Source: Candidatus Versatilivorator sp.
GTDB taxonomy: Bacteria > Acidobacteriota > Terriglobia > Versatilivoradales > Versatilivoraceae
NCBI GenBank assembly: GCA_965207735.1
Contig: OZ242296.1
Coordinates: 2,272,001 to 2,336,000 of the forward strand
Direction of reading: 5' to 3'
DNA: 64,000 nucleotides
The notes beneath the pieces were generated by a model. The model did not search any database. It was not told where the DNA came from and saw nothing but the letters and a program-made list of their open reading frames with translations. Below, in pieces: positions 1-64,000 of this stretch (its first letter is position 1; every line of letters begins with the position of its first letter). Made by a program: the position numbers and the translations under genes.

Positions 1-1
1 T

Positions 2-1120
2 CATCTCGCGGGCCCTGGAACCCAACTCGGCCCGGCGGCGGCTGTCCTGCAGCAAGTCGACGACGGCGGCGGCGAAGGCTTCCGGGGAATCGGCAATCAA
101 CAGCTCCTCACCGTTCCGAACCTGGAATCCCTGGGCTCCCAGAGGAGTGGTGACCACGGCCATGCCCATGGAGAGCGCCTCCAGCAGCTTCACCCGCATG
201 CCGTTTCCGGAGAGGATGGGGGCGGCGAAAACCGCGCAATCCCGATAAAGGGGCCTGAGGTCTTCGACGTAGCCTTGCAGGCGGACCCCGGGATGGACAC
301 CCAGCCTCTCCCGGTCCAGCATCTCGGTGTTGCCGCCCACCACCCGGAATTCAACCTCCGGCACCTGGCTCAGCACCTTCGGCAGGACCCGGTCGGCCAT
401 GTAGTACACCGACTCCTGGTTGGGCGTATGCCGGTAATTGCCCACGAAGAGTGTGCTCTTCTTGTGGAGGGCGCCGCCGGAAACCGGACCGCGTTCAAAG
501 AACCCGCTGTCAACCCCGATTGGAATGGTCCTCAGCCTGGTGGGGGAGACGAACTCGGCCAACAGCCGCGCGTCCTCTCCGGTCATGCAGACGACCGCGT
601 CGAAGCGGGCGCAGGACCGGACCTCGTAGTTGAGCTGCACCATCCAGTCGTACCACCTCCGAGCCCCGGTCCAGGGATTGCCGGCTCTCTCGAAAGCCTG
701 GGCCGCATTGGCGTACTGCACCTCGTGGAGGGTGAGGACAGTGCGCCGAGCAACGTCCCGGGGGACGTGCTGGGCCATCTGAAGATATTCGGCCTGGATG
801 ACATCGAAGGACCTGCTTTCGAGCGCCCGCCGGACCTCGGCGGCCATTTCGGCGCCGGCGAACTCGTAGTGCTCGGCCGGTCTGGGCATCCACAGGTGCC
901 GGGCCGGAACGGGCCAGCGCCGGACTGCCCGAGCGTCCACGCCCAAGGGCTGAAGCTTCTGCAGAAGCTCTCTCTCGCTTTCGTTCTCGATGAAAGAGAT
1001 CAGAGTGACCCGGTGTCTGGAGGCCAGGAACTTCACATTGTAGTACATGCGCAGGCCGCCGCCGTGCAGGCCCAGGACCGGGGGATAGGCGGTCAGCATC
1101 AGGATGTTCAGGGGAGGCAT
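2..1120 (-). CDS. Glycosyltransferase family 4 (partial, runs off window start)
   Basis: Manual translation from ATG at 1120: MPPLNILMLTAYPP...GGGLRMYY...LFVGNYRHTPNQES...GYVEDL...GNGMRVKLLEALSMGMAVVTT, a GT-B/GT4 signature. Not in the ORF track because the stop lies outside the window. Confidence 0.9.
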   Translation of the reverse strand, partial: MPPLNILMLTAYPPVLGLHGGGLRMYYNVKFLASRHRVTLISFIENESERELLQKLQPLGVDARAVRRWPVPARHLWMPRPAEHYEFAGAEMAAEVRRALESRSFDVIQAEYLQMAQHVPRDVARRTVLTLHEVQYANAAQAFERAGNPWTGARRWYDWMVQLNYEVRSCARFDAVVCMTGEDARLLAEFVSPTRLRTIPIGVDSGFFERGPVSGGALHKKSTLFVGNYRHTPNQESVYYMADRVLPKVLSQVPEVEFRVVGGNTEMLDRERLGVHPGVRLQGYVEDLRPLYRDCAVFAAPILSGNGMRVKLLEALSMGMAVVTTPLGAQGFQVRNGEELLIADSPEAFAAAVVDLLQDSRRRAELGSRAREM

Positions 1121-1162
1121 GGGCTACATTATAAGGAAGAGTTGCGGCCGGTCGCCGCGGCA

Positions 1163-1924
1163 TCATTTGAACGCCAGGAAGACGGCTCGATCCTGCGCCA
1201 GGTACTGCGGGTTGGCGTCCGTGGGCGGGGCGACCAACTCCACCCTGGAGAAGCCGGCTGCCCCCAGCATCTCGCGCACGGCGGCGGCGTTGGGGATGAA
1301 GCTCAAGCCCCGGTGGGCCGCCAGGCGGTTCTCCTCCACGTCGGGCTCCCGGTAGATGGCCAGGGCAGCCGGCAGTTCCAAAAACTTTCCCGTCGCTCCC
1401 CACCCGCTCAGCACCGGATCCTGCTGCCGGGTCAGTTGGGTCTCGACCACGCACACCCGGCGGGTGATGCGATGCAGAATGCGCAGGGCACCCACGGGAT
1501 TCTCCAGGTGGTAGAGCAGGCCCAGAAACAGGGTCAGGTGGTAGCGGTCGGGCGGGTCCTGGTTGGCCAGGAAGTCTTCCACGGCAAAGGTGAGCCGGCC
1601 GGGGTCCTGTCCTTGAATCCGCTGCACGGCCCGGGACCGCTCGATATTGAGCGGCCGCACGTCGATCCCTCTCACTCGGGCCCCCTTGCCGTGGAGCAGA
1701 AAGCTGAAGTAGCCTTCGTTGCAGGCCACGTCCAGGGTGTCCAGGTTGGCCAGGCCCTCCGGAAAGCATTGCTCCAGGGCCGGCAGGATCATGTCTTGGC
1801 GGGTCCGGTGTATCTGGCCCAGCTCCTGGGACAGCAGCGGCGTGAGGATGCCGTCTCCCAAGTCGAACTCATACATCCAGGCCGGGGGCGTATGGGCCAG
1901 TTGCAACCGTTCTTCCCTGGTCAT
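1163..1924 (-). CDS. Class I SAM-dependent methyltransferase (DUF1698/CmoB-like), probably polysaccharide modification
   Basis: Motif I LDVACNEGYFS, GID, LFLGLLYHLENP; overlaps the stop of the GT2 gene. Confidence 0.8.
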   Translation of the reverse strand: MTREERLQLAHTPPAWMYEFDLGDGILTPLLSQELGQIHRTRQDMILPALEQCFPEGLANLDTLDVACNEGYFSFLLHGKGARVRGIDVRPLNIERSRAVQRIQGQDPGRLTFAVEDFLANQDPPDRYHLTLFLGLLYHLENPVGALRILHRITRRVCVVETQLTRQQDPVLSGWGATGKFLELPAALAIYREPDVEENRLAAHRGLSFIPNAAAVREMLGAAGFSRVELVAPPTDANPQYLAQDRAVFLAFK

Positions 1925-3039
1925 CGCAGCTCACTCCCCGAGGTCTCGGCGAAGATGGAGGCGTCTCGGCGGCGATAGCAGGCCCGCCAGCGATAGCGCT
2001 TGTAGAGCGCTTCCGGAAACTGGAGCAAGGCTTTGAAGAAAGCCCGAAGCTCGAAGCGGACATTGGTTTGGGCCATGAAGCGGGCTTGGGTGAGCGGCAG
2101 GAAGAGGAAATGCTGCAGGATCCATCGGGCGTCGGTGATGCTCTTCCAGACGAACAGATATTGATTCTTGCGAATGGTGTTGTCAACGAAGTTGTCGCCG
2201 AACTTCCCCCGGTTGGTGCCCCGATGCTTGTGGACCACCAGGCTGTCGGTGGCCAGCAGGCTCTTCCAGCCGCGCTTCCAGGCCTGGTAGGAGAGATCCA
2301 GGTCCTCCAGGTAAAAGGGATCGTAAAGCGTGTCCAGTCCGCCCAGGGCCAGGAACTTTCTCCGGTCGAAGGCACTGGAGCCCCCTCCCGCCCAAAAAAC
2401 AGGCAGACGGACCCCGGCCTGTCCCGGCGGAATCTCGTCGTGGTAGGGCTCGAGGAAACCCCGTAGCCAGCGCGAGCGGGTGGCGCCGGTCTCCTCCCGA
2501 CGGCGAGACTTGTCCTGGAAAAAGACCTGGCAGGACACCGCAAAGACGTTTTCGTCCCGAAAGCCGTCCAGCAGGGGGCGCAGGAAGTTCGGATCCACCT
2601 CCATGTCGTTGTTGAGCAGCACCACCACTTCCCTGGCGGCCGCTTGCACGCCGGCGTTGTTTCCCCCGGTAAACCGGCAGTTCCTTCCCATCTCCACCAC
2701 CTTGACCTGAGGGTAACGGGCTCTCAAAAAGCCAACGCTGTCGTCGCTGCTGCCGTTGTCGACCACCATGATCTCGTGGTCCCGCCCGTCCCGGCGGACG
2801 GCCTCCACCACGCTGGGAAGAAACTCCTCCAGCAGGTGTTTTCCGTCCCAGTTGAGGACGATCAGGGTGGCCAGGCTTCGATCCGGTGGTCCGGAAGCAG
2901 GAGGCTTGCGGCGGACCAGGGAAAAGGGAAGGTAGAGGATCTCGCCCAGGAAGAGCCCCAGGGCCACCAGGAGATCGAAGGGGGTCATCAGCAGCAGGGC
3001 GCCCAGCTTGGGCCAGAAGCCGTTGAGAGCATTCCCCAT
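1921..3039 (-). CDS. Glycosyltransferase family 2 (WbbL/rhamnosyltransferase-like)
   Basis: IVLNWDG, VVDNGSSDDS, LLNND (DxD-like), YLEDLDLSY motifs. Confidence 0.9.
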   Translation of the reverse strand: MGNALNGFWPKLGALLLMTPFDLLVALGLFLGEILYLPFSLVRRKPPASGPPDRSLATLIVLNWDGKHLLEEFLPSVVEAVRRDGRDHEIMVVDNGSSDDSVGFLRARYPQVKVVEMGRNCRFTGGNNAGVQAAAREVVVLLNNDMEVDPNFLRPLLDGFRDENVFAVSCQVFFQDKSRRREETGATRSRWLRGFLEPYHDEIPPGQAGVRLPVFWAGGGSSAFDRRKFLALGGLDTLYDPFYLEDLDLSYQAWKRGWKSLLATDSLVVHKHRGTNRGKFGDNFVDNTIRKNQYLFVWKSITDARWILQHFLFLPLTQARFMAQTNVRFELRAFFKALLQFPEALYKRYRWRACYRRRDASIFAETSGSELR

Positions 3040-3042
3040 GGA

Positions 3043-3909
3043 TCAAGCCCCGGGGCGGTGGATGCGGTCGCTCAGGTACTCGCCCAAGGCGTCCCTCCAG
3101 TGCTTGAGGTCATCCATCCCGAACTCGTCCAGGCGATGGTTGGCCAACACCGAATAGGCCGGCCGACGGGCCGCGGTGGCGAAACGGTCGGAGGTGGTGG
3201 GCGTCAGGTCGGCCCGTATCGCCATCTGACTGAAGATCTCCCGGGCGAATTCGTACCAGGTGCAGTTCCCCTTGGAGGTGAGGTGATAGAGGCCGTAGTG
3301 GGAGGTTTCGATCAGGGCGACGGTGGCGCGGGCCAGCTCACGGGTGCTGGTGGGGGTCAGCCGCTGGTCGTCGACCACCTGGATGGATTCTTTCCCGTGA
3401 GCCTTCCTGATCATGGTCTCGACGAAATTGCCCCCCTTGCCGCTACTGCCGGCGTGTCCGTAGAGCCCGCTGGTCCGAATCAAGAAGTGTTTCTCCCAAA
3501 CCGAAGCCAGCAGGTGTTCGCCCGCCAGCTTGGAGGCGCCGTAGACGTTTAGAGGACGGGCGAGGTCGCTTTCCCGGTAGGGCCTGGCGGCGGCGCCGTC
3601 GAAGACGTAGTCGGTGCTGTAGTGGACCAGGACGGCATCGATGTCTCGGGCGGTCAGAGCCAGGTTCCGGACGGCCTCTCCGTTCACCTGAAAGGCGGTC
3701 GAGATCCTGGATTCGCAGTCGTCCACCCGGTGGAAGGCGGCGGTGTTGATCACCACCTGGGGCCGCTTCGACTGCAGGAGGCGGCGAACCCGGTCGGTCT
3801 GAAGAAGGTCCAGGGATTGACGCGGCGGAGCGACCAGCTCGTGGCCGGACAGGGCCTTCGCCAGATCGGTACCCAGTTGGCCGGAAGCTCCAATCAGGAG
3901 GATCTTCAC
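3043..3909 (-). CDS. rfbD: dTDP-4-dehydrorhamnose reductase
   Basis: GASGQLG, STDYVFDG, YGASKLAGE, VVDDQRLTPT, RPAYSVL. Confidence 0.93.
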   Translation of the reverse strand: MKILLIGASGQLGTDLAKALSGHELVAPPRQSLDLLQTDRVRRLLQSKRPQVVINTAAFHRVDDCESRISTAFQVNGEAVRNLALTARDIDAVLVHYSTDYVFDGAAARPYRESDLARPLNVYGASKLAGEHLLASVWEKHFLIRTSGLYGHAGSSGKGGNFVETMIRKAHGKESIQVVDDQRLTPTSTRELARATVALIETSHYGLYHLTSKGNCTWYEFAREIFSQMAIRADLTPTTSDRFATAARRPAYSVLANHRLDEFGMDDLKHWRDALGEYLSDRIHRPGA

Positions 3910-3910
3910 G

Positions 3911-5017
3911 TCAGCGGCTCCCCGGCCCCGGGCTTTCCATCCCGACCACGGCCGGCTTGAAGGACGCGGCAGGGATGGCGTCGAACACCGACCCCGTGAT
4001 CCGGATGATCTTGTCGGCTTCCTCGAGAAGCTTCATCCAGGCGATATTGTAGTAGCGGGGGTTGTCGAAGTCGGTGTAGCCGTAACGGGAGATGCTCTCC
4101 ACCATGTCCTTGACGGCGTCTTCCACCGTCACCGCCGGGGCAAAACCCAGCGCCCGCTGGAACTTCTTGCCGGAGACGCGATAGCTGCGGACACCCTTGT
4201 AACGGTATTCCGGCTTCAGCTCCACCTTCACCCCAGCCCCTCTCAGCGCCCCGACCACCCGGAGCGCCAGCTCGGAAATCCGGAAGTTGCGGAAGACCAC
4301 GTTGAAGATCTCGCCCGCCACCTTGGACTCCTGGGCTTCCAGGCAGAGGATGTAGGCCCGGGCCGCATCCCGGATATCCACCAGCGGCCGCCACATCTCG
4401 CCTCCGTAGTGGGTGGTGACGTACCCCTTGGAGAGGGCGTCCCTGAGGAAAGTGTTGACCACCAGGTCGTAGCGCATCCGCGGCGAGAAGCCGTAGATCG
4501 TGCCCTTGCGCAGGATGACCGGGCAGAAGTCCTTATCGGCCAGTTCGAGCAGGGCTGTCTCCGCCTGGAACTTGGAACTGGCGTAGGCCGCCTTGGGGCG
4601 GACCGGCGAGGTTTCGTCCAGGACAACATCTTTTTCCTCGTCGGTGATGCCGACATCGTAGATGGAGCAGGTGGAAGCGAAGACGAATCTGCGGATGCCC
4701 CTCGTCTTGCAGAGCCGGGCCAGCGAAAGGTTGGCCCGAGTGTTCATTTCATAGTTGGCCTGGGGGTTGTATTCCGCCGTGGGGTCGTTGGACAGGCCGC
4801 TCAGGTTGATGACGGACTCGATACCCTCCAGCACCGAGTGGTTCATGGTACGAACGTCTCCCTCGTACAGCTCGATTTGCTCCCTGTGCTCGCGGAGCCC
4901 GGCATTGCCGAAAAACATGCGGTCCAGGACCCTGACCGCATAGCCTCTAGCCAGTAACTCCCCGACCAGCACCGAGCCGATATAGCCGGCGCCACCCACC
5001 ACCAAAATCATAGTCAA
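3911..5017 (-). CDS. NAD-dependent nucleotide-sugar epimerase/dehydratase (extended SDR)
   Basis: GGAGYIGS, ASTCSIY, YASSK, GFSPRMRYDLVVN, WRPLVDIRD. Confidence 0.88.
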   Translation of the reverse strand: MTMILVVGGAGYIGSVLVGELLARGYAVRVLDRMFFGNAGLREHREQIELYEGDVRTMNHSVLEGIESVINLSGLSNDPTAEYNPQANYEMNTRANLSLARLCKTRGIRRFVFASTCSIYDVGITDEEKDVVLDETSPVRPKAAYASSKFQAETALLELADKDFCPVILRKGTIYGFSPRMRYDLVVNTFLRDALSKGYVTTHYGGEMWRPLVDIRDAARAYILCLEAQESKVAGEIFNVVFRNFRISELALRVVGALRGAGVKVELKPEYRYKGVRSYRVSGKKFQRALGFAPAVTVEDAVKDMVESISRYGYTDFDNPRYYNIAWMKLLEEADKIIRITGSVFDAIPAASFKPAVVGMESPGPGSR

Positions 5018-5144
5018 CCTCCCTCTTCCTGAAACACCCTAGTTTCATCCCTCATGAGCCGCCCCCTCACATGGGACGGTTGTGCGGCCAAGTTAAAAGT
5101 GAATAGTGGAGAGTCGAGAGTGATTTGATCGACACGTCAAGCAT

Positions 5145-5395
5145 CTAGCCCGCATTTCTCACCAGGTCGCTGGTGCCATGACGAAAAGTAGTTTATCTTC
5201 AGTACTTTGATTGGCTCCCTGGTAAGGGCTTGCGGGTAACAGACGGCGCTGGGCATGCCCTGGCTTGTCTTTTTCCATTCAGCGCGCACATGCTCCCTCG
5301 CGCGTAGTGACCGCTACGCTCTTCGGTCGCGAGCACGCGCTGAAGGGAAAAATCCTGCGCCATGTTCATGCCCCCTGGTGAGAAATGCGGGCTAG
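5145..5395. mobile_element. MITE with TIR CCCGCATTTCTCACCAGG bounded by CTAG at both ends
   Basis: CTAG-CCCGCATTTCTCACCAGG at 5145 and its perfect inverse CCTGGTGAGAAATGCGGG-CTAG ending at 5395; internal hairpin; related copies at 40678, 43628 and 48308. Confidence 0.8.
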
Positions 5396-5503
5396 TCGCT
5401 CTCGACGCGGTCCTTCAAGAAAGCTCAACCAGGTCATCAGCCGCTTGCCTGCTCCCGGAACTCTCCACTCATCATTCATCACTCATCATTCATCATTCCC
5501 CTG

Positions 5504-5953
5504 CTACCTTCCCTTGACTTGCCAAACGTCCCCGAAGGAATCGGGGGGAATGCGGACTTCATCCGGCTTCTCCCGGTTGTAGACCTCGCTGGCGATGCTG
5601 ACGAGCTGGGTGTCATCTTCCAGCGCCATCCACCCATGGTAGACGCCGGGCGGCACCACGATCAAGGCAGGATTACGCGCCCCGGTAACGAAGATCTGCA
5701 TTTCATTATAGGTCGGGCTGTCGGGACGGTCGTCCCGCAGCACGAACTTGGCCGTTCCGTGGCTGATGAAAAACCAGTCCCACAGCCTGGCGTGCTTGTG
5801 ATAGGCACGGATGGTCCCGCGGGTCATGTCTCCCACCAGGTAGACCTGTCCGAACCGGGTGAAGTGCTCGTCGGTGCTCCTCAAGATCTCGATCAGATAG
5901 CCCCGGTCATCCACGTGGGCGACCAGAGGCACCACCTTCACATCCTTGATCAT
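5504..5953 (-). CDS. dTDP-4-dehydrorhamnose 3,5-epimerase-family cupin (RmlC-like)
   Basis: DDRGYLIE, IRAYHKH, VPPGVYHG; AGGAG RBS just upstream of ATG 5953/5956. Confidence 0.85.
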   Translation of the reverse strand: MIKDVKVVPLVAHVDDRGYLIEILRSTDEHFTRFGQVYLVGDMTRGTIRAYHKHARLWDWFFISHGTAKFVLRDDRPDSPTYNEMQIFVTGARNPALIVVPPGVYHGWMALEDDTQLVSIASEVYNREKPDEVRIPPDSFGDVWQVKGR

Positions 5954-6028
5954 CATTCTCCTTTCTGTACTCGACCGCCAACCCTGCATGGGAGGCGAAG
6001 CAAGCTCGCCAAACGCGACGGCGGCCAC

Positions 6029-7351
6029 TCAGCCGACGGGGGCGTGGGCTCCGGCCAGCCTCGATTTTGCCGAACTCACCTGCCTCAATTCTATGCGGCA
6101 GTCCATCTTCAGGTAACCGTAGACCGTCTCCCGCTGCTTCAAGGTCAGGTTCAGCGCATTTTCCACGAAGTCGCACATCTCCGAATCGCGATGGGTCCCG
6201 TTGGCCACCGCCGGGGTGAGATAGTAGTGGCCCGGCTGCAACACCGGAAGACGCAGATGGAAATCCACCGTATAGATCTGGCCCGGCTCGGCCGGCGGCA
6301 AACGCAGGCTCTCCACCGAGGTGTTGCTGCCGGAGATATCCTCGCCCAGGCGGTTGCGCATGAGAATCCCGATGAGGGGCGATTCCACCCGGCAGTCGAA
6401 CCGCACCGAAACCCTCACCGTCACCAGGTCGCCGTGATAGAGGGTTTGCGGTTCTCTGCCCGACTGGTCCAGCAACCGGATGCCCAAAACCCGGGCGTGG
6501 CCACTGCCCCAGCGCTCGTCCACATTGGGAAGCGTGTGCACCGACAGATCCCCGGCTACATCACCGGCGGCGTCGGGCGCAAGTTCCGCGGCCCCGGAAG
6601 CCGCCTCGCCGGCATAGGGATCGCGGCGCTGAGTCAAGGCCGCCAGGTAGCGGGCCGTCACCTTGTCGGGCGCGCCTTGATCCATGAGCCTGCCCTGCTC
6701 CAGCCAGATGGCCGAATCGCACAGGTTCCGGATCGCGGCCACGTCATGGGAGACCAGCAGGATGGTCTTGCCCTCTTCCCGCATCCCGCGGAGCCGGCGC
6801 ATGCAGCGTTGCTGGAAATAGACGTCCCCGACCGCCAGCGACTCATCCACCAGCAGGATCTCGGGGTCGAGGTTGATGGCGATGGCAAAGGCCAGGCGCA
6901 CGTACATGCCGCTGGAATAGGTCTTGACCGGCTGGTCGACGAAGCTGCCGATCTCGGCAAAGCGCTCGATCTCCGGCATTTTCCGGTCGATCTCCTCGCG
7001 GTTCAGACCCATGATGGCGGCATTGAGGAAGGCATTCTCCCGGCCGGTGAACTCGGGGTTGAATCCCGCCCCGAGCTCCAGCAGGGCCGCCACCCGACCA
7101 CTCAGAGCCACCCTGCCTCCGGTTGGGGTCAGCGTTCCGGCAATAATCTGGAGCAGGGTGCTCTTGCCCGACCCGTTTTCGCCTATGATCCCGAAAGAGG
7201 AGCCCCGCCTGACCTGAAAGCTGATCTCCCTCAACGCCCAGAAGTCCCGATGAAAACTACGCCCGCGAAAGAACAATTCCTTCAGACGGGCCGAGGGCCT
7301 GGGGTAGATGCGGTAATTCTTGGACAACTTTTCGACGGTGACGGCATTCAT
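6029..7351 (-). CDS. wzt: Polysaccharide ABC exporter ATP-binding subunit with C-terminal Wzt_C carbohydrate-binding domain
   Basis: GENGSGKST, YSSGMYVRLAF, ILLVDESLAVGD, C-terminal Ig-like extension. Confidence 0.9.
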   Translation of the reverse strand: MNAVTVEKLSKNYRIYPRPSARLKELFFRGRSFHRDFWALREISFQVRRGSSFGIIGENGSGKSTLLQIIAGTLTPTGGRVALSGRVAALLELGAGFNPEFTGRENAFLNAAIMGLNREEIDRKMPEIERFAEIGSFVDQPVKTYSSGMYVRLAFAIAINLDPEILLVDESLAVGDVYFQQRCMRRLRGMREEGKTILLVSHDVAAIRNLCDSAIWLEQGRLMDQGAPDKVTARYLAALTQRRDPYAGEAASGAAELAPDAAGDVAGDLSVHTLPNVDERWGSGHARVLGIRLLDQSGREPQTLYHGDLVTVRVSVRFDCRVESPLIGILMRNRLGEDISGSNTSVESLRLPPAEPGQIYTVDFHLRLPVLQPGHYYLTPAVANGTHRDSEMCDFVENALNLTLKQRETVYGYLKMDCRIELRQVSSAKSRLAGAHAPVG

Positions 7352-7591
7352 GGCTAAGTCGCCGGGAGAGCGAGGCTTCCAGACCGACCGGTGCTGTACC
7401 GGCGGCAGCGCAGATTCCGGCAGGGCTTCATTCTATAAAACCTGAGCCAAGAATGAAACCACCAGGGATTGGATGGGGAGTGGGAAGGGTGCCCTCGACG
7501 GCCGGTCGTGGTATGGTTTGCCTGAGCGGCGGCGGTGCGGTATCCGCCCCGCACCGGCTCCTCCGCGGGTCTGCCCTGGTCTCACCGGGGC

Positions 7592-7652
7592 GCCCTTCAG
7601 GGGGGAGTCGCAGAAGCCGAGCCGAAAGTCGAAGGCCCATGCGTTGGGGGGT
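7592..7652. repeat. Dispersed palindromic repeat family B (core CTCCCCCCTTGAGGGGGAGTCGC...GAGCCGAATGGCGAAGGCTGATGCGGTGGGGG)
   Basis: Similar to copies at 8454-8480, 8577-8822, 12601-12670 and 27135-27198. Confidence 0.6.
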
Positions 7653-7709
7653 GCGCGCCGGAGCCACCGGGCTACGGAGTGCTCCGTTCGTGTCAAGCTG
7701 CAAATAGTC

Positions 7710-8306
7710 ATGACCCACGACGATCCAAGATTGCGGGAGGCGTTCGACCTGCTGGACGGCATGCACCGCGAGGACCCCTCGGCGGGCGCCGCCGGGCCTA
7801 AAGACATCCTGGCATCCCTCGACTACCACCAACGCCTCGGCCGGTGGGTGGACCGGCTGGCGCCGGACGCCTCCGTGGCCCTTCGGCTGGCAGCTCATAG
7901 CCAGCACGTGCGCCGCTGGGCCATTCCCCGCGGCTCCTACCCCATGACCCGGAAGGGCTACCGGGACTGGAGGGAGGCCTTGGGCCGCTTCCATGCCAAC
8001 ACCGCCGCCGAGGTGCTGGCGCGGGTGGGCTATGACTCCGACACCGTGGCCCGGGTCGAGCAGTTGCTGAGAAAGGAGCGGCTGCGCAGCGACCCGGAAG
8101 CCCAGACCCTGGAGGACGCCGCCTGCCTGGTTTTTCTGGAGGTGCAGCTGGAGGACTTCTCCCACCAGCACTCCGAGGAGAAGCTGCTCCACATTCTGCG
8201 ACGCACCTGGAAGAAGATGTCCCCCGCCGGCCGGAACCTGGCGCTGCAGCTCGAGCTGCCGGAAGCGACTGCCGGCCTGCTACGCAGAGCCGTAGAAGGA
8301 GCGTGA
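7710..8306 (+). CDS. DUF4202 domain protein (HD-like fold)
   Basis: LAAHSQHVRRWAIPRGSYPMTRKGY, QTLEDAACLVFL, RTWKKMS; ATG at 7710. Confidence 0.85.
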   Translation: MTHDDPRLREAFDLLDGMHREDPSAGAAGPKDILASLDYHQRLGRWVDRLAPDASVALRLAAHSQHVRRWAIPRGSYPMTRKGYRDWREALGRFHANTAAEVLARVGYDSDTVARVEQLLRKERLRSDPEAQTLEDAACLVFLEVQLEDFSHQHSEEKLLHILRRTWKKMSPAGRNLALQLELPEATAGLLRRAVEGA

Positions 8307-8453
8307 GAGGGGCAAGTGCCCACCCCGCGCACGCGCCTTTAGATAGGTGTTGCCGCCGCTTTGCCGGTCCAATCGAACTCCCGGACAGTCACTCACGGGA
8401 CGCCGCGTTTGCCCCCCTCCGGATCGACGGCGGGCTTCGCCCTTGTCTCTCCG

Positions 8454-8822
8454 ACTCCCCCTCAAGGGGGGAGTGATACTTGAGGCCTGCACGGGGCTTC
8501 TTGCCCGATTCCTGGGCAGGATGTAAACCATGTTCCCGGTCTAACCCATTAACTCCGTTCCCTCTTCATAACACGGATATCACTCCCCCCTTGAGGGAGA
8601 GTCGCAGCCGAGCCGAATGGCGAAGGCTGATGCGGTGGGGGGTTCGCACAAGGCGAGCCAAGGGCGAGATCTTGTGCGCCGTAGCGGTAACCGCCGGCGT
8701 GCGTCGGTTGCGGTGGGGGAGTCACAGAAGTCGAGCCGAATGGCGAAGGCTGATGCGGTGGGGGGCCAATGCGGCGCCTCCGAACGGTAGCGCTGAATGG
8801 CGAAAACTGATGCGGTGGGGGG
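8454..8822. repeat. Cluster of family B repeats: three direct copies of GAATGGCGAAGGCTGATGCGGTGGGGG plus an inverted hairpin copy
   Basis: Direct repeats near 8612, 8735 and 8794; CTCCCCCTCAAGGGGGGAG hairpin near 8455 and its inverse near 8581. Confidence 0.75.
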
Positions 8823-8926
8823 TAGACGCCGGGTCGCCAAGATGTGTCCGCGGCACCTCCCGGTTTTCTTCCCGCGCCCTTTCCCGTAAGATAGCGGCAA
8901 CTTCCGGTTCAAGAGAGGAGAACCCT

Positions 8927-9112
8927 ATGAAAGACAAGACCGATCAATCCATCGCCCTGGAAGAGGCCAAGGTGGAGTTCCTACAGCAGATGGTCGAGGC
9001 TCATGGCCTGTCCGACATCGGCAAGGCCGTGCGCTGCCTGATCGACTACGCCCGGGAGAATCCCGACCGGCAAACCGTGATCTTCGGAGAGGTGCGCTGC
9101 ATCGACTGTTAG
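8927..9112 (+). CDS. Small hypothetical protein (61 aa) with C-terminal CxxC
   Basis: GAGGAG RBS upstream of ATG 8927; protein-like sequence MKDKTDQ...KAVRCLIDYARE...RCIDC. Confidence 0.7.
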   Translation: MKDKTDQSIALEEAKVEFLQQMVEAHGLSDIGKAVRCLIDYARENPDRQTVIFGEVRCIDC

Positions 9113-9217
9113 GACGGCTGAGGGATGGCAGCGGCCAAAGGTACCGGCCGAGCCGCGTAGACGGCGAAAGCAGACCTCCACGCCACGCAGTCGACCGTCA
9201 GCTCGCTCCCCCCTTCC

Positions 9218-9592
9218 CTACCCTCGTCCGTAGCGGTCTTCCAGGCGGACGATGTCTTCCTCGTCAAACTCTCCGAAGGCGATCTCCAGCCAGCGGCTGG
9301 GACGGGGGCCCGCCCCCGCGGCACGATGGCGGGTCCGGCGGGGAATGTAGATCTCCTCGCAGGGTTCCGCTTCCCAGGTCCGCTCCCCCACGGTCACCTG
9401 CAAGCCCGGGTCGAGAGCCACCCAGAGCTCGTCCCTGTGGCGGTGAAGCTGCAGCGATAGGACCTGCCCGGGATTGACGGTGATGATCTTGACCGTGCTC
9501 ACCCGGTTGTGGGTGAAGCGGCGAAAGGCCCCCCAGGGCCTCTGCTCCCGGTAAATCAGCGATCGGGGATCGTCCTGTGGGTCATGTGGCAT
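9218..9592 (-). CDS. Stand-alone mannose-6-phosphate isomerase type II C-terminal cupin
   Basis: RPWG, LSLQLHRHRDELW, EEDIVRLEDRYGR. Confidence 0.88.
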   Translation of the reverse strand: MPHDPQDDPRSLIYREQRPWGAFRRFTHNRVSTVKIITVNPGQVLSLQLHRHRDELWVALDPGLQVTVGERTWEAEPCEEIYIPRRTRHRAAGAGPRPSRWLEIAFGEFDEEDIVRLEDRYGRG

Positions 9593-9735
9593 AATGTGGC
9601 CTTCCTGCAGTCGATTGCGGTCAGGGTCCCAGCTAGCCTAGACGATCGGCGCGGGCAACCTCAAGCCGGAATGCAGGGGTCCCCGCCCGCCGGCCGGGAC
9701 GGGAAGCGAGACCGGCCGCGGGGAGGGACGACCGG

Positions 9736-10830
9736 ATGGAGACCATGCTGGTTGCCGGAGGCGCCGGGTTCATCGGCTGCAACTTCGTCCGGCTGGCGCT
9801 GGCCCGAACCGAAGCCCGCCTGGTGGTGGTGGACAAGCTGACCTACGCCGGCAGCCTCCACAACCTGGAGGGGCTGGCGGGGCAGCCCCGCTGCCGCTTC
9901 CTGCGGGGGGACATCGGCGACGGAGAGTTTGTCGGCAGGGTCTTTCAAGACTATCAGCCGACCTGGACGGTCAATTTTGCGGCCGAGACCCACGTGGACC
10001 GCTCTATCGACGACCCCCGCCCCTTCCTGGCCACCAACGTGGCGGGCACCGCCGAGCTGCTGGAAGGCGCCCGCACCCACTACCGGCAGCTCGAGGGTTC
10101 GGCCCGCGGCCGCTTCCGCTACCTGCAGGTGTCTTCCGACGAGGTCTACGGCAGCGCCCAGGGAGACGCGACCTTCTCGGAAGCCACCGCCTGCGCCCCC
10201 AACTCTCCCTACGCCGCTTCCAAGGCCGCCGCCGACCACTGGGTGCGCGCCTATCACTGCACTTACGGACTGCCGACCCTCACGACCCGCTGCTCCAACA
10301 ACTACGGGCCCTACCAGTTCCCCGAAAAGCTGATACCGCTGATGGTGCTGAACGCCGTGGAGGCCAAGCCGCTGCCCATCTACGGCGACGGCGGGAATGT
10401 GAGGGACTGGCTCCACGTGGAGGACCATTGCGCCGCCCTACTGGCGGTCCTGCAAGCGGGCCGCCCGGGAGAAACCTACAACCTCGGGGGCGGGAGCGAG
10501 CGCACCAACCTGGAGATGGTGAACCAGGTATGCGCCTGCCTGGAGGCTCTGCTGCCGGCGGCCGCCAACCCGGCCATGCAGCGCCGGGGGGTTTCCTCCT
10601 ACGCCGATCTGAAGAGGCGGGTTCCCGACCGGCCGGGGCACGACCGCCGCTACGCCGTCGACTCGGGAAAGATCCGCGGAGAGCTGGGTTGGGCTCCCCG
10701 ATACGGCCTGGCGGAGGGCCTTGCCCAAACGGTGCGCTGGTACGCCGAAAACGGGGAGTGGTGCCGCAAGGTGCAGCAAGACAACTACGACCGGCGGCGC
10801 CTGGGGACCGCGGGCAGGATGGGATCATGA
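9736..10830 (+). CDS. rfbB: dTDP-glucose 4,6-dehydratase
   Basis: [46 protein letters not shown]. Confidence 0.96.
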
Positions 10831-11702
10831 GAAAGGGAATCATTCTGGCCGGAGGCTCGGGCAGCCGGATGGCGCCCGTGACCCGAATCCTCAGCAAGCA
10901 GATTCTCCCGGTGTACGACAAGCCGATGATCTACTATCCCCTGTCGACCCTCATGCAGGCCGGGATCACAGACATTCTGGTGATCACCACCCCCCGGGAC
11001 CGGCCCGCCTTCGAGGGGTTGCTCGGTGACGGCGGCCAGTGGGGCCTGAGCCTGAAATATGCGGTGCAGCCGCGTCCGGAAGGCATTGCCCAGGCCTTCC
11101 TCATCGCCAGAGACTTCCTGCAGGACCAGGCGCCTGCCCTAGTGCTGGGCGACAACATCTTCTACGGCCAGGGCCTTTCCCAGAGTCTCCTCCGGGCCGG
11201 CCGGCAGCGCAGCGGGGCCACCGTCTTCGCCTACCAGGTGCGCGATCCGCAGCGCTACGGCGTGGTCTCCTTCGACGAGGAGAGCCGACCCACCGGCCTG
11301 GAGGAGAAGCCGGCCCGGCCCCGATCCTCCTACGCGGTGACGGGGCTCTACTTCTACGACCGGCAAGCGGTGGAGCTGGCTTCGAGACTCAAGCCCTCGG
11401 CACGCGGCGAGCTGGAGATTTCGGATCTGAACCGGGAATACCTGGCCAGGGGCCAGCTGCGGGTGGAGAAGCTGGGACGAGGCATAGCCTGGCTGGACGC
11501 GGGCACGCACGAGTCGCTGCTGCATGCATCGGTCTTCATTCAGACCCTGCAGGAACGTCAGGGACTGATGGTAGCCTGCCCGGAAGAGATCGCGCTCGAA
11601 ATGGGTTGGATCGAGGCCGGCGATGTGCGCCGGATGGCCCGGTCCATGCAGGGAAGCCCCTACGGGCGCTACCTGATGGGGCTGGTGGAGCCCAAGGAGT
11701 AG
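10827..11702 (+). CDS. rfbA: Glucose-1-phosphate thymidylyltransferase
   Basis: [36 protein letters not shown]; ATGA overlap with rfbB. Confidence 0.96.
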
Positions 11703-11705
11703 TGC

Positions 11706-12257
11706 ATGAAGGTCACCCGGACGGCGCTGGCGGGAGTGCTGGTCATCGAGCCCGAGGTTTACAGCGACGCCAGGGGATTCTTCCTGGAGTCCTACCACGC
11801 CCGCCGCTACCACCAGCAGGGCCTCCCGCTGGAATTCGTGCAGGACAACCACTCCCTCTCCCGGCATGGAACCCTGCGGGGGTTGCACGCCCAGGTGCGA
11901 CGTCCCCAGGCCAAGCTGGTGCGGGTGATCGAGGGTGAGGTGTTCGACGTGGCGGTGGACATCCGGCTGGGCTCACCCACCTTCGGACGTTGGACCGGCG
12001 TCTGTCTCTCTGCGGTCAACCGCCGCCAGCTCTTCATTCCCGCCGGCTTCGCCCACGGCTTCGTCACCACTAGCCCTTCGGCCCAGGTGGAGTACAAGTG
12101 CAGCCGGTATTACGACCCGGACGACCAACTCGCCATTCGCTGGGACGATCCGGAAATCGGCATCGACTGGCCCATCCGGCAACCCATCCTGTCCGACAAG
12201 GACCGGGACGCTCCCCTGCTGCGCCAACTCCGGGACCGGCTGCCGCGGTTAGGGTGA
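11706..12257 (+). CDS. rfbC: dTDP-4-dehydrorhamnose 3,5-epimerase
   Basis: DARGFFLE, QDNHS, LRGLH, GFAHGF, LSDKD. Confidence 0.96.
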   Translation: MKVTRTALAGVLVIEPEVYSDARGFFLESYHARRYHQQGLPLEFVQDNHSLSRHGTLRGLHAQVRRPQAKLVRVIEGEVFDVAVDIRLGSPTFGRWTGVCLSAVNRRQLFIPAGFAHGFVTTSPSAQVEYKCSRYYDPDDQLAIRWDDPEIGIDWPIRQPILSDKDRDAPLLRQLRDRLPRLG

Positions 12258-12269
12258 GGCGTTTCTTCC

Positions 12270-12670
12270 GGGGACATAGCCCGGGCTTGCTGCCTGGTAT
12301 GCGTTGGTGGTGTTCTGGAGATGTTGCGCGTTCCCTAAGGGCGCCCCTGATTCGCCGCATACGCGGCTAGGTTGGCGCAGCACTCACACGACCCCGGGTT
12401 TCCACCCGGGGCTACACGAGGCCGCAGCTACGCTGCTCGATAAGGATGACCCTTATGCAACCTTGTCTCAGGTAACCCACGCCAACCGCCGCATACGCGG
12501 CTCTCCCCTGACCTACGACACTGCCGGTGTATAGGAATTTTCAATTGATTATCTCCAGCGTCCCTTTCCCAAATCGGCAAGACGTCGTTCAAGAAACTCA
12601 AGTATCACTCCCCCCTTGAGGGGGAGTCGCAGAAGGTCGAGCCGAATGGCGAAGGCTGATGCGGAGGGGG
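12270..12670. repeat. Intergenic cluster of REP-like palindromes (CCGCATACGCGG twice, CCCCGGGTTTCCACCCGGGG) plus a family B copy
   Basis: Visible palindromes between the convergent rfbC and aldolase genes; similar to 15730-15780 and 28540-28620. Confidence 0.6.
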
Positions 12671-12721
12671 CAACGCCGGCGCCTGCACAAGGGACGCCTG
12701 CCCTACTCATTCCGAGGTTCC

Positions 12722-13477
12722 CTACCCTTTCACCTGGGCCAGTTGGGAGCGGACGGCGCTTCGCAGCATGGCCAGGTCGTTGGAGAGGTCGATCATCTGA
12801 AATCCCCGTGAGATCCACTTGTTGGCGGCGGCCGCGTCGCGCACCGGCAGGCCGGCGGGCTTGCCGGCGGCCTGGCACCCCTCCAGGATGCGCATGAGCT
12901 GGCGTTCATGCTCGGGGTCGCTGCCGATCTGTTCCGCCTTGAGGCCCATGGACAGACCCAGGTCGTGGGGACCGATGAAGCCCACGTCGATGCCGGGGAC
13001 CGCCATGATCTCCCCGATTTGGTCCACGCCTTCGAGGTCCTCGATCTGGGGAATCAGCAGGATCTGCTCGTTGGCGTCGGCAGGGTAGTCGATGAAGGTC
13101 TGATTGCGGCCGGTCCCCGCGGAGCGGTGTCCCAGCGGAGGATAGCGGACCGCCTGCACCAGGGCTTCGGCCTGGGCCCGGTTGGACACGTGGGGAATGA
13201 CCACGCCCAGAGCGCCGGCGTCCAGCACCCGGGCGATGTCCTGCGGTTGGTGGGACCACACCCGAGCCAGGGGAACCGCCCCACGAGACTCGATGGCCCG
13301 GAATCCGTTGGCGGCATCGTCCAATGCCCAGGGTCCGTGCTCCATGTCCACGGTCAGCCACTCGTATCCTTCGGTAGCCATGACTTCGGCGGCCAGCGTC
13401 GAGGCCAGGTTCAGCCAGGAACCGACCGAAACCTTTCCGGCATTCAGCGCAACTTTCAGGGGATTTTCCAATCGCAT
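12722..13477 (-). CDS. HpcH/HpaI-family class II pyruvate aldolase
   Basis: VDMEHG, LDAGALGVVIPHV, RYPPLGHRS, PQIE, FIGPHDL. Confidence 0.92.
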   Translation of the reverse strand: MRLENPLKVALNAGKVSVGSWLNLASTLAAEVMATEGYEWLTVDMEHGPWALDDAANGFRAIESRGAVPLARVWSHQPQDIARVLDAGALGVVIPHVSNRAQAEALVQAVRYPPLGHRSAGTGRNQTFIDYPADANEQILLIPQIEDLEGVDQIGEIMAVPGIDVGFIGPHDLGLSMGLKAEQIGSDPEHERQLMRILEGCQAAGKPAGLPVRDAAAANKWISRGFQMIDLSNDLAMLRSAVRSQLAQVKG

Positions 13478-13628
13478 GGGAGCCTCCGTATCAGGGATTC
13501 ATGAATGCTCGCCGGGTGGAGCGCAGCCAAGCCTGGCCCCGGTTCCCGGCCGGCCGTCCATTTTGACGGCAACAGGGAAACCAGTCAACCGAGGGGAGAG
13601 AGATTGGGGGGCTTGCGCATACGGTTAG

Positions 13629-13757
13629 TTGCTGTCGCCGCCTTCGCGGCTCAACACTAACTGCGAGCTGTCCATGGGCTTACGCCCACGGCTAAGTGCT
13701 TCCGCCGCTTCGCGGCTTTCCGGAACCCCGGGGCCGCGGCCCGGGAAACTATCATTC
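13629..13757. repeat. REP-like family A (GCCGCCT(T/A)CGCGGC...CCATGGGCTTACGCCCACGGCTA)
   Basis: Close copy at 38077-38205; further copies at 27926, 28237, 47620-47705 (inverted) and 61910. Confidence 0.75.
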
Positions 13758-13918
13758 AGAAAATCCTGTCCGCCGGCAGTGTCGTGGGTTATGAGCGAGC
13801 AGCGAAAGCGGCGGTTTGGCAGCACCCTTCCCTAACACGGCGTCTGCCCGACAATTGCCATGGGCGCCCTTTCTCAACTACGCTAAGGGCCTTGACACGC
13901 ATCGATGAAACGGCAACC

Positions 13919-15673
13919 ATGGAGTCCAATTTGAAAAACCATATACAGGACGTCCGGTACGAGCCGGACGAACGACCTCCGCTTCCTCTCACCATAGGCC
14001 TCGGGTTGCAGTACGCCTCGCTGACGGCCGCCGGCATCGTGCTGACACCGGCGATCCTGGTTGGAGCCGCGGGGGGTAACGAAGCCTATCTGGTATGGGC
14101 CGTGTTTGCCGCGCTTGTGGTCAGCGGCGTGACCACGGTGATCCAGTCCGCTCGCATCGGCCGCCTCGGCTCCGGTTACCTCCTGCTCATGGGGAGCAGC
14201 GGCGCTTTCCTGGCCGTCTGCGTGGCGGCGCTGGAGCGGGGAGGCGGGGGCCTGATGGCGAGCCTGATCATCGTCTCCTCCCTGGTTCAGTTCATTCTTG
14301 CGGCAAAGCTATCGCTGTTCAGAAAGATTTTCACGCCAACCGTGGCGGGAACCGTGCTGATGCTGATTCCGGTCACGCTCGGACCGATCATCTTTCGCAA
14401 GCTGAACGACGTGCCGGCCGAGGCCGCGCCAGCGGCCGCCCCGGTCACGGCAGGCCTGACCCTGGCGCTGATGGCCGTGATCTCAATGCGCGCCACCGGC
14501 GTCTGGAGACTCTGGGCCGGAGCCCTGGGGATGGTCGCAGGCAGTGCCTTCGGCGGCCTCTTCTACGGGATCTACGACACCAGGCGTGTCCTGGAGGCTG
14601 ACTGGATCGGGTTTCCACAGCTTGCCTGGCCCGGTCTCGACTTCGGCTTCGGTCCCGACTTCTGGGCTCTGCTGCCCGCCTTCATACTGGTGACGCTGGT
14701 GGGCGCCCTGGACACCATCGGAGACGGCATCGCCATCCAACGGATCTCGTGGCGCCGGCCGCGCGCCATCGACTTCCAGTCGATCCAGGGCGCGCTCACC
14801 GCCGACAGCCTGGGCAATCTGCTATCGGGCCTGACGGGCACTGTTCCCAACACGACCTACGCGGCCAGCATCGCCGTCGCCGATCTCACCCGGGTGGCGG
14901 CCCGCGTGGTCGGCATATGCGTCGGGGTCATTTTCGTGGTGCTGGCCTTTCTGCCGAAGCTGGTAGCGGTCATCGTCGCCATTCCCGGTCCGGTGGTGGC
15001 GGCCTACTACATCGTGCTGGTGGCATCCCTATTCATTCTCGGCGTCCGGGTACTGATGCACGACGGCCTGGACTATCGCAAGAGCTTCGCGGTAGGCATC
15101 GCATTCTGGCTGGGAATCGCCTTCCAACTGGGGTGGATCTATCCGGAACTCCTCCAGGGCGCCTGGAGCGATCTGCTTGGAAACAGCATGACGGTCGGCG
15201 GGGTGACGGTGATCGTTCTGACGCAGTTCGTGGAGCTGACAGGACCGCGCTCCCGGCGCCTGAAGACGCAACTGTCCCTGGAAAACCTGGCGACGATCGA
15301 TGCGTTCCTGTCCGAATTCGCCGCGCGCGGCAAGCGCGCCGAGGAAATGACCGATCGCCTCCGTGCAGTCGGCGAGGAGATGCTCCTCACTCTGACCAGG
15401 CCGGAAGAGGAAGGCAAGGCGCCCGCGGGACGCCATCTCCTGCTTGTGGCGCGCAATGATGGGGACGCGGTCGAACTCGAGTTTGCGGCAACGACCGACG
15501 ACGCCAACCTGGAGGATCAGTTGGCGCTGCTGGGTGAACAGACCACCGGTCCCCCGGTCGAAACGGAGGTCTCTCTGAGACTGCTGCGCCACTATGCGTC
15601 GTCGGTGCGCCACCAGCAGTTTCACGATACGGACGTGATCACTGTCCGGGTGGGACCGGCTGCCTCCATGTGA
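13919..15673 (+). CDS. NCS2 (xanthine/uracil permease family) transporter with ~140-aa soluble C-terminal extension
   Basis: LGLQ N-terminal motif, many TM helices, GTVPNTTY...VAARVVG (NAT motif region), LAFLPK...IPGPV. Confidence 0.85.
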   Translation: MESNLKNHIQDVRYEPDERPPLPLTIGLGLQYASLTAAGIVLTPAILVGAAGGNEAYLVWAVFAALVVSGVTTVIQSARIGRLGSGYLLLMGSSGAFLAVCVAALERGGGGLMASLIIVSSLVQFILAAKLSLFRKIFTPTVAGTVLMLIPVTLGPIIFRKLNDVPAEAAPAAAPVTAGLTLALMAVISMRATGVWRLWAGALGMVAGSAFGGLFYGIYDTRRVLEADWIGFPQLAWPGLDFGFGPDFWALLPAFILVTLVGALDTIGDGIAIQRISWRRPRAIDFQSIQGALTADSLGNLLSGLTGTVPNTTYAASIAVADLTRVAARVVGICVGVIFVVLAFLPKLVAVIVAIPGPVVAAYYIVLVASLFILGVRVLMHDGLDYRKSFAVGIAFWLGIAFQLGWIYPELLQGAWSDLLGNSMTVGGVTVIVLTQFVELTGPRSRRLKTQLSLENLATIDAFLSEFAARGKRAEEMTDRLRAVGEEMLLTLTRPEEEGKAPAGRHLLLVARNDGDAVELEFAATTDDANLEDQLALLGEQTTGPPVETEVSLRLLRHYASSVRHQQFHDTDVITVRVGPAASM

Positions 15674-15948
15674 ACGACCGGAGCGGCGTGGCCGCGAATG
15701 GCCCGCAAGTGGAGGGAGTCGGGGACGTTGTTTTGGAAAGGCAGTGCGTTCCCAAGACCCGACTACTAATCCGCCGCATAGGGGGGCGGAGTAGGTCCCA
15801 CTCTTTGGCGATCAGTGGTAAACCGTAGCTATAAGGCAACTCACAGGCCAGTAAGCCGATGGCGATGGGAACAAGCGCCGAGGCCACTGTCCACTTGACG
15901 CTGCCGGTCACATTCCAGACGGTGTAGACAGACAGGTCATTGCAACTT

Positions 15949-18900
15949 CTACTCCTGGGCAGGAACGTAGGCGCCGTCTCCGCTCCGCTCTCCCGGCGCC
16001 CCGCCGTCGTTGACCACCCCGTATGCCAGGAAGGGATTGCTACCGGGAAGCCTTCTGACATGGACGTACCCCTGCCTCGTCCCCCGGGCGTGGGTGCCCA
16101 GGATGCCGTTGATCTGATGCCAGCCTCCGGCCGGAATGGCTCCGGTGGTCACCGCCTTCACCATTTCGCCCGTCTCCCCATCGTAGATATCCAGGTCGAA
16201 GACACTGTCGTCGTCATCGACCTCTCCCGTGTTGACCAGGGCCAGGTTGCTGCGGTTGGTGGCGTTCTGCTGCAGCCCGTAGATCCAGGCGCTGTCCGTC
16301 CAGGCCGAACCCTCGGGCACGGCGTTGTAGAAGACCCCGTACTGTCCCCCTCCCCCCGGCGAGCCCGTCCGCGCCCCGATCACGATCCCGCTCATGTCTC
16401 CCTCCGACACCCCGGCAAACACGGCTCCCGCAAAGGCCCGGCCGGCCGGACCGATCCCAGCCACCCCCTGCCGGCGCAGGTGGTCGACGATGTCGGGCAG
16501 GATGCGCTGCTCTCCCGCCTCCAGCCTCAGGCTGAAGCCGGGCGTGTCGTCACCGCTCTCCACCGCCTCGACCACAAAGCGGAGCTCCACCTGCTTGGGC
16601 ACCGTAGAGAAGTTCGTCACCATCAACTCGCTGGTGAAGCCCCTGACTTTGACGATCACCGGCAGCGTCTGTTCCCTCCTGCCTCTCAGTGAGTCTGCTG
16701 CCACCGGAAAGACAAACGACCCGTCCGAGTTGAAGTTGTCGTTGATCACCCCGTAGGCGTAGTAGGGCGCTGCCCCGCCAACCCGCTCCACCTTCACGTA
16801 GCCGTTGTTGTAGCCCGCCTCTTTCAGGACGCCGTTGTATTGATGGAACCCTCCCGGTGGCAACCGCAGATCCGGCAACACCAGACTCCCCGGCGCTTCC
16901 CGGTCTCCCGAGTAGACCGTCACTCTCATGGTGATGGCCCCATCGCTTGTCTCCCCCGCGTTCTGAATGGCCACGTTGGAACGGTCTGCCCGATTCTGGC
17001 GCAGTCCGGCAATCACTGATGTGCCCGTAAGCAGACCCTCCGAGGTGACTCCCACATAGGCCAGACCGGCCTGTCCCCGTCCCTCCTCCACCGGCGTGCT
17101 GGTCCTCACCGTCACCGCCGCAGCCGATGCCGAGGAAAGGTTGGAGAACTTCACCACCAGCGTCCCGCCTGCCGCGCCCTCTCCGATGGGAACTCCCAGA
17201 GAGACCAGGTAGGCGATGGCGTCGGGAATGATCCGCTGCCGGCCAGGTCCCAGAGAATCCACCGCCATGCCCGATCCCCCGCCAAAGGCGGCCCGATAGG
17301 TGTAGTGGATCTCGGCTGTGGTCGATCCCCGGTTGGTGACAGTCAGCTCGGAGGTGAAGAACGAACCCGGAGTCCGTCCCTGAGACCGCAAAACAATAGG
17401 CACAAACAGCCGGCTACCAATCCCGGTTCCCGTCACCGTAAAGTGTTCGGCGCTCACCACCATGCCCCCCGGCGTGGTCACACTGATGGGACCGCTGGTG
17501 GCGCCCGGCGGCACCACGGCCTCGATGCTGGTCCCCGATACGACCTCGAATTCGGGAGCGCTCACTCCGTTGAACAAGACCTCAGTGGCGCCAAGGAAAA
17601 GGGTCCCCGTGAGAGTGACCCTTGTGCCTACAGATCCCATTGACGGAGAGAACCGAGCGAGAGTGGGCGGTAGCAAGGCCTGGGTCGTGGCTGATGCCTC
17701 GTTTGAGAACCCGGAAGCTCCCGTGTTGTTGACTGCCCTCACCCGGTAGTGATAGGTAGTGCCGGCTTCGAGTCCCGTATCCGAATATCGACTGATATTG
17801 ACAAGGGTTGTCTTGATTTCAACCCAATCCGTCGAACCCTCAACCCGGCGCTGCACCCTGAAGCCGATCTCGTTGGTGCTGTTGTCCTGCCAGACCAGGT
17901 CGATCCCGGAGAAGGAAACCACCCTTGCCCTCAGACCTGTCGGAGGCTGAGGCGGTCGGGTCAATACACGTATGCGGTGGTTACCGGTATCAGCGATATA
18001 GACGTTGCCGGAGCGGTCCACGGACAGGGCATGGGGAGTGTGTAGACGCATACCAAGTGCCGGACCGCTTTCCCGGTTGAAGCCACCACTGAAGTAGACG
18101 TCTTGCCTGAGCCCGGCGATGGTGACAATGTTTCCCGATGAGTCCACCAGGCGGATCCTGTGGTTGCCCCTATCGGCGATATACATTGCGCCCAAGTCGT
18201 CCACGAATACGTCGCTGGGACTGTTCAACTGTGCGGCGAGCGCCGGGCCGCCGTCCCCGCTGAAGTTCCCTTCCCCCTGGCCCGCCACGGTGGTGATGGT
18301 CCCCATGGGATCCACGCGGCGGATCCGATGATTGAAGGTGTCGGCAATGTAGAGGTTTCCGCGACTGTCAAAAGCGAGTTTCTCGGCTTGGCCCAACTGC
18401 GCTGCGAGCGCCGGGCCGCCGTCCCCGCTGTAGCCTATCTCCCCGGTGCCGACAACGGTGGTGATGGTCCCCGAGGCATCCACGCGACGGATTCGGTGGT
18501 TCTGTCTGTCAGAAATGTAAACGTTGCCAGCAGAGTCCACCTCCACGCCTCGCGGGGTGTCCAATTGCGCCTCCACTCCCGGGCCGCCGTCCCCGCTGTA
18601 GCCGTATTCCCCCGTGCCCGCCACGGTGGTGATGATCCCCGAGGCGTCCACGCGACGGACGACGTGGTTGCGTGTATCGGCGATGTAAATATTGCCTTTG
18701 CCGTCCACGGACACGTCCGCCGGACGAATCAACTGTGCCGCGACCGCCGGGCCGCCGTCCCCGCTGTAGCCGAATTCCCCGGTCCCCGCCACGGTGGCGA
18801 CAATCCCCGAGGCATCCACACGATGGATCTGATGGTTCCAGGTATCGGCGATATAGAGGTTTCCGGAATCGTCCACGGCCACGCCATGGGGGTGGTTGAG

Positions 18901-21578
18901 CCGAGCCAGGATCGCGGGGCCGCCCTCGCCACTGAAATCGTTGCCGGTGCCCGCAAACGTGGTGATGGTTCCCGCCGTATCCACCCGACGGATCCGATGA
19001 TTGAAGCGATCTGCAATGTAAACATTGCCCGCAGCATCCACCGCCACGCATTCTGGAAGGAACAACTGAGCCTCAAGCGCCGGGCCGCCATCCCCACTAA
19101 AGCCCACGCGTCCCCCGGTGCCCGCCACGGTAGTAATGGTCCCTGAGGCATCCACCCGTCGGATCCGGTTGCCCTCCCGATCGGTGATGTAGATATTGCC
19201 TGCGTCGTCGACCGCAACGTCTTGGGCGTCGCGGAACGTCGCCATCGTTGCCGGCCCGCCGTCGCCGCCTGAGCCCCGTTCCCCGGTGCCCGCAATGGTT
19301 GTGATGGTGCCGGTGGCGGCATCCACCCGCCGCACCCGGCGGCCATATTCCGAGGGAATGTAAAGGTTGCCCGCGCTGTCTACCGCCACGTCAGCGGGGA
19401 CAAACAACTGTGCCTCGACTGCCGGGCCGCCGTCTCCGCTGTAGCCCCTTACCCCGGTGCCAGCCACGGTTGTGATGGTGCCCGAGGAATCCACCCGGCG
19501 GACCCGGAAGTTTTCGATATCGCCAATAAAGAGACTACCGGCAGAGTCTACGGCCACGCTAGCGGGACGGTTCAACCACGCCTCGACCGCCGGGCCGCCA
19601 TCTCCGGCGTAACCCTGCACCCCGGTGCCCGCCACGGTTGTGATGATCCCTGTGGCGGCATCCACCCGGCGGACCCGGTGGTTTCCGGGCTCAGCGATAT
19701 AGAGGTTGCCTGCACCGTCCACCGCCACGTCCGTGATATAGCCGAACCCCGCCTCGACCGCCAAGCCCCCGTCCCCGCTGTAGCCTCGTTCCCCGGTGCC
19801 CGCCACGGTTGTGATGATCCCTGTGCCGGCATCCACCCGGCGGACCCGGTAGTTCACACTGTCAGCGATATAGAGATTGCCCGCACCGTCCACCGCCACG
19901 CTGACGGGTTGTTGCAACCGCGACGATGTCGCCGGGCCGTTGTCTCCAATATTGTCCTTGCCCCCAACGATCGTGTCCATCCTCCAGCCGGAACCGGAAA
20001 CGGAACCGGCGGAGGTTGTAGCCGCGGCCTCATTGGAGTACGCGAAGACTCCGTGTTGTTGAGAGCCCGAATGCGGTAAATGTAGGTGGTGTCCGGAAAC
20101 AACTCGTCATTTGAAAAGGTGGTTGTGTTGGCGGCGGTCCTTCCGAGTTCAACCCAATGACCTGAACCATCTACCCGACGCTGAACGATGAAACCGGTCT
20201 CATTGGTGCTGTTGTCCTGCCAAGTCAGATTAATCTGGGACGCGGAAGCTGCCACGGCCGAAAGACCGGTAGGCGGCTGGAGCGTGATGGGTTGAGTGGT
20301 CAGACAACTATTGTGGTTTAAAACGTGGTCTGCAATTTGTTCCCGGGAGAACTGACAAAAGGTCAACCCCACGCCATCCCCGATGGACTGCATGAGGGTA
20401 TTGGAACATCCTGCGACTGGGGGGTTTACCTGATCGGGATGAACGGCACCGAAGTTGTGTCCGATTTCATGGGCTGGGGTAGAGAATTTTCTCAGTAGAG
20501 CAAAAGTGTCGCGCGGAAGCGCCGACAGGACATAACTACTATTTCTTTGGTAGCAGGCTACCGCAATATGAGCCAGGCCAACAATAGACGAATCCTCCCG
20601 CTCCTTGTCGGTCCAGAGATGGGCAATGTCGTAGTCCTTCGTGGCCGCGTAGTGGGTGTTCCAATAGTCGGCGAACTGATCCAACAGACCTGAAGCTGTT
20701 GTAGCAGTGTAGGGATAGGACTCATCCTGGGTGGCCCAGGCGTGCTGGAAACCGATCCGAAGCTGCAACAACAGTTCGCTCTGATAAATCCCTTCCACCT
20801 GGTTCATGATGCCCAGAATTTCACGGATGGCGGCCTCGGAGCCTCCCAGGGCCTGCACGTACTCGTAGTCGGCTTCCGTGGCCACCTCAAACACGTAATT
20901 GGTGGGGGTAACTGTCTCCACTTGAGCCGCCACCCGATTCGCGCCCTGCTGCAGACGCTCAGCCAACGACACGCCGCACCTGAAGGCCTGACCGGGTTTG
21001 AGGTCCGATTGCCTGTAGACCACCAGTTCCCCGGCCGGGGCGCTGGGAAGATAATTGCGCAAGGGCTCGAGGAAGTACCAGTCGTCAGGGGCGAACACGA
21101 CACCTTCAATCCCATTGTCCGTGAGGTTGAATCGGCCCCGCATGTCTTCCCGACCCGAAAGTGTTCCCTTGAACGTTTTGACGGTTTCCCGGGGGAGCGT
21201 TCGGATTTCCCCTTCGGGTCCCGTCTCCACTGCCCGGTAGTCGGGGGTCCGCATGTCGTGAGGCTCGATTCTGAAATAGAAATCGGCCTGGTCGAAGCGA
21301 AAGCGCAGTTCTCCGGTCGTTCGGAGCTGTCGTTCAATTTCATCGGGTTCGAAGCGGATCACTTCATAGCTCGACAGAACCGGCTGCAGCGCATTGGAGA
21401 CCTCGGTCGTCCGGGTCAGGACTCGATGGGGGCTCAAACAAATTCCAATGCCCACCAAGATCATCATGGAAAAACACAAGGAAGTACTCTTGGCACAATT
21501 CATCATTAGCTGGCTCTCTCGCCCCGCTTCGAATTCACTGTTCTTGGACATGAACGGATTGGGGAAATTCCGTATCAC
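15949..21578 (-). pseudogene. Giant secreted protein interrupted by a 1-bp frameshift near 20043: M12B/reprolysin-like zinc metalloprotease, FN3, ~12 NHL repeats, FN3, IPT/TIG, conserved C-terminal module
   Basis: HEIGHNFGAVH zinc motif in ORF 19854-21578. Adding one base turns ...NNTESSRTPM into ...NNTESSAYSNEAAATT, which matches the second FN3 end (NNTGASGFSNEASATT) and joins ORF 15949-19980. May be a sequencing error. Confidence 0.85.
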
Positions 21579-21678
21579 TTCGTCTGACGAAAGGTCAACA
21601 CTGATTCTGCCTCCTGCTGGAGGAAAGGGGGGTTTTGGACAGCGACCGGACGTTGATCCGAAGTGGCGCCCTCCCCCC

Positions 21679-23106
21679 TCAGCCGCCCAGCCAGCGGAAG
21701 GCCTGCGCCACGCAGAAGCAGACCAGAAGGCCCATTGCGATGGGGAGGAGCGCCGAGATCGCCGTCCACTTGACGCTGCGGGTTTCCTTCCAGATGGTGT
21801 ATAGGGTGGTGGAGCAGGGGTTGTGTAGCAGGCTGAACAGCATCAGGTTGATTCCGGTCAGCAGCGTCCAGCCGTCGGCCTCCAGCACCCCCAGGGTGGC
21901 CGAAGCGGAATCGAACTCGAACATGACGCCGGCGCCCTCCCCCACGCCCGTGAGACCGACGCTCAGAACGGTCAGCATCAGCACGGTGGGGATGACGATC
22001 TCGTTGGCGGGGATGGCGATGATATAGGCCAGCAGGATGACGCCGTTGAGTCCGATGAGCAATCCGAATGGGTTCATTCCCTGGATCAGGTGCTCAGCCA
22101 GGCTGCCGCCGCCGAAGTGAATGTTGGAGACCAGCCAGATGGCGGCGCCCGCCGGAACGGAAAACACCACCGCCCGCCAGAGCACGATCAGGGTGCGGTC
22201 GATGAGGGAGGTGTAGATGGTCTGGAGGATGCGGGGAGGGCGGTAGGGGGGCAGCTCCAGGCTGAAGGCCGAGGCCTCTCCCTTGAGCAGGGTGCGGGAC
22301 AGCCCCCAGGATACCAGGAAGGTGCACCCCACTCCCAGCAGGACCACCGCCATCACGGCTCCCGCCGACACCAGCCCGGCCAGGGCCGGATGGGCCAGGC
22401 TGCCGATGAAGATGGTGGCGATCAGGATCTGGGTGGGCCAGCGGCCGTTGCAGAGGGAGAAGTTGTTGGTCAGGGTGGCGATCAGCCGCTCCCGCGGACT
22501 GTCGATCACCCGGGTAGCCACCACGCCGGCCGCATTGCATCCGTAGCCCATGGCCATGGTAAGGGCCTGCTTGCCGTGGGCTCCGGCCTTCTTGAACCAG
22601 CGGTCCAGGTTGAAGGCCACCCGGGGCAGATAGCCGAAGTCCTCCAACAGGGTGAAGAGGGGGAAGAAGATGGCCATGGGGGGCAGCATCACGCTCACCA
22701 CCCAGGCCATGGCCAGGAACATGCCGTCGATGAGCAACCCGTCGAGCCACCAGGCAAGACCGGCCGCGCCCGCCGCCTGCTTCAAGAGGGGATGGAGGGT
22801 TTCCAGAAAGAGAGAAGACAGGAGCTTGGAGGGGACGTTGGCCCCGGTGATGGTTACCCACAACACCACCGCCATCAGCAGCATCATGATGGGGAAGCCC
22901 AGCCAGCGGCTGGTGACCAACCGGTCGATGGTGCGGTCCAGATCGAAGGCCGGCCGGGCTTCGTCCCGACTCAGGACCCGATCCGAGATCCGGGCGGCAT
23001 CGGTATAGAGCGCCTCCATCAGCGAGTCGTGGAGGTCGGGCCCCACCTCCCAGCGCAGATTGGCCGCCGCCGACAGCACTTCCTCCCGGGGGTTGGCACG
23101 GTTCAT
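21679..23106 (-). CDS. feoB: FeoB membrane domain (gate domains), encoded as a separate gene
   Basis: [47 protein letters not shown]. Confidence 0.92.
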
Positions 23107-23927
23107 CCCGCCCTCCCCGCCGGCGCCGCCGCTCCGATCCCTCCCGGGCTCCTCGCCAATCCGGCCAGCTCCCCCGACCGCACGGCCTCTTCGATCCTGG
23201 CGTCTCCCTCCAGCAGGCGCAGGGCCACCCAGCGGGCATTGGGAAGTTCGGGAAAAGCCGCCCTCAGCTTTTCCACCAGCAGGCTGACGGCGCGCTTGAG
23301 CGCCGGGGGCTCGCTCTGAATGCGATGAGGCTTGCAGACGAAACTGCCGGTGGCGACCTGGTGGATCATGTCGATCACCTGGGGGACGCCCCGCCCCTGG
23401 CGGGCCGCGGCGGGCACCACCGGGACGCCCAGCTCCCGCGCCAGGGATCGTTCGTCGACGGTCATACGATGCCGTTCGGCTTCATCCATGAGGTTGAGGC
23501 AGACCACCGCCCGCCCGGTGATTTCCAGCACCTGGCAGACCAGGTTGAGGTTGCGCTCCAGCCGGGTGGCGTCCACCACGATCACGGTCACGTCGGGCTG
23601 GCCGAACAGGATGAAGTCGCGCGCGATCTCCTCGTCGGTGCTGGTGGACAGCAGCGAGTAGGTGCCCGGCAGGTCGACCAGCTTGTAGTTGCTGCCCTGG
23701 TAGGCGAAGCCGCCCTCGGCCCGGGTCACGGTCTTGCCCGGCCAGTTGCCGGTATGCTGGCGAAGGCCGGTGAGGCTGTTGAACAGGGTGCTCTTGCCGG
23801 TGTTGGGGTTGCCGGCCAGGGCCACCACGAAGTCGTAGCGGTCCATGTTCACCCCCAGCCGCTTCAGATTGGCCGGATGGTGGGCGGGACAGACCTCGCA
23901 GGCACTCGGAGGATGAGTCGGTTGCAT
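23103..23927 (-). CDS. feoB: FeoB N-terminal GTPase domain, encoded as a separate gene
   Basis: [28 protein letters not shown] (G1-G4); ATGA overlap with the membrane-domain gene. Confidence 0.92.
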
Positions 23928-24952
23928 CAGGCCACCTGCCTTTTGGAGCTGATCCGGATATTGGCCGATTGCTCCCCGCGCAGCGCGATCAGCGCTCCCC
24001 GAATCCGGAAAGCCGTCGGATCTCCGACCGGGCTCCTCATCTCGGCGGCCACCACCGTTCCGGGAAGGAGGCCCAGGTCCATGAGGCGGCGCCTTTCCAG
24101 GCCCCGGCAGTTGGGAGTCAGCCCGACCACGGTGGCTTCCTCTCCGGGCTTGAGGACCGCCAGGGTTTCCAGGGACTCCTCAACCGGCTGCTCCCGCGGC
24201 AGAGGGACCACCGAGACGTTGGCCGCCACGATGGGCGCCAGCACGTGCTCCTCGCCTTCGGCCCAGAAGCAGATGCGCTCGGCCGAGACGTGGGTCAACT
24301 GGACCGCCATCAGGGGATGGAGCCCCTCGGCCACCAACTGGGCATAGACGGCCTCGGGCTCGTCCTCCAGGTGGGCGATCCGGGCCCGCTCCCCCACCGC
24401 CAGGCTGGTGAGCGGTTGTCCCCGGCGCGGCGGGAGCTGTCCCTGGCGGGTGGGAATGGGGTCGCCGTGGGGATCGAAGGGCGGGTTGCCCATGCGAGCC
24501 GCCAGCGCGTTGGCTTCGCTGGAGGAGAGGCGATGCTCCTGCTGCTCGGCGCGCTTGTGCCAATCCGACTCCTTCAGCCCTGTTTCCTCCGAGAGGTAGC
24601 GCTCCCAGAGACGATGGGCCCGGATGACGCGCAGGGCGTACTCCCTTCCCTTGGGGGTCAATCGGAGCGAGGCGCCTTCGGAAGTGACCAGCTCGCCGGC
24701 CTCGATGCGCTGAACCAGCCCGGCCACCTTCTCCACGGGTGTGCCCAGAGCGCCCGAAAGGCTCTGTACCGTGGCTACCCGCTGCTCGTACTCGCAATGG
24801 TAGAGGTGCTTGAGGGCATCCTCCGACAGCACCCGTTCCGACAGGCGCAGCAGGCTGCGCCAGCGCTCCATCCAGCCGCGGCCGGGGCGAAACAGGAGAT
24901 AGGTCGCCAGGGTGGCCAGAGCCACCAGGATGAGACCGGTCACCTCGCTCAT
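23927..24952 (-). CDS. DtxR-family metal-binding domain fused to two FeoA domains, with N-terminal hydrophobic helix
   Basis: [32 protein letters not shown], then [12 protein letters not shown]...[13 protein letters not shown] (FeoA). Confidence 0.88.
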
Positions 24953-25003
24953 GGGAACCTCTTGCGTGCCCGGACAAAGGAGTCACGGGCGGCCCAACGC
25001 GGC

Positions 25004-25777
25004 TCACGCCTCCTCATTCCCCGTGACCCGGCCGGAGCGGTCACCGGCCTGCCGGGCTGCAGCGCCCTCCGGGAGGGGTGCGGGCGGGCGCTGCTTCAGG
25101 GGCACCACGAAGATGCTCCCGGAAGCCTCGAGGCCCAGGTAGACCGGCTCCCGGCCAGCCTCGGGAAGCAGCTTCAAAGGCCCTTGAAACGGGGCTTTCT
25201 CCTGCAGAGAGAAGCGGATGGCCGGGCGCAGCCCCACCTTGTCCAGGTAGGCCAGGAACTCGGCGTCGCTGTTGGTGACCTTGCGGATGATGTAGCTCCC
25301 CGGTTCGGCCTCGGCCAGACAGAGGTCGTCCTCCACCTGCCGAAACCCGCGGGCATCGGGGATGGCCTCTCCGTGGGGGTCCTGGGCGGGATAGTCCAGT
25401 AGGGCGTCGATCCGGGATATGAACAGGTCGGAGACGGCGTGCTCCAGCCGTTCGGCCTCCTGGTGAACCTGCTCCCAACCGTAGCCCAGGACCTGGTGGA
25501 GGAACATCTCCAGCAGGCGGTGGCGGCGCAGCATTCGCACGGCCATCTGACGCCCCTTCCGCGTCAGGGTCGCCCCGTAGTAGGGCTTGTATTCCAGCAG
25601 CCCGGCCTTCTTCAACTTCCTCAGCATGTCGGTGACGGTGGCGTCAGCCACGTCCAGGTGACGCGCCACTCGGGAGGTGCTGGCCCTCTGCTTCATATCC
25701 TCGATCTTGAGGACGACCTTCAGATAGTCCTCCACCGTGCTAGAGACCGTTGTCTTGCGCTGCGATTCAGCCGCCAC
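25004..25777 (-). CDS. DtxR/MntR-family metal-dependent transcriptional repressor
   Basis: EDYLK, TVTDMLRKL, RRHRLLEMFL, EAERLEH, DPHGEAIP, C-terminal SH3/FeoA-like domain. Confidence 0.92.
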   Translation of the reverse strand: MAAESQRKTTVSSTVEDYLKVVLKIEDMKQRASTSRVARHLDVADATVTDMLRKLKKAGLLEYKPYYGATLTRKGRQMAVRMLRRHRLLEMFLHQVLGYGWEQVHQEAERLEHAVSDLFISRIDALLDYPAQDPHGEAIPDARGFRQVEDDLCLAEAEPGSYIIRKVTNSDAEFLAYLDKVGLRPAIRFSLQEKAPFQGPLKLLPEAGREPVYLGLEASGSIFVVPLKQRPPAPLPEGAAARQAGDRSGRVTGNEEA

Positions 25778-25807
25778 CGGAGTGCCTTTCGGTTACCTTC
25801 GACTCAA

Positions 25808-25904
25808 TTTAGAGTAGCCGAAAAAGACACCCTCCGCAAGACTCCAATGTGTTCTCTACAGGTTAGCAAGAGCTCTATGGAAATTTATTAGACTCATCTA
25901 AAAA
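25808..25904. promoter_or_regulatory. Two candidate DtxR/MntR-family operators (TTAGA-N4-TCTAA)
   Basis: Perfect TTAGActcaTCTAA at 25888-25901 and imperfect TTAGAgtagCCGAA at 25809-25822, in AT-rich DNA directly upstream of the repressor gene. Confidence 0.65.
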
Positions 25905-26166
25905 TGGGAAGAGGGGGGAGCACTGACCCGGCAGGGAATGAATTTGAAAAGGGGGGTGGAGACTCGGTCGACCCGCTCGGCTTATCGGCCGACAAGATTG
26001 GGCCCGACCTTTCTTCTTCGGCGCTCCGAGCGGCTGCTATATTTCCCGTCTACGACAGGCTCGCACTTTCAGGAGTTCACCTGTGGGCTGTCCTTCAGTT
26101 GTCTGACAAACAGAGCCGCCGCCTGGAAACCACAGCCGGTCAGGCATAGCGCCATTGGGGGTATTG

Positions 26167-27096
26167 ATGGGGATCCAGACCCGCTCAAACACCGGTAGCG
26201 GGATTCGGGCGGTGCTGCTGATCGCCTTTGTCGCATTGGTTTCGGCCCGAACCGGGCTTGCCGACGACCCGGAGGTAAAAAGGGAATTGCGCAAGCATTT
26301 TGGGCACGAACTGGATCCTGAACAGGTCCGCCGAGACGCCCGGGCGGGGGACGCTTCCGCTCAGTTCGCCCTTGGCGTCATGTATGACCTGGGCCGAGAG
26401 GTTACAAAGGATGACCTGCAGGCCGCAGAATGGTACCGCAAGGCAGCGGAAAGTGGGGTAGTACGGGCTCAGGCAGCCCTAGGTGTCATGTTCTTCAATG
26501 GTTGGGGCGTCACACGGGATTACGTGACGGCCTACGCCTGGACCGATCTGGCGGAGACGAGGGGACGGGAGACAACAATCAGTCACCCGAACCGGCCGGA
26601 CGAGAAAAAAGTCGTCAGGCTCAAAAAGTGGCTCAGAAAGCAAATGAACTCCGAGCAAAGGGCCGACGCGCGAAGACTGGCTGCAGAACTCCAGGAGCGC
26701 ATCAAGCCCACTCCACCGATTCTGGGAAAACACCATTACTTGCCCAAGCACATCCAGGTTCATCTCCGTGACGAGGTCACAAACCTACCGACTCCACGCA
26801 AGCAAGTCGGGCCTCGCTACACAAAAAAGGCGCGTAACGCCGGAATTCAGGGAACCGTCCTGCTTCTGGCCATTGTCCGAATGGATGGAACCCTTGAGGT
26901 CGTCAAGGTCTTGCGCGGGCTAGGTCTGGGATTGGATGAAAATTCCGTCAAGGCTCTCAAGAAATGGCGGTTTCATCCTGGAACGAGGGAAGGAATACCC
27001 GTCGATGTGGGCTTGAAGATCGAAGTGAGTTTCAGTCTCGGGGGTCGCACAAAGGATTACCTGACCAGTTATGAAGATATTTTGAAGGGGAAGTAG
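26167..27096 (+). CDS. Sel1-repeat protein fused to a TonB C-terminal domain
   Basis: Signal peptide; AQFALGVMY..G...AAEWYRKAAESG; then PRYTKKARNAGIQGTV...GLDENSVKALKKWRFHPG. Confidence 0.85.
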   Translation: MGIQTRSNTGSGIRAVLLIAFVALVSARTGLADDPEVKRELRKHFGHELDPEQVRRDARAGDASAQFALGVMYDLGREVTKDDLQAAEWYRKAAESGVVRAQAALGVMFFNGWGVTRDYVTAYAWTDLAETRGRETTISHPNRPDEKKVVRLKKWLRKQMNSEQRADARRLAAELQERIKPTPPILGKHHYLPKHIQVHLRDEVTNLPTPRKQVGPRYTKKARNAGIQGTVLLLAIVRMDGTLEVVKVLRGLGLGLDENSVKALKKWRFHPGTREGIPVDVGLKIEVSFSLGGRTKDYLTSYEDILKGK

Positions 27097-27442
27097 TGGT
27101 GCCTGACCGGGGGATGGTGAGCCACATGCCATCTATCCCCCCTTGAGGCGGAATCGGCAAGACCAGCGTAAAGCCTGCGGTCGAGCCGGTGAGAGGGGAA
27201 CTGCCGGTCCCGCGAATGAATTGCAGCTCCACGGGCAGCCCCAGGCAAGCGGCAGCAATCATTGCTGGCGTTCAGTTCAGGAGGGTAGGCTTTCTTGGGT
27301 TGATCCCTTGCTTTCGACTTGTTCGCTGTCTGAGGGAGCTATGAGAATTGTACCACTACCGAGCCCACGGATGATGGCGTGCTAGCATAGAAAGCAGGGG
27401 TGTACGAACGCCTCTTCATACCGAAAGACAAGGATTCTTCCA

Positions 27443-27892
27443 ATGTCCCAACATCATGTCGAGCTGCAGTGGCAGCGTGAATCCGCGGATTTTACCTATC
27501 AGAGCTACAACCGGGACCACCGGTGGGTTTTCGATGGAGGGGCCGAGGTGCCGGCTTCGGCCTCCCCGGGCTTTCTGGGAAATCCCGCCTGCGTGGACCC
27601 GGAGGAGGCCCTCGTCGCCGCCCTCTCCAGTTGCCACCTGTTGACCTTCCTGGCCATCGCGGCCAAGCGGCGCTTCGTGGTGGATGCCTACAGCGACCGG
27701 CCGGTCGGCCACCTGGAACGGGACGGGGAGGGCCGTTTCGCCCTGACCCGGGTCAGCCTGAGACCCCAAATCGTTTTCGGCGGGGAGCAGGCGCCTTCGC
27801 CCGAGCAGCTCCGGCAGATGCACGAAATGGCCCACCGCCAGTGCTTCATCGCCAATTCGGTGAAGACGCGGGTTACGGTCGAGACTGACTAG
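27443..27892 (+). CDS. OsmC/Ohr-family protein
   Basis: DPEEALVAALSSCHLLTFL, AHRQCFIANSVK. Confidence 0.92.
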   Translation: MSQHHVELQWQRESADFTYQSYNRDHRWVFDGGAEVPASASPGFLGNPACVDPEEALVAALSSCHLLTFLAIAAKRRFVVDAYSDRPVGHLERDGEGRFALTRVSLRPQIVFGGEQAPSPEQLRQMHEMAHRQCFIANSVKTRVTVETD

Positions 27893-27925
27893 CGGCGGGG
27901 CTCACCAGATCGCGGATCAAGAGGA

Positions 27926-28670
27926 TTGCTGCCGCCGCCTACGCGGCTCAACACCATCACCAACCTGATCCATGGGTTGACGCCCGCGGCTACCTGCTGC
28001 CGCGGCTTCGCCGCTCGAAAAGGAAGCCGGCACGAGCGGCGTTTTCTCGGGTGCGAACCATCAATCCCGGCCACACCGCACCACTCGAACCCCTGGGCCA
28101 TTATCCAAAAAAAGCACGTTTCCGCTTGCAGTGTCGTGACTTACGGGAGCGCTGCGAAGCTGCGGTTGGCGTGGCTAACCGAGGCAAATAGGGGACGTTG
28201 TTGAATTACTGGAATAACTTCGATCACCAACCTGATCCATGGGCTGACGCCCACGGCTACCTGCTGCCGCGGCTTCGCCGTTTGAAAAGGAAGCCGGCAC
28301 GAGCGGCGTTTTCTCGGGTGCGAACCATCAATCCCGGGCTCACCGTTCCACTCGAACCCCTGAGCCATTATCCAAGAAAAAGCACGTTTCCGCTTGCAGT
28401 GTCGTGGGTTTGGGGGAGCTGCGAAGCTGCGGTTGGAGCCGGTAACCCAGCGAGACGTCCCCTACGAGCCATCCTTATAGAGCTGCGGAGCAGCGGCCTC
28501 GTGTAGCCCCGGGCGGCAGCCCGGGATCGTATCCATTTTGCGCGAACCCAGCCGCGAATGCGGCGAATAGGAAGCACCCGTTCCGGAACGCATTGCCTCT
28601 CCAAAGAAACGCCGCCCCACGCCACAATCACCTGCTGCCGCCGCTTCGCGGCTCCACTGGAACCCCGCGC
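27926..28670. repeat. Two ~213-bp direct repeats (27956-28169 and 28223-28436) built on REP family A, plus further palindromes
   Basis: Near-identical segments offset by 267 bp, between the convergent osmC and MBL genes. Confidence 0.85.
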
Positions 28671-28702
28671 CGGCGCGCGGGGGCCGAGGGTGCGCACAGG
28701 CC

Positions 28703-30628
28703 TCACTCGGCCACCGTCACCAGGGCTTCCGCCAGCGGTCCCTGGGTGACGCCGTCCACGACGATCTCGGCCGTCATCAAGCGGCGCACTCCGTCGGCGG
28801 CCTCGGGGGCGGTGGCCGACAGTCGGACCTCACCCTTCCCCCCGGCAGGCAGTGCAAGCTCGGAGAACTCGCTACGGGCGCTCCATCCGTCGGGAGGTAT
28901 CAGGCGCGCCTGGAAGGTGGCTTCGGTTTCCAGGTTGTTGCGGAGCAGCAGCCGGTATTCCAGAGACTGCCCCGGCTTGACCTCGGCCAGGTAGGGCAGC
29001 ATCCGCGCCCAGAACAGGTCGATGTACTTGTCGCTGGGTTCGGCCACCAGGTTCCGGAAGACCCGCTCCTTGCGGTTAATGAAGTCCGAGTACTCCCGCA
29101 ACAGCGAGGGGTCGCACTTCCAGACTCCAATGTGACCGGGACAGATCAGGTCGGGGGCCACCTGGTTCATGACCTCGATGCAGCGGCGGTGCATGTCGAG
29201 CTGAAAGCTGTTGCGCAGCACCGTGGTCTGATAGGGCCTGGTCTCCGCCTTGCCGGCGACCAGCGCTTCCTGCAGGAAGTAATTGTCGCCGGTGAAGGCC
29301 ACCCACTGGCCGTCGATCTCCCCGCTCAGGACCGAGTGGTACTCGGTCTGGCCGGGGGCGAAGTGGATGTCGAAGGTGTACTCCTCCCAGTCGAACCGCT
29401 CCCGGTCGCTCAGGGTCCGGTCGATGCGGATGGGCTTGTGGAAGGTGCAGGGGGTGGAGCTCCAGGCGGCGGGGTCGGCCAGAACCTGGGCCACCGCATC
29501 CAGGGCCCAGCAGCGGGTGCCGTAGAACTGCTGCAGGTGAGGGATGCCGCAGGTGTGGTCGTCGTGGATATGGGTGGGAATCGCCAGGTCCAGGGTGTGC
29601 ACCCCGTACTCCTTGCGGAGCTGCTTGAGATGGTGCTCGATGAACCGCATCACCTCCAGCCCGTTGTGGTCGGCGAAGGTGTGCATGTGGGGATGGAAGG
29701 CGTGGCCGTAGTCGACGAACAGCGCCTTTCCCGAATCGGAGAGGATCACGTAGAAGAAGGAACAGGTCCAGGAGCCTCCCCAGAGGAGGTGTTTGGAAAG
29801 CTCCACGAACCTGGGCTCGGGCAGGTAGAGCATCTCGGGAATGCTCTCCCTCCCGCCGACCCGCATGCCCCGGCCCAACGAGACCAGTTGAAGCAGGGAC
29901 TTCTCCAGTCGGTCGATGTCGCCCACTGGGTCTTCGATCGGTCCTCCGTGGGAAGGTAGTCCCAGGGGCGTCCCCGAGACGGAGTGGGTGTGGCCACCCA
30001 CCACTTCCCCGCTGAGCGCGTCCCTCAGGACCTGGATGGACTGCAGGGTGAAGAGGGCGCCGGTCATGTCTCCATAGGTGTATTCCATGGCGTGGAGCTG
30101 GTAGAGCTTGCCCCCGTTCACCATGAGGTCTCCGCTGAAGACCACCAGCCGCCCGTCGATCTCCGCCAGCAGCGCCACCGAGCCTTGCGTGTGCCCCTTG
30201 GCCGGCAGCACGTAAAAGCGGTAGCTGCGCCAGGCAAACTCCTCGTAGTCGTTCAGCGTGGCCGAGACCGGCAGATCCCGGGCCACCGTCAAGAAGTTGT
30301 TGCGGTCGTCATAGTTGTCGTAGACCCGGCGGGTCTGCCAGAACAGCTCGGCCTTCTCGAAGAGATGGCTCTCGTACTGGGGGACCGCCAGCCTGGCCCC
30401 GGCCTCGATCAGCCGGGGGTCGCCCCAGCACTGATCCCGGTGGTGGTGGGTGTGGAGGACCCACTCCACCTTGCTGCAACCGATTTCGGCCAGAGAGTCC
30501 AGCACGGCGCCGGAGCCGGCGTCGATCAGCAGAGCCGACTCGCCGTCCTTGACGACATAGACATTGCAGGTGTCGGTGAAACGGTAGAGATTCTCGGAAA
30601 TTCTTTCCATGGTGGCCATGGGCGTCAC
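28703..30628 (-). CDS. Tandem metallo-beta-lactamase-fold hydrolase with C-terminal Ig-like domain
   Basis: LIDAG...THHHRDQ...GHTQGS...SGDL and VDYG...THIHDDH...TGDN...PGH. Confidence 0.85.
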   Translation of the reverse strand: MTPMATMERISENLYRFTDTCNVYVVKDGESALLIDAGSGAVLDSLAEIGCSKVEWVLHTHHHRDQCWGDPRLIEAGARLAVPQYESHLFEKAELFWQTRRVYDNYDDRNNFLTVARDLPVSATLNDYEEFAWRSYRFYVLPAKGHTQGSVALLAEIDGRLVVFSGDLMVNGGKLYQLHAMEYTYGDMTGALFTLQSIQVLRDALSGEVVGGHTHSVSGTPLGLPSHGGPIEDPVGDIDRLEKSLLQLVSLGRGMRVGGRESIPEMLYLPEPRFVELSKHLLWGGSWTCSFFYVILSDSGKALFVDYGHAFHPHMHTFADHNGLEVMRFIEHHLKQLRKEYGVHTLDLAIPTHIHDDHTCGIPHLQQFYGTRCWALDAVAQVLADPAAWSSTPCTFHKPIRIDRTLSDRERFDWEEYTFDIHFAPGQTEYHSVLSGEIDGQWVAFTGDNYFLQEALVAGKAETRPYQTTVLRNSFQLDMHRRCIEVMNQVAPDLICPGHIGVWKCDPSLLREYSDFINRKERVFRNLVAEPSDKYIDLFWARMLPYLAEVKPGQSLEYRLLLRNNLETEATFQARLIPPDGWSARSEFSELALPAGGKGEVRLSATAPEAADGVRRLMTAEIVVDGVTQGPLAEALVTVAE

Positions 30629-30699
30629 ACTCCCTGAAGATCAAGATTGAGCTGAAATGGCCCGCAGAATACCATCTTCTCCCGGAGCCACCAAGGAGG

Positions 30700-32913
30700 T
30701 CAGGACAGGTTCAGGGCCCGGGACTGCTCCTCGATGGAGGCGAAGAGTTGCCGCTTCTCGGATTGGCTGGGGGTGTTCCGGTAGGCGTTGAGGACTTCCT
30801 TCATGCCCACCAGCCCCTTGTACAAGCCGGCGTTTTCCAGGGGTGGCGTGAGGTAGGAGATCAGCTCGGCGCTGCTGCGGCGCTTGGCGATGGTCCCTTC
30901 GGAAGGATTATTGACGCTGTAGAGGTAGAGATGGGGCATGGCCCCCAAGAGGCGGTCGGGCCAGCAGCCGGAGGAGAGCCCGACCTGCTTGCCCGGCATG
31001 AACTCGGCCGCGCCGTGGGTGCCCACGTGGATGAGGGCGTCGGCACGATAGACCTTCTGCAGGTAGCAGTAGAGGGCCATGAAGCCGTGGTGGGGGGAGC
31101 CTCCCTGGGCCGTCAGCATCCGCATGGGATCGCCCTCGTAGCCAAAGCCGGGTTGGACACCAATGAAGGCGTTCCCCAGCCGGGCGCCCAGAATCATCAG
31201 ATCCCTGCCGGACGCATTGAGGACTCCCGGGGCCGGACCCCACTCCCGCTCGATCTCACTCACGTGGGGACACAGTTTCCGGTACTCCTCCACCGGCATC
31301 CGATAGGCCACGTTGGCCACCGTCCCCCAGGACTGGGAGTTGCCCTCCAGGACCTGGCGGCGAAGTTCCTCCGGGCCCTGCAACCGCGGAATGGCATATC
31401 CCTCGGCCCGGAGCCGGGTCAGCACCTCCAGCAGGCTGGCGAAGACGTCCAGGTCGGCGGCCGTGCCCAGATTCCCCTTGTTGGGAGGAAAGCAGAAGAT
31501 CACCAAAGCCAGTTTCAGGCTGTGGCGGGGAGCGGTCTGCAGGCGGTTCCAGCCGGCCAGCCTGGCGGCAATGAGCCGGCAGCGCTCCGCCAGCGGTTCG
31601 GGCTGGCGGCTCTTGTGGCGCACGCCTCCATACAAGCGGGACTCGGTGGCTCCGTCCAGCTCGGGGATGGCCACCTGCATGGCGGTCTGCACGGGATTCA
31701 GACCCACGCGGCTCTGCTCCCAGCTCTCGATGGTCTGCAGGTCCAGTGAGACCAGGGAGCGGAAGGGAATGCCGAGCTCTCCGAGAAACTCCACCGAGGC
31801 TTCGGTGTCGTTCATCACCGGCCCCCCCACGAAGCTGAACCCGGTCAGCGAAACGATCTGGCTGACCCGCGGACGCGGACGTCCCTCGCCGTTATCAGGG
31901 GGAGAGGCAGTGACACCGTTTCCCTCCTCCAGGAAGTAGGCGCGGCAGGCCTCCCGGTTGTCCATGAAGGTGGAGATGGCCGCCACCACCGACAGTCCCT
32001 CGGCCTCGATGGCCCCTATCAGCCCGTCGTAGTGCCGCCGGGCTTCCCCCACGATCTGGGGACGCATCAGCAGCAGACCCACGGTGGCCCGGGGATCCAG
32101 ACTGCGCCCGGTGGCCGCCCGGTACCAGTCCCGGTAGGCGCTGAAGCTCTCGAACAGATCGGGCGCCAGCGGGTGGTAGAGCCCGGTGGAGGGCCGCACC
32201 TCGGGCGGGTCGGGCGCCGCCAGGGTGGCGTGGCCCGGCACGTAGTGCTTGACGGCGTGCAGCAACATGGAGCGAATGTTCTTGGGAGTGGGTTGCAGGA
32301 AGTGGCAGTAGAGGATGAGGTAGTTCTTGATGTCCCTCAGTTTTCCGGCGCCGGGAACGAATTTCAGGATTGTGGGCAAGCGCCCGGCGAGCTTGTGGTA
32401 GGCGTTGAAGCTCCCTTTGCCGGAGCGGGAGCCCCTGCCCGAGCGCGAGGCGGCTCGCCGGGACATCAGCTCAGACATCCAGGTTCCCAGGCGGTGAGCC
32501 AGGCTCTGACCCGATCCCGGACGGCCGGCCCGGCGGCCCGAGCGCTTGAGGGTGGACATCAGGCGGCCCAGATCCAGCTTGCCCATGCGGGTCCGGCCCA
32601 TCAGATCGGCCAGGCAATTGAACACGATCACCGCATGGTGGCGATGGCGGAAGCGGTCCAGGGCCTCCAGCAGGCGCCGGCTGTTGTCCGAATCGGTCAG
32701 GTGCATGACCAGCACCAGGTCGGCCCCGGCGAGATCCTCCAGGGCCGCCTCCCACTCGGGATCCGACCAGGCGGCTCCGCCGTTGTGGGCGGCCAGGCGC
32801 AGCTCCAGTCCATGCTCCCGGATCTCGCTTTCGGCCCTCCGCAACGGGGCCAATATGCTGGAGCCCACGTAAAACACCACTACCTGGACCGGATTCGGGA
32901 CTGAATCCTTCAC
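30700..32913 (-). CDS. Class I chelatase H subunit (ChlH/BchH type), N-terminal half
   Basis: FPPNKGNLGTAA, QPGFGYEGDPMRML, PHHGF, HVGTHGAAEFMPGKQ, NNPSEGTIAKRRS, YLTPPLENAGLYKGL; GTG at 32913 with AAGGAG RBS, overlapping the upstream TGA. Confidence 0.9.
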   Translation of the reverse strand: MKDSVPNPVQVVVFYVGSSILAPLRRAESEIREHGLELRLAAHNGGAAWSDPEWEAALEDLAGADLVLVMHLTDSDNSRRLLEALDRFRHRHHAVIVFNCLADLMGRTRMGKLDLGRLMSTLKRSGRRAGRPGSGQSLAHRLGTWMSELMSRRAASRSGRGSRSGKGSFNAYHKLAGRLPTILKFVPGAGKLRDIKNYLILYCHFLQPTPKNIRSMLLHAVKHYVPGHATLAAPDPPEVRPSTGLYHPLAPDLFESFSAYRDWYRAATGRSLDPRATVGLLLMRPQIVGEARRHYDGLIGAIEAEGLSVVAAISTFMDNREACRAYFLEEGNGVTASPPDNGEGRPRPRVSQIVSLTGFSFVGGPVMNDTEASVEFLGELGIPFRSLVSLDLQTIESWEQSRVGLNPVQTAMQVAIPELDGATESRLYGGVRHKSRQPEPLAERCRLIAARLAGWNRLQTAPRHSLKLALVIFCFPPNKGNLGTAADLDVFASLLEVLTRLRAEGYAIPRLQGPEELRRQVLEGNSQSWGTVANVAYRMPVEEYRKLCPHVSEIEREWGPAPGVLNASGRDLMILGARLGNAFIGVQPGFGYEGDPMRMLTAQGGSPHHGFMALYCYLQKVYRADALIHVGTHGAAEFMPGKQVGLSSGCWPDRLLGAMPHLYLYSVNNPSEGTIAKRRSSAELISYLTPPLENAGLYKGLVGMKEVLNAYRNTPSQSEKRQLFASIEEQSRALNLS

Positions 32914-34646
32914 GGAGCGACTCCTTCCAGGGCGTCTTCCAAACCGGCAAACACTTCTCTGAGCCGGCTCAACACCTCGGGCCTGGCCGACCAGAACCCT
33001 CGCCCGGAGGCTTCCAGCAGCCGGCCCACCAGGGTCTGGGCCGAGTGGGGGTTGAGGCTCTGCAAACGCTCGAGCATCTGCGAGTCCAGCACGAAGGTCT
33101 CGGCCACCTCGTCGTAGATCCAGTCCTCGACCGCATCGGCCGTGGCCGACCACCCGAAGGTGTTGGTCAGTTGGTGCTCGATCTCGGCCACGCCGCTGAA
33201 GCCGTGCTTGAGCATGCCCTCGTACCACTTGGGATTGAGGACCTTGGTTCGGCTCTCCAGTTGCAGCGTTTCCTGAAGGGTGCGAACCCTGGAACGGGGG
33301 GTGAGCGAATCGGAGAGGTAGACTTGCGGCCGCTTGCCGGACCGTTCCTCCACGGCCTTGGTCACCCCTCCCAGGTACTCGAAGTAGTGGTCCACATCCG
33401 ATATGCCCACCTCGGTGCTGTCGATGTTCTGATAGCTGGCTTCCACGCGGGAGAGGGCGCTGTCCAGCAGCGCCTGGGCCTCCCGCCCTTCCAGGGGGCG
33501 GCCCCGGGCGTCGCGCCCGTAGGCGAAGCACTTGCGCTTGACGAAGAGGTCTCCCAGCTCCCTGGAATCCTCCCACTGGCTCTGCAGCACCATGAAGTTG
33601 ACGTTGGTGCCGTAGTTTCCGGCCGCATTGGAGAACACGCGGGTGGCCGCTTCCTCGAAGGTGGACCGGCCCTGGGCGATCTGCTGTTGGACGTGCTTGC
33701 GGATGAAGTTTTGGTCCGGAGGCTCCTCCAGGGCCGCCACCCGCTTGACGGCCCGGTCCAGCAGCTCCATGGTGGAGGCGAACAGGTCCCGGAAGATGCC
33801 CGAGACGGTCATGACCACGTCGATTCTGGGCCGCCCCAGCTGCTCCAGGGGAATGGCCTCCACCTCGGTCACCCGGTTGAGTCCATCCCGCACCGGCCGC
33901 ACCCCCAGCAGCCACAGCACCTGGGCCACCGCCTCTCCCTCCTTCTTGATGTTGTCGATACCCCAGAGCACCATGGCGATGGACTCGGGGACCCGGCCGG
34001 TCTCCTGCCGGTGGCGTTCCAGCAGGGCCCGGGTCAGGGGCTCGGCCCGGCCAAGGGCCAAGGGAGTGGGGATGGCATAGGGATTGATGGCATGAGTGTT
34101 CCTGCCGGTCGGCAGAATGGCGGGGTTCTGCAGCAGGTCCCCTCCGGGTCCGGGCGGCAGGTAGTTTCCCCTCAGGCCGGCAACCAACCCCTCCAGCTCC
34201 CGGTTGGACTGCAGGCGCAGGTTCAGCCTGCCCAGGAAGGCCAGGATTTCCAGGGACGCATCCTCAGCCACGCCGGCACGCTGCCGGAGCCAGAGCGCCG
34301 TTTCCCGCTCGGGTTGCGCTCCCGGCGCCAGCAGGCGCCCGATGGTCTCCCGGGTCAGGTCTTCCACCGACTCCCGCTCCCGCATCCGCTCCGCGGAGGC
34401 CTGGCTCTCCTCCAGCAACCGGGCATAGGGCGGCAACCCCAGGCTCGCGGCAATGAGATCGGTCAGGGCCGGAAGGCCGAGCTCCGGCCTGGGGAAGGAG
34501 CCCACCATGGCCAGCAGGTGAACGGTCTCGGCCGCGCCGCCAGGCTTGCCGAAGGTGTGGAGTCCGGTCGGAATGAGGCGCTGTTCGATTTCCAGCACCC
34601 TTTCATAGAGGTCCAGCACCCGGCGGTCGCGTTCTTCGCTGGTCAT
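32910..34646 (-). CDS. Class I chelatase H subunit (ChlH/BchH type), C-terminal half
   Basis: EIEQRLIPTGLH, PGPGGD...LPTGRN, VLWGIDNIK, RPRIDVV..VSGIFRDLF, DVDHYFEYLGG, RTKVLNPKWYEGML, GWSAT. Confidence 0.9.
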   Translation of the reverse strand: MTSEERDRRVLDLYERVLEIEQRLIPTGLHTFGKPGGAAETVHLLAMVGSFPRPELGLPALTDLIAASLGLPPYARLLEESQASAERMRERESVEDLTRETIGRLLAPGAQPERETALWLRQRAGVAEDASLEILAFLGRLNLRLQSNRELEGLVAGLRGNYLPPGPGGDLLQNPAILPTGRNTHAINPYAIPTPLALGRAEPLTRALLERHRQETGRVPESIAMVLWGIDNIKKEGEAVAQVLWLLGVRPVRDGLNRVTEVEAIPLEQLGRPRIDVVMTVSGIFRDLFASTMELLDRAVKRVAALEEPPDQNFIRKHVQQQIAQGRSTFEEAATRVFSNAAGNYGTNVNFMVLQSQWEDSRELGDLFVKRKCFAYGRDARGRPLEGREAQALLDSALSRVEASYQNIDSTEVGISDVDHYFEYLGGVTKAVEERSGKRPQVYLSDSLTPRSRVRTLQETLQLESRTKVLNPKWYEGMLKHGFSGVAEIEHQLTNTFGWSATADAVEDWIYDEVAETFVLDSQMLERLQSLNPHSAQTLVGRLLEASGRGFWSARPEVLSRLREVFAGLEDALEGVAP

Positions 34647-34654
34647 CGATCCCC

Positions 34655-36628
34655 TCAACCGACCGCCCTGCCCCGGACGTCCTCGGCCACCGACTTCACC
34701 GCCTGAAACAGCGCCCCCTGGTCCGTTCGGGGCAGCCGCAGGTAGCGCGCCCCGATCCGGTCGGCCAGGGTCCGGCCCTCTCCCCCGGCCAGAAAAGGGG
34801 GCCGGGTATCCACCACCACCGCGGTCAAGGCCTCCTGACGGATCTCGCCGCCCAGCAGTTGCAGTTCCCGCTGCAGGGCAGCCGCTTTCGAGCCCTGTCC
34901 CAAGGGCGCCGGACGGACCGGACGGTTGGCCCGGCCGTCGGTGAGAATTAGCAGCACCGGTTGGGGAGAGCCGCGTAGCCGAGCAGCGCGCGCCACCTCC
35001 AGGGCCTGCACCAGCCCGGCGGCCAGGGGGGTGGCTCCGCCGGCGGGCAGAGCCTCCACCAGGCGCATGGCCCGCTCGACGCTTCGGGTGGGCGGAAGCA
35101 GCGTTTGGGCACCGTCGCCGCCGAAGCGGACCAGCGCCACCTGGTCCCGAAAGACATAGGCCTGCTGCAAAAGCCGGGCCGTGGCGCCCTTGGCCTGGGC
35201 CATGCGGTTCACGGCCATACTACCACTGGCGTCCACCACGAAGACAAATAGGATCCCGGCCTTGCTCCGAAAACGGTGGAAGCGCAAGTCCGAGGCCCGG
35301 ATGACCATTCCGGCCCCCACCCTGCCGGCCGGTCCGCGCCCGCCTGCGCGGGGACGGTCCCGATCGTCTCCGGGGACCGCGGCCGCCTGCCGCCGGCGCC
35401 AATACTGCCAGGGGGCCGCTGCCCGCAGGGTTGCCGCCACGGCTATGGAACGCCTGCGGTCCGGCTGCAGGCCGGCGCGGAAGGCCCTCCCTGGAGAACC
35501 GGGAAGCCTCTGGGACATGGTCCCTTGCCGGCGGCCGGCGGCCCGGGAAGCCGGGAGCTGGGCGACCATCTCCTCGGGGAACTTTCCGGGAAGGGCGTCC
35601 ACCGGCCTGGGCGGCTCCTGGGCGGGCGGCGAGCGGTCTTCGGTGGGGGCGCCGGGTTCGGGGCCGGGAGCTTCATCGCCCTGCCCTTCCTCCGGCCGGG
35701 CCTGCTCATGCCGGGGGCCGGCGGCGGGCTTCTCATCCACCGGCAGGGCTCGGGGCCACAGGACCAGCCGCGCCGCCATCTCCAGATCCTTCTCCGACAC
35801 CTGGCTGCGTCCGGCCAGGGCCGCGTGGGCCCGGGCCGCCCATATGGCAAACAGGTCCAGCCGATGTCCCTCCAGCCCCAGTCGAGCGGCTTCGCCGACG
35901 AGTCGGCGCAGGTCGCCCTCGGAGATGCCGACCTGGCCCATCCGGCTCCGGGCTTGCAGAATGGATTCGGCAGCGGAGGGGGCCGGGCCGGAGCCGGCGG
36001 GCGCCACAGCGGAGCCGGCGGGCTCCCAACCCGGCCGGCCTTCTTCATAACCCCGCAGCAGCTCGAGCACCCGGCGCCGCTGATCCAGGTCGGGCGTGTA
36101 GGAGCCGTCCACCAGCAGTCCTACCCGGGCCTCAATGATGGCCCCAGGGCGGCCTTCGGCGGGATCGTAGGCTCCCACCAGGGCGAACCTGGCGGGGTGG
36201 GAAGTGCTGACACCCTCCCGTTCGACCCCGACCCGGCCTGAGTCGAGCGACGAGGCGATGGCGCGGAGAGGGGCTTCCGGCAGCAGATTGACGTGATCGA
36301 CCTGAAGAACCCCCCGGTCCGCCTGGGCAAGCAGCCCCTTGCGGTAGCGCCAGCGCGCTCCGGCCGCCTCCGGCTCCGGACTCAAGCCCCCCAGCAGCCG
36401 GTCTTGGCCAACTCCCAAGGGAACCCTCACCAGAGCGGCCTCGCGACCGTCCGGCTTCAGGGCCTCCAGCAGGGAGACGAAGACCTTCACCAGCTTGCGC
36501 TTGCCCGTCCCGGAAGGCAAAGCCATCAGCAGGCCGCCCAGGCGAGGCTCGACTGCCAGCAACAGCAAGGCCCGCTTCGCCAACGGCTGACCCACCACGG
36601 AAGCAAAAAGATCATCGAGAATGGTCAT
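34655..36628 (-). CDS. bchD: Chelatase D subunit (degenerate AAA+ domain, Pro/acidic linker, VWA domain)
   Basis: DRLLGG, GLLAQADRG, VEREGVS, IAVAATLRAAAPWQ, FVVDASGSM (MIDAS), GGATPLAAGL, LTDGRAN. Confidence 0.85.
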   Translation of the reverse strand: MTILDDLFASVVGQPLAKRALLLLAVEPRLGGLLMALPSGTGKRKLVKVFVSLLEALKPDGREAALVRVPLGVGQDRLLGGLSPEPEAAGARWRYRKGLLAQADRGVLQVDHVNLLPEAPLRAIASSLDSGRVGVEREGVSTSHPARFALVGAYDPAEGRPGAIIEARVGLLVDGSYTPDLDQRRRVLELLRGYEEGRPGWEPAGSAVAPAGSGPAPSAAESILQARSRMGQVGISEGDLRRLVGEAARLGLEGHRLDLFAIWAARAHAALAGRSQVSEKDLEMAARLVLWPRALPVDEKPAAGPRHEQARPEEGQGDEAPGPEPGAPTEDRSPPAQEPPRPVDALPGKFPEEMVAQLPASRAAGRRQGTMSQRLPGSPGRAFRAGLQPDRRRSIAVAATLRAAAPWQYWRRRQAAAVPGDDRDRPRAGGRGPAGRVGAGMVIRASDLRFHRFRSKAGILFVFVVDASGSMAVNRMAQAKGATARLLQQAYVFRDQVALVRFGGDGAQTLLPPTRSVERAMRLVEALPAGGATPLAAGLVQALEVARAARLRGSPQPVLLILTDGRANRPVRPAPLGQGSKAAALQRELQLLGGEIRQEALTAVVVDTRPPFLAGGEGRTLADRIGARYLRLPRTDQGALFQAVKSVAEDVRGRAVG

Positions 36629-36642
36629 GGAAATCCGGAACA

Positions 36643-36783
36643 GAGTTATCCACGAAGAGGAACGAAGGATTGTAGATTGTAGATTGTAGATTGTAGATTG
36701 TGGATTGTAGATTGTGGATTGTGGATCTAAGGCGGAATCAGTTGCCGTCAATCCTCAATCAACAATCAGAAATCAACAATCAA
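36643..36783. repeat. Heptamer satellite (GATTGTR)x8 facing inverted (AATCAAC)n
   Basis: Eight copies at 36668-36723; related elements at 38066 and 55031-55125. Confidence 0.85.
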
Positions 36784-36797
36784 GAGGCGAAACCTCG

Positions 36798-37915
36798 TTA
36801 GCCGCCGGCGGCCTGGGCATCGCCGGTCTCCAGGGGGAACACCCTCTCCAGGGCCTGCTCGATCCGGGCGGCGGATTCGAGCGGCTCCAGGGGATCCTTG
36901 CGAAGCCGGTGGCGCAGCGACATGACGGCCACCCGCCGGATGTCCTCGGGCAGGACGGCCTCCCCTCCCCGCCAGGCAGCCAGGGCGCGGGAGGCGCGAT
37001 AGAGGGTCAGCTCACCCCGGTGGCCGGCCACCTCCAGCCTCAAACAGAGCTCGGCCATCCCCCTCAGCAGCTCCGCATCCACGCCGACCCGGGAGATGAG
37101 GGACAGGGCCGCCTTCAGCTTGCGCCGCAGCTCCTCCTGGAGGAGTTCCGCCCGGGAGCAGAATCCGGCCGGATCCTGTTCGAAGCTCTGGCGCCTGCGC
37201 ACGATCTCGACCCGCTCGTCCAGGTCATCCAGCGTCTTGACCTCCACGAACAGTCCGAAGCGGTCCAGCAACTGGGGCCGCAACTCCCCTTCCTCGGGAT
37301 TGCCCGATCCCACCAGCACGAAACGGGCGGCGTGGCTCACCGAGATCCCCTCCCGCTCCACCTGGTTGCGGCCGCTGGCGGCCGCGTCCAGCAGAAGGTC
37401 CACCAGGTAATCCTCCAGCAGATTGACCTCGTCGATGTAGAGAAAACCCCGATGGGCCTTGGCCAGCAACCCGGGCTGGAACACCTTGACCCCCCGGTTC
37501 AAGGCCTGCTCGATGTCAAGACTGCCGCAGACCCGGTCTTCGGTGGCCCCAGGGGCAGATCGACCACCGGGGCGGCGAAGGTCTCGCGGGGCAGACGCTT
37601 GCCCTTGCCCTGGCGTTCCCGGCATTCCCGGCAGAGGTCTCGAACCCGCCCCGGATCGCAGTTGAAGGGGCAGCCCTTCACCCGTACCTTGGGAGGCAAA
37701 AGGTCGGCCAGGGCCCTCACTGCCGTGGACTTGGCCGTGCCCCGATGACCCATGACCACCACGCCTCCGAGCTGGGAGTCGAGCACCGCCAGCAGCAGGG
37801 CCAGCTTCATGTCCTCCTGGCCGACGATGGCCGAAAAAGGGTAGACGGGGGGAGCGACTCCCCGAGGCGGCTTGGCTTTCCTGGACTTGGTCGAGCGGGG
37901 TTCAGGCAGGCTCAC
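36798..37915 (-). pseudogene. bchI: Chelatase I subunit (AAA+) with a 1-bp frameshift in a G-run near 37547-37550
   Basis: [18 protein letters not shown] in one frame; [39 protein letters not shown] in the other. One extra G restores LPLGATEDR; likely a homopolymer error. Confidence 0.9.
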
Positions 37916-38065
37916 GTGTCAAGGGGTGTGATCGGGAGTCCGGCTCCAGGCGCTTGCCGGGGGCCGGGACATCCGGGGGAATGTTCAGGCAGTCGGCGAT
38001 TCTACTCGCTGCCTAACCCTAATGGCAGAGGGGCGGACTGTCAAGGATGTGGAGACAACCCACGA

Positions 38066-38242
38066 GGGATTGTAGATTGCTGTCGCCGCCTACGCGGCTC
38101 GGACTCTTACGCTAAGCTTTCCATGGGCTTACGCCCACGGCTACCTGCTGCCGCGGCTTCGCCGCTCTACTGGAACCCGGGCTGGCGCCCGGGGACTCAT
38201 CATTTAGAGCCTTTTGCACAAGGCTCAACAATCAACAATTCA
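38066..38242. repeat. Composite repeat: GATTGTA heptamer, REP family A, GAGCCTT...AAGGCTC palindrome, AATCAAC
   Basis: Matches 13629-13757, 55031-55144 and 58967-58994. Confidence 0.7.
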
Positions 38243-38252
38243 TCGGCGGGGG

Positions 38253-38618
38253 TCAAATCAGGTCGTCGACATCTACCCGCAGAGCAGTGGCCAAGCGCTT
38301 CAAGGCGTTGATTGAGCCGGGCTTTTTCCGGTTCTCTATGGCCGACAGGTAGGAGGCCGCAACTCCGGCGGCAGCGGCGAGTTCAACCCCTCTCAAGCCC
38401 CGATACTCCCGCCAGACGCGCACCGGACTCTCCCCGGCCAGCAGCCGGTCCACCAGCTCGATGGGAACCGATTCCTCGTCAGGATCCTCAAGTACCCGCC
38501 GCATGGCGGCAGCGTCCCGCGCATCCTCGTCAACGGCGTTGCGCAGCTCCTCATATTCGGAAAGGGGAACGACAACATAGGCTTCGCCGGCCAGGGTGAT
38601 GGTTTGGGGTCTGGTCAC
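38253..38618 (-). CDS. XRE-family HTH antitoxin (HigA-like)
   Basis: YVVVPLSEYEEL, PVRVWREYRGL..ELAAAAGVAASYLSAIE; coupled to the upstream toxin gene. Confidence 0.85.
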   Translation of the reverse strand: MTRPQTITLAGEAYVVVPLSEYEELRNAVDEDARDAAAMRRVLEDPDEESVPIELVDRLLAGESPVRVWREYRGLRGVELAAAAGVAASYLSAIENRKKPGSINALKRLATALRVDVDDLI

Positions 38619-38872
38619 GAGCAGGCGCCTCCACGGGGCAAGATATTGGTACTACTCAGGATGCGGGAAGGGATGTCCAATTGGTACAACACTCGCCAAT
38701 CGCCCACCCGCAGCCGAAATCCCTCGATCCCACGCAATGGCGTCACATTGTTGTGCTGCGCCAAGGGATCCGCAGCCACCGCGGTGATCTTGCCGCGGAC
38801 GATCTGCGCCGTCTTGGCGGGCATGCGCGTCAGGCAACGGCGGGCGCTCTTGGAAATCACTACCTCAAACAC
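38615..38872 (-). CDS. RelE/ParE-family type II toxin
   Basis: 85 aa, basic; LRGIEGFRLRVGDWRVLY, PRGGA. Confidence 0.85.
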   Translation of the reverse strand: MFEVVISKSARRCLTRMPAKTAQIVRGKITAVAADPLAQHNNVTPLRGIEGFRLRVGDWRVLYQLDIPSRILSSTNILPRGGACS

Positions 38873-38971
38873 GATTCAAGTATATCCCAAGGAGAACTAT
38901 CTGTAACCTATTAATTCTCTAATAGAGATAAGTCAAGACACGACGAGTGAACCTCGCCGGTCCTGTCTAGC

Positions 38972-39536
38972 CGCCCCCCGCCCTACCGGGCAGATCATAC
39001 GAGTGTGAAACAATCAGAAATCGGCCAATCCCTTTGCGACCTTGGTATCCCGTCGCGGTCAACCTCAACGCCTTAGTGCCCTTCGTCGTCCTTCGTGTGT
39101 CTTCGTGGATTCCTCTTTTTCTATTGTCTTTTTTCGGTTGTTTCAGACAAGCCGGGCCCCCGCCCTGGTGTGCGGATCATACATAGAGTGAAACAATCGG
39201 AAATCGACCAACCCTTCGCGAACATTGGTACCCCGTCGCGACCAACCTCAGCGCCTTAGTGCCCCTTCGTCGTTCTTCGTGCCCCTTGGTGGATAAGTCT
39301 TTTTTCTTTTGTCGTTTGTCGGTTGTTTCAGGCAAGCCGGGCCCCTGCCCTGCCGGGCAGATCATCCGAGGGTGAAACAATCAGAAATCGACAATCCCTT
39401 CGCGACCTTGGTATCCCGTCGCGGCCAACCTCAGCGCCTTAGTGGCCCTTCGTCGTTCTTCGTGCCCCTTCGTGGATAGGTCTTTTGTCTCTTGTCTTTT
39501 GTCGTTTGTCTTTTGTCGTTTGTTTCAGACAAGCCG
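38972..39536. repeat. Tandem array of three ~185-bp units (family C)
   Basis: GATCAT..GAG.GTGAAACAATC recurs near 38993, 39175 and 39360; each unit ends TTGTTTCAG(A/G)CAAGC. Confidence 0.9.
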
Positions 39537-39668
39537 AAAATCGACCAGCGCCAACAAAACACCCTGTCCCGCCCCCCGGATTTGATATTCTCTGCCCGCC
39601 GGCGCGGTTGCCGCCGGCGCGGCTGGAAACCATGGGGGGCAGGTCTGCCAGAAAGAGGAGAATCGCCG

Positions 39669-40667
39669 ATGACAAAGGACTGGGAACTCAGGGAGTGCGA
39701 CCGGGAGCTTTTTGAAAGAGAGTTGCGAAGCTTCGTGCCGGAGAAGATCTTTGACGCCCACGCCCATCTCTACGAGACCTGGCACTGGGGACGCGGCGAG
39801 GATGGAATGCAGGGGCCCAGGGTGGCGACCCTGGCCGAGTTTCGCCGCCTGATGGAGTGGATCACGCCCGGCAGCCATACCACCGCGCTGTTTTTCGGGG
39901 TGGGCTTCAGCGACGAACGCTTCCGCCAGGCAAACGAGTTCGTGGCGGCCGAGGTGAGCCTGGACCCGGAATGCCGCGGGCAGATGCTGGTCTCCCCCCG
40001 CATGGACCCCGAGGAGGTCCGACAGGAGGCCAAGCGGCTGGGTTATACCGGGCTCAAGGTCTACCACTCCTTCGTACAGGGAGAAGTCACCTGGCATGCG
40101 GATATTTCCAAGTTTCTCACCGAAGAGCACGTGCGGGTGGCCCACCAGGAGGGCTGGACCATCACTCTCCACATGGTGAAGGACCGAGCCATGGCCGATC
40201 CCGCCAACCAGCAGCGAATCGTGGAGTACTGCACCCGGTACCCGGACATGAAGCTCATCCTGGCCCACGCGGCCCGGGGCTTCAACCCCTATCACACGGT
40301 GGAGGGCATCCACGCTCTGAAGGGACTGCGCAACGTCTGGTGCGACACCTCGGCGGTCACCGAGGCCGGCGCCTTCGAGGCCATCGTGGACACGCTGGGC
40401 CACGACCGGCTGTTGTGGGGGTCCGATTTTCCGGTCAGCCACGGACGGGGGCGCTGCATAGCCATCGGCGACCAGTTTTTCTGGCTGGGAGAGGACAGCC
40501 TGGACTGGGACAGCGTGGCGGCCCAAGCCTCCATTCAACCCGTGCTGACGGGCCTGGAGTCCCTGAGAGTCCTGAAGCTGGCTGCCCGGCATCTGCGGCT
40601 GAGCGACAGCCAGGTGGAGGACATCTTCTACCACAACGCCCGGAGGATGCTGGGAATGGAGGGATGA
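39669..40667 (+). CDS. Amidohydrolase-superfamily protein (Amidohydro_2)
   Basis: FDAHAH, GLKVYH, TLH, ILAH, CDTS, LLWGSDFP; AGAGGAG RBS. Confidence 0.88.
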   Translation: MTKDWELRECDRELFERELRSFVPEKIFDAHAHLYETWHWGRGEDGMQGPRVATLAEFRRLMEWITPGSHTTALFFGVGFSDERFRQANEFVAAEVSLDPECRGQMLVSPRMDPEEVRQEAKRLGYTGLKVYHSFVQGEVTWHADISKFLTEEHVRVAHQEGWTITLHMVKDRAMADPANQQRIVEYCTRYPDMKLILAHAARGFNPYHTVEGIHALKGLRNVWCDTSAVTEAGAFEAIVDTLGHDRLLWGSDFPVSHGRGRCIAIGDQFFWLGEDSLDWDSVAAQASIQPVLTGLESLRVLKLAARHLRLSDSQVEDIFYHNARRMLGMEG

Positions 40668-40677
40668 GGGAAGCGGG

Positions 40678-40815
40678 CAAGCCCGCATTTCTCACCAGGG
40701 GGCATGCCCAGCGCAGTCTGTTGCCCGCAAGCCCTTCCCACGAATCCAATCAAAGTACTGAAGACAAACTACTTGTCGTCATGGCACCAGCGGCCTGGTG
40801 AGAAATGCGGCCTAG
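40678..40815. mobile_element. Shorter, inverted copy of the CTAG-bounded MITE
   Basis: Same TIRs; interior is the reverse complement of the left half of the 5145 element. Confidence 0.8.
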
Positions 40816-42797
40816 AACAGCGGTCGGCCGACCATGACCGGTTCCGGGGGGAGGCCGAACTCGGCCAGGATGGTGGGAGCCAGGTCGGTCAGGGCCGGCT
40901 TTTCCAGTCGGATCTTGCGATTGCTGATCAGAATCCCGGGAACCGCCTCGGCGTGGATCAGGTGGTCCCCGCTCCACTGGTCGAGATTGTCCTCCAGCAC
41001 CGTCTCCGGGAACCTGCCCAGGGTGGTTTCCCAGGAAGCCCGGTAGCCGCGGTGGTAGCCAAGGACCAGGTCGGGACCTGTCCGCGCCAGGGGGCCGTTG
41101 TAGATCCGGTCCGGCCGGTGCACCCGGGCCACCACCGCCTCCCCCGAGTCCGGATCGCGCAGCTCCAGCAGCCGGGCCGTGATTTCCCCGAGAAGCGCCT
41201 CCTCTTCCGCTCCCTTGCGGACGATCCCCCGCGGCTCCCTGCGGTAGAGGTTGAGGTAGAGTCCGTTGAAGCCGAACCCGTAGGCGCGGGTCCGGCTCCA
41301 GTCGACATTGCGCAGCATGCCATCCTCGGAGCCCCGCATCAGGGTGATGTACCCCTGCTGGCGGAGCCAGGTATTCAGATGAAAGGCGCGGTAAAAGGGA
41401 GCAAACCCGTGATCCGACATCACCAGCAGGGTGGTGCGGCCGTCGACCTCCTCCAACACCCGCCCCAGGACCCGGTCCATCTCGAGGTAAGCGTCGGGAA
41501 TCGTATCGGCATAGGGTGAATCCGGCTGAAAGCCCGGATGGCGGGGATCCATGTTCCTCCAGAACATGTGACTGAGCTGATCCAGCCGGCCCAGATAGAA
41601 GAAGAACAAGCCCTGCCGGAAGTCCCTCAAACCGGCCTCCAGCATCCGCAGCTCTTCCTCGAAGACCGAGTCCGCCTGCTGCAGGAACTCTTGCTCGTCC
41701 AGGATCCCCGAGGAAAGTGCCTTGGTGTCTTCGGGGATGCCCAGGGTCGAGAACAGACCAATCTGCTCGCACAGTCGGTGGCTGTAGTCGGCCGGCTGCG
41801 AGATCGGAAGTGCCGGATGGGAGGGGTGGATATTGACCGGGCTCACGTAGATCTGAAGGCGGGGGGCCACCTGCTTCAGATAGAAGCGGCAGATTCCCCG
41901 TACGCTGTGCAGCCAGGGCACCAACTCGAATTCGACCTCGATCCACTGGCTCCAGCTCCCTTCCTGCAGCAGAAACTGGCGGTCTCCGAGCTCGATCCGC
42001 ACCACCCGGCTCTCGGGGTCGACGGTTCCCTGGAAGGGCGCCCAGGCCTTGTCGATATCCGTCCTGAAGGGATTGGGCGGACCCATCAATCGGGACTGGA
42101 AACGACGGTCGCGAACCGTCAGGGGAATGACCTTCCCCCCGGACACCTCCCCGGAGGGAGTCTCCGGGTCCTGGGTGTAATAGGAGAAGGTGCCGTAGGT
42201 CCCCTGAAGATCGGGGGTGCCCATACCGGAGAGCTGGTGGCCGGACTCGCCGGCCGGTGGGAAGTTGGCCGGCGCGCGCAGTATGGCGGAGGGGATTCCA
42301 TGGCGGCCAAGGATCTCCCAGAAGGCGCTGCCGCGGCGCAAGAGCGTCACCCGGCCCGCCGAGAGCGGCACTCGCCAGGAACCCAGCGACAGTGCATAGG
42401 CGCCTTCCTCGCTGCGGGAGGTGGACAGGTAGGGTGAGAGGGTGGCCGGGTCCCGGTGAATGAAATCGAAGATTCCGTGCCCCCCCGGGTTCATGCCGGT
42501 GATGAAGCTGGACCAGGCCACGGGGCTTTGAGGAGGAATGCTGGTCCGCAAGGGGCGGAAATGATCTTCCTCCATGAAGCGGCCGAAGTTGGGCATCCGA
42601 CCCTGCTCCACGAACCGGGCCAGCAGGACCGGGTCCATGCCGTCGATGCCCAGCACGATCACCTTTTTGTCGGTGGCCGTCCCGGTGGAAGGCCCGGCCT
42701 GGCAGCAGGTCAGCGCCAGGGGCAGCACCAGGCCGGGCAGCCATGCCATTACCCTCTTGTGACCGCCGCGTGATCTGCCGGCTCTGGCCGGAACCAT
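40812..42797 (-). CDS. Alkaline phosphatase-superfamily (nucleotide pyrophosphatase/phosphodiesterase-like) protein, probably exported
   Basis: VLGIDGMD, PPQSPVAWSSFITGMNPGGHGIFDF, MSDHGF, WSGDH; true start may be ATG near 42749. Confidence 0.85.
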   Translation of the reverse strand: MVPARAGRSRGGHKRVMAWLPGLVLPLALTCCQAGPSTGTATDKKVIVLGIDGMDPVLLARFVEQGRMPNFGRFMEEDHFRPLRTSIPPQSPVAWSSFITGMNPGGHGIFDFIHRDPATLSPYLSTSRSEEGAYALSLGSWRVPLSAGRVTLLRRGSAFWEILGRHGIPSAILRAPANFPPAGESGHQLSGMGTPDLQGTYGTFSYYTQDPETPSGEVSGGKVIPLTVRDRRFQSRLMGPPNPFRTDIDKAWAPFQGTVDPESRVVRIELGDRQFLLQEGSWSQWIEVEFELVPWLHSVRGICRFYLKQVAPRLQIYVSPVNIHPSHPALPISQPADYSHRLCEQIGLFSTLGIPEDTKALSSGILDEQEFLQQADSVFEEELRMLEAGLRDFRQGLFFFYLGRLDQLSHMFWRNMDPRHPGFQPDSPYADTIPDAYLEMDRVLGRVLEEVDGRTTLLVMSDHGFAPFYRAFHLNTWLRQQGYITLMRGSEDGMLRNVDWSRTRAYGFGFNGLYLNLYRREPRGIVRKGAEEEALLGEITARLLELRDPDSGEAVVARVHRPDRIYNGPLARTGPDLVLGYHRGYRASWETTLGRFPETVLEDNLDQWSGDHLIHAEAVPGILISNRKIRLEKPALTDLAPTILAEFGLPPEPVMVGRPLF

Positions 42798-42905
42798 GGT
42801 GCTCCTCGTTGGTGCGCCAGCCGACTGGTTTCGGGAGCAGGGCGGGTGGGCGCACCCGGTCGCTTGCTGTATACTACCCGGCGAGCCTGCCAGGAATTAG
42901 CCGGA

Positions 42906-43631
42906 ATGACCGATCCAACCGATTTCTTCGACCTGACCCAATTCGAGCACCGGGATCTTTGGCGCCGGGGCGATCGGGTGTGGGACGCCTTGAAACGGCT
43001 GCACGCCTACCTCGAAGCCCTGATCCCGCCCGGGTCCACCGACATTCAGGGGGAGGTCTCCCCGGGGGCCACGCTCCATGGAACGGGGATCCACATCGGC
43101 CCGGGCACGGTTGTGGAAGACGGCGCCCATATCGCCGGGCCCGCCTTGATCGGCAGTGACTGCCGGATCCGGCACGGCGCCTACGTCCGCGGAGGCGTGA
43201 TCGCCGGAGACGGCTGCGTCATCGGCCACGCCACCGAAGTGAAGGGCGCCATCCTGCTCGATCAGAGCAAGGCCCCCCACTTCGCCTACGTGGGAGACAG
43301 CATCCTGGGACAGGGAGCCAACCTGGGAGCCGGCACCAAGCTCTCCAATCTCACCCTGGTCAGCGCCAGGAACTCCGAGACCGGCCGACGGCCCACGCTG
43401 CAGATCCGCATAGACGACCGGACCTACGACACCGGCCTGACCAAGCTGGGCGCCATACTGGGAGATGACGTCCAGACCGGCTGCAACTGCGTCACCCACC
43501 CGGGGTGCCTGGTGGGTCCGCGCACGCTCATCTACGCCAACGTGGCGCTCCGAAAGGGCTACACCCCGGCCGACAGCCTGGTCAAGCTCAGCCAGGCCAC
43601 GACCGTGGTCACTCGACGCCGGAAGGACTAG
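42906..43631 (+). CDS. Left-handed beta-helix protein (GlmU/sugar-phosphate transferase C-terminal-like)
   Basis: Hexapeptide repeats, IRHGAYVRG, HFAYVGDSILG, NLGAGT, KLGAILGD. Confidence 0.85.
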   Translation: MTDPTDFFDLTQFEHRDLWRRGDRVWDALKRLHAYLEALIPPGSTDIQGEVSPGATLHGTGIHIGPGTVVEDGAHIAGPALIGSDCRIRHGAYVRGGVIAGDGCVIGHATEVKGAILLDQSKAPHFAYVGDSILGQGANLGAGTKLSNLTLVSARNSETGRRPTLQIRIDDRTYDTGLTKLGAILGDDVQTGCNCVTHPGCLVGPRTLIYANVALRKGYTPADSLVKLSQATTVVTRRRKD

Positions 43632-43673
43632 CCCGCATTTCTCACCAGGGGGCTGGCGAGAAATGCGGGCTAG
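43628..43673. mobile_element. Minimal 46-bp MITE (TIRs only) between convergent genes
   Basis: CTAGCCCGCATTTCTCACCAG-GGGG-CTGGCGAGAAATGCGGGCTAG; each CTAG contains a gene's TAG stop. Confidence 0.8.
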
Positions 43674-44425
43674 AGGTAGATCTCGCGGGCGTGGCCCCGC
43701 AGGTCCATCTCATAGTCGATGTCGACAATGGGCGGGCGGGCATAGTGCCACACGAGGCCGCGGAGGCTGGCAGCCCCCATCCGGGAGTGAATTCCCTCCT
43801 CGATGAAGGGGTGAATGTCGTACACGGTATAGACCGTGACCTCGGTTACCTGGGACCAGTCCTTCTCCAGGTCCACCAGGCGCTGATCCAGGATTTGCAT
43901 GACGGCCGCGTTCTTCTCCCGGATCGCCTCCGGCGAGGTGTCTCCGCTACGGACGATGGTGCTTCCCCCATCCGGCGAGGCCGTGATTTCACCGGCCCCG
44001 GCAGCCACGAAGGTGGACCGTTGCAGGCCGGGCGCCGGAGCGGTGAAGGCAAAGGCAAACAGCGAGGCCTCGGCGGGAGGACCCACTACCGGCGCCACGT
44101 TGGTTCTGGCCATGGGGTTGACCCCGTCCACCAGGATCCGCCAGTCGGCCACCAGGGATCGGTACCCCTGATTGAATTCGCTGAAGCCCTCGGCGGTGAA
44201 AGGGCGCGCACAACGCAGCTCTACGGCGCAGAGAGCCTGGCGCCGCCTTCCCTGTTCCTGCAGAAAGGCATCGATGAGATCGAAACCCTGACGCCAGGGC
44301 AGCAACTCTTTCAGCGTGACACGAACGATCTCGTAGCCCGGTGCGGAAACCACTCCGTCCGAAAAGGCTTCCCCTCCCGGCGCAAAGAGATAATTTCCTC
44401 CAGGATTATTGACAAGCATGGCCAC
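43670..44425 (-). CDS. CnbZ-like (2-amino-5-chloromuconate deaminase family) protein
   Basis: GNYLF...GVV..PGYEIVRV, ALCAVELR...PFT..GF..FN..Y, NPMARTNVAP, TFVAAGAGE; family recalled from memory. Confidence 0.65.
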   Translation of the reverse strand: MAMLVNNPGGNYLFAPGGEAFSDGVVSAPGYEIVRVTLKELLPWRQGFDLIDAFLQEQGRRRQALCAVELRCARPFTAEGFSEFNQGYRSLVADWRILVDGVNPMARTNVAPVVGPPAEASLFAFAFTAPAPGLQRSTFVAAGAGEITASPDGGSTIVRSGDTSPEAIREKNAAVMQILDQRLVDLEKDWSQVTEVTVYTVYDIHPFIEEGIHSRMGAASLRGLVWHYARPPIVDIDYEMDLRGHAREIYL

Positions 44426-44430
44426 CTCCC

Positions 44431-45012
44431 TCAGTTGGATTGAATACGCAAGCCTTGACCGCCGCCCTCCTGCAGGGCGGGCAATATCTCCAGAATTTCC
44501 GCAAGTGTTTCCTTTTGAAGGCCTTGAAGCAGGTTGAGCCTCCCGTAGAGAAGGGTTCCCGGGCAGGGTCCTTGCAGGGCCCGGCTGATCGGCTCATCGG
44601 CTTCGACTCGAAGGAACGCCCTGGGTCGGCTCTGGTGCTCCAGCCGGTGGCGGTGGAGAATGGCCCCCAGGGGTCTCCGGCCCTGCAGGATCTCCTCTCT
44701 TGCCGGTAGGGGAAAAGCACCCAGGTGAATCCGAATGGCCCCGAACACCACCGGAATCCCCTCTTGCTCCAACATCAGCAGGACCTGTCGCGTGAGCAGG
44801 CCCCCGGATATCCATTGTTGCACGACCCGTAGTTGGATCGGCTGGCCAAAGGCCGCCTCCAGGGTGGGGGTCATGTCCCGCTCGTGAACCAGCAGCCTCC
44901 GGTAGGGTTGGGGCACCTCCTCCCCGTCCAGGCGGAAGACGGCGGGCGGCGGCGCCCCCATTCGGTCGTAGCACTCTCGGAGCGGGTAAAGCAGGTCAGC
45001 GCGATGATCCAT
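44431..45012 (-). CDS. Chorismate lyase/UTRA-fold-like protein
   Basis: PQPYRRLLVHERDMTPTLE, RQVLL, EILQGRRPLGAIL, LYGR, AEILEILP. Confidence 0.6.
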   Translation of the reverse strand: MDHRADLLYPLRECYDRMGAPPPAVFRLDGEEVPQPYRRLLVHERDMTPTLEAAFGQPIQLRVVQQWISGGLLTRQVLLMLEQEGIPVVFGAIRIHLGAFPLPAREEILQGRRPLGAILHRHRLEHQSRPRAFLRVEADEPISRALQGPCPGTLLYGRLNLLQGLQKETLAEILEILPALQEGGGQGLRIQSN

Positions 45013-45019
45013 TCCAGAG

Positions 45020-45161
45020 GCCCGATGCGCCGAACAGCCCGATCGCGGTTCCACCGAACCGCCGCCTTCGATTCAGCCTGTGGGAGTCCTGCGACCTAAA
45101 GGAATTGTGGCGGCGCCGGGCAACGGTAAGAACCCATCCAAACAGGTCGCCGCCGCAGGGC
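45020..45161 (-). ncRNA. Candidate structured RNA or 5' leader (long imperfect rod)
   Basis: Nested pairings GCCC/GGGC, UGCG/CGCA, GGUUC/GAACC, ACCGUUGCC/GGCGGCGGU, with G-U pairs only on the minus strand; TGnTAGGAT extended -10 immediately upstream. Confidence 0.3.
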
Positions 45162-45176
45162 TATCCTAGCACAAAT

Positions 45177-45208
45177 GGAAGAAAGTCCCCGGGCGGACGC
45201 CCGGGGAC
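45177..45208 (-). terminator. Probable intrinsic terminator of the HtrA protease gene
   Basis: Perfect inverted repeat GTCCCCGGGCG-GA-CGCCCGGGGAC followed on the minus strand by TTTCTT, 18 bp after the stop. Confidence 0.6.
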
Positions 45209-45226
45209 CGTTGAATTGCGGCAGTT

Positions 45227-46744
45227 TCAGGGAAGGGTGGCGGCCAGGTAGAGAGTGACCGCCTCCCCGGCGTCGGGTTGGCCCCGTTTCACCAGGAACA
45301 GGACATCACTGCCCGACTGAAGTTCTCCAGACAGCTTGGCCAGCCGTGCGGGGCTGGTAACAGCCGACTTGTTGAGCTCCAGCAGGACGTCCCCGGGCCT
45401 CAGGCCGGCGTCATCGGCCACGCTTCCGGGCTCCACCTCCAGGATCAGGACCCCGACCGCCTTGTCGCCCAGTTGGCGCTTCCATTGGGGCGAAAGGTCC
45501 TGGACACGCAGGCCCAGCTCGAGGCTGTCGGACCCCTGACCCGGCCCCGATTGGGCCACCTGCTGCTCGGCAAAGACCTCGGACCGGTCCCCCACGGTCA
45601 ACCTGGCCGTCCGCTTCTTGCCCTCCCGGAGGAATTCGACCTCCACCGTCTCTCCGGGCGCCGTTTCGGACAGCATGGGATAGAGGTCGGCCGGCTCGCC
45701 GATCTTGGTGCCGTTGAATCCGACGATAACGTCACCCGGTTGCAAACCCGCCCGGTCCGCCGGACCATCCTTGGGCCGGACCTGCTGGACGATGACTCCC
45801 TTGCCGTCGGTGGCTCCCAGGGCTCTCAGGGCCTGTGGACTGGCCTCGGTCTGCATGCTGATCCCCAGGGCGCCCCGGGTGACCCGGCCATGCTTGACAA
45901 GCTGGTTGTAGACCTGAATGGCGGTATTGGAGGGAACGGCAAAACCGACTCCGGAGTTGTCGCCGGAGGAACTCAGGATGGACGTGTTGACCCCGATCAC
46001 CTCCCCGGCCAGGTTCACCAGCGGACCGCCGGAATTGCCCCGGTTGATGGCGGCATCGGTCTGCAGAAAGCGCTGCCACTGGGACCGGCCGCGCCGAGCG
46101 GTAGCGCTGATGATTCCGGCGGTGACCGTACGTTCCAGGCCGAAGGGACTGCCGATGGCCAGGACCCAGTCTCCCCGACGCATGCCGTCCGAGTTGCCCA
46201 ATCTGGCGGCTTCCAGCGGCTTCCCGGCATCGATCTCGATCACCGCCAGATCGGTGTAGCTGTCGCTGCCGACGATCTTGGCCGGAAACTCCTCGCCCGA
46301 GGCCAGTTCTACCTGAATCTTGTCGGCGCCGTTGACGACATGATGGTTGGTGAGGATATATCCCTTGGCGTCGACCACAAATCCCGAGCCCAGGGACTCG
46401 CGCTTGTGACTTCGATCCGGCGGCAGGTCCCCCCCGAAGTAGCGGTGGAAGAAGTCGAAGGGATCCTGAAACTGTTGTCTCCCTCCACCGCCCCGGCCCG
46501 GCATCCGGAAGCGATGCCTCCTCACCAGGGTTTCGGTGTTGATGTTGACCACGGCCCGATCGACCGCGTCCGAGACCTCCGAAAAGCGGGAAGACAGCTC
46601 GGCGGCCGTCGGAACATTGAGGGTGGCGGGCGCGGGCGGCGCCGTGCTGGCGTCAAGAGGCTGATGCATCAACCTCCCGGCAACCTGGCCCACCACCAGG
46701 GCGGCTGCAATCGCTCCCGCGGCGATGATCTTGTTGGCGTTCAT
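45227..46744 (-). CDS. HtrA/DegP-DegQ serine endoprotease with two PDZ domains
   Basis: LGSGF, TNHHVV, DLAVI, QTDAAINRGNSGGPL, two PDZ domains. Confidence 0.95.
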   Translation of the reverse strand: MNANKIIAAGAIAAALVVGQVAGRLMHQPLDASTAPPAPATLNVPTAAELSSRFSEVSDAVDRAVVNINTETLVRRHRFRMPGRGGGGRQQFQDPFDFFHRYFGGDLPPDRSHKRESLGSGFVVDAKGYILTNHHVVNGADKIQVELASGEEFPAKIVGSDSYTDLAVIEIDAGKPLEAARLGNSDGMRRGDWVLAIGSPFGLERTVTAGIISATARRGRSQWQRFLQTDAAINRGNSGGPLVNLAGEVIGVNTSILSSSGDNSGVGFAVPSNTAIQVYNQLVKHGRVTRGALGISMQTEASPQALRALGATDGKGVIVQQVRPKDGPADRAGLQPGDVIVGFNGTKIGEPADLYPMLSETAPGETVEVEFLREGKKRTARLTVGDRSEVFAEQQVAQSGPGQGSDSLELGLRVQDLSPQWKRQLGDKAVGVLILEVEPGSVADDAGLRPGDVLLELNKSAVTSPARLAKLSGELQSGSDVLFLVKRGQPDAGEAVTLYLAATLP

Positions 46745-47012
46745 TGTTTCTTCGTCTCCTTTCATTAGGTTTCTCCTGAATTCCTGACTGGATCTCAGGA
46801 AGCTGCGCAAACTCCGCCAGGGAATAGAGCAATCGGGGTGCCAAAGTCTTCCAATAGGCTCCATGGGAACATAATCTATTTATTTTCTATATGTTATAAG
46901 CATGTTCTCCCGGTGGGAGCGCTGGGGCAGTGTCAGCCCGAGCGCCCTTTTGGCATGATCGGCGGCTTCATTTGCGCCGATTCTGCACAAGAGGATTGCT
47001 GCCGCGGCGAAA

Positions 47013-47568
47013 TGGCTTGTCTGAAACAAACGACAAACGAAAAAAGGCAAAAGACAAAAGACCTATCCACGAAGGGGCACGAAGAACGACGAAGGGGCAC
47101 TAAGGCGCTGAGGTTAACCGCGACGGGGTACCAAGGTCGCGAAGGGTTGATCGATTTCTGATTGTTTCACTCTCGTATGATCCGCACACCGGAGCGGGGG
47201 CGGGACTTGTCTGAAACAACCGTCAAACGACAAAACGACAAAAGAAAAAGACTTTTCCACGAAGGGGCACGAAGAACGACAAAGGGGCACTAAGGCGCTG
47301 AGGTTGGCCGCGACGGGGTACCAAGCTCGTGAAGGGATGGTCGATTTCTGGTTGTTTCACTCCCGAATGATCCGCACACCAGGGCGGGGGCCGGACTTAC
47401 CTGAAACAAAAGAAAAAAGACAAAAGACTTATCCACGAAGGGGCACGAAGAACGACGAAGGGGCACTAAGGCGCTGAGGTTAACCGCGACGGGGTACCAA
47501 GGTCGCGAAGGGTTGATCGATTTCTGATTGTTTCACTCTCGTATGATCCGCACACCAGGGCGGGGGCG
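47013..47568. repeat. Tandem array of three ~185-bp family C units (inverted relative to 38972)
   Basis: CTGAAACAA...CCACGAAGGGGCACGAAGAACGAC...TTGTTTCACTC..ATGATCCGCACACC three times; partial fourth copy near 47745. Confidence 0.9.
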
Positions 47569-47886
47569 ACACTTGTTGGCAATTGACAATCCCCGGGCGA
47601 ACGCCCGGGCGACCCATCGAGCCGCGGAGCGGCGCCAGCAGGTAGCCGTGGGCGTGAGCCCATGGAATGGGGTAGCTCCACGTCGAGCCGCGTAGGCGGC
47701 GACAGCAGATGGCCGAAAGCGCGAGGCCCCGGAGACCGGCTCTCCTGAAACAACAGAAAAAAGAGTTATCCACGAAGGACGACCAAGGGCCACCAAGCGT
47801 GACGGCTCTGCCGCATCGGCAGGGCGCGGCCCGGCAAGCCGGCGCGTGCCCCCTTGAGGAGCAAGAGTGATGGGAGGACGACCCAC

Positions 47887-48089
47887 CCGGGAGCGCGGGC
47901 GTCCCGCCCGCATCCTCTGCCTTGGGTTGCCGCTCAGTTTCCCTGCGATAGCGCACCCGTCCACCGTGCCGGTGGGAATCGCATGGGCTCGGCCGAAGCA
48001 GAGGTATGGCGCCCTTGCCGGTCGACCCGGGGCGAGGAGATGGGCGAGGCTTTGCCAGTGTTGTGCGGGCGGGACGCCCGCGCTCCCGG
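47887..48089. repeat. REPIN-like element with a perfect 26-bp inverted repeat
   Basis: CCGGGAGCGCGGGCGTCCCGCCCGCA (47887-47912) and its exact reverse complement (48064-48089). Confidence 0.8.
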
Positions 48090-48376
48090 CTGGGCTTTCT
48101 CCCCTGACGCCGTGACACCAACGTCACAATTTTGCAGATGCACCCGGGCGCCGCTCGTCATTGAAGGTGCTCCATCCCTATTCGTGTTCATTCGTGCCTA
48201 TTCGTGGTTCGCTTTTTCCTCAAGCGATCCGCGCGGCGCTTCGGACAATCGTTTCCGCCACGCCAAACACACTCTTCACTCCTCGTTTTCTTCTCAAGAG
48301 TGCAACTCCTGGTGAGAAATGCGGGCCAGTGGCTGGTGTGCCTGTGATATAAGGCCCCGCAGGAAGGTGCCCTCCC

Positions 48377-49570
48377 ATGGATGTAGTGGTGCAGAAATAT
48401 GGCGGGAGCTCGGTGGCGGATCTCCCCAGGCTGGAGGGTGTGGCCGACCGGATTGCCCGTAGCGCCGCCAGGGGCGAACGGATCTGCACCGTGGTGTCGG
48501 CCATGGGTCGAACCACCGACGACCTGCTGGCCCTGGCTCGCCAGGTGACGGAGACGCCCCCGCGGCGCGAGCTGGACATGCTGCTCTCGACCGGGGAGCG
48601 CATCGCCATGGCGCTGCTGGCCATGGCCATTCAGAAGCGGGGCCTGGAAGCCATCTCCTTCACCGGCTCCCAATCGGGAATCATCACCAACGACCGCCAC
48701 TCGGACGCCCAGATCATCGAGGTGCGCCCGGTGCGCATCCAGGACGAGCTGTCCCGAGGCAAGGTGGTCATCGTGGCCGGCTTCCAGGGGATGTCCTACC
48801 GCCGCGAGATCACCACCCTGGGCCGGGGTGGCTCCGACGCCACCGCTGTCGCCCTGGCTTCGGCCCTGGGCGCCTCCTACTGCGAGATCTGCTCGGACGT
48901 GGACGGCGTCTACACGGCCGATCCGCGGCGAGTGCCGGAAGCCTTTCTGCTGGAGAACGTCTCCTACGACGAAATGCTGGAACTGGCCGCCCACGGCGCC
49001 CAGGTCCTGAACGTTCAGGCGGTGGAGTGGGCCCGCAAGACCGGGGTCACCATCCTCACCAGCGCGGCTCACCGGGAGGGAGGCCACTCCCGGGTGGACA
49101 CCCGAGGCACAGGCCTGCCGGCCTGCGGAGTGACGGTTGCAGCCAACCTGGCTCGCCTGAGTTTCGGGGGCAGCGATGAGGAGCTGCGTACCCGGCTCGG
49201 GGAGTTGGGGCTGCCCTTCAGGCCTTGCCGGAGAGGCGCCCAAGGGGAAGCCTGCTGCGTGGTCGCCGCCGGCGAGCTTCCCGAATGGCCGGCGCTTCGA
49301 AGCAAGCTGAGCAGCCGCCTGGGCCGGCGGCTCACTCTCCACGAAGGGATGTCCGGACTGTCGGTGGTCGGAATGGGTCTGGCTTCCGACGCCGCCGGGC
49401 CGGCGCTGGAGACGGCCGGGCAGTCGGGAGTAGAGGTCCTGGGGGTGGAGTCGTCGCCGCGGCGGATCACCCTGCTGGTGGCCGAAAGTCAGGCCACCCG
49501 CCTCACCGCCGCCCTGCACCGGACCTTTATCGAGTCTACCGGCCGTCCCGCAGAAGATCCTCCAGGGTAA
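48377..49570 (+). CDS. lysC: Aspartate kinase
   Basis: [46 protein letters not shown]; ACT region looks divergent. Confidence 0.93.
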
Positions 49571-50465
49571 CCGTGGAAGAGGCTCCCGGCTCACCGGCCT
49601 TCAGGAAACTGACCAGGTCCAGCAACTGCTTCAAGGTATAGCGTTGGCCGTAGGTGTCAGGCATGGGAGAGCCGGGTTGCGGCTCCAGGGCCTGAACCCG
49701 ATCCCGGGGCAGGGTCCTCCGGACCGGCGGCAGCGCGGTGACGTCGTAGAACCGGACGCGCTGTTCCTGCTCGCCGGCCTTCAGCACCATCAGACGTTCC
49801 CCGGACACGGTGGTGAGCATGAAGCGCGCATGCCGGCTTGAAAGCCGGGCCCCCGGCAGGACGATGTCGCCCAAAATCCGGCTGGCGGGCCGATCCGCCA
49901 GCCCGCTGAGATCGGGGCCGACCTCCGCCCCCATCCCCCGGACGCGGTGGCACTGAGCGCAGTTGAGGTCGTCGGCGGCATCGAAGAACAGTTCCCGCCC
50001 CTTGTCGGGCTCGCCCGCCGGCCCGGCCGACGCCTTGCCCGTCTCGGGCAGGTCGGTCGTCTCGGCCGGCTCGGGCACCTGCGATTCCGGCAGGGGCGCG
50101 GCAGTGGCGGCCACCTCGGAGGCGCCGGACTGATCCGGATCGGAGAGCGCCATCACGTAGGCCACCAACGACCAGATCTCTTCCTGGCTGAGCTTGTCTT
50201 TCCATCCCGGCATGGAGGAGCGGGGGATGCCCTCCGCGGTCACCCGATAGAGATAGCCCGGCTCCCACTGCTTGCCGCGCAGGCGCGGGCCGCCGCCGGC
50301 TCTGCCCTCGGCTCCATGGCAATAGCCGACCGAACAGCTCCGGGCAAATAGGGTCCGGCCGACCCCGACCACGGCCGGGTCCTCGAGATCGACGCTGGGC
50401 TGCTGGGGCCAGGGCGCCCATAGAGGAGCACCGGCCAGCAGCAGGATCCTGATAAACCCGACCAT
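49536..50465 (-). CDS. Exported two-domain c-type cytochrome
   Basis: Signal peptide; CSVGYCH...MPGW and CAQCH...GPDLS...SPMP. Confidence 0.85.
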
Positions 50466-50654
50466 ATCTCATGCTCCCGAACGCTACCCGCCCCCCTGCC
50501 GAAGCAAGGGTCCTGAGCCCCGGCCGGCCCCTATTCGGGCCGGGTCGGCAATAATAATCTCACAAACGAGCCTTTTGCAAAATTCGTCGTGCAGCGCCGG
50601 GGACGTTTCACCTGCAGTCATCGGGCTGCCCGTGCATCCCTCGTCGCTTCCAGC

Positions 50655-53117
50655 TCAGAACCGGAACAACTTGTTGAACTTGACGACCAGGCCGCGGTTG
50701 CGCAGGTCCCAGCCCCGGTCGGGCCGCAAGCCGCCGGTGACGTCGTGGTCGTCGGTGTAGACCACGAACAACTCGCTGCCGGGGCTGTACTCCCACCGCA
50801 GGCGCAGGTTGCTGCCGAACGAATTGCTGGCCGAGTTGTACTGCATGAGCCCGCTGAAGAACATGCGCGGGCTGAACGCGTAGTTCACCCGCACCACCGC
50901 CAGGTTCGTCTGGAACGCCCCGTAGGGCGTGTCGATCCAGTTGAAGGAGACGTTGGGCTCCACCGACATCTGCGGCAGCACCCCGATGCGACCCTGCGTC
51001 AGCTCCACCGTGGTCAGGTCGCCCTCGAAGTAGGCGCCGCGTCTCAGCGCGACCTGGCCGTTGACCCGTCGCTGCCCGCCGACGGCATAGGCCACCTGAA
51101 CGTCGGCGAAGCGGTAGCCACCTGCCGGGATCGAGAAACCGGAACCAGGAGGAACGAACGGCTCGACAAGCAGCTCATAGCTGTCGGTCGCCGTGAAGGT
51201 CAGGCGGTCGCTGGACTCGAACTCGGTCTGGAAGGCCACGATGTTCTGGCGCGTCTCCAGGTGGTTCCGGTCGGCCGCCAGGATGTAATCGATGCTGCCC
51301 TCCAGGCTGAACTGCCGGACGCTCCGGATCGACCGCGGCCGGGGGCTGAAGCGAGCCGAGGTGAAGGTGCGCCGAAAGTTGTCGCGCCTCAGGAATCCTA
51401 CCTCCGGCAGGAAGTCATCCTCCACCACCAGGTGATCCACCTGAAAACCGTAGCGGTCCGCCGCGTAATCGAACTTGCCCTGGTAGCTCAGGTCCTTCCC
51501 CCGGTACTCGGGAGCGGGGAGCCGGGTCCTGGCAACGTAGGTAGTCAGATTGACATTCTCGAAGAAGGCGAAGGTGCCGTCGATGCCGTAGGCCTGGCTG
51601 GAGCCCGGCGCCACCCGGGAGACGGAGCGGTTGGTGAAGATCGCACCGACCGAGCTGCGGCGCAGGATGTCACGCCGGAGACGGAAGACGGTGAAGTTGG
51701 TCGGTTCCGACCTGGAAACCGTCTCGTCCCCCGTGTGGATGTTCAGGGCGCCCACATCGAACTGCCCGACCTTGCCCGTCAGGCGCGCGCCGCCGACAAT
51801 GGGCACCACGCGGCCCTCCTCCAGCCCGATCCTCCGGCTGTAGAAGAGCTGCGGCACGTTGACGTCGCCGAAGAACCCGCCGGCCGGCTCGGTGCCCGGC
51901 CCGCCGACGGGCGTGAAGGCGCCGCGGGCGAAGCCGAAGATGCCACGTCCTTCGAGAAAGAACTCCCGCTTCTCCGGAAAGAACAGGGGGAAGCGGGTCA
52001 GGTTGACCTGGCGCTCGTCCACCTCCACCTGCGCGAAGTCCGTGTTGTAGGTGAAGTCGGCGGTCAGGTTCCGGGTGATGCCGTACTTCACGTCGATGCC
52101 GCCGTCGACGCTCACATCGTCGATCTTCACGGGGGTTGCGGACAGGTCCGTGGTCAAGCCGCCGATGACATAAGGTTTGATCTCGAGGCTGCGGCCCGCC
52201 GACGGAGGCTCCAGGCCAACCAGCGAGCCGGCCTCGGAGATGCGGAACACCCCGCGGGCGCCACCGCCGAATCCGGCCGCGATGGGCAGCGGCGTCAGAT
52301 AGGCCCACTCGTTCTTGCGCCGGATGGCGCGCCTGAGTTGGACGCCCCAGATATGGGGCGGCTCCGACCGGTAGCGCAGGGTCTTGAACGGAATCTCCAT
52401 CTCTACCGTCCAGCCGCCGTCGAAGCGGCCGGTTCGCACGTCCCACACCGGGTTCCAGTCTGAGTTCGGATTGCCCTCGTTAATGAGCTGTGCGTCTGCG
52501 CGGGCGCCGAGCGGATTGGTGTAGAAGAGGACTCCGTTGCGGCGGTCGTAGAAGGTATCGAACAGCACGGCGAAGGTGTCGTTTTGACGGAGCTGGTTGG
52601 TGTCACGCCGCATCTCGTTGGCGACCCACTGGCTCTCGGGCGCCGAGTCCCAGACCCGCGCCGAGACGTAGACGCTGGTCTCGTCGAAAAGGATCCAGGC
52701 CTCGGTCCGCTCGGTCGCCTCCGCTCCCGCGTCGGGCGTCAGTTGAATGAAGCCGCTGATGGCGGGAACCGTCCCGTAAACGGCCTCGTCCAGCACGCCG
52801 TCGAGGTCGATACTCTGGTCCAGCCTGATCGCGCGAACCGTCGCCCGGCCCTGATCGTCGCGGGTCATTACCGCCGGCGGAACGGGAGCCGGCGGACCGT
52901 CAATCCGAGCCGCATCGACCTCACCGGCGGGGTCCGCCTGCCCGGCCGGCGCCTGCCGCGCAAAGCTCCACAGCAGAAGGACCGCCACCACCACCAAATA
53001 CTTCGGCTGCAACAATGGTCCTCCTGTGGCAGATCCCGCCGGAGGGGCAATTCGGCAGAGCACCGCCGCCCACATCGCTGGAGAGGGGGGCGTTCCCCGA
53101 CCAATGTGCCGTGTCAC
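50655..53117 (-). CDS. CBM9-like sugar-binding domain plus DUF5916 outer-membrane barrel protein (start uncertain)
   Basis: LDGVLDE, GWTVEMEIPFKTLRY, NTDFAQVEVD, FFPEKREFFLEG, LFYSRRIG, C-terminal Phe. Confidence 0.85.
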   Translation of the reverse strand: MTRHIGRGTPPSPAMWAAVLCRIAPPAGSATGGPLLQPKYLVVVAVLLLWSFARQAPAGQADPAGEVDAARIDGPPAPVPPAVMTRDDQGRATVRAIRLDQSIDLDGVLDEAVYGTVPAISGFIQLTPDAGAEATERTEAWILFDETSVYVSARVWDSAPESQWVANEMRRDTNQLRQNDTFAVLFDTFYDRRNGVLFYTNPLGARADAQLINEGNPNSDWNPVWDVRTGRFDGGWTVEMEIPFKTLRYRSEPPHIWGVQLRRAIRRKNEWAYLTPLPIAAGFGGGARGVFRISEAGSLVGLEPPSAGRSLEIKPYVIGGLTTDLSATPVKIDDVSVDGGIDVKYGITRNLTADFTYNTDFAQVEVDERQVNLTRFPLFFPEKREFFLEGRGIFGFARGAFTPVGGPGTEPAGGFFGDVNVPQLFYSRRIGLEEGRVVPIVGGARLTGKVGQFDVGALNIHTGDETVSRSEPTNFTVFRLRRDILRRSSVGAIFTNRSVSRVAPGSSQAYGIDGTFAFFENVNLTTYVARTRLPAPEYRGKDLSYQGKFDYAADRYGFQVDHLVVEDDFLPEVGFLRRDNFRRTFTSARFSPRPRSIRSVRQFSLEGSIDYILAADRNHLETRQNIVAFQTEFESSDRLTFTATDSYELLVEPFVPPGSGFSIPAGGYRFADVQVAYAVGGQRRVNGQVALRRGAYFEGDLTTVELTQGRIGVLPQMSVEPNVSFNWIDTPYGAFQTNLAVVRVNYAFSPRMFFSGLMQYNSASNSFGSNLRLRWEYSPGSELFVVYTDDHDVTGGLRPDRGWDLRNRGLVVKFNKLFRF

Positions 53118-53199
53118 GACCCGAATACAAGGACTGTCGTTCTGGTGTGATCCAAGATCTTGCAGTCTTGTCGGTGCGGTCTTGAACGGCGATGGAAAA

Positions 53200-54891
53200 T
53201 CAAGGCAGGGCGAACACGATCAGGGCGCTACCGCCCGGGAAGTCCTCCACCTCGGGCCAGAGTTGGGGCATGAGGCCGGCCACCGCCGACCCCCAGCCTG
53301 CCGGGACCGCGATGTACTGCCGGCCGTTCACGGCATAGCTGATGGGCGAGCCCCGGTGGCCCGAGCCCGTGTTGAAGCTCCACAGCTTCTTGCCGGTTTC
53401 GGCATCGAGGGCGAAGAACTCTCCCTCGGGATCGCCGGTGAAGACCAGGTTGCCGCCGGTCGCCACCGCCGAGGCCAGCAAGGGATACTTGGATTGGTAG
53501 CTCCATTTCTTCTCCCCGGTCAGCGGATCCAGGGCGTCGAGATGGCTGCCGGCCTCTCCCTTGGGAGTAGGCTTGAGCTCGAACACCCCTCCGAAAAAGG
53601 TCTCGCCCGGCCTGGGGTCCTCCTTCTGCACGGTGAGGGTCTGACACCACTCGATGCCGGTGTTGTAGAACAGCCCCGTCTTGGGGCTGTAGGCCCCGTG
53701 GTTCCAGCTTCGGGCCCCGCCGATGGCCGGGCAGACCAGGGTGGGCTTCCCCACCTCGGGCTCCATCCGTCCCAGCAGCTTCCCGGTCGAATCGATCCCC
53801 GTGATCCAGTTGAGGTTTTCGACGAAGCGCCAGGCGCCGATGAACTCTCCGTTGGTCCGGTCCAGGACCCAGGTGTACCCGCCCTTGTTGGGATTGATCA
53901 GGAGCTTGCGTTTCTTGCCGTTGACCGGCAGGTCGATCAACACGCATTCGTAGGCGGTATCCCAGTCCCAGACGTCATGGGGAATCTGCTGGTAATACCA
54001 CTTCAACTCCCCGCTGTCGGCATCCAGGGCTACGATGGAATCGGTGTAGAGGTTGTCCCCGGTCCGGTCTCCTCCGTAGAAGTCGGCGGCAGGATTGCCC
54101 ACTCCCCAGTAGATCAGGTTCAACTCCGGATCGTAGGAGCCGGTCATCCAGGTGGCCCCGCCACCGTATTTCCAACTGTCCCCCTTCCAGGTTTCGTGGC
54201 CCTTTTCTCCCGGTCCGGGGATGGTCCAGAACTGCCAGGCCCGCCGGCCGGTCCTGGCGTCGAAGGCGTTCAGATAGCCCCGATGGGCCGAATCTCCCCC
54301 GGTGACCCCGACCACGACCTTGTCCTTGACCACCAGAGGTGCGCCGGTGATGTTGCAGCCGCACTGCTGCATGTTCTCGATCTCGACGTTCCAGACCTCC
54401 TCTCCGGTCTTGGCGTCCAGCGCCACCAGCCGGTTGTCGATGGTCCCCATGAAGACCAGGCCGTGGCCGAGAGCCACTCCCCGGTTCCAGGGACCGTAGA
54501 GAAGGCCGAAGTCCTTGGGCTCGGGATGGTAGTAGTGCCAGATCTCCTTGCCGGTGACGGCATCCAGCGCGAAGACCCGATTCCAGGGGGTGGTGATGTA
54601 CATGACTCCATCCGCCACCAGGGGAGTGCAGGAAAAACCGCCATCCACCTTGCCCGTCTGAAAGATCCAGACCGGCGCCAGCCGCTTCACGTTCTCCCGA
54701 TTGATCTGGTCCAACGGACTGTAGCGCCAGGCGTCATAGGTCCCGGAATAGGTCAGCCAGTTCTGCGGCTCCTTGGACGCCTCGATCAAGCGCCTGGAAT
54801 CGACGGTTTCGGCCGAAGCAATCGGATAGAATCCAATCGACAACAGCAACAGGATTGAGGCGCTGAGCGCCCAAGCGGGTTTGGCGGACAT
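53200..54891 (-). CDS. PQQ-dependent dehydrogenase, methanol/ethanol family-like
   Basis: RYSPLDQINRENV, ALDAxTG..W Trp-docking repeats, GVGNP, PHDVWDWD, CPAIGGARSW, GRQYIAV. Confidence 0.9.
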   Translation of the reverse strand: MSAKPAWALSASILLLLSIGFYPIASAETVDSRRLIEASKEPQNWLTYSGTYDAWRYSPLDQINRENVKRLAPVWIFQTGKVDGGFSCTPLVADGVMYITTPWNRVFALDAVTGKEIWHYYHPEPKDFGLLYGPWNRGVALGHGLVFMGTIDNRLVALDAKTGEEVWNVEIENMQQCGCNITGAPLVVKDKVVVGVTGGDSAHRGYLNAFDARTGRRAWQFWTIPGPGEKGHETWKGDSWKYGGGATWMTGSYDPELNLIYWGVGNPAADFYGGDRTGDNLYTDSIVALDADSGELKWYYQQIPHDVWDWDTAYECVLIDLPVNGKKRKLLINPNKGGYTWVLDRTNGEFIGAWRFVENLNWITGIDSTGKLLGRMEPEVGKPTLVCPAIGGARSWNHGAYSPKTGLFYNTGIEWCQTLTVQKEDPRPGETFFGGVFELKPTPKGEAGSHLDALDPLTGEKKWSYQSKYPLLASAVATGGNLVFTGDPEGEFFALDAETGKKLWSFNTGSGHRGSPISYAVNGRQYIAVPAGWGSAVAGLMPQLWPEVEDFPGGSALIVFALP

Positions 54892-55011
54892 GGGAATCTC
54901 CGATTTCCGGATCGTGGCCGGGGATGGTTTCAACCGGTTACGTCATCTGGGGAGCTATCACTAGCACTTCCAGGCCGAAGCTGTCAATGAAGGGGGGTGT
55001 GCGGAGGGTTG

Positions 55012-55144
55012 TCCACGAAGGAACACATTGGGATTGTAGATTGTAGATTGTGGATTTAAGTCGGATTCAAGGCGGCATCGGTTGCCGTCGCTTCTCAATC
55101 TACAGTCAGAAATCAACAATCAACAGAGCCTTTTGCAAAAGCTC
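55012..55144. repeat. Heptamer element (GATTGTA)n...(AATCAAC)n followed by GAGCCTTTTGCAAAAGCTC
   Basis: Homologous to 36643-36783, including the central AAGGCGG...GTTGCCGTC. Confidence 0.75.
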
Positions 55145-55217
55145 CCCCGCCCCACGATTTCTTTGGACAGTGATTTGATAACCTGTATAAGAAGCTACAG
55201 GAGAGGAGGAACAGGCT

Positions 55218-58200
55218 ATGTCCAGAGGAAGCAATGGGGCAGGTGGGTGTTATCTGTCCAAGAAATCGCGGGCGGTACATGGGGTACACGGAATGAGGCG
55301 TCAGGCGATTTGGAAAGAATGGGTTTCTTGTATCGGGGCCAGGTCGGGATGGATTCTCACGGCAGGCCTGATTCTGGTGGGCAGCAGTCCGCCCCTGCTG
55401 GGCTGCGATGACGGAATGGCTGTGCCGGATCCGGAGAACAACCCCGGTTTGGTGGCGGACTGCAAGGCCCTAATGGCAGCTCGTGACAAACTGGACGGTA
55501 ATGATCGCCTGAACTGGGATGCCGATTTTGTTATCGAATCCTGGGATGGCATCACAGTTTCGGGATCGCCACCTCGTGTAACCGGATTGTCAATTTCACC
55601 TCTGCACATTTCAGGGGAGATCCCGCCAGAGCTGGGTCAACTATCCCACCTGACTGATTTATACCTGGCCGGCAGCCTTATTTCTCGACACTTTCTGACG
55701 GGAGAGATCCCTCCCGAGTTGGGACAACTTGCCCGTTTGAAGACTTTGTACCTCAACGACAATTTACTCACGGGACCGATTCCGCCTGAGTTGGGCCAAC
55801 TGTCTCAGTTGATTGCCTTGAATCTCGGCAGCAACCAGCTCACAGGACCGATCCCTCCCGAGTTGGGCAATTTGTCCCGCTTGGAGGGACTCCATCTCTG
55901 GACGAACCAACTCTCGGGGGAAATCCCAAGGGAACTGGGGCAACTGGTCGAGCTGAGGGAGTTGACCCTCGGCGGCAACCACTTGACAGGAGTGATCCCC
56001 CTCGAGTTGGGACAACTGTCCCAGCTCGGGTGGTTGGACATCGGCTTCAACCAGTTGACGGGAGCAATTCCGCCCGAGATGGGCCAACTATCCCGTCTGG
56101 GACGGTTGTCTCTCCGCAACAACCAACTGACGGGAGTGATTCCGGTGGAATTGGGTCAGCTTCCCCTGCTGGGATGGTTTTACGTTTCTGACAATCAGCT
56201 AAGCGGGGAGATCCCAACGGAACTGGGTCAACTCCCTCGACTGCGGGAATTGGATCTCTCCAACAACCGGCTACGGGGGAATATACCGTTGACCTTGGGT
56301 CAGCTGACCAACCTGGAGAGGTTGTCCCTCGCCGGCAATCAGTTTACGGGCGAGATCCTGGCAGAACTGAGTCAACTGTCCCATCTGAAGGAATTGCGTC
56401 TTTCCAACAACCGGCTCCAGGGGAAAATACCGTCGTATCTAGGTCAGCTGACCAACCTGGAGGAGTTGTCGCTTGCCGGCAACCAGCTCGAGGGAAAGAT
56501 ACCCGTAGAACTAAGTCAACTGTCGGTGCTTGGCTTATTGGATCTCTCCAACAATCAACTGAGTGGCGAGATCCCGGCAGAGTTGAGTCAATTGACCCTC
56601 TTGCAGACTCTTCTCCTCTCCGGCAACCGGCTCACGGGAGGCATCCCAAAGGAACTCGGCAAGCTGCCCCAGTTGTGGGGTCTATACCTCGACAACAACC
56701 AGTTGGCCGGAATGATCCCGCCCGAGTTGGGCCAACTGTCCCTCGTGATACTGCACTTACAGCACAACAAACTGACAGGTTCGATCCCGGCAGAGCTGGG
56801 CCAACTGTCCAATCTAAGGGAGTTCAGCTTCCGGGGTAACCTGTTGACGGGCTCGGTCCCATCGGAGCTGGGCCATCTGCCCGATGTCTACGTGTTGAAC
56901 CTGGCCGCGACTCGGACGGCTGCGGACCGGATCGAGGTCAGCTGGGACGATCCGGGGGACACCACCGTCAGTTACGAGTATCGACTTCTGGATACGACAC
57001 GTACCTGGACGGAATGGTCGCTGATCGAACACCCGGAGACGACGCTGAGGAGGGGTGACGGACACGCGATAGAGTGGACGTTGGCAGTCCTGCCCACCAA
57101 CGTAACCTATCGTGCAATTCAGATCAGGGTGAGCAACGCAAAGGGTTCCTATACGTCGAATGCCGGGGTGAGACACTTGGTAACTGTTGCATCCGGGGAC
57201 GCTGATCCGACGGAGGGAAGCTTGTTCGTTCCCGTGCTGCTGACCTCGGCCGGGCGCAGCAACGCCTACTTCACCTCGGAGCTGACCCTGACCAACCGGG
57301 GGACCGAGGAGGCCACCCTCCACTACACCTACAGGGCCCATGCGGGGGGCGGAAGCGGAACGGCCACCGACAGGCTGGCTCCGGGGAGCCAGAGAATCCA
57401 GTCAGACGCCATCGGCTACCTCACCGGCCTGGGCATTCCCATTCCCGGCTCCGGAAACCGCATCGGGACCCTCAGAGTGGATGTGTCGGGGTCTTCCCGG
57501 GTGAGTCTGACCACGCGGACCACCTCCGGCGTGCCCGACGGACGCGCCGGCCTGGCTTATCCCGGCATTGCCGAAGATGAAGGCTTCCAGGAAGCGGTCT
57601 ATCTGTGCGGGCTGCGCGAGAACACCCAGGACCGCTCCAACCTGGCTGTCCAGAACATGGGAGCCTCCGAAGACGGTCCCATTACCCTGAGAACCACCGT
57701 CTTTTCCGGAGAGGCGGACGACACCGTCCCCCGCGTCCTGGGGGACCTGGAACTGAAACCGGGAGAGTTCCACCAGTACAATCAAGTGCTGAAAGCGGTG
57801 GGCAGTCCGGCCCAGGGCTACGTGAAGGTGGAGAAGGTCGACGGAGATGCTCCCTTCTACGTCTACGGGGTCATCAACGACAACTTCAACTCCGACGGCT
57901 CCTTCGTCTTTCCCCTGACCGGGTCCTCCCTGGTGGGCAGGAGCGGACAGACCCTGCCGGTCATCATCGAGACAGGCTCCTTCCAGAGCGAGCTGACCCT
58001 GACCAACTTCTCGGCCTCGGAGAAAACCGTCGATTTCCGCTTTGTGGCCGATGCCGTCGACACGGGCGACGACACGGCCGCCTTCAGCCTGACGCTGAAG
58101 GCCGGGGAGCAGCGCGTGCTGCCCGATATCGTGGAGGAACTGCGCCGGCGGGAAGTGGCCGGGATCGGTCCGTCGGGCCGAGCCTTCGTCGGTGCCCTGT

Positions 58201-58658
58201 TCGCCACCCCGGCCCAGGGAGACATGAGCGGCATTGTGATCGGGGCTCGGACAGGAGCTCCGGACCAGAGAGGCGGCCAGTACAGCCTCTTCTACAACGG
58301 GGTGCCCTATGGTTCGGCTTCGGTCGAAAGCGCCTGGATCTTCGGGCTGCAGCAGAACGCGGAGAACCGCAGCAACCTGGCCCTGGTCAATACCGGCGAA
58401 ATCGACGGCAGCTCCAGCACCTTTGAGATCACGATTTACGACGGCAGCGGGCGGTCTCAACCGAGAACCAGAAGTGTGACGCTCAGGCCCCGGCGATGGA
58501 CTCAGGTAAATGGAATTCTGGGCAATATCCGTCAAGGATACGTCCAGGTAAGGAAAACCTCGGGCAACAATCCGTTTGTCACCTATGGCGTGATCAATGA
58601 CGGCGGCAGGCCCGGGGAGCGCAGCGGGGACGGCGCTTTCCTGCTCAGCCAGAAATAG
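55218..58658 (+). CDS. Plant-type leucine-rich repeat protein (~18 LRRs), FN3-like segment and conserved C-terminal module (start may be downstream, e.g. 55292)
   Basis: 24-aa repeats LxxLxLxxNxLxGxIPxELGxL; N-cap DCKAL...LNW...WDGITV; C-terminus resembles that of the 15949 protein. Confidence 0.92.
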   Translation: MSRGSNGAGGCYLSKKSRAVHGVHGMRRQAIWKEWVSCIGARSGWILTAGLILVGSSPPLLGCDDGMAVPDPENNPGLVADCKALMAARDKLDGNDRLNWDADFVIESWDGITVSGSPPRVTGLSISPLHISGEIPPELGQLSHLTDLYLAGSLISRHFLTGEIPPELGQLARLKTLYLNDNLLTGPIPPELGQLSQLIALNLGSNQLTGPIPPELGNLSRLEGLHLWTNQLSGEIPRELGQLVELRELTLGGNHLTGVIPLELGQLSQLGWLDIGFNQLTGAIPPEMGQLSRLGRLSLRNNQLTGVIPVELGQLPLLGWFYVSDNQLSGEIPTELGQLPRLRELDLSNNRLRGNIPLTLGQLTNLERLSLAGNQFTGEILAELSQLSHLKELRLSNNRLQGKIPSYLGQLTNLEELSLAGNQLEGKIPVELSQLSVLGLLDLSNNQLSGEIPAELSQLTLLQTLLLSGNRLTGGIPKELGKLPQLWGLYLDNNQLAGMIPPELGQLSLVILHLQHNKLTGSIPAELGQLSNLREFSFRGNLLTGSVPSELGHLPDVYVLNLAATRTAADRIEVSWDDPGDTTVSYEYRLLDTTRTWTEWSLIEHPETTLRRGDGHAIEWTLAVLPTNVTYRAIQIRVSNAKGSYTSNAGVRHLVTVASGDADPTEGSLFVPVLLTSAGRSNAYFTSELTLTNRGTEEATLHYTYRAHAGGGSGTATDRLAPGSQRIQSDAIGYLTGLGIPIPGSGNRIGTLRVDVSGSSRVSLTTRTTSGVPDGRAGLAYPGIAEDEGFQEAVYLCGLRENTQDRSNLAVQNMGASEDGPITLRTTVFSGEADDTVPRVLGDLELKPGEFHQYNQVLKAVGSPAQGYVKVEKVDGDAPFYVYGVINDNFNSDGSFVFPLTGSSLVGRSGQTLPVIIETGSFQSELTLTNFSASEKTVDFRFVADAVDTGDDTAAFSLTLKAGEQRVLPDIVEELRRREVAGIGPSGRAFVGALFATPAQGDMSGIVIGARTGAPDQRGGQYSLFYNGVPYGSASVESAWIFGLQQNAENRSNLALVNTGEIDGSSSTFEITIYDGSGRSQPRTRSVTLRPRRWTQVNGILGNIRQGYVQVRKTSGNNPFVTYGVINDGGRPGERSGDGAFLLSQK

Positions 58659-59054
58659 CTGTTCGCCCCGCGCAAAGGGATGTCCCTCGACCGGCAAGCC
58701 GGCTGTCTTCGGGTGCGGTTGCGACCAAGACCCTTTACGTTAACTCAACGGGAGCTGTTTCCGCTTGAGAGGGTCGCCACAGATTCCCGACAGGGCCGGA
58801 TAACACCCGCCTCAGGGCAGGCAGAGGGGAAGCTGTGCCCGCGCTCTGCAAGAACCTGCGATCCAGCCTTCAGATCCGGGGATTTGCGTTCAATAAGGTC
58901 CTTGCTGGCAGGCAACTGCCAGCAGAACCCCGATTGAGCTACGCCATTGTCATGCTCGATTCCAAATTTTGCAAAAGGCTCAATCAACAATTCATTAAAT
59001 GGTAGCATGCTGGGCTTGGGCCGCACCCGCGACCAATCGAAGGAGCATTGACTC

Positions 59055-59801
59055 ATGGCTGAATTGGGCAGTTACCTGATCCTGTTCGCAGTCGGGTGCG
59101 TTGCCGGCACCCTGAACGTGGTGGCGGGAGGGGGATCCTTCCTCACGCTTCCGGTGCTGATCTTCCTGGGACTGCCGGCGACCGTGGCCAACGGGACCAA
59201 TCGGGTGGCGGTCCTGACCCAGAACGTGGGTGCCGTTTGGAGCTTTCATCGTCATGGGGTCATGGACTGGCGGAGCCTGCTTTGGGCGGCTTTGCCGGCG
59301 GCGCTGGGAGCCGCCCTGGGCGCTTGGGTGGCGCTTCGGATCGGGGATGAGACCTTCAAGAATACTCTGGCCTTTCTGATGGTGGCGGTGACGCTCTGGA
59401 CTCTGTGGGACCCTCTCAAGGGAAAGCTGGACTCGTCCACCGGCGGACGGTCCTGGTGGGTGATCGCCGGCGCCTTTTTCGTGGTTGGCTTCTACAGCGG
59501 ATTCGTCCAGGCCGGGGTGGGGTTTCTCATCCTGGCGGCCACCACCGTGGCGGGACTGGACCTGGTCAAGGGGAACGCGGTGAAGGTACTGCTACTCCTC
59601 GCCACCATGGTCGTATCGCTGGGAATCTTCGCTGCCGGCGGGCGCGTCGACTGGACCCTGGGATTAATCCTGGGAGCCGGAAACCTGGCCGGAGGATTGC
59701 TGGGGGTCAGGCTCACCGTCCTCAAGGGACACGGGTGGATCAAGAAGGTAGTGACAGCCACCGTCGTCCTGTTTGCCCTGCGGCTGTGGTTCTTCGAGTA
59801 G
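59055..59801 (+). CDS. TauE/SafE (TSUP)-family membrane transporter
   Basis: AGGGSFLTLP, ANGTNRV, GFYSGFVQAGVG, NAVK; AGGAG RBS. Confidence 0.9.
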   Translation: MAELGSYLILFAVGCVAGTLNVVAGGGSFLTLPVLIFLGLPATVANGTNRVAVLTQNVGAVWSFHRHGVMDWRSLLWAALPAALGAALGAWVALRIGDETFKNTLAFLMVAVTLWTLWDPLKGKLDSSTGGRSWWVIAGAFFVVGFYSGFVQAGVGFLILAATTVAGLDLVKGNAVKVLLLLATMVVSLGIFAAGGRVDWTLGLILGAGNLAGGLLGVRLTVLKGHGWIKKVVTATVVLFALRLWFFE

Positions 59802-59871
59802 CGAGTTGTCCGCCGGGCGCACACGGGACGCCGTGCGGAGTCGCAGCCAAGCCCTGTCGGAGGAAGCCTCC

Positions 59872-60690
59872 GTGGAAACTCCCCACATCGCTTCATTCCG
59901 CCGCAAAGTGACCCCAGGCAGAGTCCTTCTGGCGGTCATCCTTCTGTCATTGGCGGCGGTGGCGGTCCTGCTGATCCTCACCTACCTGAAGCTGACCGAC
60001 TTGAGCCGGGAGGTGGCCGGGCTCAGGAGGGTGACCGGAACCGTGGCCGAAACCGCCGAGAGCGCCAGGCGCCAGGCCGGCCGGGCCGAGGAGAACGCCC
60101 TCAAGGCAGCCCTGGGGCGCGCCCGGGCCGAGGAAGAGGCCTCGGAGGCGCGGGCGGTAGCCGCCAAGTCGAAGACCGAAGCGAGGGAGGCCAGGCAGGA
60201 AGCCGAGCGGGCCAGACAGGAGGCCGCCCGCATCCGCAAGGAGCGCGACGACAAGCTGGATGCCATGCAGCAGGCGCTCAGCCAACTGGTGGAGACCCGG
60301 CGCACCGCTCTGGGCCTCATCATGAACCTGGACAGCCAAGCCATCCAGTTCGATTTCGACAAGGCCGACCTGAAGTCCCACAACAAGGAACTGCTGAGCA
60401 AGATCGCCGGAATACTGCTGACCTCTGAGGGACACCACATCTTTGTCTACGGCCACACCGACGACGTGGGCACCCAGGCCTACAACCAGGACCTCTCAGA
60501 GCGTCGGGCCCAGGCAGTGCGGGACTACCTGGTGGCCTCCTTCATCGATCCGGCCGTCATCACGGCCGAGGGCTTCGGCAAGTCCAACCCCCTGGTGGAG
60601 GGGACCTCGACGGAAGCTCGAACCCGGAACCGTCGGGTCGAGATCGCCATCGTGGATACCGTGCTGGACTACCAGCAAAGGACGCGCTAG
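59872..60690 (+). CDS. Membrane-anchored coiled-coil protein with OmpA/MotB-like peptidoglycan-binding domain
   Basis: TM helix, Ala/Glu/Arg-rich coil, FDFDKADL, GHTDDVG, LSERRAQAV, NRRVEI. Confidence 0.9.
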   Translation: METPHIASFRRKVTPGRVLLAVILLSLAAVAVLLILTYLKLTDLSREVAGLRRVTGTVAETAESARRQAGRAEENALKAALGRARAEEEASEARAVAAKSKTEAREARQEAERARQEAARIRKERDDKLDAMQQALSQLVETRRTALGLIMNLDSQAIQFDFDKADLKSHNKELLSKIAGILLTSEGHHIFVYGHTDDVGTQAYNQDLSERRAQAVRDYLVASFIDPAVITAEGFGKSNPLVEGTSTEARTRNRRVEIAIVDTVLDYQQRTR

Positions 60691-61433
60691 CCGCCCACCT
60701 TGCCTTCGATCAGGGCAAAGACGGTCCGATTTCTCCAGTAGTTGTCGAAGTGAATCTCGCTGATGCGGCCGCCTCTCTGCCGCAGGTAATCGCCTCCGAA
60801 CTCCCAGATGACAGGAAATTCGCGGTCACAGCCGTGAAAGCTGGGCGGCAGGCGGGAAACCAGCCTTCCGGAGACGTCCAGGGTCATCCTTTGCCGGGTG
60901 GCGCGGGAGAAGAGGAGCGGAATGGTGTAGACCTGGAACCCGCCGGGTTTCAACACCCGCCGGACCTCATCCAGGGCCCGGCCGTAGTCCGGCAGATGTT
61001 CCAGGGTTTCGGAGTGAACCGCCAGGTCGAACCGGTCTTCCTCGAAGGTCAACCGGCACATGTCCTCATTGGACCGGCCGTCGATTCGGGAACCCAGCGG
61101 TCTGTCGGGCCGATAGAGGGTCTCGGTGACGCTGCCGAGGCTCTGCAACGCCGCAGCCAGGGCGTTGGTCTGGTTCAGGTGCAGAATCCGCAGCTCCGGT
61201 CCGGCAGGACACCGTTTCCTGATGCTCCATAGCAGCATGCGGACCCGCTTGGACATGCCGCAATTGCCGCAGCGGTTTCCTTCCCGCTGGTCCAGCCATC
61301 GCCGTTCCCGGTCGGACAGCTCCCAGGCGTCGGCCAGGGGATCGTCGATCACCGCCTCCTGCCGGAAGTGACGGCAGCCGCAGTGAATGCATCCGCGGCG
61401 GTCGATCCGACAGTAACGGTAGGTCTTGCCCAT
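60687..61433 (-). CDS. Class I SAM-dependent methyltransferase-like protein with N-terminal CxxC pairs
   Basis: CIHCG, CGNCG, FDLAVHSETLEH, EVRRVLKPGG. Confidence 0.75.
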   Translation of the reverse strand: MGKTYRYCRIDRRGCIHCGCRHFRQEAVIDDPLADAWELSDRERRWLDQREGNRCGNCGMSKRVRMLLWSIRKRCPAGPELRILHLNQTNALAAALQSLGSVTETLYRPDRPLGSRIDGRSNEDMCRLTFEEDRFDLAVHSETLEHLPDYGRALDEVRRVLKPGGFQVYTIPLLFSRATRQRMTLDVSGRLVSRLPPSFHGCDREFPVIWEFGGDYLRQRGGRISEIHFDNYWRNRTVFALIEGKVGG

Positions 61434-61580
61434 ACGGCGCCAGCCGCCCGGCGGGCAGGCGGGTTACGGATCAGCCAAGCCCCAATCCCATACGACGGGG
61501 CGGATCATCCGAGAGTGAAACAACGCATCTTCATGGCCTGTCGGGAACAAGGGCCCTGTTGCGCTAGACCGGTTTACTAC

Positions 61581-61800
61581 TTATTGAACATGGATGCGCA
61601 GGATAGACAGGATAAACAGCATGAGACGTTGCGCCACAGGAAGCAGGTCCGCTCGATGATCGGGTGGGTGTTGGAAGTGATCCAAGAGCCTGGAAGCGGG
61701 TTTTGGGAATTCCGTGTTGGAACAGAGGCGATGGTTGAACTCATGACGGTGGAAACTCTCGCCCAATAATCCTGTGCATCCTGTGCATCCATGTCAATAA
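61581..61800 (+). mobile_element. MITE-like remnant: internally deleted GxxExxY gene between ~32-bp imperfect inverted repeats
   Basis: TTATTGAACATGGATGCGCAGGATAGACAGGAT ... ATCCTGTGCATCCTGTGCATCCATGTCAATAA; peptide RSMIGWVLEVIQEPGSGFWE...MVELMTV. Confidence 0.6.
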
Positions 61801-61909
61801 AGCAACTACCCATGCTTGACTTTGAGCCGGTTGCCCGCCACCCGGCACAAGGCGTTGTTTCAAATAATCATCATTCCGTCGGCTTGTGCTTCACTTGGGT
61901 TCACCGGCA

Positions 61910-62322
61910 TTTGCTGCCGCCGCTCCGCGGCTCAATGGGTCGCCCGGGCGTTCGCCCGGGGATTATCAATTACTAAAAAGTCCGGCCCCTTCCCTGCCGG
62001 TCGGATCATCCGAGAGTGAAACAATCAGAAATCGGCCATCCCTTTGCGACCTTGGCATCCCGTCGCGGTTCACCTCAATGCCTTAGTGGCCCTTCGTGTG
62101 TCTTCGTGGATAACTCTTTTTTCGGTTGTTCCAGGCAAGCCGGGCCCCCGCCCTGGTGTGCGGATCATACATAGAGTGAAACAATCAGAAATCGATCAAC
62201 CCTTCGCGAACTTGGTACCCCGTCGCGGCCAACCTCAGCGCCTTAGTGGCCCTTCGTGGTCCTTCGTGCCCCTTCGTGGAAATGTCTTTTTCTTTTGTCT
62301 TTTTAGGTTGTTTCAGACAAGC
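61910..62322. repeat. REP family A segment followed by two family C units
   Basis: Reverse-complement match to about 47200-47640; units start near 62004 and 62162. Confidence 0.88.
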
Positions 62323-62934
62323 GGGAAAGGGCCAGTTGCTTCTCGAAAAGGGCGAGTGTGGCGGAATCGTAGAGGCAGAAGACGACCTGCAGGAGCCGAC
62401 TCTCTCCTGAAAGGTAGTTGCAGGTCACCTCCAGCATGATTCGGGCGCATCTCTCGGCGGGAAAGCCGAAAATCCCGGTGCTGATGGCCGGGAAGGCGAT
62501 GTTCTTCATGCCTTTCGAGTCTGCCAGGACCAGGCTGTTCAGGGTCGCCCGGCCGAGCTTTTCGTCCTCGTCCCCTTCGCCCATGCGCGGCCACCGCGTG
62601 GATGACGTGGCGGGCCTTGAGATTGCCGCCGCCGGTGATGACGGCCCCGCCAACTTGGGTGCCGCCGATTCGGTAGAGGCAGAAGACGACCCACCGCGTG
62701 GATGACGTGGCGGGCCTTGAGATTGCCGCCGCCGGTGATGACGGCCCCGCCAACTTGGGTGCCGCCGATTCGGTCGCACTCTTGTTGGATGGAGTCCCCT
62801 CCTTTGCGGCGGATGGCCCCGGCGACACCTCCTCCCAGGATCAGTTCCCGGTTGGCGGCATTGACGACGGCATCGGTATCCTGCTCGGTGATGTCCCCCT
62901 GAATCAACAGAATCTCGGTGTCCTTGATTTTCAC
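62303..62934 (-). pseudogene. Macrodomain (YmdB-like O-acetyl-ADP-ribose deacetylase) gene disrupted by internal duplication and frameshift
   Basis: [44 protein letters not shown] in different frames; 84-bp segment duplicated at 62591 and 62691. Confidence 0.85.
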
Positions 62935-62944
62935 GCGCTTTCAG

Positions 62945-63199
62945 TTACTTCTTTTGCTCTGCCAATTCGCCCCGGGTGAATCCTTCAAACAGCCCTTCCA
63001 GCCGGGCCATGCGTTCTCGGAGATCGGCTACGTCACCACGGACATCGGCCACATCCCCTCGGACATTGCCGACGTCGTCTCGGACATGTTGAATTTCCAG
63101 CTTGAACTCCTGTCGGATATCGGATGAGACCTTCCATCCGAGGCTGACCAATGCCACGCCAAGAATGCCGATGGCAATCAACTCCGCGCTGATAATCAT
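62945..63199 (-). CDS. Small membrane-anchored coiled-coil protein
   Basis: AGGAG RBS; hydrophobic N-terminus; heptads VRDDVGN/VRGDVAD/VRGDVAD; LRERMARLEG. Confidence 0.7.
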   Translation of the reverse strand: MIISAELIAIGILGVALVSLGWKVSSDIRQEFKLEIQHVRDDVGNVRGDVADVRGDVADLRERMARLEGLFEGFTRGELAEQKK

Positions 63200-63559
63200 T
63201 GCTGATGCTCCTTTCACTCTGACGAACCTGCCGAGAGGGAGATCAGACAAGGCAAGGGGTTCATGTGCTGACGGATCACTTCGTTAGTGTACCACGCCGG
63301 CCGGGCTTGAAATGGGTGGATTCCTTTTCCCCCTGCCCGACTATTGGCGGATCCCACCTGTGCCTTCTCCAACCCCTTGGTGGCCCTTCGTCGTCCTTGG
63401 TGGCCCTTCGTGAATACCTCTTTTCTCTTGGTGGATTTCTTTTTGGAAGACGCAGCCGTCGCACACCCCGCGGCTGCTTCCGATCCCGGCGGGAACGTGT
63501 CACAATGGCGCCTCGAACCGGGTTCGGTTCGGACCTCCGACCGAATTTGCCCTCGAACC

Positions 63560-64000
63560 ATGAAACTCCCATCCCCGACGATGTCCCGGAGAAGTTTTCT
63601 GGGCCGCGTGGCTCCTGTTGCCGCCGCGCCCCTGCTGCCGGCCGGGTGCGGCGCCGGACGGACCGTGGTTCCGGGAATCGAAGTGCTGCTGAACCGGGAA
63701 ACGACCCTGATCCGTGACCGCAGAGTCGGACTGATCACCAATCACACCGGGGTAGACCGGCGGCTGCGCCACGATATCGATCTGCTGCAGGCCCAGCCGC
63801 AGGTGGAGCTGGTGGCCCTCTTCTCTCCCGAGCACGGCATCGCGGGAATGGCCGCGGCGGGGGCCAGAATCGAAAGCCGTCCGGACAGCCGTTGGGGCAT
63901 CCCCGTGCACAGCCTCTACGGCGCAAATACACAACCGACCGAGGAGATGGTCCGCGGCCTGGACCTGCTGATTTACGATATTCAGGACGTGGGGTCACGC
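63560..64000 (+). CDS. namZ: Exo-beta-N-acetylmuramidase NamZ (DUF1343), partial; Tat signal and possible lipobox
   Basis: Manual translation: MSRRSFLG...PAGC...RVGLITNHTG...LFSPEHG...SLYG...DIQDVGSR, running off the window end. Confidence 0.88.
   Translation, partial: MKLPSPTMSRRSFLGRVAPVAAAPLLPAGCGAGRTVVPGIEVLLNRETTLIRDRRVGLITNHTGVDRRLRHDIDLLQAQPQVELVALFSPEHGIAGMAAAGARIESRPDSRWGIPVHSLYGANTQPTEEMVRGLDLLIYDIQDVGSR

What the first reader, a model, noticed from the sequence alone, without database searches (positions are those of the whole stretch)
30700..37915. Stand-alone Mg-chelatase-like operon with the H subunit split into two genes in reversed order
Seen: the minus-strand operon runs I, D, H(C-half, 578 aa), H(N-half, 737 aa). 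The N-half has its own AAGGAG RBS and a GTGA start/stop overlap with the C-half, so the split is not a frameshift artefact. The halves are complementary: the N-half ends ..ALNLS and the C-half begins MTSEERDRRV..EIEQRL. Known: these match the two sides of a linker in ChlH, and motifs such as GYEGDPMR, PHHGF and the N-terminal head domain fit ChlH/BchH better than CobN. Mg-chelatases normally serve (bacterio)chlorophyll synthesis, yet no bchM/E/L/N/B, photosystem or cob genes are in this 64 kb. Inference: a four-component class I chelatase with a non-photosynthetic role, such as inserting or removing another metal or processing scavenged tetrapyrroles. A DtxR/Feo operon lies about 5 kb downstream.
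Basis: partly seen in the sequence, partly recalled or inferred. Interest (0 to 1): 0.88.

Follow-up and report, generated by a model that had tools for sequence, protein, structure and literature searches.

The report
Split chlorophyll-type chelatase in non-photosynthetic Acidobacteria
A bacterium with no chlorophyll genes encodes the large subunit of the enzyme that normally starts chlorophyll synthesis as two separate genes, back half first, a layout kept intact in dozens of related Acidobacteria; it has likely been repurposed to take iron out of haem, which would give this photosynthesis enzyme family a new, testable job.

Summary
Confirmed. The minus strand carries I, D, H-C-half (578 aa) and H-N-half (737 aa). 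The order is no misassembly.

The complete genome has no reaction-centre, DPOR, BchM, BchG or CbiC gene. The split form is one clade inside the BchH/ChlH radiation, with all catalytic residues kept. It ran C-then-N in 55 of 57 loci, and in 40 of 49 loci with room it lies just upstream of the respiratory Rieske/cytochrome b operon.

Two results argue against plain Mg chelation. 13 of 21 carriers tested, this genome included, lack both known routes to free protoporphyrin IX. One subclade lost the I/D motor yet keeps both halves under purifying selection.

Best reading (0.35): a cytoplasmic haem de-chelatase. Rivals: a true Mg chelatase (0.25), another substrate or direction (0.18), a haem carrier (0.15). 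No activity was measured.

Not found in 10 literature searches. This scan noted the same split before on other DNA (e1-9869156). New variant of a known kind; interest 0.72.

The parts
38016..38044 (-). Predicted sigma-70 promoter TTGACA-17 nt-TAGGGT upstream of the I gene
   Evidence: Same two hexamers at 17-18 nt spacing upstream of I in 10 of 10 family loci examined; function not tested
36798..37915 (-). BchI/ChlI-type AAA+ ATPase (small subunit); broken in the assembly by a one-base error near 37546
   Evidence: TIGR02030 hits on both pieces; extra base in contigs of X1, X2, X3; one frame in 11 of 11 relatives
34655..36628 (-). BchD/ChlD-type AAA+/vWA subunit with MIDAS motif DASGSM (likely ATG at 36628; ORF open from 36751)
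   Evidence: TIGR02031 484 bits against cut-off 499.6; Pfam VWA; sequence
32910..34646 (-). H subunit C-half, 578 aa (from inside domain IV to the end; carries H420 = ChlH H1174)
32921..32926 (-). AAGGAG ribosome-binding site of the N-half, inside the end of the C-half gene
   Evidence: sequence
30700..32913 (-). H subunit N-half, 737 aa (head DUF3479, neck, domain III, start of IV; carries H633, E637, Y663, Y665, E672 = ChlH H621, E625, Y651, Y653, E660)
28703..30628 (-). Two-domain metallo-beta-lactamase-fold hydrolase 71 nt downstream; possibly co-transcribed, but a neighbour only in this genus and one sister genus
   Evidence: absent beside the chelatase in G017 and in the other families

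Best explanation
This is a BchH-derived class I chelatase whose large subunit is encoded as two genes in a bacterium that has no chlorophyll or B12 pathway; the halves likely reassemble into one porphyrin-binding cage that, powered by the I/D ATPase, likely strips iron from haem b in the cytoplasm rather than inserting magnesium. Shown: the split, its single origin, the kept active-site residues, purifying selection, the missing downstream pathways and the recurring place beside cytochrome genes. Inferred: (1) a heterodimer, because the two histidines that face each other across the cavity lie on different halves; (2) a protoporphyrin-skeleton ligand, from BchH ancestry; (3) haem b as that ligand, because this genome and most carriers tested appear to make haem through coproporphyrin and so would never hold free protoporphyrin IX; (4) removal as the direction, because iron removal is the uphill reaction that an ATP motor would pay for, and the homologue HmuS does this chemistry; (5) a purpose in recycling iron and trimming the free-haem pool around assembly and turnover of the respiratory cytochromes.
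For: No PsaA/B, Photo_RC, DPOR/COR or BchM in G000. Over cut-off in carriers: DPOR/COR 0 of 35, BchM 0 of 29, BchG 0 of 21, CbiC 0 of 5; phototroph controls were positive. 13 of 21 carriers lack both HemF and a HemN over cut-off, and 12 of the 13 have a ChdC-family gene. G000 has hemE, hemY, a HemH nearest coproporphyrin ferrochelatases (179 bits against 127 for the human enzyme) and a ChdC-like gene ending its ccm operon; no AhbD over cut-off in 5 of 5. The three domain-III residues H633/E637/E672 are also in 9 of 9 CobN-like rows, so they do not specify Mg. The domain-V H-x-x-E motif (32 of 32) matches HmuS H1209/E1212 (PMC12583661, section 14 read). 11 of 57 carriers have no BchI hit and 5 of 5 tested no BchD, yet dN/dS is 0.06-0.15; Mg insertion needs the motor (PMC13297055, passages), HmuS de-chelation needs no ATP (PMC12583661). 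Rieske/cyt b operon downstream in 40 of 49 loci with at least 1.5 kb of room; ccmA upstream in 26 and resB in 3 of 57; FeoB/DtxR beside it in this family.
Against: No activity was measured. 8 of 21 carriers do have HemF and/or HemN, including 4 of 4 from the family where the split form is commonest (29 of 35), so Mg chelation is open to them; 7 of 11 non-carrier relatives also lack both, so the haem route does not track the enzyme. G000 keeps one unassigned HemN-like radical SAM protein (180 bits against cut-off 325) and its ChdC-like gene is weak (31 bits against cut-off 235). I and D score as Mg-chelatase subunits (45 of 57 over the TIGR02030 cut-off). HmuS features are absent: no membrane anchor, no hmu neighbours. 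The fate of released protoporphyrin is unexplained. The cytochrome link is absent in G000's family and in 13 of 13 loci of family f46; 27 of 37 genomes with this bc type lack the chelatase; G093 and G119 have the same ccm-Rieske locus without it.
Confidence: 0.35

Rival explanations
1. It is still an ATP-dependent magnesium (or zinc) chelatase that makes unmethylated Mg-protoporphyrin IX for a non-photosynthetic use, such as a signal or a cofactor of the b6-type bc complex.
For: Nested in BchH/ChlH; all named ChlH catalytic residues kept; MIDAS in 60 of 60 D rows and Walker A in 60 of 60 I rows; HemF/HemN present in family f46; the neighbouring complex has split cytochrome b plus subunit IV, the subunit that binds chlorophyll a in b6f (PMC5600118, passages).
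Against: 13 of 21 carriers lack a known route to PPIX; a motor-less subclade persists under selection; no BchM or BchG to process or tail the product; no cytochrome b or subunit IV residue tracks chelatase presence in 22 versus 25 loci; the multihaem subunit has 8 CxxCH in 27 of 27 loci with or without it.
Confidence: 0.25
2. It works on another substrate or in the other direction: inserting iron into salvaged protoporphyrin IX, or removing or inserting a metal (Zn, Co, Ni) on coproporphyrin III as a proofreading step.
For: A coproporphyrin ferrochelatase may handle PPIX poorly (recalled); iron insertion is downhill, which would tolerate loss of the motor, and 3 of 3 motor-less genomes tested have HemN; clade-specific changes at 11 N-half and 9 C-half positions that are conserved in BchH could shift specificity.
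Against: HemH is present in 5 of 5 carriers; G093 and G119 have HemN and no H subunit; no cobalamin pathway.
Confidence: 0.18
3. The pair is a non-catalytic haem or porphyrin carrier or sensor that feeds cytochrome maturation, with I/D as a release factor.
For: Sits between two non-homologous cytochrome c maturation systems and the bc operon; tolerates motor loss; seven clade-specific head residues (G17, S19, N44, H71, D74, N99, C100) lie at the ends of the four head strands in the model, on the domain where HmuS binds a second haem (PMC12583661).
Against: Every catalytic residue is invariant, also in the motor-less rows; sister genomes build the same cytochromes without it.
Confidence: 0.15
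4. It is a decaying relic of lost phototrophy with no present function.
For: Patchy distribution and clean losses; broken C-half in G001 and G010 and broken N-half in L027 and L045, not checked against reads.
Against: dN/dS 0.05-0.30 in all unsaturated pairs; 13 of 13 genomes of the genus carry it; descent from the BchH of acidobacterial phototrophs is rejected (p-AU 0.015).
Confidence: 0.03

Closest known systems
Mg-protoporphyrin IX chelatase BchH/ChlH-I-D (Synechocystis ChlH, PDB 4ZHJ/6YSG; isoform BchH1)
   Same: Best sequence, profile and fold match for both halves; DUF3479 head; H621, E625, Y651, Y653, E660, H1174 equivalents; I and D subunits of the BchI/BchD type.
   Different: H is two genes, C-half first and sometimes unlinked; the host has no BchM, DPOR, BchG or reaction centre; most hosts tested lack a known route to PPIX; one subclade has no motor; clade-specific head residues.
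HmuS haem de-chelatase of Bacteroides thetaiotaomicron (PDB 9D26, 9P4S; PMC12583661)
   Same: Class I large-subunit fold with facing histidines (H538/H1209) and the H-x-x-E motif; works without an I/D motor, as the motor-less subclade would; the paper proposes hand-off of iron to FeoB.
   Different: HmuS is one membrane-anchored chain with a methionine-rich insertion, in the hmu uptake operon; far lower similarity (143 and 246 bits); the split enzyme has no membrane segment and mostly keeps an ATPase motor.
Cobaltochelatase CobN (PDB 7C6O, 9UK9) with ChlID-type motor
   Same: Same superfamily; NCBI labels several C-halves 'CobN'; the fused I-D gene of Pyrinomonadaceae scores on TIGR02442 below cut-off.
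   Different: Lower scores, separate branch, no CbiC/CobH in 5 of 5 carriers.
Non-phototroph BchH paralogues of Actinobacteria, Limnochordia and Dehalococcoidia (PMC11194577, passages)
   Same: BchH-like genes branching among phototroph sequences in organisms without chlorophototrophy.
   Different: That paper reports them 'exclusively in Terrabacteria'; no split form or acidobacterial case appears in the passages seen (its supplement could not be read).

Membership tests
Mg-chelatase BchH/ChlH-I-D | H subunit homologous to and branching within BchH/ChlH | tested here: met
   both halves one clade (SH-aLRT 99-100) inside BchH/ChlH; a position next to the CobN-like rows only weakly rejected, p-AU 0.039
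Mg-chelatase BchH/ChlH-I-D | H is one polypeptide of about 1,250-1,400 aa | tested here: not met
   two genes in 57 of 80 loci; best fused relative of the N-half only 39% identical
Mg-chelatase BchH/ChlH-I-D | Catalytic residues H621, E625, Y651, Y653, E660, H1174 | tested here: met
   31 of 31 N-halves and 32 of 32 C-halves; residue list from PMC13297055 passages; H621/E625/E660 are shared with 9 of 9 CobN-like rows
Mg-chelatase BchH/ChlH-I-D | AAA+ I subunit and AAA+/vWA D subunit with MIDAS | tested here: met
   present in the window; BchI over cut-off in 45 of 57 carriers, no hit in 11
Mg-chelatase BchH/ChlH-I-D | Feeds a (bacterio)chlorophyll pathway | tested here: not met
Mg-chelatase BchH/ChlH-I-D | Host makes free protoporphyrin IX | tested here: inconclusive
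   no HemF and no HemN over cut-off in G000 and 12 more of 21 carriers; present in 8; one unassigned HemN-like protein in G000
Mg-chelatase BchH/ChlH-I-D | ATP-dependent Mg insertion into PPIX | not testable with these tools
   needs an enzyme assay
Cobaltochelatase CobN | Placement in CobN and score over CobN cut-offs | tested here: not met
   TIGR02257 236 and 351 bits against BchH 658 and 675; trees
Cobaltochelatase CobN | Cobalamin ring pathway in the genome | tested here: not met
   CbiC/CobH in 0 of 5 carriers; other cob genes not searched
HmuS/BtuS de-chelatase | Membrane anchors and hmu uptake operon | tested here: not met
   maximum 19-residue hydropathy 1.55 and 1.14, none at the termini; no hmu genes among annotated neighbours
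HmuS/BtuS de-chelatase | Facing histidines with domain-V H-x-x-E motif | tested here: met
   H633 31 of 31; H420 and E423 32 of 32; also in Chloroflexota and acidobacterial BchH, so not diagnostic
HmuS/BtuS de-chelatase | Met-79/His-254 haem site and methionine-rich insertion | not tested
   no residue-level alignment to the HmuS head was obtained; the split head has its own invariant set
HmuS/BtuS de-chelatase | Converts haem to PPIX and Fe(II) | not testable with these tools
   needs an enzyme assay

The most novel reading that the evidence does not exclude
The four proteins are a metal-swapping machine that turns haem b into Mg- or Zn-protoporphyrin for the site that chlorophyll a fills in cytochrome b6f subunit IV, giving non-phototrophic Acidobacteria a chlorophyll-like cofactor in their respiratory bc complex; the lineage would then be a deep, non-photosynthetic branch of BchH (a position beside the CobN-like rows is only weakly rejected).
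Probability: 0.06. Interest if true: 0.95.

Novelty: new variant of a known kind. Interest (0 to 1): 0.72.

Why it matters
Mg-chelatase is treated as a marker of chlorophyll synthesis and its H subunit as an indivisible chain. Here a whole clade of non-phototrophs keeps a BchH-type enzyme under selection, cut naturally in two, in cells most of which appear not to make its classical substrate, and one subclade runs without the ATPase. Whatever the assay shows is informative: a cytoplasmic haem de-chelatase, the first use of Mg-protoporphyrin outside photosynthesis, or a haem carrier. The motor-bearing and motor-less pairs are a natural experiment on what ATP does in class I chelatases. The two-piece H subunit lets the active site be opened and each half mutated separately. 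Annotation pipelines call these halves CobN or Mg-chelatase, which can mislead B12 and phototrophy inventories.

Tried and rejected
Misassembly or frameshift origin of the split: rejected. Pseudogene because of the broken I gene: rejected as an assembly error. Replacement of ferrochelatase: HemH is present in 5 of 5. Cobaltochelatase: rejected (trees). Descent from the BchH of acidobacterial phototrophs: p-AU 0.015 on a 26-row quick tree; the same test on 73 rows did not finish, nor did the careful tree (quick tree shown).

A bc complex specialised for the chelatase product: no residue or haem motif co-varies. G000's own bc groups with the chelatase-free ones, and the two Bryobacteraceae-labelled bc operons share Blastocatellia signatures, so they are not an independent linkage. 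Control by the neighbouring DtxR-like regulator: its palindrome occurs at 25888-25901 and not at the chelatase. No shared operator was found upstream of the chelatase in 40 Pyrinomonadaceae-type or 10 motor-less loci.

The N-half alone folds with mean pLDDT 73, and its active-site loops are of low confidence. RNA run X20 has contigs on both halves and one across their junction at about 93% identity, but no silent stretch was laid, so expression is not shown. The ESM Atlas gave only generic CobN/Mg-chelatase clusters.

Literature searches found no description of the split form. The primary active-site paper was not held, and the supplement of PMC11194577, which holds its BchH trees, could not be read.
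Full report
OBSERVATION. The minus strand reads I (37915..36798), D (36628..34655), H C-half (34646..32910, 578 aa) and H N-half (32913..30700, 737 aa). The GTGA overlap and the AAGGAG site 7 nt before the N-half start are as described. Against solved structures the N-half covers Synechocystis ChlH chain 167-744 (484 bits; CobN 179, HmuS 143) and the C-half chain 761-1350 (503 bits; CobN 297, HmuS 246). NCBIfam gives BchH 658 and 675 bits on complementary parts of the profile, against CobN 236 and 351. The cut falls in a linker that varies from 0 to 47 residues among 42 full-length proteins. Short-read contigs span D-HC-HN with no difference and show that the frameshift in I near 37546 is an assembly error; I is intact in 11 of 11 relatives. 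A TTGACA-17-TAGGGT promoter-like site precedes I in the window and in 10 of 10 family loci.

GENOME. G000 is one contig, 100% complete. Its only CobN/Mg-chelatase hits are these two halves. It has no PsaA/B, Photo_RC, DPOR/COR, BchM, BchG or CbiC. Its relatives are labelled Acidobacteriota, so I take it to be one. Across carriers, nothing reached cut-off for DPOR/COR in 35, BchM in 29, BchG in 21 or CbiC in 5, while phototroph controls G210 and G468 did for the three pigment families.

DISTRIBUTION. The other 23 are fused proteins, nearly all from phototroph lineages. The C-half is in 13 of 13 genomes of the genus and 16 of 30 of the family, and in 10 of 351 phylum genomes (the unpublished G107 is in that sample but not among the 10). 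In the class of G190 the split N-half is in 45 of 151 genomes (44 of 150 without the unpublished G533; three are contig-edge fragments), with 29 of 35 in family f46. Fused BchH there is confined to family f56, where 4 of 4 tested have DPOR. In G265, G462 and G491 the N-half lies away from the C-half, so the halves are independent genes. Broken copies occur in G001, G010, L027 and L045 and were not checked against reads.

PHYLOGENY AND RESIDUES. In separate trees each half forms one clade (32 and 31 rows, SH-aLRT 99-100) inside BchH/ChlH and apart from CobN-like rows (quick trees, 31 split loci picked by hand plus G000). Holding it with the BchH of acidobacterial phototrophs is rejected (p-AU 0.015); holding it beside the CobN-like rows is weakly rejected (p-AU 0.039). 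ChlH residues H621, E625, Y651, Y653, E660 and H1174 (named in PMC13297055, passages; mapped by chain number minus 20, checked on the E660D entry) are kept in all rows. Five lie on the N-half and one on the C-half, and in HmuS the two histidines face each other across the cavity (PMC12583661, section 14), so a heterodimer is inferred; it was not modelled. H621, E625 and E660 are also in 9 of 9 CobN-like rows, so they do not name the metal. Seven head residues are specific to the split clade (G17, S19, N44, H71, D74, N99 in 31 of 31; C100 in 30 of 31) and lie at the ends of the four head strands of the model: a possible new ligand site. The head is needed for ChlH activity (PMC4255732, abstract).

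MOTOR LOSS. BchI is over cut-off in 45 of 57 carriers, broken by the assembly error in G000, and not found in 11; some of these genomes are incomplete, but G372 is 97% complete. In 10 of the 11 the usual slot upstream of the C-half is assembled and empty or holds other genes. 5 of 5 tested also lack BchD. The 9 placed form one C-half clade (100); on the N-half tree 7 do and 2 fall with motor-bearing rows. Their dN/dS is 0.06-0.15 (11 of 12 gene pairs unsaturated) against 0.05-0.30 in motor-bearing pairs.

NEIGHBOURS. A Rieske, split cytochrome b, subunit IV, octahaem cytochrome c operon follows the N-half in 43 of 55 loci, 40 of 49 with at least 1.5 kb of room, median gap 567 nt, often with a small opposite-strand gene between, so co-transcription is doubtful. 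It continues into ctaA/ctaB and cytochrome oxidase genes. Upstream lie ccm genes (26), resBC (3) or gap-pgk-tpi-secG (13). The link also holds in G324 and G483. Against it: G000's bc operon is 1.3 Mb away; 0 of 13 f46 loci show it; 27 of the 37 genomes with this bc type lack the chelatase, although all 10 carriers have it; G093 and G119 keep the locus without the chelatase; no bc residue tracks the chelatase. In G000's family the neighbours are a metallo-hydrolase, OsmC and DtxR/FeoB.

HAEM ROUTE. HemH is present in 5 of 5 carriers. Of 21 carriers, 13 have neither HemF nor a HemN over cut-off, and 12 of these have a ChdC-family gene; 8 have HemF and/or HemN. G000 has hemE, hemY, a HemH nearest coproporphyrin ferrochelatases and a divergent ChdC-like gene at the end of its ccm operon, and no AhbD. 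In the coproporphyrin route iron goes in before the vinyl groups are made, so free PPIX is no intermediate (PMC7242693 and PMC10740692, passages; the latter reports the route in three of four Acidobacteria). Caveats: the ChdC-like proteins are under NCBIfam cut-offs, G000 has one unassigned HemN-like protein, and 7 of 11 non-carrier relatives share the same route.

MECHANISM. A BchH-type cavity with no route to PPIX, no enzyme to use Mg-PPIX, a dispensable motor and haem-protein neighbours points to haem b as the ligand. Mg insertion is uphill by about 25-33 kJ/mol (PMC4982103, abstract start) and needs I and D. HmuS removes iron without ATP (PMC12583661, passages and sections 14, 22, 23). I commit to cytoplasmic haem de-chelation at 0.35, ahead of true Mg chelation (0.25), another substrate or direction (0.18) and a carrier role (0.15). 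Direction, metal and purpose are all inferred.

NOVELTY. Ten searches found no account of a split H subunit or of BchH in non-phototrophic Acidobacteria; the library lacks most subscription papers. PMC11194577 (12 of 19 passages seen; supplement unreadable) places non-phototroph BchH only in Terrabacteria. PMC9227772 and PMC10156173 (passages) do not mention Acidobacteria. It works like a class I chelatase and descends from BchH, but fails two defining features of Mg-chelatase (single chain, chlorophyll pathway): a new variant of a known kind, interest 0.72.

Noticed in passing
L067:5327-11668 (genome G447): A MAG labelled Ca. Kapaibacterium carries I, D and a full-length 1,256-aa BchH-like gene among housekeeping genes (purH, mreBCD, rplM), with no DPOR, BchM or BchG found: a second, unsplit non-phototroph BchH; sister to the split clade on two C-half trees only.
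   Followed up: partly
window 25888-25901 and 25809-25822: Palindrome TTAGAT-N-AGTCTAA, with a weaker second copy, upstream of the two DtxR-like genes and a feoB encoded in two parts (23927..23103 and 23106..21679); a closely similar palindrome in 8 of 8 relatives examined.
   Followed up: partly
G000 C1:3689313-3690035 (L231:313-1035): Divergent chlorite-dismutase/ChdC-family gene directly after ccmC at the end of the ccm operon; similar weak hits in 8 of 8 other family genomes.
   Followed up: partly
G000 C1:3648542-3659583 (L113): Respiratory operon: Rieske, split cytochrome b without the haem ci cysteine, subunit IV with APWY, octahaem cytochrome c, then ctaA, ctaB and oxidase subunits; this type is in 37 of 351 phylum genomes.
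   Followed up: partly
L054:1631-3640 and most Pyrinomonadaceae loci: I and D are replaced by one fused I-D gene of about 690 aa, so the same clade has four-gene, three-gene and two-gene forms.
   Followed up: partly
L219:12075-13619, L020:14377-16260 and other f46 loci: A YifB/ComM-type AAA protein lies downstream of the N-half in 9 of the 23 loci compared; probably local synteny.
   Followed up: no
L141 (G324): The bc operon after the chelatase lacks the octahaem cytochrome, and no HemF, HemN, ChdC or AhbD was found in this 99%-complete genome.
   Followed up: no
window 36670-36790 and 38225-38240: Short 7-bp tandem repeats (AATCTAC/AATCCAC type) in intergenic spacers, also upstream of I in several relatives; they give spurious promoter hits.
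   Followed up: no
window 15949-19980 and 55218-58658: Large NHL-repeat and leucine-rich-repeat proteins; close relatives of this locus occur in a run labelled sponge metagenome (X20, laid).
   Followed up: no
G468, G493, G499 (L209, L210): A second genus (5-6.7 Mb) in the family of the acidobacterial phototrophs has fused BchH next to hemA, plus DPOR/COR and BchM.
   Followed up: partly
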